From positions 178-64,177 of IMG/VR virus record IMGVR_UViG_3300031853_000039: a stretch of 64,000 nucleotides of DNA. One strand, 5' to 3'. Below the pieces are notes generated by a model that was given only the letters and a program-made list of their open reading frames with translations, searched no databases and was not told the origin of the DNA. Made by a program: the position numbers and the translations under genes. Of the stretch, positions 1 through 64,000 are shown piece by piece. The stretch's first letter is position 1; the number at the start of each line of letters is the position of its first letter. Source of the stretch: a virus (lineage: Duplodnaviria; Caudoviricetes).

Positions 1-2
1 GT

Positions 3-152
3 TGTGATAAAATTGATTGTTATTTTTCAGATTGTGATTGTGTGTATCGTGGAAATATTTACAAAAATGGAAAGAGAATTGGAGACTATAGCACGAGTGA
101 TAGTGTAGAGGTCGAGAACGTATTTGGGTTTACAGGCTTTAGATTTAGATGA
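3..152 (+). CDS. 5'-truncated hypothetical protein (frame 3)
   Basis: Open frame CDKIDCYFSDCDCVYRG...FRFR*; its TGA overlaps the ATG at 149 (ATGA coupling). Confidence 0.6.
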   Translation, partial: CDKIDCYFSDCDCVYRGNIYKNGKRIGDYSTSDSVEVENVFGFTGFRFR

Positions 153-373
153 TAGGAGAATGTGTTATGTGGTGGAAAATTGGAATCGGACTATTAGAAA
201 GTGCAAATGATGTTAAGTGTCTTGTAGATGCAGATAGTTTTGATGAAGCATTAGCAGTGGGAAGGAGAGAATATGGAAAAGAAATCAACACAGGACAACC
301 ATACGACAAAAACCGTCAAGCCGACAAGATTTTATTCAAACAGACAAGAAAAATCCGTTGCAAAAGCTGTTAG
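149..373 (+). CDS. hypothetical protein
   Basis: ORF track; coupled to upstream ORF. Confidence 0.55.
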   Translation: MIGECVMWWKIGIGLLESANDVKCLVDADSFDEALAVGRREYGKEINTGQPYDKNRQADKILFKQTRKIRCKSC

Positions 374-653
374 TGGCAAACAAGTTGCTAACAGTGGAGC
401 AACAGCGTTTAGTAAGGGCGATGTCGTTACCGACGATTGGTTGATAGAAGCAAAGACAACAACAACTGAAAAGAAATCATTTGCAATCAAAAAAGAGTGG
501 CTAGAAAAGAACAAGGAAGAGGCGTTTGCAATGAGAAAAGATTATAACGCTTTATGCTTTGACTTTGGAGATAATGGCAAGCGTTATTATGTGATTGATG
601 AAAAGACGTTTATACAAGCAAAGGAGGCTATGAAATATGAAGATAACAAATGA
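273..653 (+). CDS. Hjc-like PD-(D/E)xK nuclease / Holliday junction resolvase
   Basis: SGATAFSKGDV...WLIEAKTT motif (G-D...E-x-K) in a 126-aa protein. Confidence 0.7.
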   Translation: MEKKSTQDNHTTKTVKPTRFYSNRQEKSVAKAVSGKQVANSGATAFSKGDVVTDDWLIEAKTTTTEKKSFAIKKEWLEKNKEEAFAMRKDYNALCFDFGDNGKRYYVIDEKTFIQAKEAMKYEDNK

Positions 654-1002
654 TTATATTAAAAAGTGGCTTGATTATAGAATTAAAGCCTATGAGGTAT
701 TTCAAAAGAACTTGAGTATTGTAGGTGACAAAAGAGACAGTGATTTGGGTTCGTATGAGTTCGATGTTGAGCAATGCAATGGAACTCTACATGATAAACA
801 TATTCATTTATTTATCAATCAATATGCACTTGACACAAGAAAAAACATTTTTGAAAAAATGGCAAACGCAGTAGATGCTACAGTAAAAGATGCAGATGAT
901 GGATATAGTTATTTTATATATCGAGGTTATAAGTTTTATGCTTATATGCCTTATAGCGAAGAACAAATAAAATGGAGAAAAGAAAAAGGATTGGAGGTAT
1001 GA
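637..1002 (+). CDS. hypothetical protein
   Basis: ORF track, RBS aaggagg upstream. Confidence 0.7.
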   Translation: MKITNDYIKKWLDYRIKAYEVFQKNLSIVGDKRDSDLGSYEFDVEQCNGTLHDKHIHLFINQYALDTRKNIFEKMANAVDATVKDADDGYSYFIYRGYKFYAYMPYSEEQIKWRKEKGLEV

Positions 1003-1006
1003 GATT

Positions 1007-1225
1007 ATGAAACAGACACAAAAAAACATTATTAGAAAAGCATTGCTTGAAGGAAAAGAAGTTACACCAAAAGACGCAGAAGAGTGGTGCGGTAGTATGC
1101 GACTTGCGGCGATAATTCACGAATTGCGACATAAAGAAGGAATGAATATAAGCACACATGAAAGAAGTTGTAAAAACAGAATAGGAACTATAAGCACGTT
1201 TGCAGTATATAAGTTGGAGGATTAA
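1007..1225 (+). CDS. small winged-HTH protein
   Basis: IRKALLEGKEVTPKDAEEWCGSMRLAAIIHELR pattern typical of small phage wHTH proteins. Confidence 0.6.
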   Translation: MKQTQKNIIRKALLEGKEVTPKDAEEWCGSMRLAAIIHELRHKEGMNISTHERSCKNRIGTISTFAVYKLED

Positions 1226-1227
1226 GT

Positions 1228-2256
1228 ATGCAGACATTAGCGGTAAAATATCGACCTAAAACATGGGAAGATGTAGTAGAACAATCTTCTACAATAACAA
1301 TACTAAAAAATCAGCTTGATACCAATGAGATAAAAAATTCTTACTTGTTTGTAGGTGGCGCAGGTACAGGAAAAACAACTTGTGCAAGAATAATGGCAAA
1401 TAAAGTGAATAATGGACAAGGTAGTCCAATAGAGCTTGACGCCGCAAGCAATAATGGAGTTGATGATGTAAGAGATATTATTCAGCAAGCACAAACAAAA
1501 AGTATTGATAGCGAATACAAGGTCTTTATTATTGATGAGTGTCACGCATTGTCTAATAACGCTTGGCAGGCATTTCTAAAGCTTATAGAAGAGCCTCCAG
1601 CGAAGAGTATTTTTATATTCTGTACTACTGACCCACAGAAGATACCAAAGACAATAATCAGCAGGGTGCAGAGGTACAATTTTCAGAGAATATCGCAAGA
1701 CGGGATTGTAAATAGATTAAACCGTATTTTGAGTAAAGAAGGATTAAAGGTAGTCAGTAGTCAAGATGCGCTCGAATACATAGCAAAGATAGCAGATGGT
1801 GGCATGAGAGATGCAATCACACTATTGGACAAGTGTTTAGCATACTCAAAAGATTTAACTTTGGAGAATGTATTAAAAGCATTAGGTACAGTTGATTATA
1901 ATACAATGTGTGATTTGATTGATTTTATCTTGAAGGGTTATACACTTGAGGCAGTAAAGATAATTGATGAAGTATTTATGGCAGGTAAAGACTTGAAACA
2001 ATTTACTGACCAACTTATAAAGTTTATGATTGAGGTCAATAAATATATTTTAGGTTGTGAATATGAGCTGTTATCATTACCAAACATGAAAGACATAAGA
2101 GATTATTTGGACGATTGGATAGAAGTGCTTAATGATGAAGATGCATCAAAAATAAATTGTGTTGATATATTAAATAAACTTGTAGAGCTAAAAGCAAGTA
2201 TAAAATATTCAAGCACGGTAAAAGCAGATTGGGAGGCAATGTTATTATGTATGTGA
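1228..2256 (+). CDS. dnaX: clamp loader ATPase subunit, DnaX gamma-like
   Basis: LAVKYRPKTWEDVVEQ N-terminus, Walker A GGAGTGKTT, ELDAASNNGVDDVR, DECH Walker B, NAWQAFLKLIEEPP, GGMRDAITLLD; no tau C-terminal domains. Confidence 0.93.
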   Translation: MQTLAVKYRPKTWEDVVEQSSTITILKNQLDTNEIKNSYLFVGGAGTGKTTCARIMANKVNNGQGSPIELDAASNNGVDDVRDIIQQAQTKSIDSEYKVFIIDECHALSNNAWQAFLKLIEEPPAKSIFIFCTTDPQKIPKTIISRVQRYNFQRISQDGIVNRLNRILSKEGLKVVSSQDALEYIAKIADGGMRDAITLLDKCLAYSKDLTLENVLKALGTVDYNTMCDLIDFILKGYTLEAVKIIDEVFMAGKDLKQFTDQLIKFMIEVNKYILGCEYELLSLPNMKDIRDYLDDWIEVLNDEDASKINCVDILNKLVELKASIKYSSTVKADWEAMLLCM

Positions 2257-2269
2257 AAGGAGTTAAAAA

Positions 2270-3091
2270 ATGATAGGGCAGGAAAACTTATTAAAGCAAA
2301 TTGATAATCAAATATCAGAGAATACTTTTCCACGTTTTGTAATTATCGAAGGTGCAAAGGGCAGTGGAAAGAAATTGATAGTTGATTACATTGAGGAAAA
2401 AATAGAAGAACATATAGGAGAAAAATGTACTTGTATTGAATTTGGTTCAAGTGTGGCTTCAGTGCGTGATGCAATACATATGGCATATAAAACGACCTCA
2501 ACCGCAGTCTTTTCTTTTCCTGATGCAGATAGTATGACAGGTAATGCTAAAAATGCTTTGCTAAAAGTTACAGAAGAGCCTCCTAATCATGTGTATTTTG
2601 TAATGACACTTGAAGATAAATTAAACACACTTGAAACAATACGAAGCAGAGGAACAGTATTTACAATGGATAAATATACTCCAAAGCAATTAGTAGAGTA
2701 TGCAAATTGTGAAAGCAAAGAAGAAGAGAATATAATAATAAAATTATGTGAAACCCCCGGAGAGGTGAATCTATTAAAAGCAATGGGTGTTGAAAGTTTC
2801 TATGCGTATGTTGATAAAGTATTTTACAATATAGCAGAGGTTAGTGGTGCAAATGCTTTTAAGATAGCAGATAAAATAGCATTGACAGATGATGAAGGCT
2901 ATGATTTGAAATTGTTTTGGAAAGCTTTTGTAGATATATGTGGAGATAAACTAAAAGAAGAAAAGAATAAAGAATTGGCAGACGTGATAACAATAACAAG
3001 TAGATATTTACAAGACTTGAGAATAAATGGAATAAATAAAAAAGCGTTGTTTGATTTGTGGATATTAGATGTAAGAGGAGTATTATTATGA
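2270..3091 (+). CDS. holB: clamp loader delta-prime subunit (HolB-like)
   Basis: MIGQENL start, degenerate P-loop GAKGSGKK, NALLKVTEEPP, TLETIRSRG. Confidence 0.8.
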   Translation: MIGQENLLKQIDNQISENTFPRFVIIEGAKGSGKKLIVDYIEEKIEEHIGEKCTCIEFGSSVASVRDAIHMAYKTTSTAVFSFPDADSMTGNAKNALLKVTEEPPNHVYFVMTLEDKLNTLETIRSRGTVFTMDKYTPKQLVEYANCESKEEENIIIKLCETPGEVNLLKAMGVESFYAYVDKVFYNIAEVSGANAFKIADKIALTDDEGYDLKLFWKAFVDICGDKLKEEKNKELADVITITSRYLQDLRINGINKKALFDLWILDVRGVLL

Positions 3092-3990
3092 CCTTATCAC
3101 AATTGCATCAAGAAGTATTAAACAATAATTTGCAATCATTCTATGTATTTACAGGTATAGAGTGGCTAGTACAAAGAAAGTATATTGAGCAAATATCAAA
3201 AGTAACAAATAGACCGATGAAATATATAGATAACTTTAAGAGCATATATAAAAGCTTGTCGAGTAGTTTGTTCAATGATAGTTTTGTATATGTGGTAAGA
3301 GATGATGCAGATTTATTGACTCAAGAAAGTCTTTGGCAACAAATAAAAAATGACTTGTTAAAAAATAATACGCTAATATTGTTGATAACTTCAGTAGACA
3401 AGCGTAAGAAGTTTTTTACTACATTCAAAGATAATATTGTTGAGTTTGAAGCACTCAAACCACATATCTTGAAACAATACATACAAAGAGAAATAGATTT
3501 ATCTGATAAAGAATGTGATATATTGATGGAAGTGTGTGAGCATGATTATGGCAGGTGTCTTTTGGAGATTGATAAGATAAAGCGAAGCGGTAAATCACTC
3601 ATAGAACTATTGCAAGAGGGAGCAATATATACACCACCTCAAGATACAGTGTTTAAGTTTGTTGATGCAGTATTGGATAAAAAGCTTGAAATGTTCGAGC
3701 TATTAGATGAGAGCTATGAGTCAGGAGAGAATACCTTTGTATTGTTATCCGTGCTATATACAAACGCAAAGCAGTTGTTGCAAGTACAATCTTGTGATAG
3801 TAAGGACATAGCAAAGGTCACTGGACTAAACTCATGGGAGATAAAGAGAGCAAAGCAACGACAAGGTGATTGGTGGAATAGTGAATTGATACACTTGATG
3901 CGATTATGTCAGCAGGCAGAGAAAAACATCAAAATTGGCAAGTTAGATGAAGAATACGCAGTGAGATGGGTAGTAATCAATAGTCTATAA
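3088..3990 (+). CDS. holA: clamp loader delta subunit (HolA-like)
   Basis: FYVFTGIE, SSSLFND (LF clamp-wrench-like), LLEIDKI, VFKFVDAVL, MRLCQQAEKNIKIG; follows dnaX/holB; start moved to ATG 3088. Confidence 0.75.
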   Translation: MTLSQLHQEVLNNNLQSFYVFTGIEWLVQRKYIEQISKVTNRPMKYIDNFKSIYKSLSSSLFNDSFVYVVRDDADLLTQESLWQQIKNDLLKNNTLILLITSVDKRKKFFTTFKDNIVEFEALKPHILKQYIQREIDLSDKECDILMEVCEHDYGRCLLEIDKIKRSGKSLIELLQEGAIYTPPQDTVFKFVDAVLDKKLEMFELLDESYESGENTFVLLSVLYTNAKQLLQVQSCDSKDIAKVTGLNSWEIKRAKQRQGDWWNSELIHLMRLCQQAEKNIKIGKLDEEYAVRWVVINSL

Positions 3991-4013
3991 CCTACGAAAA
4001 ATCGTAGGTTTTT
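3989..4013 (+). terminator. intrinsic terminator
   Basis: AACCTACGA-AAAA-TCGTAGGTT hairpin followed by T run, directly after the holA stop. Confidence 0.7.
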
Positions 4014-4053
4014 GACTTTTTTCAAAAAATTTGAAATTTTTTCAAAAAAAGTA

Positions 4054-4082
4054 TTGACAAACATTATATAACGTGTTACAAT
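4054..4082 (+). promoter_or_regulatory. strong sigma-A promoter, repeat class 1 (copy 1)
   Basis: TTGACA-17 bp (AACATTATATAACGTGT)-TACAAT with TG extension and A-tract UP element. Confidence 0.85.
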
Positions 4083-4139
4083 AAGCTTGAAGTTAAGAGA
4101 TAGCGCACAGCGCACTAGCAGAAAGGAATGGTGATTGAT

Positions 4140-4361
4140 ATGAAAATGATTTGGAGTGAGAACGAAGAGAGAATGATTCATAAAGGGTTTACATTTATTG
4201 TGTATAAGAGAGAGGGCAAAGAGTACAAAGAACATTTTACGTGGAATGAGGAAGATGAGCTTTACTACAACGATGAAACGGATGAAGATTATTATTCATT
4301 AGATGTAGCAGAGCGTAAGGTAGCAAAATGGGAACTTGAAGGTGTAGGAAGTTGGGATTGA
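4140..4361 (+). CDS. early hypothetical protein (acidic)
   Basis: First ORF after class-1 promoter, with RBS. Confidence 0.65.
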   Translation: MKMIWSENEERMIHKGFTFIVYKREGKEYKEHFTWNEEDELYYNDETDEDYYSLDVAERKVAKWELEGVGSWD

Positions 4362-4388
4362 ATAAAAACTCAAAGAAAGGTTAAAAAG

Positions 4389-4646
4389 GTGAACATTATG
4401 AAAACATTACAGATGATGGAATTAAGAGCCCAGCAGTTAGATTGGAGAATAGACGACCTCAAGAAAGAGATTATGGATATTAAGAAAAGTCTTTTAAGTG
4501 ATGTAGACAGTATAAATACAGAAACAAAGTTCTTTCCGGATAGTATTGTAAACAGAGGTAATAGACTTTGCATAGTAACAATGGAGTATCAAAAAGCAAT
4601 TGAAGAGAAAAACATGATAGCACGTTATATGAAAGAGATGATATGA
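4389..4646 (+). CDS. hypothetical coiled-coil protein
   Basis: ORF track. Confidence 0.6.
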   Translation: MNIMKTLQMMELRAQQLDWRIDDLKKEIMDIKKSLLSDVDSINTETKFFPDSIVNRGNRLCIVTMEYQKAIEEKNMIARYMKEMI

Positions 4647-4674
4647 CTTGTAATATTTAGAAAGGAGTTGTAAT

Positions 4675-5241
4675 ATGTTAGAAGCACTCACAGACTATAA
4701 GGGAATAATCGAAGTCAATGGAAAGCAGTATGACAACATAGAAAGCGCAGAAACGGCGTTAAAAGCGTTTTCGGGTAAAATATGTATAAAACTATGCCCG
4801 AAAGCTAAAAACGCAAATAAGAGTGAATTAGAGCGTTCTACAAATACGATACAAGCAGTTGATGCTAAAGAAGTGTATAAAATCACAGTCAAGCAGTATA
4901 TGACAAGAAAAGCAACACCAGAGTTTGACTTTATGGCAAAGTGGAATAATGATAATCCGATGCCACTACGCATCATGCAGGGTACAATTGAGAAAGAAAC
5001 ACGTGGCATGGTTTACATGAAATTACATGGCTTCGGTGAAAGAACTGTAACTTGTATGTGTTGTGGTAAAGAGCTTAAAAATCCTGTATCAAGATTTTAT
5101 GGAATTGGTCCTATATGTATGGGTAAAGTAGGAATTATAGCAGATATAGAAGATGTAGACACAATTAAAGAAGAACTTGAGAAAATAGAGTGGAGCGGGT
5201 GGATTATCAGGTCAGCAATCACAGAACAGATAGAACTATAA
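4675..5241 (+). CDS. DUF6011-like Zn-finger protein
   Basis: CMCCGKELKNPVSRFYGIGPIC motif. Confidence 0.7.
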   Translation: MLEALTDYKGIIEVNGKQYDNIESAETALKAFSGKICIKLCPKAKNANKSELERSTNTIQAVDAKEVYKITVKQYMTRKATPEFDFMAKWNNDNPMPLRIMQGTIEKETRGMVYMKLHGFGERTVTCMCCGKELKNPVSRFYGIGPICMGKVGIIADIEDVDTIKEELEKIEWSGWIIRSAITEQIEL

Positions 5242-5256
5242 AAGGAGGAAAAACTC

Positions 5257-5454
5257 ATGGCAGTAAGATACGAAAATGAATGTGTAGGATGTCCAAAGGA
5301 AATGGGTTGTCTAGGAGTTGCTTGTAGATACATGAATGTTCCATATTATTCATGTGACCAGTGCGGAGATGAAGGAGATATTTACGAGTACGAAGGACAA
5401 CATTATTGTGCAGATTGTTTATTAGCATTATTTGAGAAAGTACAGGAGGGCTGA
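5257..5454 (+). CDS. Cys-rich small Zn-binding protein
   Basis: CVGC..C...C..CDQC..CADC. Confidence 0.65.
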   Translation: MAVRYENECVGCPKEMGCLGVACRYMNVPYYSCDQCGDEGDIYEYEGQHYCADCLLALFEKVQEG

Positions 5455-5457
5455 AAG

Positions 5458-5649
5458 ATGACAGCAATACTTGATTACATTATACATCATAACAAATCAT
5501 TCGCATATATGACAGATTATGAAAAATGGGAATATAGGGAAGATGTAATCGCAGGAATGAAGCATAAATCATATTATGTGTTTATGTTTATTGGGTGCGG
5601 AATAGCATTAGCTAGTGGCATATTTCTTGCAGGATTGTTAGGTAATTGA
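5458..5649 (+). CDS. small membrane protein
   Basis: C-terminal hydrophobic helix YVFMFIGCGIALASGIFLAGLLG. Confidence 0.6.
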   Translation: MTAILDYIIHHNKSFAYMTDYEKWEYREDVIAGMKHKSYYVFMFIGCGIALASGIFLAGLLGN

Positions 5650-5975
5650 GGAGGAGACAAATGGCAAGTAGTATTCTAGGATTATTGCACAACTTAAAAG
5701 ATTATCAGCATTATGAAGGAGAACCGTATAAGTTGGTAGAAGATGAAAAAAATATGTTGGTGTCTTTTCTTGAGCAGGAAGATGTGCAAAGGTGCATACC
5801 AAAAGTGCCAAGATTTGGAACTTGTCCAAATTGTGGAAATGATGTAACTAATATTGTTGATAATTGTAAAATATGTAGTCAGAGATTAAAATGGGTGGAG
5901 AATAATGAAAAAACAAATAACAAAGGTAGTAGCATTTTTAGTAATTTTGGCATTGATACCAATACTTATTTGTGA
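5646..5975 (+). CDS. Zn-ribbon hypothetical protein (real start may be downstream, about 5660)
   Basis: CPNCG...CKICSQRLKW motif. Confidence 0.55.
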   Translation: MRRRQMASSILGLLHNLKDYQHYEGEPYKLVEDEKNMLVSFLEQEDVQRCIPKVPRFGTCPNCGNDVTNIVDNCKICSQRLKWVENNEKTNNKGSSIFSNFGIDTNTYL

Positions 5976-6591
5976 AGTGACAATTGCCAAAAGAAAGATA
6001 ATTAAAAAGTACGTAGGTAAATTGATGTGTACTACATATCATGTATCAGATAATACACCAAGAGGCTCAAGAGAAACAAGTACAGGGGCAAAAGCAAAAG
6101 AATATCATACAATAGCAGTTGATAGTAAGCATCCAAGATTTAAGATGAAGAGCAAACTAAAAATTAAAGGTTGGGGAAAAGGAGTTGTTTTAGATACAGG
6201 AGGTTTTCATAAATACGGAGTTGACCTTGATTTATTTACACCTGAAGGAATAGGATTTAAGAAAAAATGCAAGGTATGGATATATAGACTTGAAACAAAA
6301 AAAGAATATAAAAAGCGACTTGCAAAAGAAGCTAAAGCAAGAGAAAAAGCACGAAAGAAAAGACAGCAAGGTTGGTTTCAATTAGTTTATGATAAAACTT
6401 TATTACCACGTCAAGTAGTAACCGACCCTGATTATATAAAGGGTGGGTGTATATCATTTGGTGGAGATTGGTTTGAAGTCAAAAGAACAAAAAAAGGACT
6501 CGGGAATAAAATATTGATTGGTATGCAGATTGCAGAAGCATTTGAGATGAGCGTCAAACTTGATATGGTCGAGGAAGGAGCTGTGGGATGA
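5905..6591 (+). CDS. membrane-anchored 3D-domain (putative peptidoglycan-lytic) protein
   Basis: N-terminal signal/TM; TTY...TSTG...TIAVD...VVLDTGG...DLDLF three-Asp signature. Confidence 0.7.
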   Translation: MKKQITKVVAFLVILALIPILICEVTIAKRKIIKKYVGKLMCTTYHVSDNTPRGSRETSTGAKAKEYHTIAVDSKHPRFKMKSKLKIKGWGKGVVLDTGGFHKYGVDLDLFTPEGIGFKKKCKVWIYRLETKKEYKKRLAKEAKAREKARKKRQQGWFQLVYDKTLLPRQVVTDPDYIKGGCISFGGDWFEVKRTKKGLGNKILIGMQIAEAFEMSVKLDMVEEGAVG

Positions 6592-6866
6592 GTGTAATAG
6601 TAACAGGAATGGATATGCCGGGTATCTGTGGAGACTGTCCTTCATACGACTGGAAAAAACATAAGCCTGACGGGAAATATTGCAAAGCCAAGATTTATGA
6701 GGATAGCAGAAACCCTTGTTATGATGATTGTCCTCTCAAATCCGTTGAAGGATTGATTGAAGAAATCTGCAAGAAAACGGTGGCTCCTACACCTGAAAAG
6801 ACAGCTTGTATTGAGCAAGTGATTGAAATAATCAGAGAGTATTGTGAGGAAGGAGCAGTTGGATGA
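6588..6866 (+). CDS. hypothetical protein (Cys motif)
   Basis: GMDMPGICGDCP...DDCPLK pattern common in clostridial phages. Confidence 0.7.
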   Translation: MSVIVTGMDMPGICGDCPSYDWKKHKPDGKYCKAKIYEDSRNPCYDDCPLKSVEGLIEEICKKTVAPTPEKTACIEQVIEIIREYCEEGAVG

Positions 6867-7144
6867 CAAGAGAAGAAGCAATAGAATTTATTGCACAATC
6901 AGTAAAAAGTGATGTTGATATGGCGAAGATAGCAGATGCAATCAAAGCATTAGAGCAAGTATCCTGTGAGGATGAATATATCAAAGTTCCTAAAAAGGCA
7001 TTGAAATACAGAACAGCAGAAATAGTAGCATATAATGTCGAATGGCTAAAGAATCATTTTGACATAGAACGAGCTGTTATCTTTGCAGAACTAGCAGAAA
7101 GTGAGGTAGAAAATGACACGAGAAGAAGCAATCAAGGAACTTGA
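6863..7144 (+). CDS. hypothetical protein (MTREEAI family)
   Basis: ORF track, ATGA coupling. Confidence 0.6.
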   Translation: MTREEAIEFIAQSVKSDVDMAKIADAIKALEQVSCEDEYIKVPKKALKYRTAEIVAYNVEWLKNHFDIERAVIFAELAESEVENDTRRSNQGT

Positions 7145-7508
7145 AGAAGACAAGGCGTTATATATGCCTGAAGAATGGATAGAGAGCCTTGACAGAGATA
7201 CTCCCGATGGCAGATTGATAACAGCACTCGACATGGCAATCAATGCATTAGAACAAGATTGTATCAGTCGAACAGATATGTTAGACGCAATCGGACACGG
7301 AACAACATATACATCAGAGGATTTACAGAGGATTATTGAGGACTTACCGTCAGCAAACAGAGAATGCGATGTGAAGATGTCGGAAATACCGACAGGTTCA
7401 GAAGTAGAAGTATATAGTAGCAATTTCATCCAACTTAAGCAGGACGTATTGAACAATAAACAATTATGGCAAAAATTAAGGGAGATTGAAGATGAAGATA
7501 GTGATTGA
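7113..7508 (+). CDS. hypothetical protein (MTREEAI family)
   Basis: ORF track, RBS gaggt. Confidence 0.65.
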   Translation: MTREEAIKELEEDKALYMPEEWIESLDRDTPDGRLITALDMAINALEQDCISRTDMLDAIGHGTTYTSEDLQRIIEDLPSANRECDVKMSEIPTGSEVEVYSSNFIQLKQDVLNNKQLWQKLREIEDEDSD

Positions 7509-7776
7509 TATATCCGATGACGAGTATGAAGATGTTAAAAAAGTAGGTGGTTGCTATTACGATTTTGGCAAAGCAATATACTATGGCACACCACTTCCTA
7601 AAGAACATGGTCGGTTGATTGATGCAGATGAATTTGAAAAATTAGCAGACAAGAGATTTGAACATATTACATCTCCTCTTTTGAATCATATTCAAACATA
7701 TGATGTATATAGTTTGCTTGAAGCAACACCAACAATTATCGAAGCAGATAATGCAGAAAGTGAGGATGAAGAATAG
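7486..7776 (+). CDS. hypothetical protein
   Basis: GTPLPKEHGRLIDAD...APTIIEAD pattern. Confidence 0.7.
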   Translation: MKMKIVIDISDDEYEDVKKVGGCYYDFGKAIYYGTPLPKEHGRLIDADEFEKLADKRFEHITSPLLNHIQTYDVYSLLEATPTIIEADNAESEDEE

Positions 7777-7968
7777 ATGATACTTTGTCGTGATTGTAAA
7801 CATTGTAAAACTGTACCGGTTGGTTATGTATCTTCTCGTTCATGGTGTAAAATCCTACCAAAAGAGATACGAGGGGTGCAACCTTGGCGAAAAGAAGCAC
7901 ATCCAAAATGTCCGTTGAAAGAGAACAAGGTAGAAAGTGAGGGTATAAAGAATGACAATATATGTTGA
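7777..7968 (+). CDS. Cys-rich small protein
   Basis: CRDCKHC...WC...CP. Confidence 0.6.
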   Translation: MILCRDCKHCKTVPVGYVSSRSWCKILPKEIRGVQPWRKEAHPKCPLKENKVESEGIKNDNIC

Positions 7969-8125
7969 TGACGGCGAAACAGTAAAGACTTATCCAGTTA
8001 AAGCAAAAATAGCAAAAGCAGTTATGACTTTGCTTGAAACGGATAACGAGTTGGTATGGAGTGAGACACATTCAGGATATGGCGTGGTGATAGTTGATAA
8101 AGCAGAAAGTGAGAATAAGAAATGA
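7952..8125 (+). CDS. hypothetical protein, 57 aa (not in ORF track)
   Basis: ATG 7952 with RBS gaggg; TGA overlaps the next ATG. Confidence 0.55.
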   Translation: MTIYVDDGETVKTYPVKAKIAKAVMTLLETDNELVWSETHSGYGVVIVDKAESENKK

Positions 8126-8298
8126 AAGAGCCAACACTCGAATTACTTATTAAGTCGCTGATAAATGATTTTCGAGATTATCAAAAAGAATGGTTGACAA
8201 GTCATAATGATATTGAATTTGATAGACCAGAGGAAGATTTGATATTAGCATTTCTTGATGATACAGCAGACTGTTATGTTTCAGAGCATATAAGTTAA
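8122..8298 (+). CDS. hypothetical protein, 58 aa (not in ORF track)
   Basis: ATG 8122, MKEPTLELLIKSL..., TAA 8298. Confidence 0.55.
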   Translation: MKEPTLELLIKSLINDFRDYQKEWLTSHNDIEFDRPEEDLILAFLDDTADCYVSEHIS

Positions 8299-8328
8299 AC
8301 TATAGAAGATGGAAAGTGAGGCGGAGAA

Positions 8329-8559
8329 ATGAAATGTAAAGTATGTGGAAAACGATTCAAGTTGCAGGCAGACAAACGGTATGACGTAATAAAAAAGACT
8401 GAGGGGCTTGCAGGAGTGTTATCAGGAAAAGGGACGATATTTTACGAATGCTTTGATTGTCCAAAATGCGGATGCCAGAACGTTGTAAATGTAAGAGAGA
8501 AAACCATCGTAGATGGAGAAAGTGAGGAGAACAATGAAGTACAAAGTTTACACAGATGA
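8329..8559 (+). CDS. Zn-ribbon protein
   Basis: CKVCGK...DCPKCGCQ. Confidence 0.7.
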   Translation: MKCKVCGKRFKLQADKRYDVIKKTEGLAGVLSGKGTIFYECFDCPKCGCQNVVNVREKTIVDGESEENNEVQSLHR

Positions 8560-8707
8560 AGTAGTAAAAAACAAAGCAGGAGATGTAACTAGAAGTTATG
8601 TAAAAGAGCAGATAGTCTATGGCATGAATAAAGTAGATAAAATTGCAAAGCAAGATAATTTCTTGTGTTGGGTTGCTTATCCTATGTATGCCACAAGCAG
8701 AAGATAA
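8534..8707 (+). CDS. hypothetical protein
   Basis: ORF track 8513; likely start MKYKVY after RBS gagga. Confidence 0.5.
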   Translation: MKYKVYTDEVVKNKAGDVTRSYVKEQIVYGMNKVDKIAKQDNFLCWVAYPMYATSRR

Positions 8708-8715
8708 TTCATAGT

Positions 8716-8786
8716 AGCGGTATAGCCAAATGGTAAGGCAACGGACTTTGACTTCGTTAGTGGTGGTTCGATTCCACCTACCGCTG
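8716..8786 (+). tRNA. tRNA-Gln (anticodon TTG), CCA not encoded
   Basis: Acceptor AGCGGTA/TACCGCT, D arm GCC..GGC, anticodon stem ACGGA/TTCGT with loop CT-TTG-AC, T arm GGTGG-TTCGATT-CCACC, G73. Confidence 0.92.
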
Positions 8787-8793
8787 GGGCTTT

Positions 8794-8870
8794 CCAGTTA
8801 AGCAAGTTGTCCATTAGCCGGACAGTTCGTTCACAAAGCGATACAGAGTGGGTTGAACGTGAAAAACTGG
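8794..8870 (+). ncRNA. putative structured RNA (three-way junction) between tRNA genes
   Basis: CCAGTT/AACTGG closing stem, TGTCC/GGACA hairpin, CGTTCA/TGAACG hairpin; no ORF. Confidence 0.4.
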
Positions 8871-8897
8871 CGTTATTCATTTGTCGATAAAATGAGT

Positions 8898-8991
8898 GTT
8901 TCAGTGGCGGAATAGGTAGACGCTTTAACTTCGGTTGGCAAGTAGACTGTGTTGTCGAAAGTATGTAGGGTGCAAATCCCTATCTGAAGCA
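8898..8991 (+). ncRNA. tRNA-like element with Leu-type D and T arms and a non-canonical anticodon region
   Basis: GTTTCAG/CTGAAGC acceptor, GCG-GAATAGGTAGA-CGC D arm, TAGGG-TGCAAAT-CCCTA T arm, discriminator A; no clean 7-nt anticodon loop. Confidence 0.6.
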
Positions 8992-9008
8992 TATAAGGAG
9001 GAAGTAAT

Positions 9009-9233
9009 ATGAAAAGAAAAGTATTATTAGAAACATTAAAAGAAGGAGATAAGTTCAAGCTAAACAATACTATATATGAAGTAGTAAAGGAAGCAGGACT
9101 AGATGGTTATTATGAAGGATTATATAAACTATTTACTACAAGAAAGAATGTAGTATTGGCAGTAGAAGCAAAGCGAAAATATAAGTATGATGTATATCAT
9201 TTTGAAATGAATGAGGAGGTAGAGCCGATATAA
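9009..9233 (+). CDS. hypothetical protein
   Basis: RBS aaggagg, ORF track. Confidence 0.65.
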   Translation: MKRKVLLETLKEGDKFKLNNTIYEVVKEAGLDGYYEGLYKLFTTRKNVVLAVEAKRKYKYDVYHFEMNEEVEPI

Positions 9234-9469
9234 TGAGAAAGACATTTGAGTTGAACACACTTGAAGAAATGTGTGATAATAATATACCAAAAGAGTATGA
9301 CCGTTGTTTAAGATGTGGCAGAAAGCTAAAGACTTTTGAGAATAGGGCAAGAGGTTTTGGTAAAGTATGTTGGGAGAAATCAAAGAAAAATGCAAAAAAT
9401 TCAAAAAAACTGTTTACTTTTGGACAAATATGTATTATAATAAATATGGTGTTTAGTATCAAATGTTAG
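9233..9469 (+). CDS. DUF6011-like Zn-finger protein
   Basis: CLRCGRKLK...RGFGKVCW. Confidence 0.7.
   Translation: MRKTFELNTLEEMCDNNIPKEYDRCLRCGRKLKTFENRARGFGKVCWEKSKKNAKNSKKLFTFGQICIIINMVFSIKC
9413..9441 (+). promoter_or_regulatory. sigma-A promoter, class 2 (TTTACT)
   Basis: TTTACT-17-TATAAT; the same type occurs at 16782 and 22757. Confidence 0.7.
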
Positions 9470-9557
9470 TCCCTCTTGCATCAAGGGCATAGGGATAGCG
9501 GCGAATAAGTGCCTAGTATGTAAGAAATAAACCGCCACTCCTTGAAAGGAATATATC

Positions 9558-9809
9558 ATGGAAGAACAACCATTAGCAATGGAATTATTAAGAGAAGTAA
9601 AAGCCAGTGCAAAACGCTGGTTTATTTGCTTTCTAATTATGGTAGCATTAGAGATTGCTACCATTTTTGGTTTTATGTGGTATGTAAGTTTACCTGTAGA
9701 TGCAACAACTACAGAAGAGATACATCAAGAAAATGAAGGTGACAGTAGCTATTTAGTAGGGGGTGATTATAATGGCACGTCAGACAATAAAGAGAACAAC
9801 AACGATTAG
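9558..9809 (+). CDS. single-TM small protein with acidic tail
   Basis: RWFICFLIMVALEIATIFGFMWYV helix. Confidence 0.7.
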   Translation: MEEQPLAMELLREVKASAKRWFICFLIMVALEIATIFGFMWYVSLPVDATTTEEIHQENEGDSSYLVGGDYNGTSDNKENNND

Positions 9810-9855
9810 AAGAAGAGGTGCTAGACGTAAAGGCGGAAGAAGGCGTGGAAGATAA
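9772..9855 (+). CDS. 27-aa Arg-rich (protamine-like) peptide, not in ORF track
   Basis: GGGGGTG RBS, MARQTIKRTTTIRRRGARRKGGRRRGR*, TAATG coupling to 9855. Confidence 0.65.
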   Translation: MARQTIKRTTTIRRRGARRKGGRRRGR

Positions 9856-10187
9856 TGGCAAAGAAATATGGACCACAAATCAAAAAACTTCAAAGAGCAA
9901 TAAATGAAAAATATGGTGAAAAGCTACTTGTAAATAAAACTCAATTTGTTAGTTCTACAAATGATAAGACAATAGAGCTAATCATAATCAAAAAAGCAAT
10001 ATGGGACGATGATAAGCAAAAGTATAAGAATATCGAAGTATTTAGTTCACCATCAGATGTTCAGATAGTTCTTTTCTTACGTGATTATTGGTATGAGCTA
10101 AACGGATGGGAAATACCAACAGATAATGAAGAATGGAATAAGGCAAAAGCATTTTATAATAGCAGAAAACTTGACAAATCAAGTTGA
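9855..10187 (+). CDS. hypothetical protein
   Basis: ORF track, coupled. Confidence 0.7.
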   Translation: MAKKYGPQIKKLQRAINEKYGEKLLVNKTQFVSSTNDKTIELIIIKKAIWDDDKQKYKNIEVFSSPSDVQIVLFLRDYWYELNGWEIPTDNEEWNKAKAFYNSRKLDKSS

Positions 10188-10199
10188 ATATGTTATACT
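10171..10199 (+). promoter_or_regulatory. sigma-A promoter for the tagged-effector/terS operon
   Basis: TTGACA-17-TATACT with TG extension. Confidence 0.75.
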
Positions 10200-10256
10200 A
10201 TGTTTGTGAGAGAGTGTGCAAAATTCTCACAATACATACGAAAGGAGGCGACAGAT

Positions 10257-10508
10257 ATGGCTAATAGACTAACGAAGGAGCAATTAAACTATTACGAGCA
10301 GGGTCTTGATGATGTTAAGTTTAGTGCAGAAGATGACGAGCATGTAGACATTGAAAGACAAGAGCGTATAGGCATTATTGCACAAGATGATGTCTCTAAT
10401 AGACGTAAAAAGCGAAGCGCATCAAGCTTTAATAACAATGCAGAGTACAAGCTTTATCTGTTAAGTGTTTATGAGGCGGCATATAGAGACTATAAGGGAG
10501 TAAAGTAA
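10257..10508 (+). CDS. hypothetical protein (possible partner/antitoxin of the downstream kinase)
   Basis: Start moved to ATG 10257 after AAGGAGG; TAATG-coupled to 10508. Confidence 0.6.
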   Translation: MANRLTKEQLNYYEQGLDDVKFSAEDDEHVDIERQERIGIIAQDDVSNRRKKRSASSFNNNAEYKLYLLSVYEAAYRDYKGVK

Positions 10509-11620
10509 TGGGTGAAATAGTTGGATGGTTTACAGCTCATGGTAAGCATATACCATTAGGAGAAGGTGAATCAAAAGAAGATGCAATCAAAAAAGCGTTT
10601 GGTGATAAAGATAATTCTATCAAACGTAATGAAGCTGAAGCTAAACGACTTAAAGCAAATGATGCGTATCGTGATGCAAAGTTATCAAAAGCAAATATAG
10701 GCATACAAAATGGTAGTTTGACATTTAATGGTAAGTCTATTGATAAACTCAATACATCTGAAGCAGGAGAAAAGAAAACTGATTCACTTGCTGACCATCT
10801 AAAATCTAATGGTGAGTTGTCAGCGGAAAGACTTGAATTGCATAGACAAATAATAGAGAGCTATTTCAAAGGACATCAACCATATGCACCGGGAGAAGAA
10901 AAAGTTGTCATGTTTACAGGAGGTGGTGGTGCAAGTGGTAAAGGAACATTCTCTGGTAATGATAGAGATACAAATGAAAGTAATGTAGGCAAGTTTTATT
11001 CACAAGATAAAAACCCATTAAAGATAGACCCCGATGAGATAAAGAAAAGTCTTGCAAAAGCTGATGGTCATGTAGATAAAGATGGTGAAGGAAAGTTGGA
11101 TAATCGTTTAAGCGGTTATTATCATGAAGAGTCTAGCGCATTAGCAAAACAAATATATTCCACATCATTGCAGAACAATTATCCAACACTATACGATGGA
11201 ACAGCAACAAGTGTACCAAGTACATTATCAAAAATATCATTAGCTGAAAAATATGGCTATAAAACAGAGATGTGTTATATATGCAGTGATTGGAAAACAG
11301 TAAGTCAAAATTCACTTGATAGATATGAGAAGTCAGGTAGATTAGTTCCATTATCACAATTGACAGGCGCACATAGAAAAGTCTATAATGCTATAACACA
11401 GTTACAAGATAAGTTTCATTCATGCAAAGTATATGACAATGCAGGAAGAAACTTGAGATTAGTAGGGCAACAACAAGGAAAGAAACCATTGAAGATTGTA
11501 AACGCAGAATCATGGGAAAGAATCAGTAAATCAGGACAAGAGTTCTTACTTGATAAATATCAAATACAAAAATATACTGATGCCGCTGATAAGATAACAG
11601 CAAAGAGGGGTGACAAGTAA
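10508..11620 (+). CDS. zeta-toxin-family P-loop kinase with N-terminal W-x-T-x-x-G-x-HIP tag
   Basis: VMFTGGGGASGKGT P-loop, KIDPDEIKK, YHEESSALAKQI, TLYDGT, DRYEKSGRLVP. Confidence 0.8.
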   Translation: MGEIVGWFTAHGKHIPLGEGESKEDAIKKAFGDKDNSIKRNEAEAKRLKANDAYRDAKLSKANIGIQNGSLTFNGKSIDKLNTSEAGEKKTDSLADHLKSNGELSAERLELHRQIIESYFKGHQPYAPGEEKVVMFTGGGGASGKGTFSGNDRDTNESNVGKFYSQDKNPLKIDPDEIKKSLAKADGHVDKDGEGKLDNRLSGYYHEESSALAKQIYSTSLQNNYPTLYDGTATSVPSTLSKISLAEKYGYKTEMCYICSDWKTVSQNSLDRYEKSGRLVPLSQLTGAHRKVYNAITQLQDKFHSCKVYDNAGRNLRLVGQQQGKKPLKIVNAESWERISKSGQEFLLDKYQIQKYTDAADKITAKRGDK

Positions 11621-12183
11621 TGGCTACAAAAGAGCCTGAAAGTTGGATAACAGTCAATGGTAGACACATACCAATTGGCGCAGGAGAAAGTAAAGAAGAT
11701 GCAATAAGTAAAGCACTTTCTAAAGATGCAAACACAAAAGAAAAGCAAATAGCACAAAATGAGAAAGAAAAAGAAAGACTAAACGAAACGAATAATACAC
11801 AAATACAAAAGGCAACTGAAAGAACACAAAAAGAACATCAAGATATAGTTAAAGAATTATCTAAAGATAAATATCCTGATTATAATACATATGATATATC
11901 AAACTTAAAAACAGTTGAGTTTGATAATGGTTATCAAGTGACATTTTGTCAGATAGGAGATAACTACACACCAAAAGAGTATGCCGCAAAAGTAAATGAA
12001 TGTTTAGCATTGTCATCAAATGGAAAAACATATGGTGGAAAGTTTGAAGGAACACCAGAAATATCTTTTCATTGCAATAATAGAAAACAAGCAGAAGAGT
12101 ATGCAAGAAAGAACAATCAGATATCAATATGGGATTGGAAAAATCAAGTCGAGATAAAAACAGGCGGAACAGGAAGGAGATGA
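11620..12183 (+). CDS. tagged protein with SAM-lyase-like C-terminal domain
   Basis: Same N-terminal tag as 10508; C-terminal GGKFEGTPEISF...AEEYARKNNQISIW resembles the T3-type SAM lyase G-x-(Y/F)..E-x-S..Q-x-S-I pattern. Confidence 0.5.
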   Translation: MATKEPESWITVNGRHIPIGAGESKEDAISKALSKDANTKEKQIAQNEKEKERLNETNNTQIQKATERTQKEHQDIVKELSKDKYPDYNTYDISNLKTVEFDNGYQVTFCQIGDNYTPKEYAAKVNECLALSSNGKTYGGKFEGTPEISFHCNNRKQAEEYARKNNQISIWDWKNQVEIKTGGTGRR

Positions 12184-12347
12184 TAGATATGGATATATTT
12201 ACTTTTCAAGACAAATACACAACAAAAGAAGCAAAGAAAAAAGCATTATCCACAATGACAGAAAAAGAGGTAAATACAATTATAGAAAGTTGTGGAACAC
12301 CTCAGGGAAAATCATTTATAAAAAAATTGTGGCAGGAGTCAAAATAA
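12180..12347 (+). CDS. hypothetical protein
   Basis: ATGA-coupled start at 12180. Confidence 0.55.
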   Translation: MIDMDIFTFQDKYTTKEAKKKALSTMTEKEVNTIIESCGTPQGKSFIKKLWQESK

Positions 12348-12366
12348 GTAAAGGAGTGAGTATAAC

Positions 12367-12783
12367 ATGGCAAATACAAAATCACAAAAACTCACACCAA
12401 AAGAAAAAGCATTTTGCAGATATTATGTAGAAGATAGCAATAATGGAGCAGAAGCGATACGAAGAGCTGGATATAAATGTACTACAACGGAATCGGCGAG
12501 TGTGACGGCAAATCGTATGCTAAAGAAAGTTAAAATACAGCAAGAAATTGCCAGGCTTTATGAAAAACTCGAAAAACCAAGCATCATGACAGCTCAAGAA
12601 GTAATGGAACACTTCAGCGCAATAGCACGTGGTGAAGAGAAAGACCAATTTGGACTTGATATTGGTGCGAGTGACAGAATCAAAGCTTTGGTGGAGTTGG
12701 CAAAAAGAACAGTAGATATAGAAAATAGAGCGGCAGGAAAAGCAGACGCTCAAGTGGAGATAAAAGTAGATTGGAAACGATAA
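12367..12783 (+). CDS. terS: terminase small subunit
   Basis: LTPKEKAFCRYY..NGAEAIRRAGY..ANRMLKKVKIQQEI..RIKALVELAKR. Confidence 0.9.
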   Translation: MANTKSQKLTPKEKAFCRYYVEDSNNGAEAIRRAGYKCTTTESASVTANRMLKKVKIQQEIARLYEKLEKPSIMTAQEVMEHFSAIARGEEKDQFGLDIGASDRIKALVELAKRTVDIENRAAGKADAQVEIKVDWKR

Positions 12784-12950
12784 AGGTAGATTGCACACAA
12801 TATATAAATCCAATAAGATGTAAAGTGCTAAAAGAAATGTTATGTAAAAAAGGTGAGTGCCCATTTTACCAACAAGGGGCAATAAAGCGAGAAAATATAG
12901 TTATACCAGAATACATACAAAAGAGAGCGTATAGAAAAGGAGGCATATAA
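12771..12950 (+). CDS. 59-aa Cys4 protein (TTG start, not in ORF track)
   Basis: METIKVDCTQYINPIRCKVLKEMLCKKGECPFY...; stop overlaps the ATG at 12950. Confidence 0.5.
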   Translation: METIKVDCTQYINPIRCKVLKEMLCKKGECPFYQQGAIKRENIVIPEYIQKRAYRKGGI

Positions 12951-13732
12951 TGGGAGTTAAAGAAAAGAACATTACAATATGCGGACATGGTAGCGCACAT
13001 CCATCATTGAAAAATCTTGAGTCATACTGCACTCAAAGATATAATCAACTTGCAAAAAATGGTAAGCATAAAGGTATTATAGAAGTGCGTAGATTAAAAG
13101 CATTGACAGACAATAGCAGAAAAAGATTTGTTGATACATATCATACAATTTTAGGAAGAAATATTTATAGTCAAGATAAAAGACAGTATGTATATAGTGC
13201 ATACAAAGATGGTAAATATTACAGTGATTGCAGTAGTAGTGGAATGGCAACATTTAAGAAGATAGGTTATAGTGTACCACTATTAAATACAGCAGGCATA
13301 CATAGCTCAAGCTTATTTGAGACAGTAAAGGTAAAGATTAAAAATGGACATATCACAAACCTTGAAAAGCTCAAGGTAGGTGATTGTCTTTTATTTGTTG
13401 GTAATGACCCTAGTAGACCATTACAAATAGGTCATGTAGAGTATGTATATAAGATAGACAAGAGCAAACCAAAAAAGCACTCAATAGCAATGCCGACATT
13501 GAGAAAAGGCGATAAAGGAAGCGAAGTAAAATTATTACAAAAGAATCTGAATGAGTGTAGATTGTTTGATATACATGGTAAACAAATACCAAAGCTTAAA
13601 GTTGATGGAGTTTTTGGTGTAAATACATTCGAGAAGTTAAGAGCTTTTCAGCGCACATTTACGATTGAAGTGGATGGCATTTATGGAATAGAGTCAGCAA
13701 ATAAAATGTGTGATGTGATAGGAAATAGCTAA
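12950..13732 (+). CDS. endolysin: NlpC/P60-CHAP-like catalytic domain plus PG_binding_1 domain
   Basis: YYSDCSSSG (Cys), GHVEYV (His-Glu); C-terminal PTLRKGDKGSEVKLLQ..VDGVFG..AFQR..VDGIYG. Confidence 0.8.
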   Translation: MGVKEKNITICGHGSAHPSLKNLESYCTQRYNQLAKNGKHKGIIEVRRLKALTDNSRKRFVDTYHTILGRNIYSQDKRQYVYSAYKDGKYYSDCSSSGMATFKKIGYSVPLLNTAGIHSSSLFETVKVKIKNGHITNLEKLKVGDCLLFVGNDPSRPLQIGHVEYVYKIDKSKPKKHSIAMPTLRKGDKGSEVKLLQKNLNECRLFDIHGKQIPKLKVDGVFGVNTFEKLRAFQRTFTIEVDGIYGIESANKMCDVIGNS

Positions 13733-15045
13733 TGAACGGGATAAATATATCAATCAAAGATTGTATAATACCAATGTATGATGATGTATTGCAAGATATA
13801 CTAGAGCATAAACATACACATTATACATTTCCTGGAGGGCGTGGAAGCACAAAGTCATCATTCGTAGGAGGTATAGCAATACCACTACTAATAATGACAA
13901 ATCCAACAGTTCATGCAATATGTTTTAGAAAGATAGCAAATACAATACAAACAAGTATATTTCCACAGGTAGAATGGGGGATATATCAATTAGGTGTAGA
14001 GAGTTTATTCCATATTCCAAAAACATATTCCACACCTATCGTATATAAGCCAACCGGTCAGCAGATAAGATTCATGGGACTAGATGACCCTATGAAAACA
14101 AAGTCTTTGAAGCTACCGTTTGGCTACGTAGGTGTAACATGGTTTGAGGAGTTAGACCAATACGCAGGCGAAAATGAATTGCGTACTGTAACACAGTCAA
14201 CAATGCGTGGTGGAGAAAAGTTTTGGGACTTCAGAACATTTAACCCACCAATTAGTAAGAATAATTGGGCTAATGAATATGTTGAAGATTGTGAGATACA
14301 CAGACAAGACGATACATTAGTGGTACGAAATACCTATTTAGATGTACCAGAGGATTGGCTCGGAGAGCAGTTCATAGAAGAAGCAAATTATCTCAAAGAG
14401 ATAAATGAACGAGCATATATACACGAGTATTTAGGTCAAGCAATAGGTACAGGTGGAGATGTATTTCCAAATGTTGAAGATTTGGATATGAATCAATTAG
14501 TACCACGCTATGATGATTATGGAAATATAATAGCACAAGTACCAATGGTAGAAACATTTGACCACATATACAACGGCATAGATTGGGGATTTGCAGTAGA
14601 CCCATTTAGGTTTGTAAAAACTCACTTTGACAAGAAGCATTTAGACTTATATATATTTGATGAATACGATACACACGGCTCAAGAAATGAAGAAGTATTC
14701 AAGGAGTTGTATGAAGAAAAGAAGCTGATAAAAAAGAGTGATTTGGTAATAGCAGATAGTGCAGAGCCAAAGAGTATAGCAGACTTTAAGGCATATGGAG
14801 CGTTTATACGACCAGCAGACAAAGGACCAGATAGTGTTAGATACGGGATAAAATGGTTGCAGGGATTAAGGCATATTTACATAGACAAAAGACGATGCCC
14901 GTTGACCTATAAAGAGTTTGTGAATTATGAGTTTGAGCAAGACAAAGATGGCAACTTCATAAGTGCATATCCTGACGAAGATAACCATTCTATCGATGCA
15001 GTAAGATATGCCCTAGAAAAGCATGCAAATAGGAAAGGAAATTAA
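13732..15045 (+). CDS. terL: terminase large subunit (PBSX-type)
   Basis: GGRGSTKSS Walker A, WFEELDQ Walker B, FNPP, GIDWGFAVDP, DSAEPKSI, DNHSIDAVRYA. Confidence 0.95.
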   Translation: MNGINISIKDCIIPMYDDVLQDILEHKHTHYTFPGGRGSTKSSFVGGIAIPLLIMTNPTVHAICFRKIANTIQTSIFPQVEWGIYQLGVESLFHIPKTYSTPIVYKPTGQQIRFMGLDDPMKTKSLKLPFGYVGVTWFEELDQYAGENELRTVTQSTMRGGEKFWDFRTFNPPISKNNWANEYVEDCEIHRQDDTLVVRNTYLDVPEDWLGEQFIEEANYLKEINERAYIHEYLGQAIGTGGDVFPNVEDLDMNQLVPRYDDYGNIIAQVPMVETFDHIYNGIDWGFAVDPFRFVKTHFDKKHLDLYIFDEYDTHGSRNEEVFKELYEEKKLIKKSDLVIADSAEPKSIADFKAYGAFIRPADKGPDSVRYGIKWLQGLRHIYIDKRRCPLTYKEFVNYEFEQDKDGNFISAYPDEDNHSIDAVRYALEKHANRKGN

Positions 15046-15057
15046 GGAGTTGATATA

Positions 15058-16752
15058 ATGTCAGCATTTAGTACAATAAGAGATAAACTGAAGGAGATGA
15101 TAGAAAATATGTTTGGCGCAAGAACTATTGAAAGAACATTGAATGTAGCACCATGTATTTCATCACAGATGGAAAGTGCTATAACACTATGGAACTTGAT
15201 GTATAAAAACGAAAGCCCATGGTTACACGAAGCAACAGACTTTGATAGTAGTAGGGTAACATCACTTGGACTTCCTGCTATGATAGCAAGTGAGAAAGCA
15301 AGGACAGCACTACTTGAGTTTGAGATGGAAATAACAACTCCAACAAAAGAAGTGGAAGTAAAAAATCCTGATTATGACCCTGAACCAAAAACAGACTTTT
15401 TTGGTAATGTAATACCTTCATCACAACCAGAGTTTATTACAGAAGATAAGCCAAAGACAAACACAAAAAGAGCAGAGTATCTTGAGGAGCAAAAAGAAAA
15501 GCTCTTGAGGGATTTGCGTAAACAACTTGAGTATGGAATAGCAAAAGGTGGACTTGTAATAAAGCCGTATGTAGTAGTAAAGAAAACAAAAGACGCTAAA
15601 GGCAAAGAAATTGTAGCATATGATATGGAGTTTGACTATATACAAGCTGATTGTTTTTACCCATTAGCATTTAATGCAAGTGGTGAGATAACAGAAGCCG
15701 CATTTTTAGAAACAAAGGTGCAAGGAGATGTGACATATAGAAAACTTGAGTATCACAAGTGGGAGAATAATAGCGTTATTGTAAAGAATAAGGCATTTAA
15801 GTCAACTACTTCAGGAGTTAGTGCAGACTTGAGTGGAGTTGATTTAGGGCAAGAAGTAAACCTTGGAGAAGTACCAGAGTGGAAAGACCTTGCACAAAGT
15901 ACAAAGATAGCACCTATTGAAAAGCCGTTATTCGCTTATTTTAAGATGCCTGAAGCAAATACTATAGATACTATGTCTCCACTCGGTGTAAGCGGTTTTA
16001 GCCGTGCTACAGCATTGATAAAAGATGCAGATATACAATATAGCACATTGCTTTGGGAATACGAGGGTGGACAAATGGCAATAGATATTGACCGTGATGC
16101 GCTTGAGTTCGTAACCAATGAAGGCAGTAAACTGTCAATGCTACAAAATAGACTTTATAGAACAGTCGACCTTGGTGAAAGTGATACATATAACCCATAT
16201 GCACCACAGTTGAGAGATAGTAACTATATCGAAGGCTTAAATACAATTCTAATGCGTATAGAGGACGTATGTTGTATAAGTCGTGGAACGCTTTCAGATG
16301 CTTCAGAAGTAGCAAAGACTGCTACAGAGTTAAAGATACTTAAACAACGCTCATATCAAGCAAATAAAGACATACAATCAACACTAGAAAGAACACTTGA
16401 TGATGTAGTGTTTATAATGAACGCCTATTGTGATTTGTATCAAATAACACCCGATGGAGAATATGATGTAAGTTATCAATGGGATGATTCAATATTAGTT
16501 GATATTGATGAAGAGCTGAATAAGAAAATGTTATTGTTACAAAATGGACTTATGAGCAAGTCAGAAGTAAGACAATGGTATTTTGGAGAAACAGAAAGAC
16601 AGGCTCAAGAAGCATTACTTGCAGTAGATGATGAAAATAAACAACAAATGGAAGATGATTTAGCAATGCAGTCAAATCAATTTAATATGCAACAACAATT
16701 CGGTGGTGGACAACCGAAAAGTAATAACAATAATAATGACAAAAAAAAGTAA
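15058..16752 (+). CDS. portal protein (A118/SPP1-like)
   Basis: Follows terL; PLGVSGFSRA, PQLRDSNY, KTATE, WDDSIL motifs. Confidence 0.88.
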   Translation: MSAFSTIRDKLKEMIENMFGARTIERTLNVAPCISSQMESAITLWNLMYKNESPWLHEATDFDSSRVTSLGLPAMIASEKARTALLEFEMEITTPTKEVEVKNPDYDPEPKTDFFGNVIPSSQPEFITEDKPKTNTKRAEYLEEQKEKLLRDLRKQLEYGIAKGGLVIKPYVVVKKTKDAKGKEIVAYDMEFDYIQADCFYPLAFNASGEITEAAFLETKVQGDVTYRKLEYHKWENNSVIVKNKAFKSTTSGVSADLSGVDLGQEVNLGEVPEWKDLAQSTKIAPIEKPLFAYFKMPEANTIDTMSPLGVSGFSRATALIKDADIQYSTLLWEYEGGQMAIDIDRDALEFVTNEGSKLSMLQNRLYRTVDLGESDTYNPYAPQLRDSNYIEGLNTILMRIEDVCCISRGTLSDASEVAKTATELKILKQRSYQANKDIQSTLERTLDDVVFIMNAYCDLYQITPDGEYDVSYQWDDSILVDIDEELNKKMLLLQNGLMSKSEVRQWYFGETERQAQEALLAVDDENKQQMEDDLAMQSNQFNMQQQFGGGQPKSNNNNNDKKK

Positions 16753-16781
16753 AGAAAACACACAAAAATCGTAGAAAACAC

Positions 16782-16810
16782 TTTACTTTTTGGTAGATAT
16801 GTATTATAAT
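16782..16810 (+). promoter_or_regulatory. sigma-A promoter, class 2, heading the fibre cassette
   Basis: TTTACT-17-TATAAT. Confidence 0.7.
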
Positions 16811-16836
16811 TATAAGTAGTGAGGAGGTGTATTTTT

Positions 16837-17052
16837 ATGGTAAAAGTTGACAGTGGATTTGTAATAAATAGTGATGGCAAAGTAAAATGCTCACTTATTG
16901 CAGATAGTAGAGATGATATTAAACCAGGTATGCAAATACAAGGGTTGCCTACAGAATATCAAGATAAATTAGATTTTGGAACTACTGTGTTTACAGCAGG
17001 TCAAGAACTTGGAATGCTGAAATCAGATGGTACATGGGATTGGGGTGATTAA
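16837..17052 (+). CDS. hypothetical protein (fibre-cassette first gene)
   Basis: RBS gaggagg, start moved to 16837. Confidence 0.65.
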   Translation: MVKVDSGFVINSDGKVKCSLIADSRDDIKPGMQIQGLPTEYQDKLDFGTTVFTAGQELGMLKSDGTWDWGD

Positions 17053-17054
17053 CT

Positions 17055-17552
17055 ATGTCAATAACAGCAGAACAAGCACTTGGTGCCGCTAAAACATATA
17101 CAAAACAAACAGCAGAGGGAATGGGCGCAGTAAAAGGTAAAAATGCGCAGTTGACATTACAAAGAACACAGCAAGATGATGGAGTACAATTAACATCAGA
17201 ATATTATGATGAGGAACAAGTAATTCACAGTTCTACATCATATTTGTATGATGGACCACAAGGACCAAAAGGTGAAACAGGTGCTACCGGACCACAAGGA
17301 CCAAAAGGTGATACCGGCGCAGACGGTAAAGATGGCAAGGACGGAGCAGATGGTGCAAAAGGTGATAAGGGCGACAAAGGCGATACCGGAAAAGGAATAA
17401 AATCAATTGACGCACCTGACCCGGATAAAGCAGAAATCGTTATAACGTATGACGATGATACAGAATCAGACCCTATTGAAATACCAACAGTAGAGGGACA
17501 TGATGAACCACTAACACCAGCACAGATAAATACGCTTATAGCGTTATTATGA
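17055..17552 (+). CDS. collagen-like fibre protein
   Basis: About 15 G-X-Y triplets (GPQGPKGETGATGPQGPKGDTG...). Confidence 0.85.
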   Translation: MSITAEQALGAAKTYTKQTAEGMGAVKGKNAQLTLQRTQQDDGVQLTSEYYDEEQVIHSSTSYLYDGPQGPKGETGATGPQGPKGDTGADGKDGKDGADGAKGDKGDKGDTGKGIKSIDAPDPDKAEIVITYDDDTESDPIEIPTVEGHDEPLTPAQINTLIALL

Positions 17553-17566
17553 AAGGAGAAATAACA

Positions 17567-18235
17567 ATGGGAAACTTTACAAGTTATGAAAATCAAACAG
17601 CGTTGATGACAGCAATTTCAAACAAGATTAAGGAAGCCGCAGGTGGTGGCGATAGTGCTTTTAATTTCAGAGGAAATAGCACGTTTGCAAACTTGCCAGA
17701 AGTGCTGACAACTACAATGGCAGGTTATGTTTACAACGTAACAGACGCTTTTACAACAGATTCACGTTTCGTAGAGGGCGCAGGAATTGAGTGCGAACCG
17801 GGTACGGATGTTATTGTAGCAGATATGTCAACATATGCAGAAGTAACACCGGAAGCAGGTGACAATCCATCAAGTGAAGGTTGGTACGAGATTGTAGATG
17901 GCAAGTATGTATTGAGTGAAGATACAGAAGTTGAAAGTGGAAAAACATACTATGCAAAAACTGTTGTTGTAAAGTTCAACTTGTTTAGTACGTCAGTAGA
18001 TATTAGTGGTATTTATGATATGATTGCTGATGAGTTTAGCACAGCAACAGCATACAACACAGGCGATGTAGTTATTTACAATGGCAAACTTTATAAGTTC
18101 AAAGCAGACCATGCCGCAGGTGCTTGGAGCAGTGCTGATGTAGATGAAAAAACAGTTGATGAACTTATTAGCGAAGCAGAGCCGAGTTCATTAACAACAG
18201 CACAGGTAAATGCACTTATTGCACTTCTTAACTGA
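17567..18235 (+). CDS. fibre segment with CBM5/12-like carbohydrate-binding module
   Basis: FSTATAYNTGDVVIYNGKLYKFKADHAAGAW motif. Confidence 0.65.
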   Translation: MGNFTSYENQTALMTAISNKIKEAAGGGDSAFNFRGNSTFANLPEVLTTTMAGYVYNVTDAFTTDSRFVEGAGIECEPGTDVIVADMSTYAEVTPEAGDNPSSEGWYEIVDGKYVLSEDTEVESGKTYYAKTVVVKFNLFSTSVDISGIYDMIADEFSTATAYNTGDVVIYNGKLYKFKADHAAGAWSSADVDEKTVDELISEAEPSSLTTAQVNALIALLN

Positions 18236-18249
18236 TAAGGAGAATTACA

Positions 18250-19869
18250 ATGAGCAATAAAAATTTTGTAGCATACGGAGATGCGGAAACTGTATTAACA
18301 GAATTTGCAAGTGACATAAAAGAAAAAGAATCCATATTCCGATTCTCTACAATGCCCACCGCATCATCAACAAACGTAGGGCAGATTATTCAGTATACAG
18401 GAGAAACAACGCAAGATTACACCAACGGCTACTTCTACAAATGCGTTGCAAAAGGAACAGACCCAGAAACATATGCATGGGAAGCACAGCCTGTTCAAGA
18501 AGGTGGTGGAAGTGGAAGTGATAAAGAAGATAAGTTCCGCTATTCTACGATGCCAGAGGCAAGTGCGACATATATTGATAAGGTTGTTCAATATATCGGA
18601 CAAACAAACAGCAATTACACGCAAGGATATTCGTATAAGGGTGGTTACGAAACAAAAGAATGTATAGGTGATGTTTCTGATTATGAAGGAACGGGAGATA
18701 GTAGAAACTATACTATATCCGCAAACAAACTTAATATGCAGACAATCCAACTCGGAGACACATATATAAAATATTTAGTTCCGATTATGAACGTAGGCGT
18801 TTTGAAGATAACAAAAGAACGCATTTTTGGAACAAGTGTAAATGATATGCGAACAGAGTTAGGTAGTACAGTTGGCGGAAAAGATTTATACGTTTCTAGT
18901 AGTTGGAATTCAATGATAATAGGAGATACAGTTGTTGAAGAAATTGACTTAACTCAATATAACGTATCTGAAATATATTTGTCATTTCATTTATCTGTTG
19001 GTAGTGGGAATAACACTGGTTTTGAAATATCTTCTATAGAAGCACCTAAATATGCGTGGCATGAAATTCCTGTGCAGAGTTTTTCATCTGATACTATTCA
19101 AAAAATAGAAGTAGAGGTAAATCCGACAACATTCAAGCCGACAAACGTGTATATAATGTACGAAGATGGCTTCGAAATCAAACCGTTTGCAACAGCAACA
19201 GATATAGAGATTGATGAAACATTAAAGCGTTATTATGCTGGTGCATTATCACTATCAGATATTCAACAAGTTTGGAGTATTGGTGACACAAGGGATATGT
19301 ACGTTGATACTATTCCTTACAAACAACCGCTTATGCCCGGACAAATGGGCGATGTGACTTTGCAAATGATGATTGTTGATTTCAATAAAAATACGCTTGA
19401 AACACCAACATCAGAGAGAACAAAAGCGTTATTGTGTTTACATTCAAAGTACAACTTCGGAAATATTGGTATGGATGATAGAGCCGCAATAAGTAGTGGA
19501 TATGGTTGGGAAAACTTGAAATTAAGAGCATGGTTAAACGATAATTTCAAAGATGCTATGCCTAGTGCTATGGTATCAAGAATTAAAAGTGTTCAAAGAA
19601 CATTCGGAAACACTACACTGTATGATGAGATATATGTATTGAGTAGAGAAGAAGCATACGGTGGGTATTCGTACTATGATTCAGATGTCAAGCGAATTAA
19701 AATTGGCTCTGGTGGTGGTACGGTTGCGTGGTGGTTATGCAACGAATCGGGCAATCCATCAGCAGGCACAGGATTGGTTTATCCACAATTTGTTAATCCA
19801 CAAGGACAGCAACAATGGGCAGGTGGTTACACAGGACGAAACGGGTGTATTCCTGCATTTTGTATATAA
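18250..19869 (+). CDS. fibre/adhesin with duplicated N-terminal module and DUF6273/C-type-lectin-like C-terminal domain
   Basis: Two copies of F-x-(F/Y)STMP-x-AS...QY-x-G-x-T...YT-x-GY-x-YK; C-terminal WENLKLRAWLN...YVLSREE...WWLCN...GCIPAFCI. Confidence 0.65.
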   Translation: MSNKNFVAYGDAETVLTEFASDIKEKESIFRFSTMPTASSTNVGQIIQYTGETTQDYTNGYFYKCVAKGTDPETYAWEAQPVQEGGGSGSDKEDKFRYSTMPEASATYIDKVVQYIGQTNSNYTQGYSYKGGYETKECIGDVSDYEGTGDSRNYTISANKLNMQTIQLGDTYIKYLVPIMNVGVLKITKERIFGTSVNDMRTELGSTVGGKDLYVSSSWNSMIIGDTVVEEIDLTQYNVSEIYLSFHLSVGSGNNTGFEISSIEAPKYAWHEIPVQSFSSDTIQKIEVEVNPTTFKPTNVYIMYEDGFEIKPFATATDIEIDETLKRYYAGALSLSDIQQVWSIGDTRDMYVDTIPYKQPLMPGQMGDVTLQMMIVDFNKNTLETPTSERTKALLCLHSKYNFGNIGMDDRAAISSGYGWENLKLRAWLNDNFKDAMPSAMVSRIKSVQRTFGNTTLYDEIYVLSREEAYGGYSYYDSDVKRIKIGSGGGTVAWWLCNESGNPSAGTGLVYPQFVNPQGQQQWAGGYTGRNGCIPAFCI

Positions 19870-19888
19870 AAGAAGGAGGTGTATATAA

Positions 19889-20407
19889 ATGTTATCAAGA
19901 GTAAATTTAGCATTAAAAGATGATGTGCCAGAGTTGGCAACGACCTCCGATATAAACGCAATAAAAGAGAGGTTTCATCCGAGCAATACAGCTAATGTGA
20001 ATATCGTGCCGTATGAGATATACGATGAAGATGAACACGTTGTTGGCGAGTGGAGAGAAACGATAGACGGGGTTAAGAAGAAGAAACCTGTGTATGAGAA
20101 AAGGTTAGTATATAATACTCCAACAACAGGAAGTACATCAATAACGGTAGGCACAGTTGAGAATACAGATACAAGGTTTATCCATGACGGTTTTTATATA
20201 AACAATAACGGAGATTTTGCCACTGTTGGTGCGTCTTTGGATTTGACGGCTGTTGGAAGAAATACAAGCGAAACCACCTATGCTTCTTACACGGCATTTA
20301 ATCCAAACGGTGAAATTAAGGTGTATTTTGGTTCTACTACGGCATCGTCAAAAACTATTGTTATAGTTCGTTACACCAAAACAACCGACCAATGGCAACC
20401 TGTATAA
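19889..20407 (+). CDS. fibre-associated protein
   Basis: Shares the EH-x-V-x-x-W-x-E-x-IDGV..KKPVYEK...RYTK-x-TD-x-WQ domain with the C-terminus of 20425. Confidence 0.6.
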   Translation: MLSRVNLALKDDVPELATTSDINAIKERFHPSNTANVNIVPYEIYDEDEHVVGEWRETIDGVKKKKPVYEKRLVYNTPTTGSTSITVGTVENTDTRFIHDGFYINNNGDFATVGASLDLTAVGRNTSETTYASYTAFNPNGEIKVYFGSTTASSKTIVIVRYTKTTDQWQPV

Positions 20408-20424
20408 GAAAGGAGAAAACATAA

Positions 20425-21384
20425 ATGTCAAAGAAATATATAAACGATTCACAAACAAGTGAAATAGTTAAATATATATCCGATAATATGAAACTTCCCT
20501 TGATTGGGGCAGGAGGAGGATTTGCACCGATTGGTACAATAAACTTCTTTGACGCAACAGTTGCCCCTCTTGGTTGGCTTGCTTGTGACGGAAGTACATA
20601 TAACATAGCAGACTATCCTGAATTGGCTACATACTATGCAAGCGTTCACGGTTCAGCAAATTTCTATGGTGGAGATGGCACTACTACGTTTGCCGTACCT
20701 GACTTGCAAGGAGAGTTTTTGAGAGGTAGTGGTACTAATAGTCATACTAATCAAGGCAATGGCGCTAATGTTGGTGTGCATCAAGATGCGTCATATATTA
20801 ACCCCATAAGTGAATCAGGATATTTGTATTCAGTAAAAACTGATGGCTCAGCCCAAAACTATGATAAAGTAGTGAGTGGAAATTCGAGAAATTATTTAGC
20901 ATCCCCACAAACTGATTTGGGTGGGCAAAAGGCAACCACTCGTCCGACCAACACATCATTCCTTATCTGTGTCAAAGCCACCCTATCAGATGCAGAAATA
21001 AACGCATTTAATGTATATACTCCAAGAGAACATCAAGTGGCTTGGTGGGAAGAAGAAATTGACGGTGTGTGGAAGAGGAAACCTGTGTATGAGAAGGAGA
21101 TAAATGGTATTACACCTGCGGCACAAGATAGTGATTTTGAAGTGATGAATATTACTTCACTATCTATTGAAAGGGTAGTACAAATGAGAGGTACTTTTGG
21201 CGATAATAGTGAAGGAATTGCCGAGATTAACTATTTAATTACAGATGCAGGTAAACAAGTAGGTGTATATTCATATATATACAATAATGTGTTACATATG
21301 ACTACTAAAAACAGAAATAGAGCAGAGCAATATACTATTCAATTACGCTACACCAAATCAACCGATGATTGGCAAACTTCTTGA
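20425..21384 (+). CDS. phage tail-collar domain fibre protein
   Basis: PIGTINFF...PLGWLACDGSTY...YPELA...FAVPDLQGEFLRG...TRPTNTSFLICVK. Confidence 0.85.
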   Translation: MSKKYINDSQTSEIVKYISDNMKLPLIGAGGGFAPIGTINFFDATVAPLGWLACDGSTYNIADYPELATYYASVHGSANFYGGDGTTTFAVPDLQGEFLRGSGTNSHTNQGNGANVGVHQDASYINPISESGYLYSVKTDGSAQNYDKVVSGNSRNYLASPQTDLGGQKATTRPTNTSFLICVKATLSDAEINAFNVYTPREHQVAWWEEEIDGVWKRKPVYEKEINGITPAAQDSDFEVMNITSLSIERVVQMRGTFGDNSEGIAEINYLITDAGKQVGVYSYIYNNVLHMTTKNRNRAEQYTIQLRYTKSTDDWQTS

Positions 21385-21396
21385 TGGAGGTGGGGG

Positions 21397-22626
21397 ATGA
21401 TAAGTGAATCAGAACTTGAAAGATATATACAACCCATATTAGAGCGTCAATATGAAATCAATAATTTTGTTATTGGTAAAATAGCGCAACGTATTAAAGA
21501 GATAGGTGAGGTAAAAGTTTCTGATTTACACAAGTTAGAAAGTCTATATAAAATGGGGGCAGATGCAAGAGCAATAAATGCAGAAATAGCAAGGCTCACA
21601 GGACTTAATATACAAGATATAAAAAGCATGATAAGAACAGTAGCAATGCTAGATTATGCAGACACAAGACCATTTTATGATTATAGACATAAACCATTTA
21701 TACCGTTTGCACAAAACAAACAATTATTGCGCTATGTAAATGTTATGGCAAATCAAACAGCATTACAGTATAAAAACATATCAAAAGCACAAGGTTTTAT
21801 GATACGTGATTCACAAACAAACAAGCTAAAAATGACAAGTATTTCAAAGACATATCAGCAAGTAGTAGATAGAGCAATACAAGCTACATCACAAGGTACA
21901 GTAGACTACAATACAGCAATGAGAAATACTATAAAAGAGCTTGTCGATAGTGGGTTACGTAGAATAGAATATAATCCCGAAAGTGGTAGAAGCTATACAC
22001 AAAGAATGGATAGCGCAGTAAGAAGAAATATACTTGATGGCGTAAGAGCTATGAATCAAGGTATGCAGGATATAGTAGGACAACAATTTGGAGCAAACGG
22101 TAAAGAAATGTCAGTACATATGAATCCTGCATTAGACCACGAACATCTACAAGGTCATATTTATAGCAATGAAGAGTTTGAGAAAATGCAAAGCGCAGAG
22201 GACTTTGAAGATGTAGATGGAGTGCAGTACGAAGCCATAGAACGTGCAATAGGCACGTTAAATTGCCGCCATTTTATGTATAGTATTATCATAGGGGTAA
22301 ATAAGCCTAACTATACAAAAGAGCAATTACAAGCTATTATAGAGCGTAATCACGAAGGATATACAAACGCTAAAGGCAAGCATATGACCATGTATGATTG
22401 TACGCAGTATCAAAGACAGTTAGAAACAAAAGTACGCTATATGAAAGATGGTGTTATGGCGGCGAAAGAAGCAGGCAATACAGAATTAGCTCAATGGTAT
22501 CAAGCAAGAGTAGATAGATATAGAAATCAATATGAGCAATTCAGCAAAGCGTGTGGACTTGGAATGAAGAAATCCAAAATGACAGTATCAGGATATAGAC
22601 GAGTTTCGATGAAGAAAGGAGCTTAA
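21397..22626 (+). CDS. minor capsid protein (A118 gp4/MuF-like head morphogenesis)
   Basis: DSAVRRNILDGV, H-x-NP-x-x-DHEHLQG, NCRH, QRQLETKVR. Confidence 0.85.
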   Translation: MISESELERYIQPILERQYEINNFVIGKIAQRIKEIGEVKVSDLHKLESLYKMGADARAINAEIARLTGLNIQDIKSMIRTVAMLDYADTRPFYDYRHKPFIPFAQNKQLLRYVNVMANQTALQYKNISKAQGFMIRDSQTNKLKMTSISKTYQQVVDRAIQATSQGTVDYNTAMRNTIKELVDSGLRRIEYNPESGRSYTQRMDSAVRRNILDGVRAMNQGMQDIVGQQFGANGKEMSVHMNPALDHEHLQGHIYSNEEFEKMQSAEDFEDVDGVQYEAIERAIGTLNCRHFMYSIIIGVNKPNYTKEQLQAIIERNHEGYTNAKGKHMTMYDCTQYQRQLETKVRYMKDGVMAAKEAGNTELAQWYQARVDRYRNQYEQFSKACGLGMKKSKMTVSGYRRVSMKKGA

Positions 22627-22627
22627 A

Positions 22628-22747
22628 ATGACAGAGTATGTTATCACAGACAAAGAAGGAAATGAGGTTGCTAAAATAGCGGTAACTGGTAGTATTGTAA
22701 TTGAATTAGACACAGAAAATTATGATATAAAAAGCATAGAAAAATGA
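22628..22747 (+). CDS. 39-aa hypothetical protein (not in track)
   Basis: ATG 22628 after RBS aagga. Confidence 0.4.
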   Translation: MTEYVITDKEGNEVAKIAVTGSIVIELDTENYDIKSIEK

Positions 22748-22756
22748 TAAAAACAC

Positions 22757-22785
22757 TTTACTTTTATGGTAAAATGTTGTATAAT
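22757..22785 (+). promoter_or_regulatory. sigma-A promoter, class 2
   Basis: TTTACT-17-TATAAT. Confidence 0.7.
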
Positions 22786-22802
22786 ATAATGGGTGGGAAA
22801 AA

Positions 22803-23297
22803 ATGGATAAAGTAGCAGAGTCACTTCAATCAGATAATGGTTGGATTATAGCCATTCTGATTGTAATTATAATTGTCTTACTAATAATAGGCGCAAGACA
22901 TGGACTTGTAAAAATAAAGACAACAAAATTACAAGTAGGCATTGATGCAAGTGATAGGGTGCATCAAATAATAAAACATCAAAAAGATTGGGTTAAAATA
23001 GCAGTAAGTGCTTTTAATCGTAAAATACCGAAGCATGATGATTATAACGAATTTAGAGGAATGTTTATTCTCGAAAAATGCTTAAATGAGATAAATGATT
23101 GGATTGATTTGAACCACATAGAGGATAAAAAATCATATATAGAATTAAAGCAAGAGCTTATATGGAATTTACTTTTATCCTACACCGAGAAAAAAGAGTT
23201 ACGGTCAGAGAAGTTTAAGAAAGACGTTTATGATTATGTAGAATATATCATAAAAAATCTTGTAAGAATTCGTAAACAATATAATGACGAAGAGTAG
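22803..23297 (+). CDS. N-terminally anchored membrane protein preceding the holin
   Basis: WIIAILIVIIIVLLIIG TM helix. Confidence 0.7.
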   Translation: MDKVAESLQSDNGWIIAILIVIIIVLLIIGARHGLVKIKTTKLQVGIDASDRVHQIIKHQKDWVKIAVSAFNRKIPKHDDYNEFRGMFILEKCLNEINDWIDLNHIEDKKSYIELKQELIWNLLLSYTEKKELRSEKFKKDVYDYVEYIIKNLVRIRKQYNDEE

Positions 23298-23310
23298 GAG
23301 GTGAGATACA

Positions 23311-23532
23311 ATGAGAATGAGTAACAAAGTTTACAATGTATTGAAGTATATCGCATTGGTAGCACTGCCAGCACTTGGGGCATTCTATTTCGCACTTTCG
23401 TCTATATGGGGACTTCCATACGGAGAGCAGATAGTAGGTACAATAGCGGCAATAGACACGCTTTTAGGAGCATTGCTTGGTATTAGTACAAAGAAGTATA
23501 ATAAAGAATTAGATGATGCTTCAGATATTTAA
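23311..23532 (+). CDS. holin (Dp-1-like) with Met-Arg-Met dual start
   Basis: MSNKVYNVLKYIALVALPALGAFY..IWGLPYGEQIVGTIAAIDTLLGALLGIS. Confidence 0.88.
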   Translation: MRMSNKVYNVLKYIALVALPALGAFYFALSSIWGLPYGEQIVGTIAAIDTLLGALLGISTKKYNKELDDASDI

Positions 23533-23671
23533 GGATAACAATGCCAACAAGCATTTTATCATATAATTTCGACTAGCCTAAAGTCAGATAAACAAAGGCA
23601 CATTCAAGCGCAGAAGTGGGTAGTGCGCATTTACAAATCAACCACAGTAAAAAGAATGTAAGGAGATACTT

Positions 23672-24337
23672 ATGGACATTAAGGAGTTGTTTGACAATGC
23701 GGAAGATGGAGTGCTTAATTACGAGCAGTTTGTAGAAGCCGCAAAAGAAGCAGGAGCAAAGTTTACAGACCTCAATGAAGGCAAGTATGTATCAAAGAAA
23801 AAGTACGAGGATGAAATCACTGCAAAAGCAAGTGAGATTGAAACTCTTAATGGTACACTTTCTACAAGAGATACAGACCTTGCAGAGTTGCAAAAACGCC
23901 TTGAAGAGGTGGGAGTAGATGGAGATAAACTTGCACAGCTTACAGCAGATTTTGATAGCTTGAATAATAAGTACAAAGAGGACAAGAAAGCATATGAAGC
24001 ACAGCTTAAAAAACAAGCTTATGAGTTTGCTGTAAAGGAGTTTGCAAACAACAAACAGTTCACAAGTAATGCGGCAAAGCGTGATTTTATTCAGTCAATG
24101 CTTAACGCAGATTTGAAAGTGGATAACGGAGCAATTTTTGGGGCAGAAGATTTTGCAAAACAATACGCTGAAGCAAATGAAGATGCGTTCAAAGTAGAGC
24201 AACCTGCTGAACCAGTATATGAAGCACCAAAGCCACAATTCGTAACAACTACACCAGGCGCAGAAGATTATACACCGGATGCGGCTAGTGAGTTTGTAAA
24301 TGCTTTTCATTTTGCAGGAGTAAGAAGTGACGATTAA
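23672..24337 (+). CDS. capsid scaffolding protein
   Basis: Coiled coil, YVSKKKY motif, directly before the MCP. Confidence 0.8.
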   Translation: MDIKELFDNAEDGVLNYEQFVEAAKEAGAKFTDLNEGKYVSKKKYEDEITAKASEIETLNGTLSTRDTDLAELQKRLEEVGVDGDKLAQLTADFDSLNNKYKEDKKAYEAQLKKQAYEFAVKEFANNKQFTSNAAKRDFIQSMLNADLKVDNGAIFGAEDFAKQYAEANEDAFKVEQPAEPVYEAPKPQFVTTTPGAEDYTPDAASEFVNAFHFAGVRSDD

Positions 24338-24357
24338 AAGAAAGGAAGGTAAGACTT

Positions 24358-25314
24358 ATGTCAGCACCAGCAAACAACGGAGTGCCGCCGACAAGTATGC
24401 AGGCACTCAACTATGCAACAGATTATGGTAGGGCACTTTCACAGAAGTTCCCATACGTGCTTAATTTTGGAAAACTTTATAGCACACCGAACAACGGAAG
24501 ATTTCGTTGGATTAACGCAAAAACAATCGAGATTCCGAGCATTTCAACAACAGGTCGTGTAAACGCTAATCGTGATAGTATTTCACTTGCACAACGTAAC
24601 TTTGACAATAGTTGGGAGCCGAAAACTCTTACAAACGAGAGAAAGTGGTCAACACTTGTTCATCCGAAAGACATTGACCAGACTAACATGGTTACAACTA
24701 TTGCTAATATTACACAGGTATTCAATGAGGAGCATAAGTTCCCCGAGATGGATGCTTACTGTGTATCGAAGATTTACACAGACTGGCTTGCAACTACTAA
24801 TACTGATACAGGAGTTGCTCATACAGCAGATACCACAGTGCTTACAGCAGAGAATATTCTTTCTGTATTTGATAAGCTTATGCTTGAGATGGACAACAGA
24901 CGTGTACCACCGAATGGCAGAATCTTGTATGTAACTAACGAGATTTCTTATATGCTCAAGAACGCAGAGAAGATTAGTCGTTCAATGGACATTACGTCTG
25001 GACCGAACAAGATTGATAGACGTATCAACAGACTTGAGGAAGTTGAGGTTATTCCGGTTCCTGCAACACTTATGAAAACAGCTTATGACTTCACAAGTGA
25101 TTGGGCAATTGACCCGTCAGCAGACCAGATTAACATGATGCTCATTCATCCTCTTGCAGTAATCACACCGGTATCATACGAGTTTAGTAAACTTGATGCA
25201 CCGAGTGCTGGTTCAGAAGGAAAGTACATCTATTACGAGGAGTCATTCGAGGATGTATTTATTTTGAACAAGAAGAGTGACGCAATTCAGTTTAACATCA
25301 CCGAGCATGAGTGA
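24358..25314 (+). CDS. major capsid protein
   Basis: 318 aa after the scaffold; high-expression codon bias; TIEIPSI, HPKDIDQTN, FPEMDAY, RILYVT motifs. Confidence 0.88.
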   Translation: MSAPANNGVPPTSMQALNYATDYGRALSQKFPYVLNFGKLYSTPNNGRFRWINAKTIEIPSISTTGRVNANRDSISLAQRNFDNSWEPKTLTNERKWSTLVHPKDIDQTNMVTTIANITQVFNEEHKFPEMDAYCVSKIYTDWLATTNTDTGVAHTADTTVLTAENILSVFDKLMLEMDNRRVPPNGRILYVTNEISYMLKNAEKISRSMDITSGPNKIDRRINRLEEVEVIPVPATLMKTAYDFTSDWAIDPSADQINMMLIHPLAVITPVSYEFSKLDAPSAGSEGKYIYYEESFEDVFILNKKSDAIQFNITEHE

Positions 25315-25326
25315 TAGGAGTTTGTT

Positions 25327-25620
25327 ATGGAAGAAGAAGTAAAGGTTAAACGAGCTAATGTCATTTTACGAGTTCCTAAAGAGCAAGCAAAAGAGTATTT
25401 AGCAAAGGGTTTTGATGTACTTGCAGAGGACGGAAGTATTGCACAAGCAACAATTCCAAATGATGTAAATGTACTGAAGCAAGCCTATGTTGAACATCTT
25501 GCAAAAATTAAAGAGTTAGAGAACAAATTGGCAGAGGCTAGTAAACCAAAAACAGTCGCTAAAAAAGCAGAGACAGACGCTACACCAAAGAAGCGTACTA
25601 CAAAAGCTAAAAATGAGTGA
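25327..25620 (+). CDS. hypothetical head-associated protein
   Basis: Position after the MCP. Confidence 0.6.
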   Translation: MEEEVKVKRANVILRVPKEQAKEYLAKGFDVLAEDGSIAQATIPNDVNVLKQAYVEHLAKIKELENKLAEASKPKTVAKKAETDATPKKRTTKAKNE

Positions 25621-25647
25621 CTTGGTCATTGGAAGGTGGTGGAATCA

Positions 25648-26064
25648 ATGTATCTTTTGTATAGCGAATATCAAGATATGGGAGGGACGTTAGATGAAAC
25701 CACCTTCAATGATATTTCGTTTGAGGCGGAAGCAAGAATAAATTGGTACACTTTCAACAGATTAGAAAATGAAACAGAGATACCTGAAAAAGTCAAGAAG
25801 TGTATGTTTTACTTAATACGTTTAATAAACGACCAAAGAAACACCACTGGAGTTGGCACAGAGTCAGGTACAAGTGGAGTAGGTGCTACGGTAGCAAGTC
25901 AATCTAATGATGGAGTATCAATTAGTTATAATGTTTTGTCAGCAAGTGATGCTTCAAAACTCATTGAAGATAGTCTGAAACAAGCGGTAAGAATGTACTT
26001 ACAAGGTGCAAAGAATAGTTTAGGTCAAAACTTATTATATCGTGGATTGTATAAGGGAGAATAA
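25648..26064 (+). CDS. head-tail connector/adaptor
   Basis: ARINWYTFNRL..VKKCMFYLI..SQSNDGVSISY..LLYRG. Confidence 0.8.
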   Translation: MYLLYSEYQDMGGTLDETTFNDISFEAEARINWYTFNRLENETEIPEKVKKCMFYLIRLINDQRNTTGVGTESGTSGVGATVASQSNDGVSISYNVLSASDASKLIEDSLKQAVRMYLQGAKNSLGQNLLYRGLYKGE

Positions 26065-26067
26065 GCA

Positions 26068-26514
26068 ATGAATATTTATCCTGAATGGTGGGACACATCA
26101 ATTACAATTTACAACAGAGTAGATGACCCACAAACTAACGTCATAAGATGGTATAAACATACTATTGACGGAGCATTTTGGAAGTATATAAAGGACAAAG
26201 TTACAGTTGGTGAAACTGTAATTGAGACCAATAAGATTATATGTCGTATTCGTAAAGATGATAACTATATGGATAAGGCAGAGTGGTTAGCACTTCCAAA
26301 CGATAAGAAGGAAAGCTATTTTACACTTGGTCAAAAAGACATTATAATCAAAGGCGCAGTTGATGATGAAATAGATGAGTATGTAAAAGGGCATCGAAGC
26401 ACAGACATTATAGCAAAATACAAAGCGTTGCAAGGATGTATGGAAGTTGACCGTGCGGCAGATAACACAGGTGGAGGACGTGGACAAGAGCATTATGTGG
26501 CAGAGGGTATCTAA
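26068..26514 (+). CDS. head closure-type structural protein
   Basis: Position; TSITIYN..HYVAEG. Confidence 0.65.
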   Translation: MNIYPEWWDTSITIYNRVDDPQTNVIRWYKHTIDGAFWKYIKDKVTVGETVIETNKIICRIRKDDNYMDKAEWLALPNDKKESYFTLGQKDIIIKGAVDDEIDEYVKGHRSTDIIAKYKALQGCMEVDRAADNTGGGRGQEHYVAEGI

Positions 26515-26516
26515 TT

Positions 26517-26915
26517 ATGTTTAGTGTAAAAGTAGATTTCAACATAAACGCTATACAGAAAAAAGTAGATAATCTTATAAACGAAGAAACAATGCTTGCA
26601 ATTCACAATACATTCGCTAAAATGTGTGATGAATATGTACCATTTTTAGAAGGGCCACTTTCACAATCAGGTATGGCACAAGTTAGTGCAGAGTTTGTGA
26701 GATATGGTGGAAGCTCTTATAAATTGGACAATAGACCAAACGGCGTACCATATGGTAGGTATCAATACTACGGTGAAGGCTTTAATCATACAAAAGATTA
26801 TCATCCTAAAGCAACAGCATTTTGGGATAAAGCAATGATGCGAGAAAAAGGTGAACAATTCACACAACAAGTCAAAGCAATACTTGTAAGGAGGGCAAAA
26901 GAGTTATATGGATAA
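26517..26915 (+). CDS. minor capsid/neck protein
   Basis: YVPFLEGPLS..PYGRYQYYG..WDKAM. Confidence 0.75.
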   Translation: MFSVKVDFNINAIQKKVDNLINEETMLAIHNTFAKMCDEYVPFLEGPLSQSGMAQVSAEFVRYGGSSYKLDNRPNGVPYGRYQYYGEGFNHTKDYHPKATAFWDKAMMREKGEQFTQQVKAILVRRAKELYG

Positions 26916-27384
26916 GAATCAAGCTATAATAGATTGGTTAAATAACTGCCCACAAGTACAAGCAAATCCCTTGTATTTTAACTTTTCTGAAGCCAAAGAC
27001 AATAACAAACAAATAGTAACAACAGCGAACGACAAGGCAATACAAAAGCCTTTTATAGATGGAGCAGTATTAAAGCAATTTACATTCACAATCATTGATT
27101 ACAAATCAATAGCTTATAGAGCAGTAGCTAAAGAGATTGGTTATCCTGATGAGAATGTAGAAGAAATGGCTGAAGTACAATCCATCATAGATTGGGTTGA
27201 GGAGCAGGCAGATAGTCGCAACTATCCTAACTTTGGAACCGAGTGTGAGATTGAAAGCATGGAGGTTCTTACAGATAATCCTAATCTAAACGGAACAGAT
27301 ACATCCGTAACGCCTGCACTTGCAAAGTATTCCTTGTCTATACAAATAAAATACATTGACAATTCCAAAGTAATTTGGAAGTAA
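26908..27384 (+). CDS. tail terminator-like protein
   Basis: Position before the major tail protein; AKYSLSIQIKY end. Confidence 0.65.
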   Translation: MDKNQAIIDWLNNCPQVQANPLYFNFSEAKDNNKQIVTTANDKAIQKPFIDGAVLKQFTFTIIDYKSIAYRAVAKEIGYPDENVEEMAEVQSIIDWVEEQADSRNYPNFGTECEIESMEVLTDNPNLNGTDTSVTPALAKYSLSIQIKYIDNSKVIWK

Positions 27385-27403
27385 AAGAAAGGAAGGTAAA
27401 AAA

Positions 27404-27943
27404 ATGGCAGTAAATCAGTTCAATCTTCCAGAGCATCAGAGAGCAGAGCGTAAATTGCTTATCACGGTTGCAGAGTGGAACGAGGGCACAGGTTCGAGTG
27501 CTACACAGGAACGTGAGATTCTTGGACGTAGAACAGAGGACTCAAGTATTGAGTACAATACAGACACCAATACTTCTACTGATATTCTTGGTATCAATTA
27601 CACAGATGTAAACAAGACACAGCCACAACAGGATTTCGACCCGTATATGATTCTTGGAGGTTCAAAGCTTGGTGCGAAGCTTAACGATATTAGAAAGCGT
27701 AACGCACTTTCAGAGCTTTCACAGTTTACACTTTATATCATCACTGCTTATGTAGGTGACGCTACTAATGGTTACGAAGCAGAGAAGCATGAGGGTTGTA
27801 CTATTCAGTATAATTCACTTGGTGGTGATACTAATGTCAATATGCCGATTTCAGTATTCTTCTCAAACAAGATTACAAACGGTACGGTTGACAAGCTTAC
27901 TGATGACTTTACATTCACACCTGATGTAAACATTGGTGGTTGA
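27404..27943 (+). CDS. major tail protein
   Basis: 179 aa, high-expression codons, position. Confidence 0.75.
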   Translation: MAVNQFNLPEHQRAERKLLITVAEWNEGTGSSATQEREILGRRTEDSSIEYNTDTNTSTDILGINYTDVNKTQPQQDFDPYMILGGSKLGAKLNDIRKRNALSELSQFTLYIITAYVGDATNGYEAEKHEGCTIQYNSLGGDTNVNMPISVFFSNKITNGTVDKLTDDFTFTPDVNIGG

Positions 27944-27967
27944 TGAAAACACAAGGAGGAAATAATT

Positions 27968-28489
27968 ATGTTGGCAGATGAGAAAAAGCCGATTGATACA
28001 GAAGTAGAAAAGTCGGAAGAAGTAGAAGAGGTAGTTGTAGATAAAGATATTGACCTCTCGGAAATACGTAAACAGCGTATTAGAATTGACGGTGACAATA
28101 ATAGAATTGTAGAGCTTAACTTGTCAGATATGGGTATTCTTAACAGACTTACAGAGTCTTATCCTAAACTTGAGAGATTGCAGGAAAAGGCAATTAAAAT
28201 GTCGGAGAATGTTTCAGGTGAGGATTTTGATGAAGTAAAGCTTGGTAAAGATTTGAAGTCACTTGATAAAGAGATGCGTAATATCATTGATGGTATCTTT
28301 GATTCAAAAGTTTCCGATGTTTGTGTACCTAATGGCACTATGTTTGACCCACACGGTGGAATGTGCAAGTACGAATATGTTATAAATGCACTTGTGCAAG
28401 CATACGATGCTAACATAACTGCTGAAGCTAAAAAGATTAACAAATCAGGCGTAGCAAAACATACGAAAGGTTACACAAAGAGGAAATAA
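27968..28489 (+). CDS. tail assembly chaperone
   Basis: Position between the MTP and the Gp15-like gene. Confidence 0.7.
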   Translation: MLADEKKPIDTEVEKSEEVEEVVVDKDIDLSEIRKQRIRIDGDNNRIVELNLSDMGILNRLTESYPKLERLQEKAIKMSENVSGEDFDEVKLGKDLKSLDKEMRNIIDGIFDSKVSDVCVPNGTMFDPHGGMCKYEYVINALVQAYDANITAEAKKINKSGVAKHTKGYTKRK

Positions 28490-28492
28490 TCT

Positions 28493-29092
28493 ATGTTCAG
28501 TTTGCCAACCTCCATTATGATAAACGGTCGACCATACGGTATAACCAACAAAGGTGACTACCGTATGGTTATAGACTGTTTTTCAGCATTAAATGATGTA
28601 GATTTAACGGAGGAAGAGCGTGTTATTTCAGCACTTATAATATTTTATGAAGATATAAATAGTCTTGAGGATTTAGATATATTATTTGACCCTGAATCTT
28701 TTAGAGAAGCAATACATCAAATGTATGAATTCTTTAATTGTAACCAAAAAGAAATAGGGGCAAAAAGTAATAGAAAACTTGTTGATTGGGAACAAGATGA
28801 GCAGATAATTGTAAGTGCAATAAATAACGTAGCAAAAACAGAAATCAGAGCAGTAGAATATATGCACTGGTTTACATTTATGGGTTATTATATAAGTGTA
28901 GGAGAAAGCGTATTATCAACGGTTGTAAGTATAAGAGATAAGATACTAAAGGGAAAAAAGTTAGAGGATTATGAGAAAGATTTTAGACGTGACAATCCAG
29001 GATATTTTGAGTGGAATCACAAAACCGTTGAAGAATTAGAAGCCGACAAAGAGTTTGAAGCTATAATGCAAAGTTGGCATAAGGAAGAGTAG
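28493..29092 (+). CDS. Gp15-like tail assembly protein
   Basis: LPTSIMING..DYRMVID..DWEQDEQIIVSAIN..YMHWFTF..VVSIRDK. Confidence 0.8.
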   Translation: MFSLPTSIMINGRPYGITNKGDYRMVIDCFSALNDVDLTEEERVISALIIFYEDINSLEDLDILFDPESFREAIHQMYEFFNCNQKEIGAKSNRKLVDWEQDEQIIVSAINNVAKTEIRAVEYMHWFTFMGYYISVGESVLSTVVSIRDKILKGKKLEDYEKDFRRDNPGYFEWNHKTVEELEADKEFEAIMQSWHKEE

Positions 29093-29100
29093 GTGGGAAA

Positions 29101-32100
29101 ATGGCGGCATCAGTAGATGGTGATATTCGTTTATCCGTAGGACTTGATACATCGAGTATAGAGAGTCAGTTAAAAAGTCTTGGTATTTCTATGTCAAACA
29201 GCGTTGCAAAGTCGATGGACGCTAGTTCAAATAAAATCTTTGATAAATTAAAAGCGGGCGTTTCCAAAATCACCCGTTCATTTTCAATTACACCTGAAGT
29301 AGATGATAGTGCATTAAAGCGTACTGAAAGCAGTGTTGAGAGAGTAACTGCAAAACAAAAAGAACTAGGTAATGTATCTCAAGAAGCTGGAGATAAAATG
29401 GCTAAAGGTGTTGATAAAGCAACACGTGCTGACAGCAACTTGCAAATACAAATTGACCGTACAATAGCAAGAATTCAAGAGTTACAGAAAAAACAAGCGG
29501 CTCTTGGAGCTACAACTGTTCAATCAAAAGAATATACTGCACTTGAAAAAGAAATGAATAAACTCGGTTCAAGAACCGATGAAATAGTAAGTAGATTAAA
29601 TCATCTTAATAGCAATGAAGTATTACAAGTAAAATATCGTGGAGAAATAGAAGCACTTAATAAAGAGTTCGATGAAACAGTTACTAAAATTGAAAAAATA
29701 GAAGAAGCTATGGGTAGATTAAGGTCTAAAGGAATGGGACCAACACCCGGTACACAAACAGAAGCTTATGCAAAGCTTGGACAAGAGATAGAGTTTCAAG
29801 GACGAAAACTTGATTTACTATATGAAAAAGAAGCACAAGCAGGACAACAAGCACAAAAGACAGGTTCTCAAATGAGAGCTAGTCATCAATCAGCAGGTAA
29901 TAGTGCAAAGAAAGCGGCATCAAGTATATCATCTCATTTTGGCAATGCTTTCAAAAAGATACGTAATCTTGGCGGCAAAATGTTCAATGGTATAAAAGGT
30001 TTGTTTAGTAGGATAAAAGGCAAAGCAAAAGATACCGCAAATGATATGGATAAATCATTCAAAAGAGGATTTAGAAATATCTTAAAATATGCACTTGGTA
30101 TTCGTTCATTTTACTTGCTATTTAGAAAGATACGAGCGGCGGCTAAAGAGTCGTTAAAAGCGATGGCAACACAGTTTCCAGAAGTAAATGCTCAAGTATC
30201 AGCTCTTAAAAATTCATTCATACAATTAAAAGGTAGTGTAGGTACAATGGTACAGCCATTATTACAAGCATTAGCACCTGCATTAACTACTATTATCAAC
30301 TTGTTTAGTCAAGCATTGCAAGTGGTAGGAAGTTTCTTTGCACTACTTACAGGTCAGAAGTTTATATACAAAGCTAAAAAAGGAACAACAAGCTTTGCAA
30401 ATGCTCAAGATGAAAGTACAAAAGCAACTAAAGCAAATACAAAAGCACTTGAAGAAAATCAAAAACAATTAGGTCATTATGATAAATTGAATATTATCGA
30501 CCAAGATAATAAAGGAGGTTCAGGCGCTGGTGGCGGAGGCGGAGCTGGTGGTGGTGCTGGAGAAATGCAATTTGAGAAAGCACCAATTCCTGATTGGGTA
30601 AATGACTTTGCAAAGCGTATTAAAGAAGCTTGGAAGAAAGCAGACTTTACAGAGATAGGTGCTATTATCGGGCAAAAGTTACGTGATGCACTTAATAAAA
30701 TACCATGGAAAAAAATACAAACTACGGCAGAAAAAGTAGGTAAATCATTAGGTACTCTAATAGCAGGTTTTATAAAGACACCAGGTTTAGCAAAATCAAT
30801 TGGTAATGCTATAGGACAAGCACTTAATACAGTATTGCTTGGAATACAAAACTTCATTAAAAATGTACCTTGGTATAAGTTTGGAGAGTTTATTGCAACT
30901 GGTTTATCGAGTGCTTTATTAGCTAAAGATAAAAACGGTACTACATTGATTGGTAATATAGCAAAGACATTTGTATCTATTGTAAATGCCGCAATAGATA
31001 CGTTTCTTGGATTTGTTAAAAAATTAGAGTGGAAAAAAATAGGAAAAGAAATATCAAAATGGTTGAATTGGGCTATAAAGAATATTAAAATAGAGGAGTT
31101 TGCAGAAGCCATTGGTAGACTTATAAATGGTCTTGTAGACTTGATGTATGAGATATTCAGTAATGCTGATACTTGGGTTTCACTTGGTACTAAAATTGCA
31201 AACGGAATCAATAAAGCATTTAAGACTATTGATTGGGCAAAGATGGGTAAAACTATTTCTGATGGAATTAAAGGAATTTTAACCACAATAGAAACAGCTT
31301 TATCTAAACTTGATTGGGAAGCAATTGGAAGAGCAATTGGAGATTTTCTTGGTAATATTGATTGGCTTGGAATACTTGGTAAAGCCATTAGTGTAATGGC
31401 GAAAGCATTTTGGGGACTATTTAAGTCAATATTTTTATCGCCTCCAAAGAGTGTAGAAGAAGCAATAGGTAAAGGCATTTTAGCTATATTTACTGGAATA
31501 TTTGTATTCAAAAAATTTGCGCCATTGGTTTCAACAGTGAAAGGACTTTTCGGTAAAATACTCGGTAAAGGAGTTGCACAAGCCGCCGCAACAGGTGCAG
31601 TGACTGCAGGCGCACAAGTAGCAGGTGAAGGAGTTGCTGAAGCAGTTGGAGCGGGAGTAGCAAGCGGTAAACCTGGTCTTATTGCTAAAATTGGTTCAAC
31701 ATTGAAAGCGGCTATAACAGCTCATCCTGTGATTGCGGCAGTAGCCGCCGCTGGAGCTGTGGTAGCAGGAGTTGCTATAAATGCTATAAATAAAATGATT
31801 GATGAAGAAATAGAGGCACGTGAATACGCATCAAAAGTTGCACATGAAATTGGTAAACGTGAAGTAGAAAATGTCACAAAAACACTTGACGGATTACAAA
31901 AGACACTTGACGGTGCAAAAAAAGTTATTAAAAACTTCAATAAAGCATTAAAAGACATTGATAGTCCTTCAGATAAATCAGGCAATATAAAGAACATATT
32001 GAAAGACTATTTAGAGCTTTCAAAGAAAACACATTTAACCGCAGTTGAGACTGAAACGCTTAAAAAGCGTACTGAACAATTGATTGAAAAATATCCTACG

Positions 32101-33474
32101 TTAAGTAAATATGTCGATAAAAATACAGGCTTATTAAAGCTTAATGAGAAACAATTAAAGAGTATAATAGAGCAAGAAAAACGACAAGCAAAAGCAATTG
32201 TGGCACAACAATCAGCAGAAGCACTTTATAATAAAAAATCAGAGCTTGCAGAAGCAATTAAAAAAGCAAAAACCGCTATGGACGAAGCTCAATCAAAGTT
32301 TGATGCTCACTATAAAAAACTACAAGAGATTGGACAACAGCAAGGCAAAAATAGTGAAGCATATCAAAAACAATTAAAGATAACCGGTGAAGTTGCAAAT
32401 GCTTTGACTAACGCCCGATTAAAATATGCCGCCTTAACTGAACAAGAAAAAAAGAATAACGAAGCCATAAAAACTGCTAATAATTTGATGGAGCTTGCAA
32501 AAGTAAAAGCATCGACTCTTGCAAAAACTAATGATAAATTAAAAGAGTCATTAAAACAAATGGGTATAAAAGCAAGTGACCAAAAAAAGATTATGAGTGA
32601 ATTAAAAACGGCACTTGAAAAAGGTGAGATTTCTTGGAAACAATACAAGAGTATTGTAGATAAGAATTACAAATCAGTAGGTGCATTGAAAGCCGCTCTT
32701 GATAAGACAGGAAAAACAAAAGTATCACCTACACTCAATGTAAAAGTGACAGGTAAAGAGGAAATGAATCGTGTGCAGAAGTATTTTGCTACATTTAAGA
32801 ATGGAAAGAAAACATACACACAAATATTAAAAATACAAGCGCAGTTTTCAGACCCTGCTGTTAAAAAAGCTTTTGCTTCAGGGTATTTTAGCCCATCTGA
32901 TTATGTGATGACAGTACGTAAAAAAGCATCAGGTGGTATTTATACAGGAAGTGGTTGGCATAATGTTGAAGGATATGCAAGCGGTGGAACACCTAAAAGC
33001 GGACAGTTCTTTATGGCACGTGAGAATGGCATTCCAGAGCTTGTAGGTACTATTAGAAATCATACTGCTGTAATGAATAATAATCAGATTGTTGCTAGTG
33101 TTGCAAACGGCGTATATCGAGCTGTAGCGGGTGTTGCAAGTGCTATACTACCTTATGTACGTTCACAGACTCATGCAATGAATTGGCTAGCACAAAACGG
33201 CTTACAGCTACCTGATATTCCAAAGATAACACTTGGAAATATAATACCAAGTACAAGTGAATTTCTTAATGCTTCAACAGGCACAACAACGAATAATATA
33301 AACAATGGAATTGATTATGATATGTTGGTACAAGCATTTAGAGAAGCACAAAGTAAAGAGCCAATAGTAGTACAAATGCCTAACGGAAAAGTTCTTGCAG
33401 AAGCAGTGTGGGACGAAGAAGAAAAGAGATACAAGCAAACAAGAAGTAGCACATTAAGACCAAAGTTTGCATAA
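29101..33474 (+). CDS. tape measure protein
   Basis: 1457 aa, helical Ala/Gly/Ile-rich, W-periodic repeats, YASGG..F-x-ARE-x-G-x-PELVG. Confidence 0.92.
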   Translation: MAASVDGDIRLSVGLDTSSIESQLKSLGISMSNSVAKSMDASSNKIFDKLKAGVSKITRSFSITPEVDDSALKRTESSVERVTAKQKELGNVSQEAGDKMAKGVDKATRADSNLQIQIDRTIARIQELQKKQAALGATTVQSKEYTALEKEMNKLGSRTDEIVSRLNHLNSNEVLQVKYRGEIEALNKEFDETVTKIEKIEEAMGRLRSKGMGPTPGTQTEAYAKLGQEIEFQGRKLDLLYEKEAQAGQQAQKTGSQMRASHQSAGNSAKKAASSISSHFGNAFKKIRNLGGKMFNGIKGLFSRIKGKAKDTANDMDKSFKRGFRNILKYALGIRSFYLLFRKIRAAAKESLKAMATQFPEVNAQVSALKNSFIQLKGSVGTMVQPLLQALAPALTTIINLFSQALQVVGSFFALLTGQKFIYKAKKGTTSFANAQDESTKATKANTKALEENQKQLGHYDKLNIIDQDNKGGSGAGGGGGAGGGAGEMQFEKAPIPDWVNDFAKRIKEAWKKADFTEIGAIIGQKLRDALNKIPWKKIQTTAEKVGKSLGTLIAGFIKTPGLAKSIGNAIGQALNTVLLGIQNFIKNVPWYKFGEFIATGLSSALLAKDKNGTTLIGNIAKTFVSIVNAAIDTFLGFVKKLEWKKIGKEISKWLNWAIKNIKIEEFAEAIGRLINGLVDLMYEIFSNADTWVSLGTKIANGINKAFKTIDWAKMGKTISDGIKGILTTIETALSKLDWEAIGRAIGDFLGNIDWLGILGKAISVMAKAFWGLFKSIFLSPPKSVEEAIGKGILAIFTGIFVFKKFAPLVSTVKGLFGKILGKGVAQAAATGAVTAGAQVAGEGVAEAVGAGVASGKPGLIAKIGSTLKAAITAHPVIAAVAAAGAVVAGVAINAINKMIDEEIEAREYASKVAHEIGKREVENVTKTLDGLQKTLDGAKKVIKNFNKALKDIDSPSDKSGNIKNILKDYLELSKKTHLTAVETETLKKRTEQLIEKYPTLSKYVDKNTGLLKLNEKQLKSIIEQEKRQAKAIVAQQSAEALYNKKSELAEAIKKAKTAMDEAQSKFDAHYKKLQEIGQQQGKNSEAYQKQLKITGEVANALTNARLKYAALTEQEKKNNEAIKTANNLMELAKVKASTLAKTNDKLKESLKQMGIKASDQKKIMSELKTALEKGEISWKQYKSIVDKNYKSVGALKAALDKTGKTKVSPTLNVKVTGKEEMNRVQKYFATFKNGKKTYTQILKIQAQFSDPAVKKAFASGYFSPSDYVMTVRKKASGGIYTGSGWHNVEGYASGGTPKSGQFFMARENGIPELVGTIRNHTAVMNNNQIVASVANGVYRAVAGVASAILPYVRSQTHAMNWLAQNGLQLPDIPKITLGNIIPSTSEFLNASTGTTTNNINNGIDYDMLVQAFREAQSKEPIVVQMPNGKVLAEAVWDEEEKRYKQTRSSTLRPKFA

Positions 33475-33484
33475 GGAGGAGCGT

Positions 33485-33946
33485 ATGTCAGCAAGTGATT
33501 GGAAAGGTTATTTATTAAGAGCAAAAAACGGTGATACATACACAAAGTTTCCTATGAAGTATATAAACGAAGCTTCATGGGAAACTACTCCTAATCAACG
33601 TGAAGAGATAAAAGCATATCGTGATGAAAATAGTCGAGATTTGCATCGTGTCACTGCCGCAGGTAAAAAGACAAGTATATCTTTTAGAACAAGACCTAAT
33701 TTACATTTAAGAGATAAGATAGCAATACAGAAGTTTTTTACCGATAATGAGCAAAGTTCGTCAAGTGCATCAGAAAACGCTAAAAGAAAATCGCAAAGAC
33801 GTATCACATTGCAATATTGGAATGATGAATCGAACGAATATAAAACAAGCGATTTTTATAGAACAGATATAAAGTTTACAATCAAAAAAGTAACAGATGA
33901 TGATATTATTTACGAGGAAATACAAATAGAGTTGGTAGAGTATTAA
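33485..33946 (+). CDS. distal-tail-like protein
   Basis: Directly after the TMP; start moved to 33485. Confidence 0.6.
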   Translation: MSASDWKGYLLRAKNGDTYTKFPMKYINEASWETTPNQREEIKAYRDENSRDLHRVTAAGKKTSISFRTRPNLHLRDKIAIQKFFTDNEQSSSSASENAKRKSQRRITLQYWNDESNEYKTSDFYRTDIKFTIKKVTDDDIIYEEIQIELVEY

Positions 33947-33956
33947 GGAGAAATAT

Positions 33957-36900
33957 ATGGACACAATACTTGAAAGACAAACCTATATTCTTATATCGGA
34001 TAACATCGAAGTTCTTTATCCGTCAGATGATTTATTTCCGAGCGACAGAATCTATCCTGCATCAACAACAAGAATAGATAATATTGTTGCTGGCAGTATG
34101 TCAATAAGCGAGATTTTAAGTGAATCTACTATACAATTTGGACAATTATATGCAAGTAAGTTTGAGTGCAAGATTTACAAAGATGAAGATGCTCAAGACA
34201 TTGGAGATTTAAGCGGTAAATATATCACAGTGGTACAAACAGAAGGCAATGATTATCACATAATATTTACAGGTTTAGTAGATAGCTGTAAACTTGATAG
34301 ACTTGCTTTTGATAGAACTATTGTGGCGTATGATTTAGCATATAAACTTGGATATATAAATGTAGCTGATTGGTGGAATAATTTTTGGGAGAATAAAGTA
34401 GAGGCTACGATAGGTCAATTAAGACAATCTTTACTTGAGTATGTCAATATAGAATACATACCTGCTACACTTGTAAATGATAACGTAAAGGTGAAAAAGG
34501 CTTGTAATATTAAGTCAATATCATTTTGTTCAATGCTTAAAATGATATGTGAATTAGGTTGTTGTTTTCCACACTTCACACGTGATGGAAAGCTGAAGTT
34601 TATTGTACTTAATTCACAAGCAGGATATAACATAAATAATGATGAAATTGAAGGTGAAAATAGTGACTTTGAAGAATATACTTCAGACCCATTTACAGGC
34701 ATACAATTTTACACATCAGGCGGTACATTAAGATATACACAAGGCACAGATGATTGTCCTTATGCTATAAGTGATAATATCTTGATATATGATATGGAAG
34801 ATACAACATATCAAACAATCGGTGCTAATATGCTTGATGCTATTAGGATGCTTGTGTATAGACCTTCAAATGTAAAAATGATTATAAGTGATTGGACTTA
34901 TAATGTAGGTGATTATATTGTAACTACAAAAGGATTCTTTTATGTGTTCAAAATGGACTTCAGCGGTTCACAACTCATAGAACAGTCTATGAGAGCAGAA
35001 GGCACAAAAAGTCAAGACGAAGTAGGCACAGATATAAGCACTATTGAAACAGTAATGGAAGATATTGTTTCAAATATTGATGATGAACTAAACGATATTT
35101 ATGATGAAGTCGATGAAGTCGGTGATGAGGTCGACCAACTTATTTCCGAGTTGGACGAAGTAAAAAGACACATTGACGCAAGTAATGACCATTTAAGAAT
35201 AACTTTTGCAGAAACAACAGGACAAGATATATGGTTTGTCAATGGAGTAATACATAGTCAAAAATATTATGAAGATGTTGAAAAAGGTATTGACCCTCCA
35301 GATACTTCTCAAGACGTACTTGGACTTGTAGAAAGATATAACATACAAACTCAAGTTATTATGGACTACGGTGAACCGTATGCAAGATTAGAAGATGTTG
35401 CTACAAGCTGGAGTTCTCAAGGTTATGATATAGAAGAAGAAGTAGGTGCTGTACCTACAGCAGAAGATAAAGACGAACATGGTGATTATATTTATGACCA
35501 TACTGTACCTACTGACAAAGATGAAAACGATGACAAAGATAATTATTATATGGTAAGAGGTACCGGAGATATTTATCAATATCAAGTCATAGTACAATCT
35601 CATTCATCAACAAAGGCAACAGGTAAGAAAAATAAGACACCGACTGCTGTGTTTAATATGGTAAAAGTCGCTGATGGTGTTGTAGAAAGTACAGAATATG
35701 GTTGGGATATATTCCCTTCTGATGCAGAAATAGATGATTATTATCTTGACCAAGAAACAGGAAAAGTATATCATCTTGAAGGCACCGAAGCAAATAAACA
35801 TTGGGTGTATAAATGGGATTGCCCGACTACAAAATTAGTGCATGAAACATCAATGGAACAAGATGCACATAATATCGTATTAGAAGCTAGCGCACGTGCA
35901 GGAGAAGATACATTATTAAGCGGTAGAATACAAGTATCAGCTCATAGTATTACAATGTCAACAAGTGGTCAAGGGCAAACATCGGGAATTACAATTCAGT
36001 TGATGGATGAATTAGGTAGACCAATACAAGGTGCTAATATTACATTAACAGGACTTGTAGAATTTCAAGATTTGTCAGGCACTGGCGGTAGTACATTTAT
36101 AAATGGTGGAAATATACAGACACAAACAATAGAAGTCAACACTATAAAACCAAACAAGACAGACCCCTCTGGTGTAGGTTGTATTGCTTTTGGAGATACT
36201 GGTGATATGCCAATTAGCTCCATGTATGTAATAGGAGGCTCTCAATGGGGAGACCCATTCAATGGAGCTAGTTGTTATTTGTACGAACAAGCAAATACAC
36301 TTATGTTAAGTTCTCCGTTACTACTCAACGATGAGCCATGTACGTTGATTTTGGGATATGGAACTCAAAGTAATACATCTACGTCATCAAATAATAAAAT
36401 GTCCGTTTATGGAAAACATTTAGGAGGCAGTGGCAGTGGATATGATTATGCTCATACAGATACAAAAGTAAGATGTCGTGCTCCGTTTTATTACGATATA
36501 TTCCCATATTTACGTTCAAGTTCAACGACAGCCAACGTAAGATGTAGAGAAAGTGATTGGGAAGAAATCAATTGGAATGACCCTGACAGTAGTGGTTATA
36601 ATACTTATTATATGTTTGCTCCTTTATCACAATCTTCAAGACGATGGAAGCATGATATACGACCAATAGAAGATGAAAATCTTGACCCACATAAATTGTA
36701 TGATTTACAAGTAAGTCAATTTATATACAATTTAGATTATCTTGAAGAAGAGGATCAAAGATATAACACTCCAATACCGGGATTTATTGCTGAAGATGTT
36801 GCAATGATATATCCTATTGCGGCAGATATAAGCACAAAAACAGGACAAGCATCGGATTGGAATGTTCGTTATATTGTACCACCAATGCTGAAACTTATTC

Positions 36901-36977
36901 AAGAGCAGAATGATAGAATAACTGCACTTGAAGAAGAAATAAAAGAATTGAAATCAATGATTAAAAAGGAGGATTAA
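33957..36977 (+). CDS. tail hub/spike protein with C-terminal intramolecular chaperone (peptidase S74-like)
   Basis: C-terminal SSRRWKHDI...GFIAEDV...IVPPMLKLIQEQNDRITALEEEIKELK. Confidence 0.8.
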   Translation: MDTILERQTYILISDNIEVLYPSDDLFPSDRIYPASTTRIDNIVAGSMSISEILSESTIQFGQLYASKFECKIYKDEDAQDIGDLSGKYITVVQTEGNDYHIIFTGLVDSCKLDRLAFDRTIVAYDLAYKLGYINVADWWNNFWENKVEATIGQLRQSLLEYVNIEYIPATLVNDNVKVKKACNIKSISFCSMLKMICELGCCFPHFTRDGKLKFIVLNSQAGYNINNDEIEGENSDFEEYTSDPFTGIQFYTSGGTLRYTQGTDDCPYAISDNILIYDMEDTTYQTIGANMLDAIRMLVYRPSNVKMIISDWTYNVGDYIVTTKGFFYVFKMDFSGSQLIEQSMRAEGTKSQDEVGTDISTIETVMEDIVSNIDDELNDIYDEVDEVGDEVDQLISELDEVKRHIDASNDHLRITFAETTGQDIWFVNGVIHSQKYYEDVEKGIDPPDTSQDVLGLVERYNIQTQVIMDYGEPYARLEDVATSWSSQGYDIEEEVGAVPTAEDKDEHGDYIYDHTVPTDKDENDDKDNYYMVRGTGDIYQYQVIVQSHSSTKATGKKNKTPTAVFNMVKVADGVVESTEYGWDIFPSDAEIDDYYLDQETGKVYHLEGTEANKHWVYKWDCPTTKLVHETSMEQDAHNIVLEASARAGEDTLLSGRIQVSAHSITMSTSGQGQTSGITIQLMDELGRPIQGANITLTGLVEFQDLSGTGGSTFINGGNIQTQTIEVNTIKPNKTDPSGVGCIAFGDTGDMPISSMYVIGGSQWGDPFNGASCYLYEQANTLMLSSPLLLNDEPCTLILGYGTQSNTSTSSNNKMSVYGKHLGGSGSGYDYAHTDTKVRCRAPFYYDIFPYLRSSSTTANVRCRESDWEEINWNDPDSSGYNTYYMFAPLSQSSRRWKHDIRPIEDENLDPHKLYDLQVSQFIYNLDYLEEEDQRYNTPIPGFIAEDVAMIYPIAADISTKTGQASDWNVRYIVPPMLKLIQEQNDRITALEEEIKELKSMIKKED

Positions 36978-36981
36978 AACA

Positions 36982-37212
36982 ATGTTAGCAAACTTTACAA
37001 AAACACAAAACTTTACAGGAGTATCAGCAGTAGATGTAGAAGAAGGAAAAGGTACACAAGTGCTTTACATGAATGCCGCAGTTAGTGCAGACGGAGCTGT
37101 ATCTTTTTCAGAGCAGATACGTAATATTGATTTATACAAAGCTCATAAAAAAGAAGTTGATGCAGACTTGGCGGCATTCAAAAAAGCTGTACTTGATAGC
37201 GTAGGAGTGTGA
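36982..37212 (+). CDS. small tail-associated protein
   Basis: ORF track, RBS aaggagg. Confidence 0.6.
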   Translation: MLANFTKTQNFTGVSAVDVEEGKGTQVLYMNAAVSADGAVSFSEQIRNIDLYKAHKKEVDADLAAFKKAVLDSVGV

Positions 37213-37216
37213 TAGT

Positions 37217-37615
37217 ATGGACAAGTTATACACAAGAGTAAATTGGCATAATTTACCTGATACTACTACACCCATAAATGAAACTAATCTAAACAATATG
37301 GACAATACTATTGATTTGATAGATAGTAGAGTAGTTGCTATTGGAAATCAAATAGATAGTATGGCAACAGATGTTCAAGTTTCATTAACCGTAAATGGGT
37401 GGAATAATAATGTTCAAACAGTGACCGTAGATGGAATGACAGCTACAGCAAAAGGAGTTGTTAGTCTTGCTACAAATGCTACAGCAACAGAACGTGAAGC
37501 TTGTCGTGATGCACTATTAGCAGTTACAGGACAAGGGACAAATAGTATTACAATAACAGCAGACGGAGATGTACCTACAATAGCATTGCCAATAAATGTT
37601 TTGATTATTAAGTGA
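37217..37615 (+). CDS. baseplate/fibre-attachment protein
   Basis: YTRVNWHNLPDTTTPINETNLNNMD N-terminus; LTVNGWNNNVQTVTV..PTIALPINVLII. Confidence 0.65.
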   Translation: MDKLYTRVNWHNLPDTTTPINETNLNNMDNTIDLIDSRVVAIGNQIDSMATDVQVSLTVNGWNNNVQTVTVDGMTATAKGVVSLATNATATEREACRDALLAVTGQGTNSITITADGDVPTIALPINVLIIK

Positions 37616-37622
37616 GGTTGAT

Positions 37623-38060
37623 ATGTTAGTTTATAGATTTCCATATAGCACAAAGCCAAAAGGAGAAATAATTATTCCTTCTCAAAGTGGCTCATTAACA
37701 TATAATACATCTTCACAATCACCGACTTGGAGCAATTATGACCAAACTAAAATGACTTTGAGCGGAGATACAAGTGGAACAAATGCAGGTAATTATATTG
37801 CTGTATTTACACTTGATAGACATTATGTTTGGAGTGATGGGACAACAGGTGCAAAGAATGTCACTTGGACTATTGGTAAAGCACTTGGTAATATAACACT
37901 TTCAAAGAATAGCGTTAGCCTTACTCCAGAAAATCCATCAGATACAGTTACATTTAGCAATAATACAGGAACAGTATCTGTAACATCGGCTGATACGTCA
38001 GTAGCAACGGCTAGTGTAAGTGGAAATACGATTACGATAACACAGCCTCAAAAAAAATAA
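37623..38060 (+). CDS. Ig-like fibre protein ending prematurely at an A8 tract
   Basis: Ig-type strands; CAA AAA AAA TAA stop; homologous repeats continue in the +1 frame. Confidence 0.7.
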   Translation: MLVYRFPYSTKPKGEIIIPSQSGSLTYNTSSQSPTWSNYDQTKMTLSGDTSGTNAGNYIAVFTLDRHYVWSDGTTGAKNVTWTIGKALGNITLSKNSVSLTPENPSDTVTFSNNTGTVSVTSADTSVATASVSGNTITITQPQKK

Positions 38061-38061
38061 T

Positions 38062-38304
38062 TGGGTTTCTAAAACTTGGAATGGTTTAACTTCATTTATT
38101 GGTGTCAGAGTATGGAAAGATGGAGATAACATTTATTATTCAAATGGTACTGATAAACAATATGTTTTAGATAAATCTACGTCTACTTGGAATTCTAAAA
38201 CATGGAATAATCCACCTTCTTATTTCCAAAGTGAATACGTTTGGACAGATGACACAGATATTTATTATTCAGTAGGTTCAGACCATTATGTATTAACTTA
38301 TTAA
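38062..38304 (+). pseudogene. out-of-frame continuation of 37623 (two beta-propeller-type repeats)
   Basis: WVSKTWNGLTSFIGVRVWKDGDNIYYSNGTDKQYVLDKSTSTWNSKTW...YVLTY*; no start codon of its own. Confidence 0.75.
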
Positions 38305-38318
38305 AGAAAGGATAATAT

Positions 38319-39170
38319 ATGGCAACGACAACCGTAACAGTAAACGTAGCAGAAAGTCAAAACTACCTTGCTACGAGTAGAACAATAAGCGTAGAGAGTG
38401 AAGAACCTGTAACTGTAGATACATGGGTTCCTAAAACATGGAATGGGTATACTCCATTTAATGGTGAATATATCTGGATCGATGGGGATAATATTTATTA
38501 TTCAAGTAGTTCCACTCAATATGTATTAGATAAAGCTACATCAACTTGGACACCAAAGACATGGAATGGGCTTACTAGTTTTACTGGTAGTTATATCTGG
38601 ACAGATGGTGATAATATTTATTATTCCGATTCAGGCTTCGGCAGCACCAATAAACAATACGTATTAAACAAATCTACTTCTACATGGAATCCTAAAACGT
38701 GGAATTATACAAATATAAATAGTGGCAAAGTTATTTGGACAGATAACAATAATATTTATTATTCAAATGGTAGCACTCAATACGTTCTAAATAAACAAAC
38801 ATCTACTTGGGCACCTAAAACTTGGGAAGGGTATACTTCTATTAGCGGCGATCTAATTTGGACAAATGGTACTAATTATTATTATTCGTCATACAGCAAT
38901 CAATATATGCTAGATAAATCTTCAACCTGGGTAAAAGTAACTTGGTCTGGATATACTCCTGAAATGGGTAGCTATATCTGGACGGATGGAAATACTGCTT
39001 ACTATTCAGATAATGATAAACAATATTTATTAAAGTATAATTATTATACATGGGAAGAAAAATCTTGGGGAGGTTTTACTCCTGAAAATGGTCATTACAT
39101 CTGGACAGATGGAGAGAATATTTATTATTCTTTCTCAAACAAACAATATGTATTAAAAAAAGCTACATAA
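38319..39170 (+). CDS. six-repeat Trp/Tyr-rich beta-propeller-like receptor-binding protein
   Basis: Six ~41-aa repeats W-x-PKTW-x-G...IWTDG-x-NIYYS...QYVL-x-K. Confidence 0.75.
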   Translation: MATTTVTVNVAESQNYLATSRTISVESEEPVTVDTWVPKTWNGYTPFNGEYIWIDGDNIYYSSSSTQYVLDKATSTWTPKTWNGLTSFTGSYIWTDGDNIYYSDSGFGSTNKQYVLNKSTSTWNPKTWNYTNINSGKVIWTDNNNIYYSNGSTQYVLNKQTSTWAPKTWEGYTSISGDLIWTNGTNYYYSSYSNQYMLDKSSTWVKVTWSGYTPEMGSYIWTDGNTAYYSDNDKQYLLKYNYYTWEEKSWGGFTPENGHYIWTDGENIYYSFSNKQYVLKKAT

Positions 39171-39225
39171 TTTATATTTGTTGTATTATAAGTGATTATT
39201 CAAACATAACAAGTATTGAGGAAAT

Positions 39226-39429
39226 ATGATGAAACTTTATGATTTTACAAAACCTGAATTAGATTTACTTCTTGCATTATGTAATTTTACTCCAGATGAA
39301 GAAGAATATTTTAAGTTAAGGTCAAAAGCAAAGTCAAATGTTCAAATAGCTATGGAAATGCACATATCTGAAGCAAAAGTTTCAGTATTAGCAAGAAAGG
39401 TTAAAAACAAGATAAAACGTATATTATAA
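39226..39429 (+). CDS. LuxR/sigma-region-4-like HTH regulator
   Basis: FTPDEEEYFKLRSKAKSNVQIAMEMHISEAKVSVLARKVK. Confidence 0.75.
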   Translation: MMKLYDFTKPELDLLLALCNFTPDEEEYFKLRSKAKSNVQIAMEMHISEAKVSVLARKVKNKIKRIL

Positions 39430-39452
39430 ATATATGTTTTTCCTCCTTCGAT

Positions 39453-39494
39453 AAAAGAAACGTACAATTTTTGTATAAGTTGTACGTTTCTTTT
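39453..39494. repeat. 15-bp perfect inverted repeat (terminator and/or operator)
   Basis: AAAAGAAACGTACAA-12 nt-TTGTACGTTTCTTTT, followed by a T run and TATAAT at 39500-39505. Confidence 0.85.
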
Positions 39495-39530
39495 TTATTT
39501 ATAATTAAATACATAAAGGAGGTACTTCTT

Positions 39531-39644
39531 ATGGATATTCAAAACATTCTAAAGCTAATAATGGAAGAACATAATTGTTCACCTGTTATGGCTCTACTAA
39601 TTTATTCCAATATGATACAAAACATTAAAAAAGAGGTAGCTTGA
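39531..39644 (+). CDS. 37-aa hypothetical protein (not in track)
   Basis: AAGGAGG RBS, MDIQNILKLIMEEHNCSPVMALLIYSNM... Confidence 0.55.
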   Translation: MDIQNILKLIMEEHNCSPVMALLIYSNMIQNIKKEVA

Positions 39645-39645
39645 T

Positions 39646-40023
39646 ATGTACGTTTATTACAATCCAAATCCTAAAATGAATCACATCGGAGATTGCACAG
39701 TAAGAGCAATATCAAAACTTACGGGGCATGATTGGGAAGATACATACATTGAATTATGTGTGCAAGGGTTAGATATGTGTGATATGCCTTCATCAAACGC
39801 AGTATGGGGAGCATATTTATACAAAAATGGATATAGAAGAAATGTAATTCCTAATACTTGTCCTGATTGTTATACAGTAAGAGATTTTTGCACCGAACAT
39901 CCTGAAGGTCAATATTTACTTGCCACAGGCACTCATGTTATTGCAGTAGAAGAAGGCAGTTATTATGACACGTGGGATAGCGGTGATGAAATACCAATTT
40001 ATTTTTGGCGAAAGGAGATGTAA
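39646..40023 (+). CDS. papain-fold (C39/transglutaminase-like) Cys-His-Asp enzyme
   Basis: GDCTVRAIS (Cys), THVIAV (His), YYDTWDS (Asp). Confidence 0.6.
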   Translation: MYVYYNPNPKMNHIGDCTVRAISKLTGHDWEDTYIELCVQGLDMCDMPSSNAVWGAYLYKNGYRRNVIPNTCPDCYTVRDFCTEHPEGQYLLATGTHVIAVEEGSYYDTWDSGDEIPIYFWRKEM

Positions 40024-40026
40024 ACA

Positions 40027-40509
40027 ATGGCAATTTTTAACAGTGGTTATCCTATGAGTTATACTCCACAGGTGTACCAACCACCAATTCAAACATCACA
40101 GGCAGTTCAACCAAACATCAATCAACAACCACAACAGCAGTATTCAGATATGATTTTTGTACCTGGAAAAGAGGCGGCGAAAGTATATCCTGTAGCAAGA
40201 GGAAGTAGCGTAACATTATTTGACAGTGAGGGAGATAAGTTTTATGTAAAGACTGTAGATAATAGTGGTATGCCACAAAAATTAAGAACATTTAGCTATG
40301 TAGAGATAATGGATGAAGAACCACACGGAATGTCAAGTTTAGCTTCACCTGAAATTGATACAAGTCAATTTGTAACAAGACAAGAAATGAATACTCTTGT
40401 AAAGACAGTAGATACACTTGCAGATAAAGTACAAAATATTCAGATGCCAACAATGATAGAAGAAAAGCCTAGAGCTAATACAACAAAGAAGGTGAAAGAA
40501 AATGAATAG
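40027..40509 (+). CDS. Gln/Pro-rich N-terminal low-complexity protein
   Basis: YQPPIQTSQAVQPNINQQPQQQ; FVPGKEAAKVYPVARG..LFDSE..FYVKTVD. Confidence 0.8.
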   Translation: MAIFNSGYPMSYTPQVYQPPIQTSQAVQPNINQQPQQQYSDMIFVPGKEAAKVYPVARGSSVTLFDSEGDKFYVKTVDNSGMPQKLRTFSYVEIMDEEPHGMSSLASPEIDTSQFVTRQEMNTLVKTVDTLADKVQNIQMPTMIEEKPRANTTKKVKENE

Positions 40510-40720
40510 TATAATGCAAGGTCAAAATAAAAATAATTTATCAAGTATGTTTCAAAGTTTCAAAAATAATCCAATGGGTTTTCTTATGCAAAGAAAACTA
40601 AACATTCCACAAGAGCTTGGTAATGACCCTCAAGGCATTATTCAGCATCTACTTAATACAGGGCAAATGACTCAACAGCAATTAAATCAATTACAATCAT
40701 TTGCTCAAAAACTTCACTAA
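40502..40720 (+). CDS. Gln/Asn/Met-rich small protein
   Basis: FKNNPMGFLMQRK..NDPQGIIQHLLNTGQMTQQQLNQLQ. Confidence 0.8.
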   Translation: MNSIMQGQNKNNLSSMFQSFKNNPMGFLMQRKLNIPQELGNDPQGIIQHLLNTGQMTQQQLNQLQSFAQKLH

Positions 40721-40729
40721 TTCCTTTGA

Positions 40730-40752
40730 ATAAACTTTTGCGCAGAGTTTAT
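40730..40752 (+). promoter_or_regulatory. hairpin upstream of the Gly/Cys-rich gene
   Basis: ATAAACTTT-TGCGC-AGAGTTTAT. Confidence 0.5.
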
Positions 40753-40780
40753 AAATAAAAAACGAAGGAGGGAAAATGTT

Positions 40781-41635
40781 ATGAGTTTAACAGATTCCAA
40801 TGGTGGACTTTCAGCCGCAGATATTGCCGCAGTAATGGGTAGTAATAATGGCGGTTGGGGGTTCGGTAACAACGGTGACTGGTGGGTAATTCTCTTCTTG
40901 TTCGCACTCATGGGCAACGGCTTTGGCGGTGGCTTCGGATGGGGCGGAGGCGGATATGCTGCAGAAGGCTCTATGATTTATCCTTGGATGAATCAAGCTA
41001 ACATTACAACAGAAGGTTTCCAGAATCAGTTACTGAATGACAACATTACAAGCATACGTGATGGAGTCAGTGCTTTGTCCACGCAGTTGTGTAACACGGG
41101 CAACGATATTCAGATGACACTTTGCAACGGATTTGCAGGAGTAGAACAAGGTGCTAACACACGTCAGATGGCTAATATGCAGACAGCGTTTAGTCAGCAG
41201 ACAGCTATGAATCAAGGCTTTAACAATGTTCAGTCACAGTTAGCGCAGTGTTGCTGTGATAACAAACTTGCAAGCGCAGATTTGAAGTACACTATTGCAA
41301 CCGAGAATTGCGCTGACAGACAAGCACTTAATGAAGGTGTTAGAGATATCATAGCAAATCAGACAGCAGGCACACAGCGTATTCTTGACCAGCTTTGCAA
41401 TGATAAGATTGATGCAAAGAATGATGAGATAGCACAGTTAAGACAGCAGTTGAACATGGCTTCTCTTCGTGAGTCACAGATAGCACAGAACGCTTTTATC
41501 TCACAAGGATTTGCAAATGAGGTAGACCAGTTGTATGACCGTCTGAATAACTGCCCAGTAGGAACTGTACCGGTTTACGGAAAACAGCCTATCTTCACTT
41601 GCAATCAGAACTATGGTTGTGGTTGCATGGGATAA
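40781..41635 (+). CDS. Gly-rich, hydrophobic-segment, coiled-coil, Cys-cluster protein (coat/matrix-like)
   Basis: WWVILFLFALMGNGFGGGFGWGGGG, long Q/N-rich heptads, AQCCCD, C-terminal CNQNYGCGC. Confidence 0.85.
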   Translation: MSLTDSNGGLSAADIAAVMGSNNGGWGFGNNGDWWVILFLFALMGNGFGGGFGWGGGGYAAEGSMIYPWMNQANITTEGFQNQLLNDNITSIRDGVSALSTQLCNTGNDIQMTLCNGFAGVEQGANTRQMANMQTAFSQQTAMNQGFNNVQSQLAQCCCDNKLASADLKYTIATENCADRQALNEGVRDIIANQTAGTQRILDQLCNDKIDAKNDEIAQLRQQLNMASLRESQIAQNAFISQGFANEVDQLYDRLNNCPVGTVPVYGKQPIFTCNQNYGCGCMG

Positions 41636-41647
41636 GGAGGTGACAAT

Positions 41648-42100
41648 ATGGCAGAGTTTACCAATAATCCTATTCAAACAGTACAGCCAAATCAGGTAGT
41701 AGTTCTCAACACAAGTATTCCTTGTGCAAAAGGCTACGTAGTACACAGAAACGAATCAGGAATTGTAACATTGCGTGGTATTGTCAATAATCCTACTTGT
41801 TGTTTTGCGAGATATCAGATAACTTTCAATGGTAATATAGCAGTGCCAACAGGAGGTACAGTTGGACCTATTAGTGTCGCACTTGCTATCAGTGGAGAGC
41901 CGATACTTACAAGCAGAGCAATAGTAACACCTGCGGCAGTAGAGGAGTATGGAAATGTTACAAGTACAGCTATAATAACAGTTCCTAGAGGATGTTGCTT
42001 CAATGTAGCAGTTGAGAACACATCAGAAGCTCCAGCAGGTGGAACAGCACCAGCAATCAATGTTCAAAATGCTAACTTGGTTGTTCAGAGAATTGCATAA
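41648..42100 (+). CDS. BclA-CTD/TNF-like beta-sandwich protein
   Basis: All-beta pattern YQITFNGNIAVP..ISVALAISGEP..NVTSTAIITVP..NANLVVQRIA; CC pairs. Confidence 0.65.
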   Translation: MAEFTNNPIQTVQPNQVVVLNTSIPCAKGYVVHRNESGIVTLRGIVNNPTCCFARYQITFNGNIAVPTGGTVGPISVALAISGEPILTSRAIVTPAAVEEYGNVTSTAIITVPRGCCFNVAVENTSEAPAGGTAPAINVQNANLVVQRIA

Positions 42101-42114
42101 AGGAGGAAAATGCT

Positions 42115-42705
42115 ATGAAGGATTTAGAGCGTATAACAGAGCTGATTGAGAATGAAATCAGACCGCTTACCAGCAAGCAGGATATTTCTCCTAATGAGCT
42201 GAAGAATCTTGGTGAGGCGGTTGACATTCTCAAAGATGTTGAAACTATCAAAGCTATGAAACAGTCAGAACAAGAAGGTTACTCTTTCAGAGGTAGCTAT
42301 GATGACGGCATGAGCAATCGTTATCCGTATATGCGTTCATATGAAGGTGTACAATCTATGAATAGCTATGCTAATCAAAGATACCCTATGAGCATGGAAG
42401 GGCAGTCAATGACAGGCAATTCTATGGGTATGCAGTCAATGGACGGGCAGTCTATGGATAGCTATGGTCGTAGAGGACGAGATGGCGATGGTGATGGCAG
42501 ATATAGCGAGCGTAGAGGACGTGATGCAATGGGCAGATACACAAGTCGAGATAGTTATGGACGAGGTGAAAGCTATGAGAGAGGTTATAGCGGTCACAGT
42601 GAGCGTCAATATATGATTGACCGACTTGAAGATATGGCTGATGATGCACGTACCGAACGTGAAAGAAGTATCATAGAGCGTTGCATAGCAAAGCTTGAGA
42701 GATAA
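42115..42705 (+). CDS. protein with S/M/G/Y and RGRD low-complexity repeats
   Basis: SMEGQSM/SMDGQSM, YGRRGRDGDGDGRYSERRGRDAMGRYTSRD. Confidence 0.85.
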   Translation: MKDLERITELIENEIRPLTSKQDISPNELKNLGEAVDILKDVETIKAMKQSEQEGYSFRGSYDDGMSNRYPYMRSYEGVQSMNSYANQRYPMSMEGQSMTGNSMGMQSMDGQSMDSYGRRGRDGDGDGRYSERRGRDAMGRYTSRDSYGRGESYERGYSGHSERQYMIDRLEDMADDARTERERSIIERCIAKLER

Positions 42706-42721
42706 CCTACACTACTCAATG

Positions 42722-42745
42722 GGGCAGGGCGTAAAAACCTTGCCC
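42722..42745 (+). terminator. GC-rich hairpin (lacks a U tract)
   Basis: GGGCAGGG-CGTAAAAA-CCTTGCCC. Confidence 0.5.
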
Positions 42746-42766
42746 CTACTCCTTGGAGGTAGAAAA

Positions 42767-43132
42767 ATGAATTTACAAGTAATCAGAAATACCATAGCAG
42801 ATTTAGAAAACGCTGAAAACACCTTTGAAAACTGCTCTAAACTAGCAAGTCTATATATTATTATGTCTGAAGCAGAAAAATCGAAAATAGACACGAAATC
42901 GAGCGGGATAGAGAGTGAATTAAATGACATTCTACCTGCATATAGACATTATGTAGACGCAAAGCGTAATTATCAATTAAATGGCACAAGCGAGGAGCAA
43001 ACTGTAAAAGCTCTTGGTTTTGTGTGTCAAGAAATCTATGAATTCATACAAGCTCTTTATAGCAGTACAGATATGCCAGAGGAGCGAACTCACATCAGAA
43101 ATCTAATATCTAAACTTCAAGAAATGGCGTAA
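42767..43132 (+). CDS. helical hypothetical protein, last gene of the 39.2-43.1 kb cluster
   Basis: Start moved to 42767 after GGAGGT. Confidence 0.7.
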   Translation: MNLQVIRNTIADLENAENTFENCSKLASLYIIMSEAEKSKIDTKSSGIESELNDILPAYRHYVDAKRNYQLNGTSEEQTVKALGFVCQEIYEFIQALYSSTDMPEERTHIRNLISKLQEMA

Positions 43133-43176
43133 ATACGTTATTTTTCAATTTTCTCCAAAAAATTTGCGAAAAAGTA

Positions 43177-43205
43177 TTGACAAACATTATATAACGTGTT
43201 ATCAT
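43177..43205 (+). promoter_or_regulatory. class-1 promoter (copy 2)
   Basis: TTGACA-AACATTATATAACGTGT-TATCAT. Confidence 0.85.
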
Positions 43206-43326
43206 GTACTTGTCGATGAGAGATGAGTACATGATTGAACGAGCTTAGCGCCGTTTGAGAAATGGAATGAATCAAACATCTCACAGCAACTACAAACTCA
43301 CAGAACGAAAGGAAAAGGTGATGATT

Positions 43327-43653
43327 ATGAAAGCAATTAGTGTTAGTATTTTCAAATCAAAAGGCGGAGATTGTTCTAACGGTGGTATATCAAGTAGATT
43401 TAATGAAATTCTTGTAGAATGTGAAGATGGTTGGATTGATATTGATGAAAACAATCCTCCAGAAAATCTTTGTAAGGTAGTGAAGAGAGTGCTGTGGGGC
43501 GAAAATCATTGGTATATTGAGCCTTGTGCAGATAAGCCCAAAAATTCAGTAGGGTATATGTACGGTGGTTGCATTATTGATTCGTCAGACGCAAGATGGA
43601 AGAAATTGTCAGGTGGCATTCCGCTTCATTTACACGATAGATGCGAAAGTTAA
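43327..43653 (+). CDS. early hypothetical protein
   Basis: GGDCSNGGISSRF...YMYGG..SSDARW..IPLHLHDR; start moved to 43327. Confidence 0.7.
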   Translation: MKAISVSIFKSKGGDCSNGGISSRFNEILVECEDGWIDIDENNPPENLCKVVKRVLWGENHWYIEPCADKPKNSVGYMYGGCIIDSSDARWKKLSGGIPLHLHDRCES

Positions 43654-43690
43654 AAACTGTATGATGCACTGTCAAGATAAGGAGAAAACT

Positions 43691-45367
43691 ATGATAACTA
43701 TAGAAATCAAACACTCAAAAAAAGTGAATGGGGAATGGGCACTGTATGTATCCTTTCCGTACAATCAGAAGATAGTTGATACTATAAGAGAATTTCCTAG
43801 CAGATTTTGGGATAAAGATAACAAGCAGTGGGAGATACCTTATGCTAAACTAGGTCAATTAGTTGCAAATTTGCCCGAATTTTCGTTTGAAATCAATTCA
43901 GATGAGTATATATGCACTGAAGCAAGAAAAGCGCAAATACCGTCAAATTTCGAGTTCAAAACAAAGCCTTATGAGCATCAGATAAAAGCGTTTGAATATG
44001 GAATGACTTATGACAGATGGCTTCTTGGTGATGAGATGGGACTCGGAAAGACAAAGCAAAGTATTGATATAGCAATTGCAAAGAAGCTTCAGAAAGATTA
44101 TAAGCATTGCTTGATTATTTGTGGTGTAAATGGACTTAAATGGAATTGGCAGAATGAGATAACTATACATAGCAACGAGAGCGGTTACATTTTAGGTCAG
44201 TATGAAACAAAGAATGGCTTAAAAATTGGCTCTAACACTCAAAAGCTTTCAGACTTACAAAAAGGCATAGATAGCTATTTTATTATCACTAATATTGAGA
44301 GTTTACGCAATGAAGATATACTCAATGAATTAAAAAAGATGTGTGATAATGGTGAGATTGGAATGATAGTAGCAGATGAGGTTCATAAAATGAAGAATCC
44401 ACAAAGTCAGCAGGGAAAAGCATTTTTGAAATTGCAGACAGAAACAATGATAGCAATGACAGGAACACCTCTCATGAATAACCCGTTAGATTTATACATC
44501 ATACTCAAGTGGCTTGGATATGAAAAACATACTTTTTATGCTTTCAAAAATCATTATTGTGTGATGGGTGGCTATGGTGGATATGAGATTATGGGATATA
44601 AAAATCTTGAAGAATTACAAGAGCAGTTAAACGATATGATGTTAAGAAGAAGAAAAGAAGAAGTGCTTGATTTACCAGAAAAAACTTATATTGATGAGTT
44701 TGTAGATATGACACCAAAACAGGCACAGATTTACAAAGAGGTGACTGCTGAAATTAAAATGAATATCGACCAAATCAAGACTGCTCCTAATCCGCTTGCA
44801 GAGCTTATAAGAATGAGACAAGCCACAGGTTACACAGGTATTCTTTCAAGCACTATTCAAGAGAGTGCTAAACTTGATAGAATGGAAGAGCTTGTAGATG
44901 AAGCAATAGAGAATGAAAAGAAAGTAGTTATCTTTTCTAACTGGACACAAATGACACTTCCTATTTATAACAGACTTGCTGTCAAGTATCATGGTACATA
45001 TATTACTGGTGAAGTTGATAGCGACCAGAGAGCCGAACACGTTAAAAGATTTCAAGAAGATGATGATTGTAAATTCGTAGTAGGAACAATTGGAGCAATG
45101 GGTACAGGTCTTACTCTTACAGCAGGAAAAGTTGAAATATTCATGGACGAGCCGTGGAATATGGCACTTAAAGAGCAGTGTGTTGATAGATGTCACAGAA
45201 TAGGTCAGAAAAGCAATCTCACAATTTATACCCTTATGTGTATGAATACTATTGACATTAAAATACACGAAATCGTAGAGAGAAAAGGAGAACTTGCTGA
45301 TAAAATTGTTGATGGACAAATTAAAATGACCAACAATGAATTAGTGGATTTTTTACTTGACTTTTAA
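43691..45367 (+). CDS. SNF2-family helicase with N-terminal HARP-like domain
   Basis: PYEHQ, DEMGLGKT, DEVHKMKN, MTGTPLMN, GTGLTLT, QCVDRCHRIGQ; start moved to 43691. Confidence 0.92.
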   Translation: MITIEIKHSKKVNGEWALYVSFPYNQKIVDTIREFPSRFWDKDNKQWEIPYAKLGQLVANLPEFSFEINSDEYICTEARKAQIPSNFEFKTKPYEHQIKAFEYGMTYDRWLLGDEMGLGKTKQSIDIAIAKKLQKDYKHCLIICGVNGLKWNWQNEITIHSNESGYILGQYETKNGLKIGSNTQKLSDLQKGIDSYFIITNIESLRNEDILNELKKMCDNGEIGMIVADEVHKMKNPQSQQGKAFLKLQTETMIAMTGTPLMNNPLDLYIILKWLGYEKHTFYAFKNHYCVMGGYGGYEIMGYKNLEELQEQLNDMMLRRRKEEVLDLPEKTYIDEFVDMTPKQAQIYKEVTAEIKMNIDQIKTAPNPLAELIRMRQATGYTGILSSTIQESAKLDRMEELVDEAIENEKKVVIFSNWTQMTLPIYNRLAVKYHGTYITGEVDSDQRAEHVKRFQEDDDCKFVVGTIGAMGTGLTLTAGKVEIFMDEPWNMALKEQCVDRCHRIGQKSNLTIYTLMCMNTIDIKIHEIVERKGELADKIVDGQIKMTNNELVDFLLDF

Positions 45368-45419
45368 CTATCTATACATTACAATAATATGTAGATAGTT
45401 AAAAAGGGGGTAATCAAGT

Positions 45420-46274
45420 ATGATTGGTATATATGGTATAAAAAATAACTTCAATGAAAATATTTATATAGGACAGGCAATAGACATAGAAAACAGATGG
45501 AAGTGTCATAAAAGTGCTCTAAACAATAACAAACATCAAAATTCAAGACTTCAAAATGCTTGGAATAAATATGGTAAAGATAATTTTGTATTTATAGTTT
45601 TAGACCAATGTGAAGAGAGCGAGTTGACGAAACGAGAACAATATTGGATTGATTATTATGGGGGTATAAATTCTTCTAAAACTTACAATTTCAAAGAAGC
45701 AGGAAGTAAAGGAAGATTATCAAATGCTACAAAACAAAAAATAAGTCAAAAACAAAAAGGAGTACCTGAACCTCCTGGAAGAAAAGTATCAAAAGAAGGT
45801 AGATTAAGTTTATCGAAAGCACATAAAGGAATTAGACCTTCTTCACAAACAAGATTAAAAATGTCACAATCTCAAAAAGGTAGAAAACAAACAGAAGAAA
45901 CTAAAATAAAGATAGGACAAAAGAATAAACAGAGATATATAGATAATCCTCAATTAAGAGATACAATTTCAAAAAGAATGAAAGGACGTAAGTTATCCGT
46001 CGAAACAAAAGAAAAAATAGGAGAAAGCAGTAGAGGAAGAAAATATGGGGAGGAGACTTCAAAAAAACATTCTGAAAGTTTGAAGAAAGCGTATAAAGAA
46101 GGTCGAAGAAAAACTGTGAAAATAACAGTAAATGATATAACTAAAACACAAACCGAGTGGGCTAAATTATTAGATGTTTCACATACTTCAATAATATATC
46201 AAAGAAAAAAAGGTACAGCAGAGTTGTATATTAGAAAAATAATAGAAAAAAAGAATATTCAAATTAGTAATTGA
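45420..46274 (+). mobile_element. free-standing GIY-YIG homing endonuclease with NUMOD3-like repeats
   Basis: MIGIYGI..IYIGQA..RWKCH..LQNAWNKYG..REQYWID..YN; repeats of (S/T)-x-ETK-x-K(I/M)S-x-x-x-KG. Confidence 0.9.
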
Positions 46275-46356
46275 AAAAGGTGAGATGGCAGATGCAATAG
46301 TTGATAGTAAAATAGTAAAAAACAAAGATGCTCTTATCGACTATTTGTTAGATTAA
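46252..46356 (+). pseudogene. displaced duplicate of the SNF2 helicase 3' end
   Basis: Reads RIFKLVIEKGEMADAIVDSKIVKNKDALIDYLLD*, homologous to the helicase end KIHEIVERKGELADKIVDGQIKMTNNELVDFLLDF*. Confidence 0.8.
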
Positions 46357-46358
46357 GA

Positions 46359-46387
46359 TTGACAATTTTAATAATATGTTGTATAAT
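46359..46387 (+). promoter_or_regulatory. sigma-A promoter
   Basis: TTGACA-17-TATAAT, perfect consensus. Confidence 0.85.
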
Positions 46388-46444
46388 GATAAAAAATACT
46401 CATAGAACTATAAGGAAAGAAGGTGATAATATTGCACAAAGGAG

Positions 46445-46738
46445 GTGAAAGAAATGACACATGAAAAAGAGCTACTAACTGGAGCAGAGGTTTGTGTACT
46501 TGTAGGTATTTCAATTTATACTTTGAATAATTGGTACAAGTTTAAGAAAGCAGACCCAAAAAATAAGTATGCTAAAATGTTACCAAAGTTTATTCAGAAA
46601 ACTGATAGACAAACACGCTATTGGAAAAGAGATGATATACCAAAACTTATTGAGTTTAAGAATAGTATTCCTCAAGGAGTTTCAGGTGTTATGGGTAAAG
46701 TAACTCAAAAATATTGTAAGCATAAAGAGGAGGTGTAA
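46445..46738 (+). CDS. MerR/excisionase-like HTH protein
   Basis: LLTGAEVCVLVGISIYTLNNWY..QTRYWKRDDI. Confidence 0.7.
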   Translation: MKEMTHEKELLTGAEVCVLVGISIYTLNNWYKFKKADPKNKYAKMLPKFIQKTDRQTRYWKRDDIPKLIEFKNSIPQGVSGVMGKVTQKYCKHKEEV

Positions 46739-46740
46739 TT

Positions 46741-46860
46741 ATGTATATCAATCCATTTTTAGGTGGGGTTATTGCTACTGTAGGATTTGAATGTTTAATT
46801 ATGATAATAATCGCAGTTGTATCATCACTCATAGACAAGCATAAAAAGAACAAGAGGTGA
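46741..46860 (+). CDS. 39-aa membrane peptide (not in track)
   Basis: MYINPFLGGVIATVGFECLIMIIIAVVS..., RBS gaggagg. Confidence 0.6.
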   Translation: MYINPFLGGVIATVGFECLIMIIIAVVSSLIDKHKKNKR

Positions 46861-47273
46861 TAAATATGAATAATACGGAGTTGGCAAACTATATTGATGA
46901 ATATGGTAAGTATAAGCAAGAAGAAAAAAGAATAAAAGCAAACCTCGACCATTATAATAAACTCATAAAAACAAAAATGGGAGAAGATAATCTTGATGAG
47001 TTTGAAGGCACAGACTATATAGCAAGTTATACATTGAGAAAGCAAGAGTCATTAGATTTAGAGGGTGTACTTTCAATACTTCTTAACTATTGTGAAGATA
47101 CAGCACGTGATTTAGGTATAATCAAAACAAAAGATTATATTGATACAGATGCTTTAGAAAAAGCAATATATAAAAATGAACTTGATAAAGATGTGCTAAT
47201 TGAAATGAACACTTGTAAACAAATTAAAAGAACACCTACACTCACAATCAAAGAAATCAAGAAAGGAGAATAA
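46857..47273 (+). CDS. hypothetical protein
   Basis: ORF track. Confidence 0.7.
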   Translation: MINMNNTELANYIDEYGKYKQEEKRIKANLDHYNKLIKTKMGEDNLDEFEGTDYIASYTLRKQESLDLEGVLSILLNYCEDTARDLGIIKTKDYIDTDALEKAIYKNELDKDVLIEMNTCKQIKRTPTLTIKEIKKGE

Positions 47274-47275
47274 CT

Positions 47276-47506
47276 ATGGAAAATGAATACGAAGTAAAAG
47301 GAATAACTACATCAATTAGATTTACAAGCAGAGCAAGCGTGAAGATTGCTGACAATTTTTATACAATAGAAGCTTGTGAGGAAAGGGTAATACCTGATAT
47401 AGAAGATGTAGATATTGAAGAAGAAAGAAAAGCATTATGGGACACTGTGAATAATGAGGTTGATGAGCAGATTGAAGATATACTAAAAACTTTCAAGAAA
47501 AAATAA
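47276..47506 (+). CDS. hypothetical acidic protein
   Basis: ORF track. Confidence 0.7.
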   Translation: MENEYEVKGITTSIRFTSRASVKIADNFYTIEACEERVIPDIEDVDIEEERKALWDTVNNEVDEQIEDILKTFKKK

Positions 47507-47507
47507 C

Positions 47508-47536
47508 TTGACTTTTATTCAATCATGTTGTATAAT
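47508..47536 (+). promoter_or_regulatory. sigma-A promoter of the replication operon
   Basis: TTGACT-17-TATAAT. Confidence 0.8.
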
Positions 47537-47594
47537 TATTATTGTCAATAAAGTTGACACGTTGCGAATCCTTGGATGTGGGATTCAAAAAATA

Positions 47595-47701
47595 GGCTGA
47601 TAAAGTGTAGCGGACTTTATCATATAAAGCCACTAATACTTTATCAGTCAACAGACTGTTTTGATGGAACCGCTACTTCCTGATAAACAGTCTGTTTTTT
47701 A
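47595..47701 (+). ncRNA. structured 5' leader of the initiator gene (complementary 7-nt loops)
   Basis: Hairpin TGATAAAGT-GTAGCGG-ACTTTATCA and hairpin AGACTGTTT..GGAA-CCGCTAC-TTCC..AAACAGTCT plus T run. Confidence 0.75.
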
Positions 47702-47719
47702 CACTAAAGGAGATAAAAT

Positions 47720-48535
47720 ATGTCAGTTACAAGAGTACATAAAACAAAAGATTATACTGTAATGAGCAATTATCATTTCAAAGATAAAGAATTAAGTCTA
47801 AAGGCAAAAGGTCTATTATCACTCATGCTATCACTACCAGAAAATTGGGACTATTCAATAGAAGGACTTACTACACTATCAAATGATGGTAGAACAGCAG
47901 TAAAAACAGCATTACAAGAACTTGAAAAAAATAATTATTTACATAGACAACGAGTATATGAAAATGGTAAAATTGCTGATATAGAATACCATATTTTTGA
48001 AAGTCCTAAAGATTGTAAAACTTATAAAGAAAAGCTTAATGTAGAAAATCTACATGAAGAAAAACTATATGTAGAAAACAACGACAATAAAATACTAAAG
48101 AAATCAAATACTAAAGAAATAAATACAAATAATAAATTATTTGATACTAAAGAAAAGAGTAAACCTAAAGATATTCAAGAAATTGTAGACCTATACAATG
48201 ATATATGTGTTAGTCTACCAAAAGTAAGAAGTGTTACAGATAAAAGAAAGAAAGCTATACAGTCACTATTCAAAAAGGGATATTTCATAGACCAATTTGC
48301 AGAAGTATTTAACATAGCAAATAGTTCAGACTTTCTTACAGGCAAAAATGATAGAGGCTGGAAAGCTGATTTAGATTTCTTACTCAGAGAGGATAAGTTC
48401 GTAAAAACATTAGAAGGTGGTTATAGTTCAAACAAAAAACGCAATAATGATTTATCACATACTTTAGATTCACATGAACGTAAAGCAGAGTTCAAAAGGA
48501 GAGTAGAAAATGGAGAACATATCAAGGAATACTGA
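47720..48535 (+). CDS. replication initiator (N-terminal wHTH, C-terminal DnaD-like domain)
   Basis: DYTVMSNYHFKDKELSLKAKGLLSLMLSLP..LQELEKNNYL; FLTGKNDRGWKADLDFLL. Confidence 0.88.
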   Translation: MSVTRVHKTKDYTVMSNYHFKDKELSLKAKGLLSLMLSLPENWDYSIEGLTTLSNDGRTAVKTALQELEKNNYLHRQRVYENGKIADIEYHIFESPKDCKTYKEKLNVENLHEEKLYVENNDNKILKKSNTKEINTNNKLFDTKEKSKPKDIQEIVDLYNDICVSLPKVRSVTDKRKKAIQSLFKKGYFIDQFAEVFNIANSSDFLTGKNDRGWKADLDFLLREDKFVKTLEGGYSSNKKRNNDLSHTLDSHERKAEFKRRVENGEHIKEY

Positions 48536-49169
48536 TTGTTGGTATGTCAATTCATGTAAAGATGACTGTTATATGTGTAACACTTATCTTGAAATGAAAT
48601 GGCAAATGAATAATAGTGGTTTACCTGCTACTATGCAAAAGCCAATCAAGTTACAGTTGGTAAATAAAGAGGATGAAATTGCTTATGATACGCTTGCTAC
48701 TATCAGAAAGAATATAAGACAGTTTGTTATTGATTCTAAAAACTTATACATTTGTGGTGAGAGTACAGGCACAGGAAAGACAAGTTGGGCAATAAAGCTA
48801 TTGCAGACATATTTACACTACACAGCTGAAGGTAATTATGAAAATCTAAAAGGGATGTTTGTGTCAGTACCAGATTTGTTGCTGAAACTAAAAGACTTTA
48901 ATAATCCTTTATCAAAAGAATATAAAGACAATTTGGAAAAAGTTGATTTAGTAGTATGGGATGATATAGCATTGACAAACGCATCTAATTATGATTATAT
49001 GCAATTATATACTTATATCAACAACAGATTATTTGCAGGTAAATCAAATATCTACACAAGCAATATAACAACACTTGAAAATCTTACAGAGTTGTTAGGT
49101 AGCAGAATAGCAAGCAGAGTTTGGAATACAAGTGAAGTAATAGAGTTCAAAGGAAAGGACATTAGATAA
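48510..49169 (+). CDS. DnaC/IstB-like helicase loader
   Basis: LYICGESTGTGKTSWA, DLVVWDDIA, IYTSN, RIASR. Confidence 0.85.
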   Translation: MENISRNTDCWYVNSCKDDCYMCNTYLEMKWQMNNSGLPATMQKPIKLQLVNKEDEIAYDTLATIRKNIRQFVIDSKNLYICGESTGTGKTSWAIKLLQTYLHYTAEGNYENLKGMFVSVPDLLLKLKDFNNPLSKEYKDNLEKVDLVVWDDIALTNASNYDYMQLYTYINNRLFAGKSNIYTSNITTLENLTELLGSRIASRVWNTSEVIEFKGKDIR

Positions 49170-50453
49170 ATGGTAGCATTACAGATACTTTCAAAAGTTC
49201 TTGCTACAAAAGATACTTCCATAATCGAGAATAATAACTTGACGGAAGATTATTTTGTAGAATATGAAGATGAATACAATTATATAATGCAACATAAAAA
49301 AGAATATGGCACAGTTCCTGACGAAGCTACATTCTTATCAAAGTTTGATATAGACCTTGTTGAAGTAACTGAAACTGATAGATATTTGATAGATACAATA
49401 CGAGAAGAGTATTTGTATTATAAATCGGTGCCAGTAGTTCAGAAAGTTGCCAGCTTGCTTAAAGAAGATGCAAATGCGGCGGCAGAGTATATGCTACACG
49501 CTATAAAAGAGTTACAGCCTGACTACGGGATAAAAGGTGTTGATATTATACACGAAGCATCTATAAGACAGCAGGAATGGATTGAGCGTAAGAATAATCC
49601 CGATGAATATTTTTTCACCACAGGTTTTCAAGAGCTTGATGATATGGTTCATGGATGGAGAAGAGGAGAAGAGTTTGTAGTAATTCTTGCAAGAACAAAT
49701 CATGGTAAATCATGGGTGCTTGAAAAGATGGTCACGCATATTTGGCAGTTAGGTTATAATGTTGGTTATATAAGCCCAGAGATGGGAGCAAGTAGTATTG
49801 GATATAGATTTGATACTTTATATAAGCAATTTAGCAATAGCGGTTTATCATGGGGTAAAGATGATGTAAATGAAAATGATTATAATGCTTATGTTGAAGA
49901 GTTAGGTAAAAAAGATAATAAGTTTATTGTATCTACTCCGGCAGACTTTGCAAATAAAATGACAGTTTCAAAATTAAGACAGTATATAAAACAATATAAG
50001 CTTGATATATTAGCAATAGATGGAGTAGGTTATTTAAGTGATGAAAGAGCAGAAAGAGGAGATAGCACAGCTACAAAATTAAAGCATATCGGCGAAGATT
50101 TAATGAGCTTATCAGTAGAAATGAATATACCTATACTTGTAGTTGCTCAAGCAAATAGAACAGGAATAACTGAAGGCGATAATGATACTCCCGATATAGG
50201 TAGTGTAAGAGATGGAGATGGACTTGCATTTAATGCTACTGTATTATTAGCACTAAAATTAAAAGATAGAGTTATGACAATGGAAGTAAAGAAGGCAAGA
50301 AATATTGAATTAGGAAAAAAGATAATGTATCAGCTTGATATAAATGTTGGAGATTTTAAGTATATACCATCAAATGATGTAGTAACATCAACAAAAGCAA
50401 AAGTAGAGAGAAAGCGAAGCAATAAACCACAAACAAAGGAGGATGTATTCTAA
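49170..50453 (+). CDS. dnaB: DnaB-like replicative helicase
   Basis: TTGFQELD, VILARTNHGKSW, ISPEM, IDGVGYL, AQANR. Confidence 0.9.
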   Translation: MVALQILSKVLATKDTSIIENNNLTEDYFVEYEDEYNYIMQHKKEYGTVPDEATFLSKFDIDLVEVTETDRYLIDTIREEYLYYKSVPVVQKVASLLKEDANAAAEYMLHAIKELQPDYGIKGVDIIHEASIRQQEWIERKNNPDEYFFTTGFQELDDMVHGWRRGEEFVVILARTNHGKSWVLEKMVTHIWQLGYNVGYISPEMGASSIGYRFDTLYKQFSNSGLSWGKDDVNENDYNAYVEELGKKDNKFIVSTPADFANKMTVSKLRQYIKQYKLDILAIDGVGYLSDERAERGDSTATKLKHIGEDLMSLSVEMNIPILVVAQANRTGITEGDNDTPDIGSVRDGDGLAFNATVLLALKLKDRVMTMEVKKARNIELGKKIMYQLDINVGDFKYIPSNDVVTSTKAKVERKRSNKPQTKEDVF

Positions 50454-50725
50454 TGGGAATGAGTTATAACGAATATGTATATGGATATTCTGATAATATA
50501 ACAATATCTAAAATGCAAACTCTTAATCAGTTAGTAAATAATGCTTGTGATGCAATAAATCTTTTGAGAGATTATTGTGTAATGTCAGGGATAACTGACC
50601 AAATGAGTATAGAATACATGGAAGATAGATGTGATACAGCTAAAGCAATATTGCAAAATCTTGAATGGAGAGCAGAAGAAGTAGAGGAGGTACAAGAGCG
50701 TGATACTGAACCAAACTATTTTTAA
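50453..50725 (+). CDS. hypothetical protein
   Basis: ORF track, coupled. Confidence 0.6.
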   Translation: MGMSYNEYVYGYSDNITISKMQTLNQLVNNACDAINLLRDYCVMSGITDQMSIEYMEDRCDTAKAILQNLEWRAEEVEEVQERDTEPNYF

Positions 50726-51734
50726 TGCAGAGTTGTCAGAGATATTATCAGAATTACAATTATCATTACAAGCAAATGGAATACAATTATTACAAAAGAC
50801 AAAAGAAACAGATACACATATAATGGTGCAATGTCCATATCATAAAAACGGACAAGAGCATAAACCGAGTGCAGGTATTAGAAAGAGTGATGGAAAGTTC
50901 CACTGTTTTACCTGCAATGAGGTACATGATTTGCATGAAGTTATAAGTTATTGTTTTGGTCACCGTGATGATGTATTAGGCAAGTTTGGTTGGCAGTGGT
51001 TAGTAAAAAACTTTGCAACAATAAGTGTGGAGGTGAGAAAAGATGTTGAAATTGATGTGGGACGTCCTAACATTTCCAATAAAAGTAATATTTTGGACAA
51101 TAGTAGTGATAATAAATATAATTATGTGAGTGAAAAAGAGTTAGATAGTTATAGATATTATCATCCGTATTGGAAAAAAAGAGGAATAACAGAAGAATGG
51201 TTAATAGAGTTGTTTGATTTAGGATATGACAGTAAAACAGATTGTATTACAATGCCTGTAAAGAATAAATATGGAAATTGTTTATTTGTAGCAAGAAGAA
51301 GCGTTAAAACAAAATACTTCAATTATCCTAAAGGAGTTGAAAAGCCTTTATATGGAATATATGAGTTGTATAGCGTGCTATCTAATGGAAGAGGTAGTGC
51401 AAAGATAAATATAAAGCCCTTTCTTATGAATATGATTGGTGAAATAATAGTATGTGAGTCTATGATAGATGCACTAACAGCTTGGCAGTTTGGAAAATAT
51501 GCAGTAGCATTAAATGGGTTAGGAACAAAAGAGCAGTTCAAACAGCTTGAGCATTTACCGTGTAGAAAGCTTATACTTGCAACAGATAATGATGAGGCAG
51601 GTATGAAAGCAAGAGATAGAATTAGAGCGAACGTAAAAGGAAAACTTATCACAGAATATATTTTACCTAAAGGAAAAAAGGATATAAATGATTTGACAAA
51701 AGAAGAGTTTGATAATTTAGAAGAAGTTTTTTAA
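50700..51734 (+). CDS. DNA primase (CHC2 Zn finger plus TOPRIM)
   Basis: CPYH..HCFTC; VCESMIDAL; ATDNDEAG; KDIND. Confidence 0.9.
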   Translation: MILNQTIFNAELSEILSELQLSLQANGIQLLQKTKETDTHIMVQCPYHKNGQEHKPSAGIRKSDGKFHCFTCNEVHDLHEVISYCFGHRDDVLGKFGWQWLVKNFATISVEVRKDVEIDVGRPNISNKSNILDNSSDNKYNYVSEKELDSYRYYHPYWKKRGITEEWLIELFDLGYDSKTDCITMPVKNKYGNCLFVARRSVKTKYFNYPKGVEKPLYGIYELYSVLSNGRGSAKINIKPFLMNMIGEIIVCESMIDALTAWQFGKYAVALNGLGTKEQFKQLEHLPCRKLILATDNDEAGMKARDRIRANVKGKLITEYILPKGKKDINDLTKEEFDNLEEVF

Positions 51735-51751
51735 GAAATTTCAAAAAAGTA

Positions 51752-51780
51752 TTGACAAATACGTTGTATAATGTTACAAT
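51752..51780 (+). promoter_or_regulatory. class-1 promoter (copy 3, spacer core in inverted form)
   Basis: TTGACA-AATACGTTGTATAATGT-TACAAT. Confidence 0.8.
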
Positions 51781-51842
51781 ATGTTTGTAAGTTAAAACAA
51801 TGACACAAAGTGTCACTCACAGAAAGGAAAGGAGGTGCTTTA

Positions 51843-52631
51843 GTGTCAAGAAGTAGTTTGAAAAATGTTATTGCTATGCTTGATAGTGTAACTGAAGATG
51901 TATCAGCAGAACAGAGCTTTTTGATTGACTTAAAAAGGTCAATAGAAATGACAACAGATAATGATGACTATGTAGCATCAAAAACATATAAGCCATCAAG
52001 CATGAATTGTATGCGTCAATCTTATTATGTCATTACAGGTGCAAAAGAAGATAAAAAGAGCAACTCTTATATAAGCGTAGGTATTTGTAATTCAGGAAGT
52101 GACATTCATGAGAGAATACAAACAGCAGTATCACAAATGAAAGATAATGATATTGATTGTGAGTATGTAGATATAAGCGAGTTTGTGAAAAGCAGAAACC
52201 TGACAGATATAGAAGTTGTAAAAAAACAAGGAATGGAAACAAAGTTATATCATAAAAAATACAACATGAGTTTTCTATGTGATGGTATTATCAAGTATAA
52301 AAATCATTATTACATACTTGAGCTGAAAACAGAAACAACAAATAAGTTTTGGAATAGAAACAATGTGGATAAGGCACATCATAAACAAGCTATTGCTTAT
52401 AGTTTAGCATTTGGTATAGATGAAGTTATATTTATATACATCAATCGAGATATGCTTGATATGAAGGCTTTTATGTTTAATGTTACAGATGAGATGAAAC
52501 AGAACTTAATAGGCTACATTGATACTTGTGATAGTTATATAAGCAAGAAAAAAGTTCCGCCTATTGATGATGCAGATGCAAAGAAATGTAATTATTGCAG
52601 TTTCAAAACACAGTGCAGAAAGGACGGATAA
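51843..52631 (+). CDS. Cas4-like PD-(D/E)xK exonuclease
   Basis: PSSMNCMRQ, GSDIHERIQ, CDGI..LELKT, HHKQAIAY, CNYCSFKTQC; GTG start 51843. Confidence 0.85.
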   Translation: MSRSSLKNVIAMLDSVTEDVSAEQSFLIDLKRSIEMTTDNDDYVASKTYKPSSMNCMRQSYYVITGAKEDKKSNSYISVGICNSGSDIHERIQTAVSQMKDNDIDCEYVDISEFVKSRNLTDIEVVKKQGMETKLYHKKYNMSFLCDGIIKYKNHYYILELKTETTNKFWNRNNVDKAHHKQAIAYSLAFGIDEVIFIYINRDMLDMKAFMFNVTDEMKQNLIGYIDTCDSYISKKKVPPIDDADAKKCNYCSFKTQCRKDG

Positions 52632-54008
52632 ATGGAATACAACGAATTTTTGAAAACGAAAGAATATCAATATCAGAATACAGGGTTCGATGTGAATTTA
52701 GATGATTTGAATGATAATCTCTTCGATTTTCAGAAACAGATAGTTAAATGGGCACTGAAAAAAGGAAGATGTGCATTATTTCTTGATACAGGACTTGGCA
52801 AAACGATATGCCAATTAGAATTTGCGAATCAAGTGTGCAAACATGAAAATGGAAAAGCACTTATTCTAGCACCACTTGCTGTAAGTAAGCAAACAAAACA
52901 AGAAGGCAAGAAGTTCGGAATTGATGTGAATATATGTCGTACTCAAGCAGACGTGAGAGATGGTATTAATATCACAAATTATGAAATGATGCAACATTTT
53001 AATCCTGATGATTTTGTTTGTGTGATACTTGATGAGAGTAGTATATTAAAAGCAAGTTTAGGTAAGATGTCTAATGACATTATAGATATATTCAGATTTA
53101 CCAAATATAAGCTTGCGTGTACAGCAACACCATCACCTAATGATTATACAGAGTTTGGTAACCACTGTGATTTTTTAAATGTAATGAGTAGAGTTGAAAT
53201 GCTAGCTACATTCTTTATTAATGACGCAAAAGAGAATCAGTGGAGAATGAAAAGACACGCAGAGAGCAAATTTTGGGAATGGCTCGCAACTTGGGCTATG
53301 GTTGTTAAAAATCCATCTGATATAGGTTATTCAGATGATAGATATAATTTACCTAAACTTAATATAAAACATATTATAGTTGATAGTAAAGCAAAACCAG
53401 GACAACTTATAGCCGGAGTTGCTAAAGACCTATCAGAGCGTAGAGAAGCAAGAAAAGACAGTATGCAAGATAGGGTAGATGTTGTTAAAGATTTAATCAA
53501 AGACATGGATAGCTGTCTTGTATGGGTGGATTATAATGATGAAAGTGACCTTATTAAAAAGACTTGTGATATGGTTGAGGTAAAAGGAAGTGATACAGAC
53601 CAACATAAAGAAGATAGTATGTTAGGTTTTGCAAATGGGAATATAAATTTCCTTGTTAGTAAACCGTCTATATGTGGTTTTGGCATGAATTTTCAAAGTT
53701 GCCATAATATGATATTTTGTGGCATTTCTGATAGTTATGAAAAGTTTTATCAAGCTGTTAGAAGATGTTACAGATTTGGTCAAGAAAAGGAGGTTAACGT
53801 ATATGTAATAATTTCTCAGCGTGAATTGTCTGTATTGAATAATATAAAGAAGAAGCAAGCACAGCATGAGAAATTGTCACAGGAAATGATTGATAGAACT
53901 TCTGAAATTCTTAAAAACGAAATTCATTCTACAATGAAAATAACAGAAGATTATGTGGCAAATCAAATAGTTAAAATGCCCAAATGGTGTATAGAAGGAG
54001 GATATTAA
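52632..54008 (+). CDS. SNF2/SF2 helicase-like protein adjacent to a methyltransferase
   Basis: FDFQ, DTGLGKT, LDESSILK, TATPSPND, GFGMNFQ, QAVRRCYRFGQ. Confidence 0.88.
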   Translation: MEYNEFLKTKEYQYQNTGFDVNLDDLNDNLFDFQKQIVKWALKKGRCALFLDTGLGKTICQLEFANQVCKHENGKALILAPLAVSKQTKQEGKKFGIDVNICRTQADVRDGINITNYEMMQHFNPDDFVCVILDESSILKASLGKMSNDIIDIFRFTKYKLACTATPSPNDYTEFGNHCDFLNVMSRVEMLATFFINDAKENQWRMKRHAESKFWEWLATWAMVVKNPSDIGYSDDRYNLPKLNIKHIIVDSKAKPGQLIAGVAKDLSERREARKDSMQDRVDVVKDLIKDMDSCLVWVDYNDESDLIKKTCDMVEVKGSDTDQHKEDSMLGFANGNINFLVSKPSICGFGMNFQSCHNMIFCGISDSYEKFYQAVRRCYRFGQEKEVNVYVIISQRELSVLNNIKKKQAQHEKLSQEMIDRTSEILKNEIHSTMKITEDYVANQIVKMPKWCIEGGY

Positions 54009-54009
54009 A

Positions 54010-54891
54010 ATGGAAGTAAAATGTAAGAATCAGTATGAAGGAAATGGATTTGCATTATATAACGGAGATAGTTGTGAAGTAATGAAAGCTATTCCAGATA
54101 ATAGTATTCATTACTCTATATTTAGTCCACCTTTTGCACAACTTTATGTGTATTCAAATAGTGTTAGAGATTTAGGTAATTGCAAAAGTACAACAGAATT
54201 TTATGAGCAATTTGAGTACATTATAAAAGAATTATATAGAATTACTATGAGTGGTAGACTTGTTTCAATACATTGTATGGATTTACCAACACAAAAACAG
54301 AGAGACGGATTTATTGGATTGACAGATTTTCCGGGTGAACTTATCCAAATGATGCTTGCAGAAGGATTTATATATCATTCGAGAGTGACAATATGGAAAG
54401 ACCCTGTTGTTGCTATGCAAAGAACTAAAGCATTAGGTTTATTACATAAGCAGATTAAGAAGGATAGTTCTATGTGCAGACAGGGAATTGCAGATTATAT
54501 TATTACATTTAGAAAAAATGGAGAAAATGAAGAAAGAATATCGCATACAAATGAAAGTTTTCCAGTAAGTAAGTGGCAGAATTATGCAAGTCCGGTGTGG
54601 ATGGACATAAATCAGTCAAATACACTTCAAAAAGAAAGTGCAAGAGAACACAAAGACGAAAAGCATATTTGTCCTTTACAGTTAGATGTAATTGAGCGTT
54701 GTATTGAATTATGGACTAATCCTAATGACATAGTATTTACACCTTTTGCAGGAATAGGAAGTGAAGTGTATCAAGCCTTAAAAATGGGTAGAAGAGGTTT
54801 AGGTATAGAATTGAAAGAAAGCTATTACAATCAAGCTGTTGCTAACTGTAAATCAATTATAGATGCACCTAAAACTATATCACTATTTTAG
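54010..54891 (+). CDS. DNA methyltransferase, beta class (likely N4-cytosine)
   Basis: Motif IV FSPPF before motif I FTPFAGIGSE; HICPLQL. Confidence 0.88.
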   Translation: MEVKCKNQYEGNGFALYNGDSCEVMKAIPDNSIHYSIFSPPFAQLYVYSNSVRDLGNCKSTTEFYEQFEYIIKELYRITMSGRLVSIHCMDLPTQKQRDGFIGLTDFPGELIQMMLAEGFIYHSRVTIWKDPVVAMQRTKALGLLHKQIKKDSSMCRQGIADYIITFRKNGENEERISHTNESFPVSKWQNYASPVWMDINQSNTLQKESAREHKDEKHICPLQLDVIERCIELWTNPNDIVFTPFAGIGSEVYQALKMGRRGLGIELKESYYNQAVANCKSIIDAPKTISLF

Positions 54892-54901
54892 GAGGTTATT
54901 A

Positions 54902-55429
54902 ATGGCAGTAAATAGAGGAAAACAATTTGAAAATGTTATACGTAAATCTTTTGAGTGTGTCGAAGGTGTTTCTATTGACCGTATAAATGATAATACCGCT
55001 GGATTTAAGGGAATTGCTGGTATATGCGATTTTATTGTATATAAATATCCGTATCAATATTATATTGAGTGTAAAACAATTCATGGAAATACCTTTCCAT
55101 TAAGTAATATAACAGATACTCAATATAATGGACTTGTAGAAAAAGATAAAATAGGGGGTGTAAGAGCAGGACTAATAATTTGGTGGGTAGATAAAGATGT
55201 CACAAAGTTTGTACCCATAAGTACAGTTCAAACATTAAAAGCTAATAAATATAAAAGCATTAGTTATAACTTGACTGCTTTACCTACCACAGAAATAAAG
55301 GGTAAGAAAAAAAGAGTATTTTTTGATTATGATATGACACAATTTTTTATTCAAGTTGGATATGATTACAAAATACAACAAAAAGAAAGGGAGATATTAA
55401 ATGCGAGAATTAAGCGTAGTAAAAGATAA
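54902..55429 (+). CDS. recU: RecU-type Holliday junction resolvase
   Basis: NRGKQFE, CDFIVY..YIECKT, NITDTQYNGL. Confidence 0.8.
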   Translation: MAVNRGKQFENVIRKSFECVEGVSIDRINDNTAGFKGIAGICDFIVYKYPYQYYIECKTIHGNTFPLSNITDTQYNGLVEKDKIGGVRAGLIIWWVDKDVTKFVPISTVQTLKANKYKSISYNLTALPTTEIKGKKKRVFFDYDMTQFFIQVGYDYKIQQKEREILNARIKRSKR

Positions 55430-55919
55430 AGTACAAGATATAAGGCTTCATGTAGAAAATAATTCAAGCAAGATAGACGAAATTGTAAGCGATATTATAA
55501 AACCTTATTGTGAGAAGTTAGATAACTATGTTGGTTTTATATCTAGGTGTTTACAAGATGGAGAAAACCCTCCTACCGATAAAGAGCTTGATGATTTTGT
55601 ATTAAACTTGTCAACATATATTTATTGGGCAAGCGGAGCTGTAGAAAATCTTGGAATCAGAGATGATATATCAAAAGCAGTATATAAAGAAATGTATCAT
55701 AGTAGCAGAGCTACAATTGATAAAGGCACAGTAGCAGACAAAGATAGTTTGGCAGAATTAAGCAGTCAGCAAGAGTATATTATCAATGTTTGTTACAATA
55801 GAGCTTGGAAAACTATGAAGGCAAAAGTAGAAGCGGCACAAGAGTTGCTAGGTAGTTGTAAAAAAGTTCTCACTAGAAGAATGAATGAGTACCAACTAAC
55901 ACACATGGGAGGAAATTAA
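55401..55919 (+). CDS. hypothetical helical protein
   Basis: ORF track. Confidence 0.7.
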   Translation: MRELSVVKDKVQDIRLHVENNSSKIDEIVSDIIKPYCEKLDNYVGFISRCLQDGENPPTDKELDDFVLNLSTYIYWASGAVENLGIRDDISKAVYKEMYHSSRATIDKGTVADKDSLAELSSQQEYIINVCYNRAWKTMKAKVEAAQELLGSCKKVLTRRMNEYQLTHMGGN

Positions 55920-55920
55920 A

Positions 55921-56943
55921 ATGGGACAAATGCTTGACGAGATAATGAAGAATGTAAACAAACAACAGAAAGAGGAGATAATAACAAAAGGATTATCAGA
56001 GTTTTCTTATCAGCGAATACCTTTTACAAGTCCAAGAATGAATTATTGCACGTTCGGAGGTTTGCCAATAGGTAAATTGATTGAGTTTTATGGAGAAGAG
56101 CATGGTGGAAAAACAACAACAGCTTTGGATATTATAGCAAACTATCAGAATATGTTTCCTGAAAAAGAAGTGCTTTTTATTGATGCAGAAAATACACTTG
56201 ATGTTGAATGGGCAACAAAGATAGGAGTAGATGTAGATAAGCTATATATCATACAGCCAAAAAGTCAAAGTGCGGAAGAATTATTCCAAATTATATGTGA
56301 TGCAGTAGATACAGGAGAGATTGGATTGTGGGTGCTTGATAGCATAGGTGTACTTGTATCGGCTCAAGAACTTGATAAAACAATGGAAGATAAAACATAT
56401 GGTGGAATATCAAAGCCACTAACTTTATTTGCAAAAAGAATTGAGCAATTGATGCAACGTCACAAATGCACAGGTATAGGAATAAATCAAGTGCGTGAAG
56501 ATATGAATAGTCAGTGGGGTGGAACTACTACTCCCGGTGGTAAAGCATGGAAACACTGTTGCGCAGTTCGTATGGAGTTTAGAAGAGGTAAGTTTGTAGA
56601 TGCAAAAGGAAATGAGCTTACAAGAAGTGCAGAAAATCCAGCAGGTAATATTGTTATGATGAGTATGACAAAGAATAAAACTTGCCCACCAACAAGAAGA
56701 ACAGGCTTCTATACATTAAACTACGAAACTGGTATTGACTACTTAAAAGACCTTGTAGATGTTGCCATATTGTATGGAATCATAGATAAGCATGGAGCAT
56801 GGTTTGATATTATAGACACAGAAACAGGTGAGATACTTGAGGGTAAGATGCAGGGTCAAGCGAGTGTGTATGAAAAGCTTTCAAGTGATATGAAACTACT
56901 TGAAAAAGTTGAGAATATGATAGAAAAAGCAACGCAGGAATAA
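55921..56943 (+). CDS. recA: RecA-like recombinase
   Basis: GGLPIGKLIEFYGEEHGGKTT, IDAENTLD, VLDSI, INQVRE, TTPGGKAWKH. Confidence 0.93.
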   Translation: MGQMLDEIMKNVNKQQKEEIITKGLSEFSYQRIPFTSPRMNYCTFGGLPIGKLIEFYGEEHGGKTTTALDIIANYQNMFPEKEVLFIDAENTLDVEWATKIGVDVDKLYIIQPKSQSAEELFQIICDAVDTGEIGLWVLDSIGVLVSAQELDKTMEDKTYGGISKPLTLFAKRIEQLMQRHKCTGIGINQVREDMNSQWGGTTTPGGKAWKHCCAVRMEFRRGKFVDAKGNELTRSAENPAGNIVMMSMTKNKTCPPTRRTGFYTLNYETGIDYLKDLVDVAILYGIIDKHGAWFDIIDTETGEILEGKMQGQASVYEKLSSDMKLLEKVENMIEKATQE

Positions 56944-56992
56944 CGAAAAATCGTTACTTTGAAAATTTTTTCAACTTTTTTCAAAAAAAGTA

Positions 56993-57021
56993 TTGACAAA
57001 CATTATATAACGTGTTACAAT
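56993..57021 (+). promoter_or_regulatory. class-1 promoter (copy 4)
   Basis: TTGACA-AACATTATATAACGTGT-TACAAT. Confidence 0.85.
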
Positions 57022-57087
57022 GTGCTTGTGAGTGAGATGAAGCACTTACAAAAACTCAAACAACTCAAAGAAAGCGAGGTAGTCACT

Positions 57088-57783
57088 ATGATAGCAGAAA
57101 TCAAAAGAAACGAAGAGAAGAACGGAATTGAGATTTACTTCAATGTTTATCCGCTTGCAGGAACAAAGTCAACAATGAAGAAAAACGGTTTTCGTTGGAA
57201 TCCGAAGAAAGCTTGTTGGTATGCAAAATATAGTCTTGACGCACAGGCTATTGCAGACATTATTGCAGATACTACTGACGAAGAGTACGCAGAGATAGCA
57301 AAAGAGAATGGCGAGGAAGTTCGTGAGATTTCAACAAGCGCAAAGATAGCACTTGCAACGAGAACAGCAAGAAAAGAACAGCGCAAAGCAAAAGCAAAAG
57401 CAGAGATTAAAAATGACTTTGGCGTAAAAGTTGGTGATGTGTTTGAAATGTCATGGGGTTACGAGCAGACACAGAGCGATTTCTTTCAGGTAGTAGCACT
57501 TGCAGGAAAGAAGTCAGTGCGAATTGTAGAAGTTCAGCCAAGACTTGTCAAAGAAGATGCAGTAAGCCCTATGTCAGCAGATAGAACGTATGATGTTAGT
57601 GGCTGGTTGCCGAAAGTATCTAATTCAATATGGATTGATGACCAGGAAAAAGGTGACCTTAAGAGATTAAAATCTTACAGCGCAGATGGTGTTAGCAATC
57701 CTTTAATCAGTATGTCAAGTTTTTCAAATGCGCATCTTGTGAGCGGAGATAAAATCGAAGTGTATAATAGTTGGTACTATTGA
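57088..57783 (+). CDS. early two-domain protein (polyvalent-protein-associated-type domains)
   Basis: NEEKNGIEIYF..GFRWNPKKACWYAK; VGDVFEMSWGYEQTQSDFFQVV; start moved to 57088. Confidence 0.6.
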   Translation: MIAEIKRNEEKNGIEIYFNVYPLAGTKSTMKKNGFRWNPKKACWYAKYSLDAQAIADIIADTTDEEYAEIAKENGEEVREISTSAKIALATRTARKEQRKAKAKAEIKNDFGVKVGDVFEMSWGYEQTQSDFFQVVALAGKKSVRIVEVQPRLVKEDAVSPMSADRTYDVSGWLPKVSNSIWIDDQEKGDLKRLKSYSADGVSNPLISMSSFSNAHLVSGDKIEVYNSWYY

Positions 57784-57856
57784 TTCAATGGTTGAGCTAA
57801 CGACCATAAACGGGCAAACTAAAAACTATCAAAACTATTAAAAGGAGGTACTTATT

Positions 57857-58408
57857 ATGAGTGCAAACGTAATGACAAGAGAGCAGAAGCTCTACGCAAT
57901 GAGAATGGTTGACCTTGTAGAGGTCGCAGAGAAGCTTGGAGTCAAGATTGACAAGAAGGGTAAGAAGTCTACAGCAGTTTTGAAGATTCTCAAAGCTGAA
58001 GAGAATGTGTCAGGTGATGGAACTCCACTTGCAGAAGTTGGTAAAGAGATTGCACAGCAGGCAAAGGAGAAAGTCGAGAAGCAGAAGAAAGCAAGTACAA
58101 AGAAGAAAAAAGCAAATGAAGGTAGTAAGCCTATTGATATTGCTGACAAAGTTTGTAGCGGTCTGAAGCTTGAACTTACTAGAGCTAAAAACAATGTTGG
58201 AATCAAGAAAGATGGAAAGCGTGTGATTGACATTTGGGGCAGAAAATCAAAAGTGCGCATTTATGTCAATAATGAGTATGCACCGTTTAAGTCACTTGAT
58301 AAAAAGCTTTATGAAATTAAGGGTGTAGCAATTGGAACCCTTAACGTGTCAATGTATGTTGATACCGAGAACATTGAAACTGTAATCAAGCACCTTGTTT
58401 GTGCCTGA
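57857..58408 (+). CDS. Lys-rich hypothetical protein
   Basis: ORF track, RBS aaggagg. Confidence 0.7.
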   Translation: MSANVMTREQKLYAMRMVDLVEVAEKLGVKIDKKGKKSTAVLKILKAEENVSGDGTPLAEVGKEIAQQAKEKVEKQKKASTKKKKANEGSKPIDIADKVCSGLKLELTRAKNNVGIKKDGKRVIDIWGRKSKVRIYVNNEYAPFKSLDKKLYEIKGVAIGTLNVSMYVDTENIETVIKHLVCA

Positions 58409-58449
58409 TTACTTAAATAAAATAATCTCACAGAAAGGAGAGAAGTAAA

Positions 58450-59097
58450 ATGGCTAGATTTAGAATGGAGGACGCAGAAAATTATGGTGGAACAGGAGGT
58501 GCTGGATTTTTCTCATTGAAAAATGATAGAGATACAGCAAGGGTAAGATTTCTCTATGATAGCATTGATGATGTTGAGGGCTATGCAGTACATGAGGTAG
58601 AAATTAACGGAAAGAAAAGAAATGTAAATTGTTTGCGTAGCTATAATGAGCCAGTTGATGCTTGCCCATTTTGTAGAGAGCATAAACCACAGAGGGCAAA
58701 GGTATTTATTCCTATCTATAATGTAGATGAGGGTCAGAATCAGATTTGGGAGCGAGGTAAGAAGATGTTTAGCACATTGACAAGTGTATTTAGTCGGTGT
58801 GATGATGCTCCTATTGTATCACAGGAGTTTGAGATTGAGCGAAATGGTAAACCTCACGATACAAATACTACTTATGGCATTTATCGAACAAAGACTCCAG
58901 CAGATGATATGACTCTTGAAGATTTTGAGGAAGTAAATCTTTCAAATGTTGTACTTGATAAGTCAGCAGAAGATATGGAATACTATCTTGAGAATGGAAA
59001 GTTTCCTTCTGAATCTGCTGAAGAGGAAAGAGTAGTAACAAGAAGAACACAGACAAGAAGAACTCCTGCAACAAGTAATAGAAGGGATGATTTCTAA
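58450..59097 (+). CDS. single-stranded DNA-binding protein (gp32-like)
   Basis: FFSLKND..ARVRFL, NCL..CPFC Zn site, IWERGKK, IERNG..TTY, acidic tail DDF. Confidence 0.8.
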   Translation: MARFRMEDAENYGGTGGAGFFSLKNDRDTARVRFLYDSIDDVEGYAVHEVEINGKKRNVNCLRSYNEPVDACPFCREHKPQRAKVFIPIYNVDEGQNQIWERGKKMFSTLTSVFSRCDDAPIVSQEFEIERNGKPHDTNTTYGIYRTKTPADDMTLEDFEEVNLSNVVLDKSAEDMEYYLENGKFPSESAEEERVVTRRTQTRRTPATSNRRDDF

Positions 59098-61472
59098 TGC
59101 CACTATTTGACTTACCCGAAAGAGCTACTAAAGTCAGAGATAAATCAATTGCAGGCAAGTCCAAGAAAAAAGCCTCCACTGCTGTAAAAAGTGGTGGGGG
59201 CTTACTTGGGAAAATCAATCTAATATCACATCAAGTGGAAACAAAGCTAGGTAAATTCAAAGATGATTATATAGTTATAAGAACGCTTGAGGTATTGAAA
59301 GATTATATAGATTCTTGCATTGAAAATCATTATATCTCAATTGATACAGAAACAACAGGACTTGACCCTTTACAAGATGAGCTTGTTGGTATATGTATTT
59401 ATACAAGAGGTCAAAAAGCGGCTTATATACCCGTAAATCATAAGAGTTATGTTACAGGTGATAAATCTAGTGACCAATTAACTACAATTGAAATTAGACG
59501 TGAATTTGAGCGTTTAACGAGTGCAAAAGTTGACATTGATATGTTCAATGCAAAGTTTGATATACGAGTATTAAGAGCAAATGGTATAAATGTATATTGT
59601 ACGTTTGATGGATTGCTTGCCGCAAAATTGATGAATGAGAATGAATCACACGCATTGAAGATACTACACAAGAAATATTGCTTGCAAGATAAGGAAGATG
59701 CTTTTACTTTTGGTGATTTATTCGCAGGTGTATCTTTTGATTTGATACCAATTAAAGTAGCATACTTATATGCCGCTCATGATGCGATTGTAACAACAGA
59801 GCTATGTGATTATCAAAGGCAATATTTATACTATGACCCTAGTTGCAGTAGAGATGACCGTAATGGTATGAATGGTGTAGGTTGGGTGTTTGACAATATA
59901 GAAATGCCTTGTATATATCCAATAGCAGAAATGGAAGATAATGGTATTGAGTTTGATTTTGATTATCAAAAAGAATTATCTGTGAAATACAATGCAATAT
60001 TGAAGAATAAAAAAGATGATTTTTATGAAGAGTGTAATAAGTATAGTGACAAGATAAATGAGTATATAAAAAGTCATCCTATGAATTGTAAGCTTGAGTC
60101 ACCTATTAACATAGCTAGTCCAGTACAAATAGCGATATTGTTGTATGATATAATAGGAGTTGAGTCAGTAGATAAAAAGAAGCCACGAGGAACAGGAGAG
60201 GATATACTTCTCAAGATTGATTTGCCAATAACTAAAGCTATTCTTGAATATCGAGAAGCTGAAAAATTGGTTTCAACTTATATTGATAAATTGCCTGAAT
60301 GTGTAAATCCAAAAGACGGTAGAATACATTGCAATTTTAATCAGTATGGAGCAAAGACAGGTAGAATGTCAAGCAGTGACCCTAATTTGCAAAACATTCC
60401 AAGCCATAATAAAGACATTAGAAAGATGTTCAAAGCAAGTGATGGTTATGTGCTAATGAGTAGTGATTATTCATCTCAAGAGCCGAAATGCCTAGCCGCT
60501 ATGTGTAAGCAAGCAGGTGACCCACAAATGTATGAAACATTTATGGCAGGAAAAGACTTGTATTCTGAAATAGCAAGTAAGGCATTTAATAAGTCTTATG
60601 AAGAGTGTTTAGAGTTTAATGATGATGGTACTACTAACAAAGAAGGTAAAGAGCGCAGAACACAAGCAAAGAGTATCTTATTGGGAGTGCTATATGGTCG
60701 AGGTGAAGCAAGTGTTGCAGAACAATTGAATGTGTCAGTAGAAAAAGCAAGAGCAATAAAAGAAAGTGTGTTTATAGGATTTCCTGCTATAAAACAATTT
60801 GAAGAAGCTTCACTTGATATGGCTTATGAAAAAGGTTATGTTACCACAGTATGTGGCAGAAAAAGACGCTTGCCCGATTTACAGTTAGAGGAATATGAGT
60901 TTAGTTGGAAAGATGGCGCGCCACCTGACGATGATTTATTAGATTTTGACTCCATGCCAAAACCCAATTATAATACAAATGCTATTCCAGAAAAAACAAT
61001 AAATTATTATTTGCGAAAACTTCATAAATCATGGGGCAGTGAAAAAAGAAAAATATTTGAAGAAGCAAATAGAGAAGGTATTTGGATTGTTGATAATGGA
61101 GCAAAAATAGCAGACGCAGAAAGACAGTGTGTAAATAGTAGAATACAAGGAAGTGCCGCAGACTTAACTAAACTTGCTATGATAGACTTGAATAACAACG
61201 AACGCTTGAAAGAATTAGGATTCAGATTGCTTATACCTGTGCATGATGAAATAATAGCAGAGTGCCCAAAAGAAAATGCTAAAGAGTGTTCAGAGTTGTT
61301 AGCAGGTGTAATGTCAAAGGCGGCTGAAAAGATACTTGAAATGCCTGTTAAGTGTGATGTTGAGGTAACTAAATGTTGGTATGGAGAACGAATTGATGGA
61401 AGCCAAATGAAGGAAAAGGAAACATCTGTGGCAAGAGAGTTTGAAAATCAGATGTTGGGATATTCTAATTGA
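59097..61472 (+). CDS. polA: family A DNA polymerase with 3'-5' exonuclease domain
   Basis: SIDTETTGL, FNAKFD, YAAHDA; TGRMSSSDPNLQNIP, DYSSQEPK, AKSILLGVLYG, NSRIQGSAAD, VHDEI. Confidence 0.95.
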   Translation: MPLFDLPERATKVRDKSIAGKSKKKASTAVKSGGGLLGKINLISHQVETKLGKFKDDYIVIRTLEVLKDYIDSCIENHYISIDTETTGLDPLQDELVGICIYTRGQKAAYIPVNHKSYVTGDKSSDQLTTIEIRREFERLTSAKVDIDMFNAKFDIRVLRANGINVYCTFDGLLAAKLMNENESHALKILHKKYCLQDKEDAFTFGDLFAGVSFDLIPIKVAYLYAAHDAIVTTELCDYQRQYLYYDPSCSRDDRNGMNGVGWVFDNIEMPCIYPIAEMEDNGIEFDFDYQKELSVKYNAILKNKKDDFYEECNKYSDKINEYIKSHPMNCKLESPINIASPVQIAILLYDIIGVESVDKKKPRGTGEDILLKIDLPITKAILEYREAEKLVSTYIDKLPECVNPKDGRIHCNFNQYGAKTGRMSSSDPNLQNIPSHNKDIRKMFKASDGYVLMSSDYSSQEPKCLAAMCKQAGDPQMYETFMAGKDLYSEIASKAFNKSYEECLEFNDDGTTNKEGKERRTQAKSILLGVLYGRGEASVAEQLNVSVEKARAIKESVFIGFPAIKQFEEASLDMAYEKGYVTTVCGRKRRLPDLQLEEYEFSWKDGAPPDDDLLDFDSMPKPNYNTNAIPEKTINYYLRKLHKSWGSEKRKIFEEANREGIWIVDNGAKIADAERQCVNSRIQGSAADLTKLAMIDLNNNERLKELGFRLLIPVHDEIIAECPKENAKECSELLAGVMSKAAEKILEMPVKCDVEVTKCWYGERIDGSQMKEKETSVAREFENQMLGYSN

Positions 61473-62449
61473 AAGGAGCAGTAATGACAAGAGAAATATT
61501 ATTAGAGAGTTTGAAAGCCAATTTAAGAGTATTATCATTAGAAGATTTTTCCAAATTGTTTATCAATGAGGCACAAGCTATTGAAGAATTTTATAAACTG
61601 TGCCATGGAATATCTGCTGGCAAAACAATATCATTGTTGTTTAATCCGCATAGATTATCGACAGTATCTATCCATAATAATTGTGTGCGGAGTATTTATG
61701 ATGGGTTACAGCAAGATGCAAGTTTAAATGGTTTAGCCAGATTGTATTTATATAATCTTGAGCACGGAGTTAATAATGCTTTTTATTCTGCTGTGCAAAG
61801 AGGTTTTGAAGGTATACCATATATAAATGAATTCCCCCCAATAGTAGCAAGAAATATTGTTATGCAGTATGGAATAGATAAGCGTGATAAGACTGTGATA
61901 AAGATTCTTGATCCGTGTGCTGGTTGGGGTGGAAGAATGATTGGTTGCGCAAGCATACTGAATGTTAGTTATACTGCTTGTGAACCGAGTACAATGACAT
62001 TTAATGGCTTGCAAAAATTGGGAAGTTGGTTAAAGCTGTTACAGCCAAGTTTTAGTTTTGATGTAAAGTGTTTGCCCTACGAGGATTTAGAGTGTAATGA
62101 GCAATTTGACATTGCGTTGACTTCTCCACCATATTATGATACAGAGCATTATTCAGATGAGCCGACAAATAGTTTGAATCGCTATAAGTCTTTTGACGAT
62201 TGGGTAGAAGGATTTTACAAGCCTTTGATATTGACAACTATGGAGCGTGTAAAAGATGACGGAGTATTTATTTTAAATGTTGGTGATAGAAAATATCCAT
62301 TGAGCCAAAGTATGTTTAAAGTGTGTGAAGATGCTGGTTTGTACTGTAGTAGGATAAGAGATTATTTAAGCGGTAATGGAGAGGGTAAGGAAAAGTTTTA
62401 TTGTATTTCAAAAAAACAAAAAATAGCAACTCACAATAAACTATTTTAA
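61469..62449 (+). CDS. DNA methyltransferase, alpha class (amino-MTase)
   Basis: Motif I LDPCAGWGGRMIG before motif IV TSPPYYD. Confidence 0.85.
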   Translation: MKGAVMTREILLESLKANLRVLSLEDFSKLFINEAQAIEEFYKLCHGISAGKTISLLFNPHRLSTVSIHNNCVRSIYDGLQQDASLNGLARLYLYNLEHGVNNAFYSAVQRGFEGIPYINEFPPIVARNIVMQYGIDKRDKTVIKILDPCAGWGGRMIGCASILNVSYTACEPSTMTFNGLQKLGSWLKLLQPSFSFDVKCLPYEDLECNEQFDIALTSPPYYDTEHYSDEPTNSLNRYKSFDDWVEGFYKPLILTTMERVKDDGVFILNVGDRKYPLSQSMFKVCEDAGLYCSRIRDYLSGNGEGKEKFYCISKKQKIATHNKLF

Positions 62450-62462
62450 GGAGGAAATAAAA

Positions 62463-63539
62463 ATGAAAATCAAAACACTAAAACTTCAGGAGATGCTTTC
62501 AAAGTCAATTAAGGGAGCAAGTAACAACAAACTAATTCCAATAACATCATTGATAGGAATTAAGTTTGAAAACAAAAAGCTTACATTGACAACCACAGAT
62601 TCAAATAATTATCTTTATGTAACAGATGATACAGCACAAGGTGAAGATATGAATGTGGTTGTAGAAGTAGAAAAGCTTGCACGACTTGTATCAAAGTTTA
62701 CTTGTGATGAAACAGAGATAACAATAACTGATTCTTATCTTGAGGTAAAGGGTAATGGAGTTTATAAGCTTGAGATGCCATTAGATGAAAATGGAGATGC
62801 TATTACATATCCTGACCCATACATCAAAGAAAAGAATGAAATTGATAGCACAGATTCTATGGAAATAAGCAGTGAGTCAATAAGAAAGATTTTGACTACA
62901 GTTAAACCATCAATAGCAGTGACATTAGAAGAGCCTTGCTATACAGGATATTATGTAGGAGAGAGCGTAGTAGGTACAAATAGAGAGGTAGCAACTAATT
63001 ATGCTGTAAATCTATTTAACAAAAATATCTTGATGAGCGGTGAGTTGATGAACTTACTTGAGGTTATATCTTCAGAGAAAATTGAAGTCAAGATAACTGA
63101 TAAATCAATTGTGTTTATTTCACAAGATTGTATTGTGTATGGCAAGCAGATGGAAGGTATAGAGGATTTTGCAATTGATACTATCAAGAAATTCTTTGAT
63201 ATGGGATTTGATTCAATGTGCAATGTATCAAGAGATAAGTTGTTGCAGATATTGGATAGGCTTTCTCTATTTGTTACGGACTATGATAATCAAGCAATCA
63301 CTCTACACTTTACAGATAATAAGCTTGAGATTTCATCGGTTACAGACAATGCTTGGGAAGAGTTGAAGTATATCGAATCAGAAAATCCAAAAGACTTTAT
63401 ATGCAAGATAAACGTGCAATATCTGATGAATCAAGTCAAGGCGCAGGAGTCAGAGAATGTGGAGATTTGGTACGGACTTAACAATGCTATACGCTTGAAT
63501 GAAGGAAAAATCACACAGATTATTGCACTTTTTGCATAA
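62463..63539 (+). CDS. dnaN: DNA polymerase III beta sliding clamp
   Basis: 358 aa, three-domain pattern, LTLTTTDS, VSRDKLLQILDRLSLF, INVQYLMN, C-terminal IIAL. Confidence 0.85.
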   Translation: MKIKTLKLQEMLSKSIKGASNNKLIPITSLIGIKFENKKLTLTTTDSNNYLYVTDDTAQGEDMNVVVEVEKLARLVSKFTCDETEITITDSYLEVKGNGVYKLEMPLDENGDAITYPDPYIKEKNEIDSTDSMEISSESIRKILTTVKPSIAVTLEEPCYTGYYVGESVVGTNREVATNYAVNLFNKNILMSGELMNLLEVISSEKIEVKITDKSIVFISQDCIVYGKQMEGIEDFAIDTIKKFFDMGFDSMCNVSRDKLLQILDRLSLFVTDYDNQAITLHFTDNKLEISSVTDNAWEELKYIESENPKDFICKINVQYLMNQVKAQESENVEIWYGLNNAIRLNEGKITQIIALFA

Positions 63540-63563
63540 CGCAAACTCACGAAAATACGTTAT

Positions 63564-63599
63564 TTTGCCCGATTTTTTACGAGTCGGGCAAATTTTTTT
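63564..63599 (+). terminator. intrinsic terminator
   Basis: TTTGCCCGA..TCGGGCAAA followed by T7. Confidence 0.7.
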
Positions 63600-63610
63600 C
63601 AAAAAAAGTA

Positions 63611-63639
63611 TTGACAAACATTATATAACGTGTTACAAT
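63611..63639 (+). promoter_or_regulatory. class-1 promoter (copy 5)
   Basis: TTGACA-AACATTATATAACGTGT-TACAAT. Confidence 0.85.
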
Positions 63640-63701
63640 GTACTTGAAGTTAAGAGATAGCAAGCGTCAAAGACGCACTCACAGAAAGCGAGGTAAGAGA
63701 T

Positions 63702-63863
63702 ATGATAGAAGAAAGAAGATTAAAAGATTATAAAGGCTATCAAGTTTGGAAATGTGTAGACGATAGTGGTAAGGAAAAAGAAGTATTTTATATGTTGAAT
63801 ACACAAGATGGTGATAATGTAAATGTATATAAGACACTCAAAGAACTCAAAGCAGATGCGTGA
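63702..63863 (+). CDS. 53-aa early hypothetical protein (not in track)
   Basis: RBS gaggt, MIEERRLKDYKGYQVWK... Confidence 0.55.
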   Translation: MIEERRLKDYKGYQVWKCVDDSGKEKEVFYMLNTQDGDNVNVYKTLKELKADA

Positions 63864-63880
63864 AAGGACAAGTGATTGAT

Positions 63881-64000
63881 ATGTCAAGAAAGATGTCAAC
63901 GTATATTATTTACTACACAGACAAGACAGGATATGCAGATGGATTTACTGTGTATGGTAGCAAAAGATTATTTGAATCTTTGAAATGGCTTCATGCAGAA
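63881..64000 (+). CDS. 3'-truncated hypothetical protein
   Basis: ATG 63881, open to the window end. Confidence 0.55.
   Translation, partial: MSRKMSTYIIYYTDKTGYADGFTVYGSKRLFESLKWLHAE

Follow-up and report, generated by a model that had tools for sequence, protein, structure and literature searches.

The window analysed here, a 64,000-nucleotide stretch of viral DNA, carries between positions 39226 and 43132 a small LuxR/GerE-type regulator gene, a terminator hairpin and then eight closely packed genes (Table 1). The genes listed in the initial annotation proved to be real, and all nine of them (A to I) are encoded on the + strand. The boundaries given there for this unit, referred to below as the cassette, were also recovered: the tail genes stop at 39170, and gene I is followed by a sigma-70-like promoter.

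Table 1. Features of the cassette, its downstream boundary and the two genes used as codon references (positions in the window).
Feature	Position	Strand	Description
A	39226..39429	+	67-aa LuxR/GerE-type (sigma-70 region 4-like) helix-turn-helix regulator; Pfam GerE PF00196
Terminator hairpin behind A	39453..39494	+	inverted repeat, 18-bp stem, T run
B	39531..39644	+	37-aa ORF; real start ATG 39531, behind AAGGAGG
C	39646..40023	+	125-aa Cys-His-Asp enzyme-like protein; phrog_3754, PHROG E 2.8e-30
D	40027..40509	+	phrog_21718
E	40502..40720	+	72-aa Q/N/M-rich protein; phrog_22984; 8-nt overlap with D
F	40781..41635	+	284 aa; phrog_16490
G	41648..42100	+	150-aa stand-alone protein, predicted C1q/TNF jelly roll; phrog_20016
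H	42115..42705	+	helix, R/G/S/Y/M/D-rich low-complexity middle, helix
I	42767..43132	+	121-aa helical protein, final gene of the unit; real start ATG 42767, GGAGG 8 nt upstream
Boundary promoter	43177..43205	+	TTGACA-17-TATCAT, TG extension, 11/12 matches; next (replication) unit, outside the cassette
Capsid gene	24358-25314		codon reference
Tail-tube gene	27404-27943		codon reference

Protein A passed the Pfam GerE model with 24.2 bits against a cut-off of 23.5, in line with the helix-turn-helix regulator claimed earlier, and it also matched the C-terminal, sigma-70 region 4 end of TIGR02937 (E 1e-5); Sigma70_r4 matches were obtained among its homologues, which lie within or adjoining the cassette at 13 genome loci and many virome loci. 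Because of its stem and T run, the inverted repeat behind A is read as an intrinsic terminator, and it is followed by a TATAAT at 39500-39505. The hairpin holds GTACA, TGTAT and TGTAC words about 10 bp apart. A terminator with phased repeats was seen behind gene A in many other loci, the words being phased TGCAA/TGTACA/TGAACA in L002 and CAC-N8 in L030, L031 and L033. Judging from these sequences, A may bind phased words at its own terminator. The small ORF B gave no family match and is poorly conserved, and a comparable small ORF is present in locus L060.

Protein C had been taken for a papain-fold enzyme. Residues N6, N8, D16, C17, H97 and D108 were invariant across 15 homologues, and C thus has its Cys, His and Asp in the order that marks papain-like or C39-like enzymes, together with a polar residue upstream. 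No Pfam match was obtained for the 15 members, no PDB profile matched C, and PF03412 (Peptidase_C39) found nothing in the genome at E up to 10; the remaining leads come from the Atlas language model only (DUF261 for 32% and Peptidase_C39 for 11% of cluster members). A papain fold for C is suggested by the residue motif and the language-model lead. In Bacillus Tsamsa-like, Geobacillus GBK2 and Lak phages, homologues of C occur on their own. C is not obligatory as a processing enzyme, since the L060-type cassette does without it.

The low-complexity proteins were largely as described before. D consists of a Q/Y/P-rich N-terminal tail (10 Q and 6 P within the first 40 residues), a small conserved beta-type domain (WVQGEAGAK...FYxKS.D.SGMP) and a helix, and no relative with a solved structure was found for it. 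E contains 19% Q and 14% N, and the middle part of H is R/G/S/Y/M-rich. H comes after G in most loci, and none of its 394 homologues has a name. In F, an N-terminal motif is followed by Gly/Trp-rich flanks round an 11-residue hydrophobic core (WWVILFLFALM), about 200 helical residues and a C-terminal CPxP...GCGC tail. Its Gly/Cys-rich character was borne out by 16 G in residues 20-60 and by 11 Cys, including the C-terminal GCGC and a CCC at 157-159 that is conserved in the helical part. The hydrophobic core (11-14 residues) failed the Kyte-Doolittle transmembrane threshold and showed no clear positive-inside flank. F was always found paired with G, distant variants included.

To check the claim that G resembles the C-terminal domain (CTD) of BclA, structure prediction and Foldseek were used. 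The AF2 model (pLDDT 97, pTM 0.88) is a compact ten-strand jelly roll, and its closest solved structures by VIA were the CTDs of F-BclA (9h38, Z 16.5) and BclA (1wck, Z 15.2), followed by ExsFA (7r1m, Z 13.8); C1q and TNF entries gave Z 10-14 by VIA. The Foldseek search reached E 4e-7. At the level of the model, the BclA CTD fold, a C1q/TNF jelly roll, was thus confirmed for G, and with such a fold G probably forms homotrimers. No Pfam family matched G at E up to 1 (BclA_C PF18573 and C1q PF00386 included), no NCBIfam match was obtained, and a profile search of PDB sequences returned nothing significant, so the lead at sequence level is that of the language model only (0.88-0.90, Atlas). The G family comprises 1016 clusters at 50% identity, and the 150 representatives listed are 100-196 aa long, none of them fused to a larger protein. 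G begins directly at the first strand, and no TIGR03720 or Collagen match was obtained for any cassette protein, unlike what a BclA-type fibre would show. Neither a signal peptide nor an exosporium leader was detected in any of the cassette proteins. The codon style of the capsid gene had been ascribed to the core genes; F, G and H do resemble the capsid and tail-tube genes in this respect, whereas C, D and E do not.

The same gene order recurred in more than 50 fetched loci. The C-D-E-F-G(-H-I) synteny with A was seen in at least 25 genome loci, in about 15 virome loci and in Butyrivibrio phage Ceridwen. Such recurrence exceeds chance and upholds the view of a conserved operon: the cassette has its own helix-turn-helix regulator, terminator and fixed gene order. 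It is common to thousands of gut and rumen phages, putatively phages of Clostridia.

Three genome positions were observed. In the window phage and its relatives the cassette lies downstream of the tail genes; in other loci it follows the holin or endolysin, lies at the end of the prophage, or is placed between the minor-head and the scaffold/capsid genes. It is absent from three relatives (L048-L050) that share with the window phage the helicase (62%), Dit (50-54%) and a tail protein. A core virion module would have a fixed place in morphogenesis and be present in all close relatives. The three positions and the absence from close relatives show instead that the cassette is relocatable late cargo outside the core head, tail, lysis and replication machinery, as had been proposed. 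Its conservation is considerable: G is conserved at least as well as the SNF2 helicase in 6 of 11 relatives of the window phage, and in Faecousia-type phages the conservation of G (43-48%) and C (51-56%) equals that of TerL (42-46%) and greatly exceeds that of the portal (24-27%).

The reading that we favour, tentatively and at somewhat less than even confidence, is that the cassette is a self-regulated, movable accessory unit, expressed late, which makes an abundant stalk-and-head assembly outside the core virion that recognises or sticks to surfaces. A would be transcribed by read-through from the late tail genes, and its product would bind the TGTAC-type words phased behind the terminator of A and turn on B to I. 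F could anchor or bundle through its hydrophobic segment, its Cys-stapled helices forming an oligomeric stalk, and trimers of G would serve as C1q-type recognition heads. D, E and H, with their low-complexity tails and small folded parts, may act as linkers or holdases, and C may trim or cross-link one component. As no component has an export signal, the assembly would be built inside the cell and exposed at lysis, and any surface role of G requires lysis for the same reason. Once exposed, it might act as an adhesion or recognition device that, for example, masks receptors on debris or holds material on surfaces. The shortness of the hydrophobic core of F and the lack of C in one variant run against this proposal. 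So does the fact that phage fibres, too, typically have C1q/TNF knobs and coiled-coil stalks.

The data suit an optional virion appendage almost as well as a non-virion assembly, although we consider it rather unlikely. F would be the coiled-coil fibre with G as its C1q/TNF knob, the two together forming a dispensable adhesin such as a head fibre, whisker or side fibre, with D, E, H or I as adaptors or chaperones. The cassette always runs in the same direction as the late head, tail or lysis genes in or beside which it lies, the codon usage of F, G and H is capsid-like, and dispensability among relatives would suit a decoration. G also matches phage receptor-binding TNF-like knobs (Z 9-12.6 for 9k09, 8ke9, 1yq5 and 3rwn), and Atlas gives the Sf6 tail-needle-knob cluster at 0.90. 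However, the portals and head proteins that accompany the cassette are unrelated (24-27% and 22-23% identity, or no match), and stand-alone G-like proteins are found in viral records under three morphotype labels (Sipho-, Podo- and Myoviridae sp.), so the docking site of an appendage would need to be generic. The cassette's own regulator and terminator, the hydrophobic segment in F and the location of some cassettes beyond the lysis genes, at the prophage end, also speak against it.

Less probable is a phage product of a new kind: non-virion, self-assembling stalk-and-head rosettes, or a Cys-/Gln/Tyr-rich protein gel or matrix, made very late at capsid-like levels and released with the burst, which would affect the persistence, clumping or adhesion of progeny in the gut. 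If true, bacterial viruses would have an equivalent of the very-late occlusion or 'sporesilk'-type matrices.

We see little chance for a host-directed or competitive role, in which the cassette would provide superinfection exclusion, counter-defence or a bacteriocin-like product that a C39-like peptidase processes and lysis sets free. The moron-like slot at the prophage end, the dedicated regulator and the accessory distribution among relatives would be in keeping with it, as would the Peptidase_C39 lead for C and one N-terminal variant of F, LSxxDIxxVxG-, which has the spacing of a double-glycine leader. This motif, however, frequently has GN or RN at its end, half of the F homologues carry a Pro-rich variant in its place, and it also occurs in a cassette from which C is missing; C itself has no C39 HMM match. 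None of the ten proteins tested matched a PADLOC model, the conservation equals that of replication enzymes, unlike that of fast-evolving defence or anti-defence genes, and the late orientation and high-expression codons point the same way.

Still less probable is an accessory lysis module, a third step beside holin and endolysin with F as an i-spanin-type membrane coiled coil or C as a wall peptidase. The cassette often lies directly behind holin or endolysin genes, F has a hydrophobic segment near its N-terminus together with a coiled coil and conserved Cys, and eight common peptidoglycan-hydrolase Pfam families were not found in the genome of the window phage. Against this, a plausible endolysin is encoded at 12950-13732: its C-terminal part gave a match to the peptidoglycan-binding region of endolysins with solved structures, and across 95% of its length it shares 35% identity with the endolysin annotated in Clostridium phage Villandry. 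Canonical endolysins are frequent in cassette-bearing phages, the hosts are mostly monoderm, no lipoprotein partner was found, and G would have no role. Nor does a spanin-type accessory fit: the cassette proteins have no signal peptide or lipobox, the holin (23311-23532) is 16 kb away and the endolysin candidate lies elsewhere.

The weakest reading is that of the initial annotation: a proteinaceous shell, made or modified by the phage, would change the surface of the host spore, or virions or phage DNA would be protected by a Cys-cross-linked matrix resembling an occlusion body. This reading draws on the exosporium proteins F-BclA, BclA and ExsFA/BxpB as the nearest solved structures to G, on Cys-rich, low-complexity partners and the apparent abundance of F, G and H from their codon style, and on the spore-associated fibres or matrices of small self-assembling proteins with C1q tips that have been documented (PMC12357932, PMC13111695). 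The predicted restriction to spore-formers did not hold: Ceridwen, which carries C-D-E-F-G, infects Butyrivibrio fibrisolvens, a member of a non-spore-forming genus, and has been seen in lytic growth only (PMC7372960), and neither Spo0A_C nor SpoIVA was found in three of the five carrier MAGs (G001, G002 and G005), a count to which MAG incompleteness and binning apply. The objection foreseen in the initial annotation, homologous operons equally common in phages of non-sporulating hosts, is thereby borne out at least in part, and no exosporium leader (TIGR03720) or BclA_C HMM match was obtained either. These observations tell against the spore half, not the matrix half, of this reading, which as a whole we regard as very improbable.

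Several known systems invite comparison. Phage morons and lysogenic-conversion cassettes at late-operon ends resemble the present cassette in having their own promoter, terminator and regulator, a variable position and a patchy distribution among relatives. The cassette is far larger (7-9 genes), far more conserved and rich in high-expression codons, and it also occurs inside head modules and in Ceridwen, known from lytic growth (PMC7372960).

The CTDs of BclA and F-BclA, from the Bacillus exosporium nap and the F-ENA tip fibrillum (1WCK, 9H38), share the predicted fold of G over its full length, with an rmsd of about 2 A over 124-125 aligned residues. Identity is only 15-18%, however, and G has no collagen stalk, exosporium leader, BclA_C or C1q HMM match; it is phage-encoded and stands alone, and the hosts of carrier phages are not necessarily spore-formers. 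ExsFA/BxpB (ExsF), the stand-alone TNF-like anchor of the B. cereus-group exosporium (7R1M, 8D02, 9H3D), is similar to G in size and has the same fold (Z 13.8, Foldseek TM 0.72). ExsF trimers dock the N-terminal leader peptides of fibre proteins (PMC12357932), which suggests by analogy that G may dock the conserved N-termini of F or D. The two differ in that no sequence relationship or leader motif was detected and the partner F is helical and Cys-rich, not collagen.

Phage coiled-coil fibres with TNF-like knobs (Sf6 tail-needle knob 3RWN, PRD1 P5 1YQ5, and the cyanophage A4 and A-1(L) fibres 9K09 and 8KE9; Z 8.8-12.6 against G) combine, as the cassette would, a helical stalk with a TNF-like head encoded by late genes. 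In these fibres stalk and knob form one polypeptide and an essential or fixed part of the virion, whereas in the cassette they are encoded by two genes of a movable, dispensable and separately regulated unit whose stalk protein has a hydrophobic segment.

The window covers nearly the entire 64,177-bp genome of a phage, recovered from a metagenome of bovine gut or rumen; the genome is 95% complete by CheckV and carries all its genes on the + strand; sequencing runs containing the phage DNA were bovine and other gut metagenomes. Each element that the initial annotation had listed for the cassette, from the regulator to the last helical protein, was found there (see the table). The product of the regulator gene A matched Pfam GerE at 24.2 bits against a threshold of 23.5 and also resembled sigma-70 region 4 in an NCBIfam match. 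The inverted repeat that follows is assigned as the terminator 3' of A because of its 18-bp stem and T run. Genes B to I are separated by gaps of -8 to 61 nt, the starts of B and I were revised, and a strong sigma-70-like promoter (11/12 matches, TG extension) ends the unit. At the -10 element of this promoter a hairpin begins, and the 141-nt region gave -38.4 kcal/mol (z -4.3, no shuffle equal); it may be an operator or leader structure of the replication unit. The hairpin between E and F was no stronger than shuffled sequence (z -0.5).

Features of the phage genome (window coordinates)
Feature	Position	Strand	Remark
Clamp-loader and pol III subunits	1.2-4 kb	+	
DUF6011 zinc-ribbon proteins (two)	4675-5241; 9233-9469		
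tRNA-Gln	8715-8787		
Zeta-toxin-family kinase domain protein	10508-11620	+	5' of packaging genes; Pfam E 1.8e-17
TerS	12367-12783	+	
Probable endolysin	12950-13732	+	260 aa; between terS and terL
terL	13732-15045	+	
Head and tail genes	13 to 39 kb	+	
Fibre-like gene cluster	17055-21384	+	between portal and minor-head genes
Helical protein	22803-23297	+	164 aa; N-terminal transmembrane segment; no family
Dp-1-type holin	23311-23532	+	Pfam E 4e-28
Capsid gene	24358-25314	+	
Tail-tube candidate	27404-27943	+	
Tape measure	29101-33474	+	
Tail proteins	up to 39170	+	
Six-repeat protein	38319-39170	+	283 aa; repeats of ~42 aa
Cassette	39226-43132	+	
Gene A	39226-39429	+	
Terminator of A	39453-39494		
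TATAAT	39500-39505		3' of terminator
Gene B, revised start	39531	+	ATG
Gene I, revised start	42767	+	ATG
Promoter ending the cassette	43177-43205		
Promoter and hairpin region	43177-43240	+	14-bp stem
SNF2 helicase	about 43.6-45.4 kb	+	uninterrupted
GIY-YIG homing endonuclease	45420-46274		after the helicase
Replication and recombination genes	after SNF2 helicase, to 63.5 kb	+	

For B to I, no family was obtained in Pfam, NCBIfam or PADLOC. The Cys-His-Asp enzyme-like protein C, the Q-rich D and E, the Gly/Trp-rich helical Cys protein F and the jelly-roll protein G matched PHROGs of no known function (E 4e-7 to 1.8e-43), and PDB-sequence profile searches with C, G, D and F gave coiled-coil noise at most. 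No functional name for the cassette proteins was found in Pfam, PHROGs, NCBIfam or the database records examined, and literature searches on the cassette found no paper.

The cassette makes up 6-10% of the genome in many gut and rumen phages. For G alone there were 8000 or more clusters at 90% identity and 1016 at 50%; the 150 of the latter that were listed are 100-196 aa long, without any fusion to a larger protein. A one-genome-per-species scan gave 32 loci from Lachnospiraceae, Ruminococcus, Oscillospiraceae, Faecousia, Acutalibacteraceae and other gut or rumen MAGs, and the order C-D-E-F-G was kept in at least 25 of them, frequently with A, the R/G/S/Y-rich H and the helical I; nine carriers were counted among 399 Clostridia species genomes surveyed. 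Butyrivibrio phage Ceridwen, the sole cultured carrier in the phage collection, has its endolysin followed by C-D-E-F-G (G 73% identical), and in the pMM35_01 prophage of the isolate Vescimonas fastidiosa MM35 the tail, holin and amidase genes are followed by C-D-E-F-G-H-I and then host genes. G was at least as conserved as the SNF2 helicase in 6 of 11 relatives (79% vs 66% identity in virome locus L039, 78% vs 57% in L058). Among the Faecousia-type phages, identities for G (43-48%) and C (51-56%) were on par with those for TerL (42-46%) and well above those for the portal (24-27%) and minor head protein (22-23%). The conservation of the cassette matches that of replication enzymes.

The position of the cassette was variable. 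The Faecousia-type order is TerL, portal, minor head protein, C-A-D-F-G-H, scaffold and capsid protein; in most other carriers the cassette lies 3' of holin or endolysin genes, and in the window and its relatives between tail genes (5') and the helicase (3'). The full cassette was present in 11 of 33 virome loci fetched via the helicase. Three loci (L060, L061, L065) held a variant that lacks C and whose G is divergent, while L048 to L050 had no cassette, yet shared the helicase (62%), Dit (50-54%) and a tail protein with the window. The varied positions and this absence thus mark the cassette as accessory cargo and not core machinery; its earlier description as a conserved operon outside the core gene sets holds. 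In the C-less variant of L060 (5609-6324), H was replaced by 74-aa and 164-aa helical His/Tyr/Cys-rich proteins, so genes 3' of G can be swapped. The SNF2 helicase in L060 (7071-9978), L004, L061 and L065 was broken directly after its DE(I/V)HK motif by an insertion that looks like an intein, as it starts with Cys and has a TxxH block.

In many loci gene A is followed by a terminator and then phased short repeats: GTACA / TGTAT / TGTAC in the window, TGCAA / TGTACA / TGAACA in L002 and CAC-N8 arrays in L030, L031 and L033. This arrangement would fit an activator-dependent promoter served by A. As a proxy of expression, codon usage at seven two-codon amino acids was scored for how strongly codons ending in C or G are preferred. 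The capsid-like codon style earlier ascribed to the core genes applied to F (0.46), G (0.50) and H (0.49), which stood alongside the capsid (0.45) and tail-tube (0.46) genes, but not to C (0.15), D (0.29) and E (0.33), which were like the genome background (about 0.2-0.3). Because codon counts were small, these scores lend weak support to F, G and H being abundant.

Among the individual proteins, C had D16, C17, H97 and D108 invariant in 15/15 aligned homologues, and homologues of C also occur on their own in Bacillus, Geobacillus and Lak phages (the context in Geobacillus GBK2 was uninformative). D has a Q/Y/P-rich tail and then a small conserved domain, and H an R/G/S/Y-rich middle between two helical ends. 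The 18 homologues of F shared the blocks ADLKYT..ENCADR and TRDII..Q..GTQ.ILD.LC.DKI, a CCC cluster, a W-flanked hydrophobic core of 10-14 residues between Gly-rich flanks and a C-terminal CPxP...GCGC tail, with an N-terminal motif in two variants. Cleavage of a double-glycine leader on F by C was rejected, because the motif was not kept as GG (half of the homologues have a Pro-rich variant) and persisted in the cassette without C. A match of F to Vibrio phage 12VC501 spanned just 29% of F and was taken as a coiled-coil match.

For G, a single-sequence AF2 model (pLDDT 56, generic beta-sandwich matches) was superseded by one from a 108-sequence alignment (pLDDT 97, pTM 0.88), and fold searches with the latter led to the C1q/TNF jelly roll. 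The best match was the F-BclA CTD (9h38; Z 16.5, rmsd 1.9 A over 125 residues), and BclA CTD 1wck (Z 15.2), ExsFA 7r1m (Z 13.8), EDA and C1q entries (Z 13-14) and phage receptor-binding knobs (Z 9-12.6) were also matched. The earlier label "BclA-CTD-like" is therefore correct at the level of the predicted fold; HMM membership did not support it. The nearest BFVD models to G were stand-alone proteins of 130-145 aa from viral records of the gut that bear the labels Sipho-, Podo- and Myoviridae sp. A complex prediction of three F(145-284) with three G scored 0.00 and weighs neither way.

The best reading of these data is that the cassette is a self-regulated, late, relocatable accessory unit. As a mechanism we tentatively propose, with low confidence, an abundant stalk-and-head assembly in which F would be the stalk or anchor and G the C1q-type head, with low-complexity partners and the Cys-His-Asp enzyme as further members, and whose role would probably lie in recognition or adhesion, when the cell lyses or afterwards. 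The main rival, in which the products would form an optional virion fibre, is considered unlikely. Elsewhere in the window, a fibre-like cluster lies apart from the tail genes and encodes a collagen-like protein, a CBM5/12 protein, a 539-aa DUF6273 protein, a 172-aa ORF and a tail-collar fibre protein. The six-repeat protein (W.PKTW.G...IWTDG.NIYYS...QYVL.K), probably a receptor-binding protein of beta-propeller or lectin-like type, had no PHROG match and only unconvincing Pfam matches. Knowing the function of the cassette would account for a major part of the dark matter in the gut virome and could show how anaerobe-infecting phages manage adhesion, persistence or release. For tests there are two cultured systems: Ceridwen with its host Butyrivibrio fibrisolvens DSM 3071, and the pMM35_01 prophage in V. 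fastidiosa MM35.

The initial interpretation is supported in part. A spore-surface function, as put forward in the initial annotation, fails at least in part by the refutation test named there, because Ceridwen grows on a Butyrivibrio host, a genus described as non-spore-forming (PMC6249431), three of five carrier MAGs lacked both Spo0A_C and SpoIVA (one had Spo0A alone and one both, with the caveats of MAG incompleteness and binning), and no exosporium leader or signal peptide was found in the cassette proteins. Only lytic growth has been seen for Ceridwen (PMC7372960), and a literature search on Vescimonas sporulation yielded nothing usable.

The idea that the cassette replaces a missing endolysin was rejected, because a candidate lies between terS and terL and CHAP, GH25 or amidase genes were found in other carriers. 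In favour of the idea, eight common peptidoglycan-hydrolase Pfam families had no match in the phage genome, the N-terminal catalytic part of this candidate included (0/8), and among complete relatives the only one with Amidase_3 was the one lacking the cassette. In the candidate, however, C-terminal residues 177-250 matched the part of solved endolysins (phiKZ gp144, SleB) that binds peptidoglycan, and the protein shares 35% identity, over 95% of its length, with one annotated as endolysin in Clostridium phage Villandry. The terS/terL/portal area of relatives also houses GH25 or Amidase_3 genes. The holin and the helical protein 5' of it sit between the minor head protein and scaffold genes, which is the cassette slot of Faecousia-type phages, and the lysis genes of the window phage are thus scattered.

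In the ENA literature, small TNF/C1q proteins with self-assembling partners form extracellular fibres and matrices, and N-terminal leader peptides dock on ExsF trimers (PMC12357932, PMC13111695). By analogy, the conserved N-terminal ends of F or D may dock on G in a similar way.

What the first reader, a model, noticed from the sequence alone, without database searches (positions are those of the whole stretch)
47560..47722. Kissing-loop/alternative-helix RNA switch in the leader of the replication initiator
Seen: hairpin 1 (47598-47622) has loop GTAGCGG and hairpin 2 (47654-47695) has loop CCGCTAC, exact 7-nt complements. Hairpin 2 is followed by a T run like a terminator. ACTTTATCAGTC (47638-47649) can alternatively pair with GGCTGATAAAGT (47595-47606), excluding hairpin 1. 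Known: plasmid Rep genes (IncI/IncB pseudoknot, pT181/pIP501 attenuators) are controlled by such leader structures and antisense RNAs. Inference: a cis-regulatory attenuator for the phage initiator, possibly copy-number control in a plasmid-like/carrier state, since no integrase is seen.
Basis: partly seen in the sequence, partly recalled or inferred. Interest (0 to 1): 0.76.

Follow-up and report, generated by a model that had tools for sequence, protein, structure and literature searches.

The report
Kissing-loop leader RNA before replication genes
This rumen/gut phage starts its DNA-replication operon with a roughly 110-150-base folded RNA in which the tip of a 5' hairpin pairs base for base with the tip of a transcription-terminator hairpin; related phages keep this pairing through matched mutations, so it is a real RNA element, absent from Rfam, that most likely gates how much transcription reaches the replication genes.

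Summary
Hairpin 1 (47598-47622, loop GTAGCGG), the terminator hairpin (47650-47696, apical loop CCGCTAC, T6) and the alternative long-range helix (47595-47606 with 47638-47649) all exist. They lie between a near-consensus promoter (47508-47536) and the initiator gene (47720).

The same architecture precedes replication-initiator genes in about 18 sequence-distinct leaders of uncultured Clostridia-type phages, each with a different complementary loop pair. In one close family five loop pairs sit on a nearly unchanged backbone: 6 of 8 loop-loop pairs change on both sides and none changes on one side. G.U outnumbers A.C 46 to 5 in the helices, so this is sense-strand RNA. It matches no Rfam family.

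It is an attenuator-like leader. However, I found no conserved antiterminator, no antisense promoter, and no sign of a plasmid state.

Best model (inferred): the kissing loop needs hairpin 1 and competes with the long-range helix. This competition sets read-through of the terminator, and the hypervariable loops act as a private address that could also work in trans.

This scan has already noted the same kind of leader on other DNA (at least 19 genomes, mostly Bacteroidota phages). This window adds a Clostridia-type branch.

The parts
47508..47536 (+). Sigma-70/sigma-A type promoter, TTGACT - 17 nt - TATAAT; predicted start near 47543
   Evidence: 11 of 12 matches. Equivalent promoters with 17-nt spacers lie 6-58 nt upstream of the P1 strand in 15 of 17 related leaders.
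47543..47559 (+). 5'-terminal hairpin / inverted repeat TGTCAA-N5-TTGACA at the predicted transcript start (5' stabiliser or operator)
   Evidence: the only exact copy in the window. A relative in run X5 carries changes on both arms that keep five pairs.
47566..47586 (+). Second 5' hairpin, GAATCC-N9-GGATTC; not part of the conserved core
   Evidence: The 47540-47593 stretch diverges or is replaced in relatives, while 47594-47715 stays identical.
47595..47606 (+). a1: shared 5' strand, used by either H1 (47598-47606) or the long-range helix P1 (47595-47606)
47598..47622 (+). H1: local 9-bp hairpin presenting loop L1, GTAGCGG (47607-47613)
   Evidence: In every relative H1 closes exactly around the complementary 6-9 nt.
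47638..47649 (+). b2: 3' strand of P1 (12 bp with a1, one G.U). It ends 0 nt before the terminator.
   Evidence: P1 is in the MFE fold of nearly all of the 15 leaders folded (not evident in L027). The P1-terminator gap is 0-8 nt.
47650..47696 (+). Intrinsic terminator hairpin: 12-bp lower stem, 4x4 internal loop, 4-bp upper stem, 7-nt loop L2 CCGCTAC (47670-47676)
   Evidence: -18.6 kcal/mol.
47695..47700 (+). T6 (U-tract) of the terminator
   Evidence: Every related leader has a T-run here.
47707..47722 (+). Shine-Dalgarno AAGGAG and ATG of the initiator. There is no room for a separate promoter, so expression from the 47508 promoter needs read-through.
47720..48535 (+). Replication initiator (HTH_36; PHROG 'replication initiation O-like'), followed by a DnaC-like loader, DnaB helicase and primase

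Best explanation
The region is a promoter-proximal, sense-strand leader RNA that acts as a transcription gate for the replication operon (initiator, DnaC-like loader, DnaB, primase). Transcription from the 47508 promoter first makes hairpin H1, which displays loop L1. When strand b2 appears it can displace H1's 3' strand and form the longer helix P1, which is the ground state. Then comes a strong intrinsic terminator whose apical loop L2 is the exact complement of L1. Shown: the L1-L2 pairing, H1, P1 and the terminator are all conserved by covariation. The helices carry the G.U signature of sense-strand RNA. No terminator arm has a conserved alternative partner. Inferred: a 6-9-bp kissing complex between H1 and the tip of the nascent terminator hairpin is possible only while H1 exists, because P1 abuts the terminator and rules it out sterically. 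That complex delays completion of the lower terminator stem, as proposed for the guanidine-IV riboswitch, so RNA polymerase reads on into the initiator gene and across the iteron-like repeats inside it. P1 formation erases the kissing-competent state and gives termination. Also inferred: because the loops are hypervariable but always matched, they work as a private address. Accumulated leader RNAs, which expose L2 on the stable terminator hairpin, could occupy L1 of nascent leaders in trans and so feed back on read-through. The direction of the effect (kissing favours read-through or termination) is not established.
For: Anatomy and fold. A promoter lies directly upstream in 15 of 17 leaders, with the -10 box 6-10 nt from the P1 strand in 7 of them. 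Unbiased census: among 41 non-redundant initiator-upstream regions with a single-hairpin terminator, 12 have a perfect complement of 7 nt or more between the terminator tip and the 92 nt upstream, against 3.3% for non-cognate pairs; L1 always lies 36-56 nt before the terminator. About 18 different loop pairs are seen. Close family A7: 6 of 8 kissing pairs change on both sides, none on one side, 7 of 8 are Watson-Crick in all 9 rows, and sliding the register destroys the signal. L025 vs L101 are 88% identical, with three double changes confined to the loops. Kissing columns have pi 0.41, against 0.05-0.14 in stems and 0.34 at unpaired sites. RNA strand: 46 G.U-type against 5 A.C-type pairs when both are allowed equally. 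Not protein sites: L255 and L260 encode a 100% identical first protein but carry different loop pairs, and one loop pair precedes different initiator types (HTH_36, Phage_rep_org_N, DnaD-like). Bistability: E(H1) + E(loop duplex) - E(P1) lies within +/-4.2 kcal/mol in 14 of 15 leaders. A straight H1-kiss-terminator stack would stretch the linker to a median 60% of its contour length. Precedent for a kissing loop that hinders a terminator: PMC11611296. Core conservation: 47594-47715 is identical in relatives whose upstream 50 nt diverge.
Against: There are no expression data, so the transcript ends and the termination efficiency are unmeasured. No conserved antiterminator exists, so any effect of the kissing loop on termination rests on steric and kinetic argument. 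The linker is long enough (23-42 nt) that the kissing complex and the full terminator could coexist, especially in L027, L031 and L003. The energy balance uses a crude duplex estimate for the kissing complex. b2 is transcribed before L2, so P1 may form before a cis kissing complex can. The loops have no conserved ligand pocket, so no small-molecule input is evident. Most relatives of this initiator have other leaders or none.
Confidence: 0.5

Rival explanations
1. The main role is in trans. The terminated leader is a small RNA whose terminator loop L2 binds L1 of nascent leaders from the same or a related phage (a same-strand 'antisense' RNA like P4 CI or P1/P7 c4). This would give dosage control of the replication genes, or exclusion of and escape from kin. 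The cis complementarity is simply a consequence of regulator and target sharing one transcript.
For: The loops evolve at or above the rate of unpaired sites yet stay perfectly matched, while stems are 3-10 times more conserved; this is the pattern of specificity determinants. Five addresses sit on one backbone, and both loops move together in recombinants L256 and L260. The ground state P1 + terminator leaves L2 exposed on a stable hairpin. The promoter-to-terminator unit looks like an sRNA gene.
Against: No third target site lies near the RBS or start codon, and there are no extra loop copies in the genome beyond chance. With no antiterminator, what trans binding would change is unknown. This phage shows no lysogeny genes, so classical immunity does not apply. 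Fast loop turnover could also reflect avoidance of cross-talk, or module shuffling.
Confidence: 0.25
2. The kissing loop helps rather than hinders. It nucleates or locks the terminator hairpin, or compacts and stabilises the RNA, making a tight constitutive stop or insulator. Replication genes are then expressed only by leak-through or by polymerase modified elsewhere.
For: The terminator forms in both predicted states and nothing competes with its arms. The terminator hairpins are long, with large apical parts. The upstream ORF ends 2 nt before the -35 box, so transcripts from upstream also enter the leader.
Against: This does not explain why a mutually exclusive P1/H1 pair is conserved in nearly all members with balanced energies. 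It also does not explain why essential replication genes would sit behind an unregulated strong stop without a promoter of their own.
Confidence: 0.15
4. It is a DNA-level feature: inverted protein-binding sites about six helical turns apart, or a folded single-stranded origin signal.
For: The kissing pairs are strictly Watson-Crick, as inverted DNA repeats would be. L1-L2 spacing clusters at 56-67 bp. Iteron-like repeats lie 330-450 bp downstream.
Against: There is a strand-asymmetric G.U excess in all flanking helices (46 vs 5). A promoter is placed so that transcription starts at the structure, and a U-tract follows. Loop pairs do not track the downstream DNA-binding protein: the same protein occurs with different loops, and the same loops with different proteins.
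Confidence: 0.03

Closest known systems
Guanidine-IV (mepA motif) riboswitch
   Same: An upstream hairpin loop forms a kissing loop with the loop of a hairpin that is the upper part of an intrinsic terminator. Kissing and full terminator formation compete through linker geometry, and the kissing state gives read-through (PMC11611296).
   Different: The guanidine-IV loops are conserved and form a ligand pocket, and the element precedes guanidine-export genes. Here the loops are hypervariable, no ligand pocket is evident, a third element (P1) competes with the first hairpin, the genes are phage replication genes, and Rfam gives no match.
Satellite phage P4 CI RNA (seqB) with seqA/seqC, and P1/P7 c4 RNA (Rfam C4, c4-a1b1)
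   Same: Regulator and target lie on the same strand and in the same leader transcript ahead of replication or antirepressor genes. Short complementary segments covary and define specificity, and the outcome is premature termination (my own knowledge of these systems).
   Different: CI and c4 are RNase P-processed cloverleaf-like RNAs that act through Rho-dependent termination or RBS occlusion. Here both partners are hairpin loops about 63 nt apart, one on an intrinsic terminator. There is no RBS site and no Rfam C4 match. Trans action is not shown.
Antisense-RNA attenuation of plasmid rep genes (pT181, pIP501, pAMbeta1)
   Same: The leader of a replication-initiator gene carries an intrinsic terminator just before the RBS. 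Loop-loop kissing is the recognition step, and alternative helices in the 5' part of the leader are involved.
   Different: Those systems need a countertranscript promoter and a preemptor that pairs with the terminator's 5' arm. Neither is found here. The complement of L1 is supplied by the sense RNA itself.
IncI-alpha/IncB repZ leader pseudoknot (ColIb-P9)
   Same: A hairpin loop in a rep leader pairs with a distant complementary segment of the same mRNA.
   Different: There the partner lies next to the repZ RBS and activates translation, coupled to a leader peptide and blocked by an antisense Inc RNA. Here the partner is a terminator loop. There is no RBS site. The only leader ORF (47576-47680) has no Shine-Dalgarno sequence, and by reading the printed leaders it cannot be conserved, because in several relatives the transcript would start only at P1.
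phi29-family pRNA
   Same: Two loops of one RNA are complementary and covary between phages with little sequence conservation.
   Different: pRNA is part of the packaging motor and is not a terminator-bearing leader of replication genes. There is no sequence or structure match in Rfam.

Membership tests
Any Rfam 15 family | Covariance-model score at or near the family's gathering threshold | tested here: not met
   (best hit 16.8 bits against a gathering score of 81; all E > 0.7). (the window has only a tRNA and GP20-a elsewhere). (13 related leaders, nothing relevant).
Intrinsic (Rho-independent) terminator | G+C-containing stem-loop followed directly by a U-tract, on the transcribed strand, downstream of a promoter | tested here: met
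   12+4-bp hairpin, -18.6 kcal/mol, T6. The same holds in all relatives. Function was not measured.
Guanidine-IV riboswitch (mepA motif) | Conserved loop nucleotides that form the ligand site | tested here: not met
   About 18 unrelated loop sequences are seen. 14 of 16 loop columns vary within one close family.
Guanidine-IV riboswitch (mepA motif) | Kissing loop between an upstream hairpin and the terminator-embedded hairpin | tested here: met
   (by covariation; not by structure probing).
Guanidine-IV riboswitch (mepA motif) | Association with guanidine export or detoxification genes | tested here: not met
   The downstream genes are replication initiators of three types.
P4 CI / P1-P7 c4 antisense RNA (RF01695 and c4-a1b1) | C4-type fold detectable by the Rfam model | tested here: not met
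   no hit.
P4 CI / P1-P7 c4 antisense RNA | Target copies of the complementary segment downstream, at an RBS or in the nascent leader | tested here: not met
   No L1 or L2 copy lies within 110 nt after the terminator in 14 leaders. There are no extra copies in the window beyond chance.
P4 CI / P1-P7 c4 antisense RNA | Acts in trans and defines immunity specificity | not testable with these tools
   Only the evolutionary pattern (fast, matched loop turnover) is compatible.
pT181/pIP501-type countertranscript attenuation | Antisense promoter and countertranscript opposite the leader | tested here: inconclusive
   Only a 9/12 promoter-like match lies on the minus strand (47647-47619), and such matches are not enriched in the region (8 found, 11.8 expected). 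No RNA data are available.
pT181/pIP501-type countertranscript attenuation | Preemptor segment able to pair with the terminator's 5' arm | tested here: not met
   mean z of linker/b2 against the terminator arms is -0.3 and -0.05. Individual cases only: L003 9 bp, window 5 bp.
IncI/IncB rep pseudoknot | Loop partner adjacent to the rep RBS, plus translational coupling to a leader peptide | tested here: not met
   (no site). (the only leader ORF lacks a Shine-Dalgarno sequence). In several relatives the predicted transcript start lies at P1.

The most novel reading that the evidence does not exclude
The leader is an address-coded 'self-antisense' riboregulator. Every transcript of the replication promoter carries both a lock (L1 on a transient hairpin) and a key (L2 on the stable terminator hairpin). 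The pool of finished leaders therefore reports promoter output or genome copy number back to nascent transcripts and sets replication-gene expression. Kin phages with the same address cross-regulate or exclude each other, which drives the rapid, matched turnover of the 6-9-nt address. That would be an RNA-only incompatibility or immunity code in phages that lack a repressor or integrase.
Probability: 0.25. Interest if true: 0.85.

Novelty: new variant of a known kind. Interest (0 to 1): 0.7.

Why it matters
Phage replication modules are usually thought to be controlled at the promoter. Here a compact RNA device with three competing elements (H1, P1 and a terminator-tip kissing loop) sits in front of at least three unrelated classes of replication-initiation genes in uncultured gut and rumen phages. 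It is not in Rfam, nor in the papers I searched. Its pairing 'address' is the fastest-evolving part of the element yet is never mismatched. This gives a directly testable case of an RNA specificity code, with orthogonal natural variants on one backbone. It is also a possible natural parts set for orthogonal transcription gates. If trans action is real, it would extend the P4/P1 idea of same-strand antisense immunity to a much wider set of phages.

Tried and rejected
- Rfam at permissive thresholds on the window and on 13 relatives: nothing.
- Exact or near copies of the window's leader in IMG/VR: none. A search with the H1 stems and a free loop found only chance hits in unrelated contexts. So the window's own sub-family has no loop variants to compare; relatives in other gut runs keep 47594-47715 identical.
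- A single-sequence covariance model (R1) was too weak to collect the family. I used my own scan and a MAFFT alignment of one close family instead.
- Classical antiterminator: not conserved. The window's 8-bp match between 47640-47647 and 47680-47687 (z -2.6) and the 5-bp CAGTC/GACTG match have no counterpart in relatives.
- A third pairing site at the RBS or start codon, as reported for other genomes in this scan: absent here.
- Extra targets of the loops in the phage genome: not above chance.
- Other copies of the leader in the window: none.
- RNA evidence: no RNA holder listed. The contigs laid cannot show transcript ends.
- Cultured phages with related initiators (Clostridium phage Maintenon, Bacillus phages phi4B1 and phBC6A52) have no intergenic leader before the gene.
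- Literature searches found no description of this element.
- L004/L267 (55-56% identical initiators) have P1 and a long terminator, but I could not find a clear loop-loop match there.

Full report
**What is there**

The window is nearly all of a 64,177-bp IMG/VR virus record. All genes lie on the + strand. The record comes from bovine gut metagenomes.

The intergenic stretch 47507-47719 lies between a 76-codon ORF and an HTH_36 / 'replication initiation O-like' gene at 47720-48535. That gene is followed by a DnaC-like loader, a DnaB helicase and a primase.

The stretch contains, in order:
- a near-consensus promoter, TTGACT-17-TATAAT, at 47508-47536;
- two small 5' hairpins, 47543-47559 and 47566-47586;
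- hairpin H1, 47598-47622, with loop GTAGCGG;
- a 15-nt linker;
- a second copy of H1's 3' strand, b2, at 47638-47649;
- immediately after b2, a terminator hairpin at 47650-47696, whose 7-nt apical loop CCGCTAC is the exact complement of the H1 loop;
- a T6 run, the Shine-Dalgarno sequence, and the ATG.

The minimum-energy fold uses the long-range helix P1 (47595-47606 with 47638-47649) plus the terminator, at z = -7.07 against shuffles.

**Is it more than chance, and is it RNA?**

The closest initiator relatives have leaders of the same architecture but different sequence:
- L003, 60% identical initiator, loops CCGCCC/GGGCGG;
- L268, 57%, loops GTGACGG/CCGTCAC;
- L269, 49%, loops GTCCAG/CTGGAC.

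I collected 240 loci encoding initiator relatives from IMG/VR, genomes and metagenomes. In an unbiased census of 41 non-redundant upstream regions ending in a single-hairpin terminator, 12 have a perfect complement of 7 nt or more between the terminator tip and the 92 nt upstream. The rate for non-cognate pairs is 3.3%. The upstream partner always lies 36-56 nt before the terminator.

In all I found about 18 different loop pairs. In each case a local hairpin closes exactly around the complementary 6-9 nt, and a longer alternative helix re-uses its 5' strand.

When G.U and A.C are allowed equally inside the helices, G.U-type pairs outnumber A.C-type pairs 46 to 5. The structure is therefore read on the sense strand, as RNA.

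A sigma-70-type promoter with a 17-nt spacer lies 6-58 nt upstream of P1 in 15 of 17 leaders. In seven of them transcription should start at the first bases of P1.

**The best natural experiment**

A pattern search recovered a close family (L025, L101, L049 and L251-L266). The stems are almost invariant, but there are five loop pairs:
- AATAACGG/CCGTTATT
- AGTGATAG/CTATCAC
- GGTGATGG/CCATCAC
- AGTGACGA/TCGTCACT
- AGTGGCTA/TAGCCAC

On the MAFFT alignment A7 the counts were as follows:

| Helix | Pairs | Pairs changed on both sides | Other observations |
|---|---|---|---|
| Kissing loop | 8 | 6 | none changed on one side only; 7 Watson-Crick in all nine rows |
| H1 | 11 | 0 | |
| P1 | 15 | 0 | |
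| Terminator | 14 | 3 | |

Sliding the register by one to three columns abolishes the signal.

Diversity in the kissing columns (pi 0.41) equals or exceeds that of unpaired positions (0.34). It is 3-10 times that of the stems.

The loop pairs do not follow the downstream protein. L255 and L260 encode 100% identical first proteins but carry different loops. One loop pair precedes HTH_36, Phage_rep_org_N and DnaD-like initiators. This rules out the idea that the two 7-mers are inverted binding sites of the initiator.

**What it is not**

- It matches no Rfam 15 family, either in the window or in 13 relatives.
- It has no conserved antiterminator. The linker/b2 segment is no more complementary to either terminator arm than shuffled sequence (mean z -0.3 and -0.05).
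- It has no pairing site at the RBS.
- There is no convincing antisense promoter.
- There is only one copy in this genome, and no further loop targets.
- The record shows no integrase, serine recombinase or ParB.
- A 35-codon ORF overlaps the leader. It lacks a Shine-Dalgarno sequence. It cannot be conserved, because in several relatives the transcript would begin only at P1.

**How it most likely works**

Shown: four conserved elements (H1, P1, the terminator, and the L1-L2 pairing); the mutual exclusion of H1 and P1; and the position of the terminator directly before an RBS that has no promoter of its own.

Inferred from geometry: a kissing complex stacks H1, the loop duplex and the terminator hairpin end to end. 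P1 ends 0-8 nt from the terminator base, so P1 and the kissing complex cannot coexist. With H1, the 23-42-nt linker would have to stretch to a median 60% of its contour length once the lower terminator stem is complete.

The energy of H1 plus the loop duplex lies within about 4 kcal/mol of the energy of P1 in 14 of 15 leaders. This looks like a balanced two-state device, though the estimate is crude.

The only described system with this logic is the guanidine-IV riboswitch. There, a kissing loop between an upstream hairpin and the terminator-embedded hairpin hinders completion of the terminator and gives read-through (PMC11611296).

I therefore take the following as the most likely mechanism. 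The kissing state gives read-through into the initiator gene and across the iteron-like repeats inside it (48024-48155). The P1 state gives termination. The sign could be the reverse.

There is no conserved ligand pocket, so the input is probably not a small molecule. The fast, always-matched turnover of the loops suggests that the pairing must stay private. That would be either to avoid cross-talk, or because finished leaders, which expose L2 in the ground state, act on nascent L1 in trans as in P4 CI and P1 c4. Trans action is not shown.

**Relation to earlier notes of this scan**

After reaching the above, I found that the scan has repeatedly noted kissing-loop, terminator-bearing leaders before replication genes and homing-endonuclease cassettes in other genomes, mostly Bacteroidota and Flavobacterium-type phages. 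These are unchecked AI notes.
- I took from them the guanidine-IV comparison, which I checked in the paper.
- I took the three-site variant, tested it here, and did not find it.
- The link to homing endonucleases fits my loci. L002 and run X2 have an HNH gene, and L262 has a DUF559-type nuclease gene, inserted directly behind the leader.

The present window adds a branch in phages whose relatives are prophages of Lachnospiraceae, Oscillospiraceae and other Clostridia.

**Verdict**

This is a real, conserved, uncatalogued structured leader RNA. Its mechanism is plausible but untested.

Noticed in passing
window 48024-48155: Iteron-like direct repeats inside the initiator gene: a 25-nt unit twice, and ATACTAAAGAAA three times within a 16-nt tandem. 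This is a candidate origin of replication, lying downstream of the leader so that read-through transcription would cross it.
   Followed up: no
L002 1157-1497 (and run X2); L262 5961-6605: Homing-type nuclease genes (HNH_3; DUF559/REase_MTES_1575) are inserted exactly between the leader's terminator and the initiator gene. They use the leader's RBS position and duplicate the RBS for the initiator.
   Followed up: partly
L045, L055, L059-L062, L066, L068, L070, L079, L080, L083, about 60-10 nt before the initiator start: A different leader type occurs before related initiators. The terminator loop holds CTTCCGCT, complementary to two downstream AAGCGGAG sites, the second of which is the Shine-Dalgarno region. 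This may be a terminator-loop anti-SD. No variation was available to test covariation.
   Followed up: no
L069, L076, about 45-105 nt before the initiator start: A third leader type: an 11-nt segment upstream (TAGGCATGAAG) is complementary to the apical part of a 22-bp terminator hairpin. This is a helix interleaved with the terminator, a classical antiterminator-like layout.
   Followed up: no
window 47540-47593 against 47594-47715: In relatives from other gut runs the 50 nt before P1 are heavily diverged (X5: 23 substitutions and 8 gaps) or replaced (X4), while the core leader is identical. This marks a sharp module boundary at the 5' edge of P1.
   Followed up: partly
window 47543-47559: A perfect inverted repeat, TGTCAA-N5-TTGACA, sits at the predicted transcript start and is unique in the window. 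It could be an operator as well as a 5' hairpin. The X5 relative changes both arms and keeps the pairing.
   Followed up: partly
window 23567-23669 and 8715-8787: A GP20-a RNA motif (RF02991, 57.8 bits) lies before a structural gene, and there is a tRNA-Gln(UUG) gene.
   Followed up: no
L256 and L260 against L254 and L251/L255: These are recombinant leaders. L256 joins an L254-type promoter to L251-type loops and gene. L260 joins an L254-type promoter and both loops to an L255-type terminator 3' arm and gene. The two loops always travel together.
   Followed up: partly
window 45420-46274: A GIY-YIG/NUMOD3 homing endonuclease gene lies directly after the SNF2 helicase gene, upstream of the leader region.
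   Followed up: no
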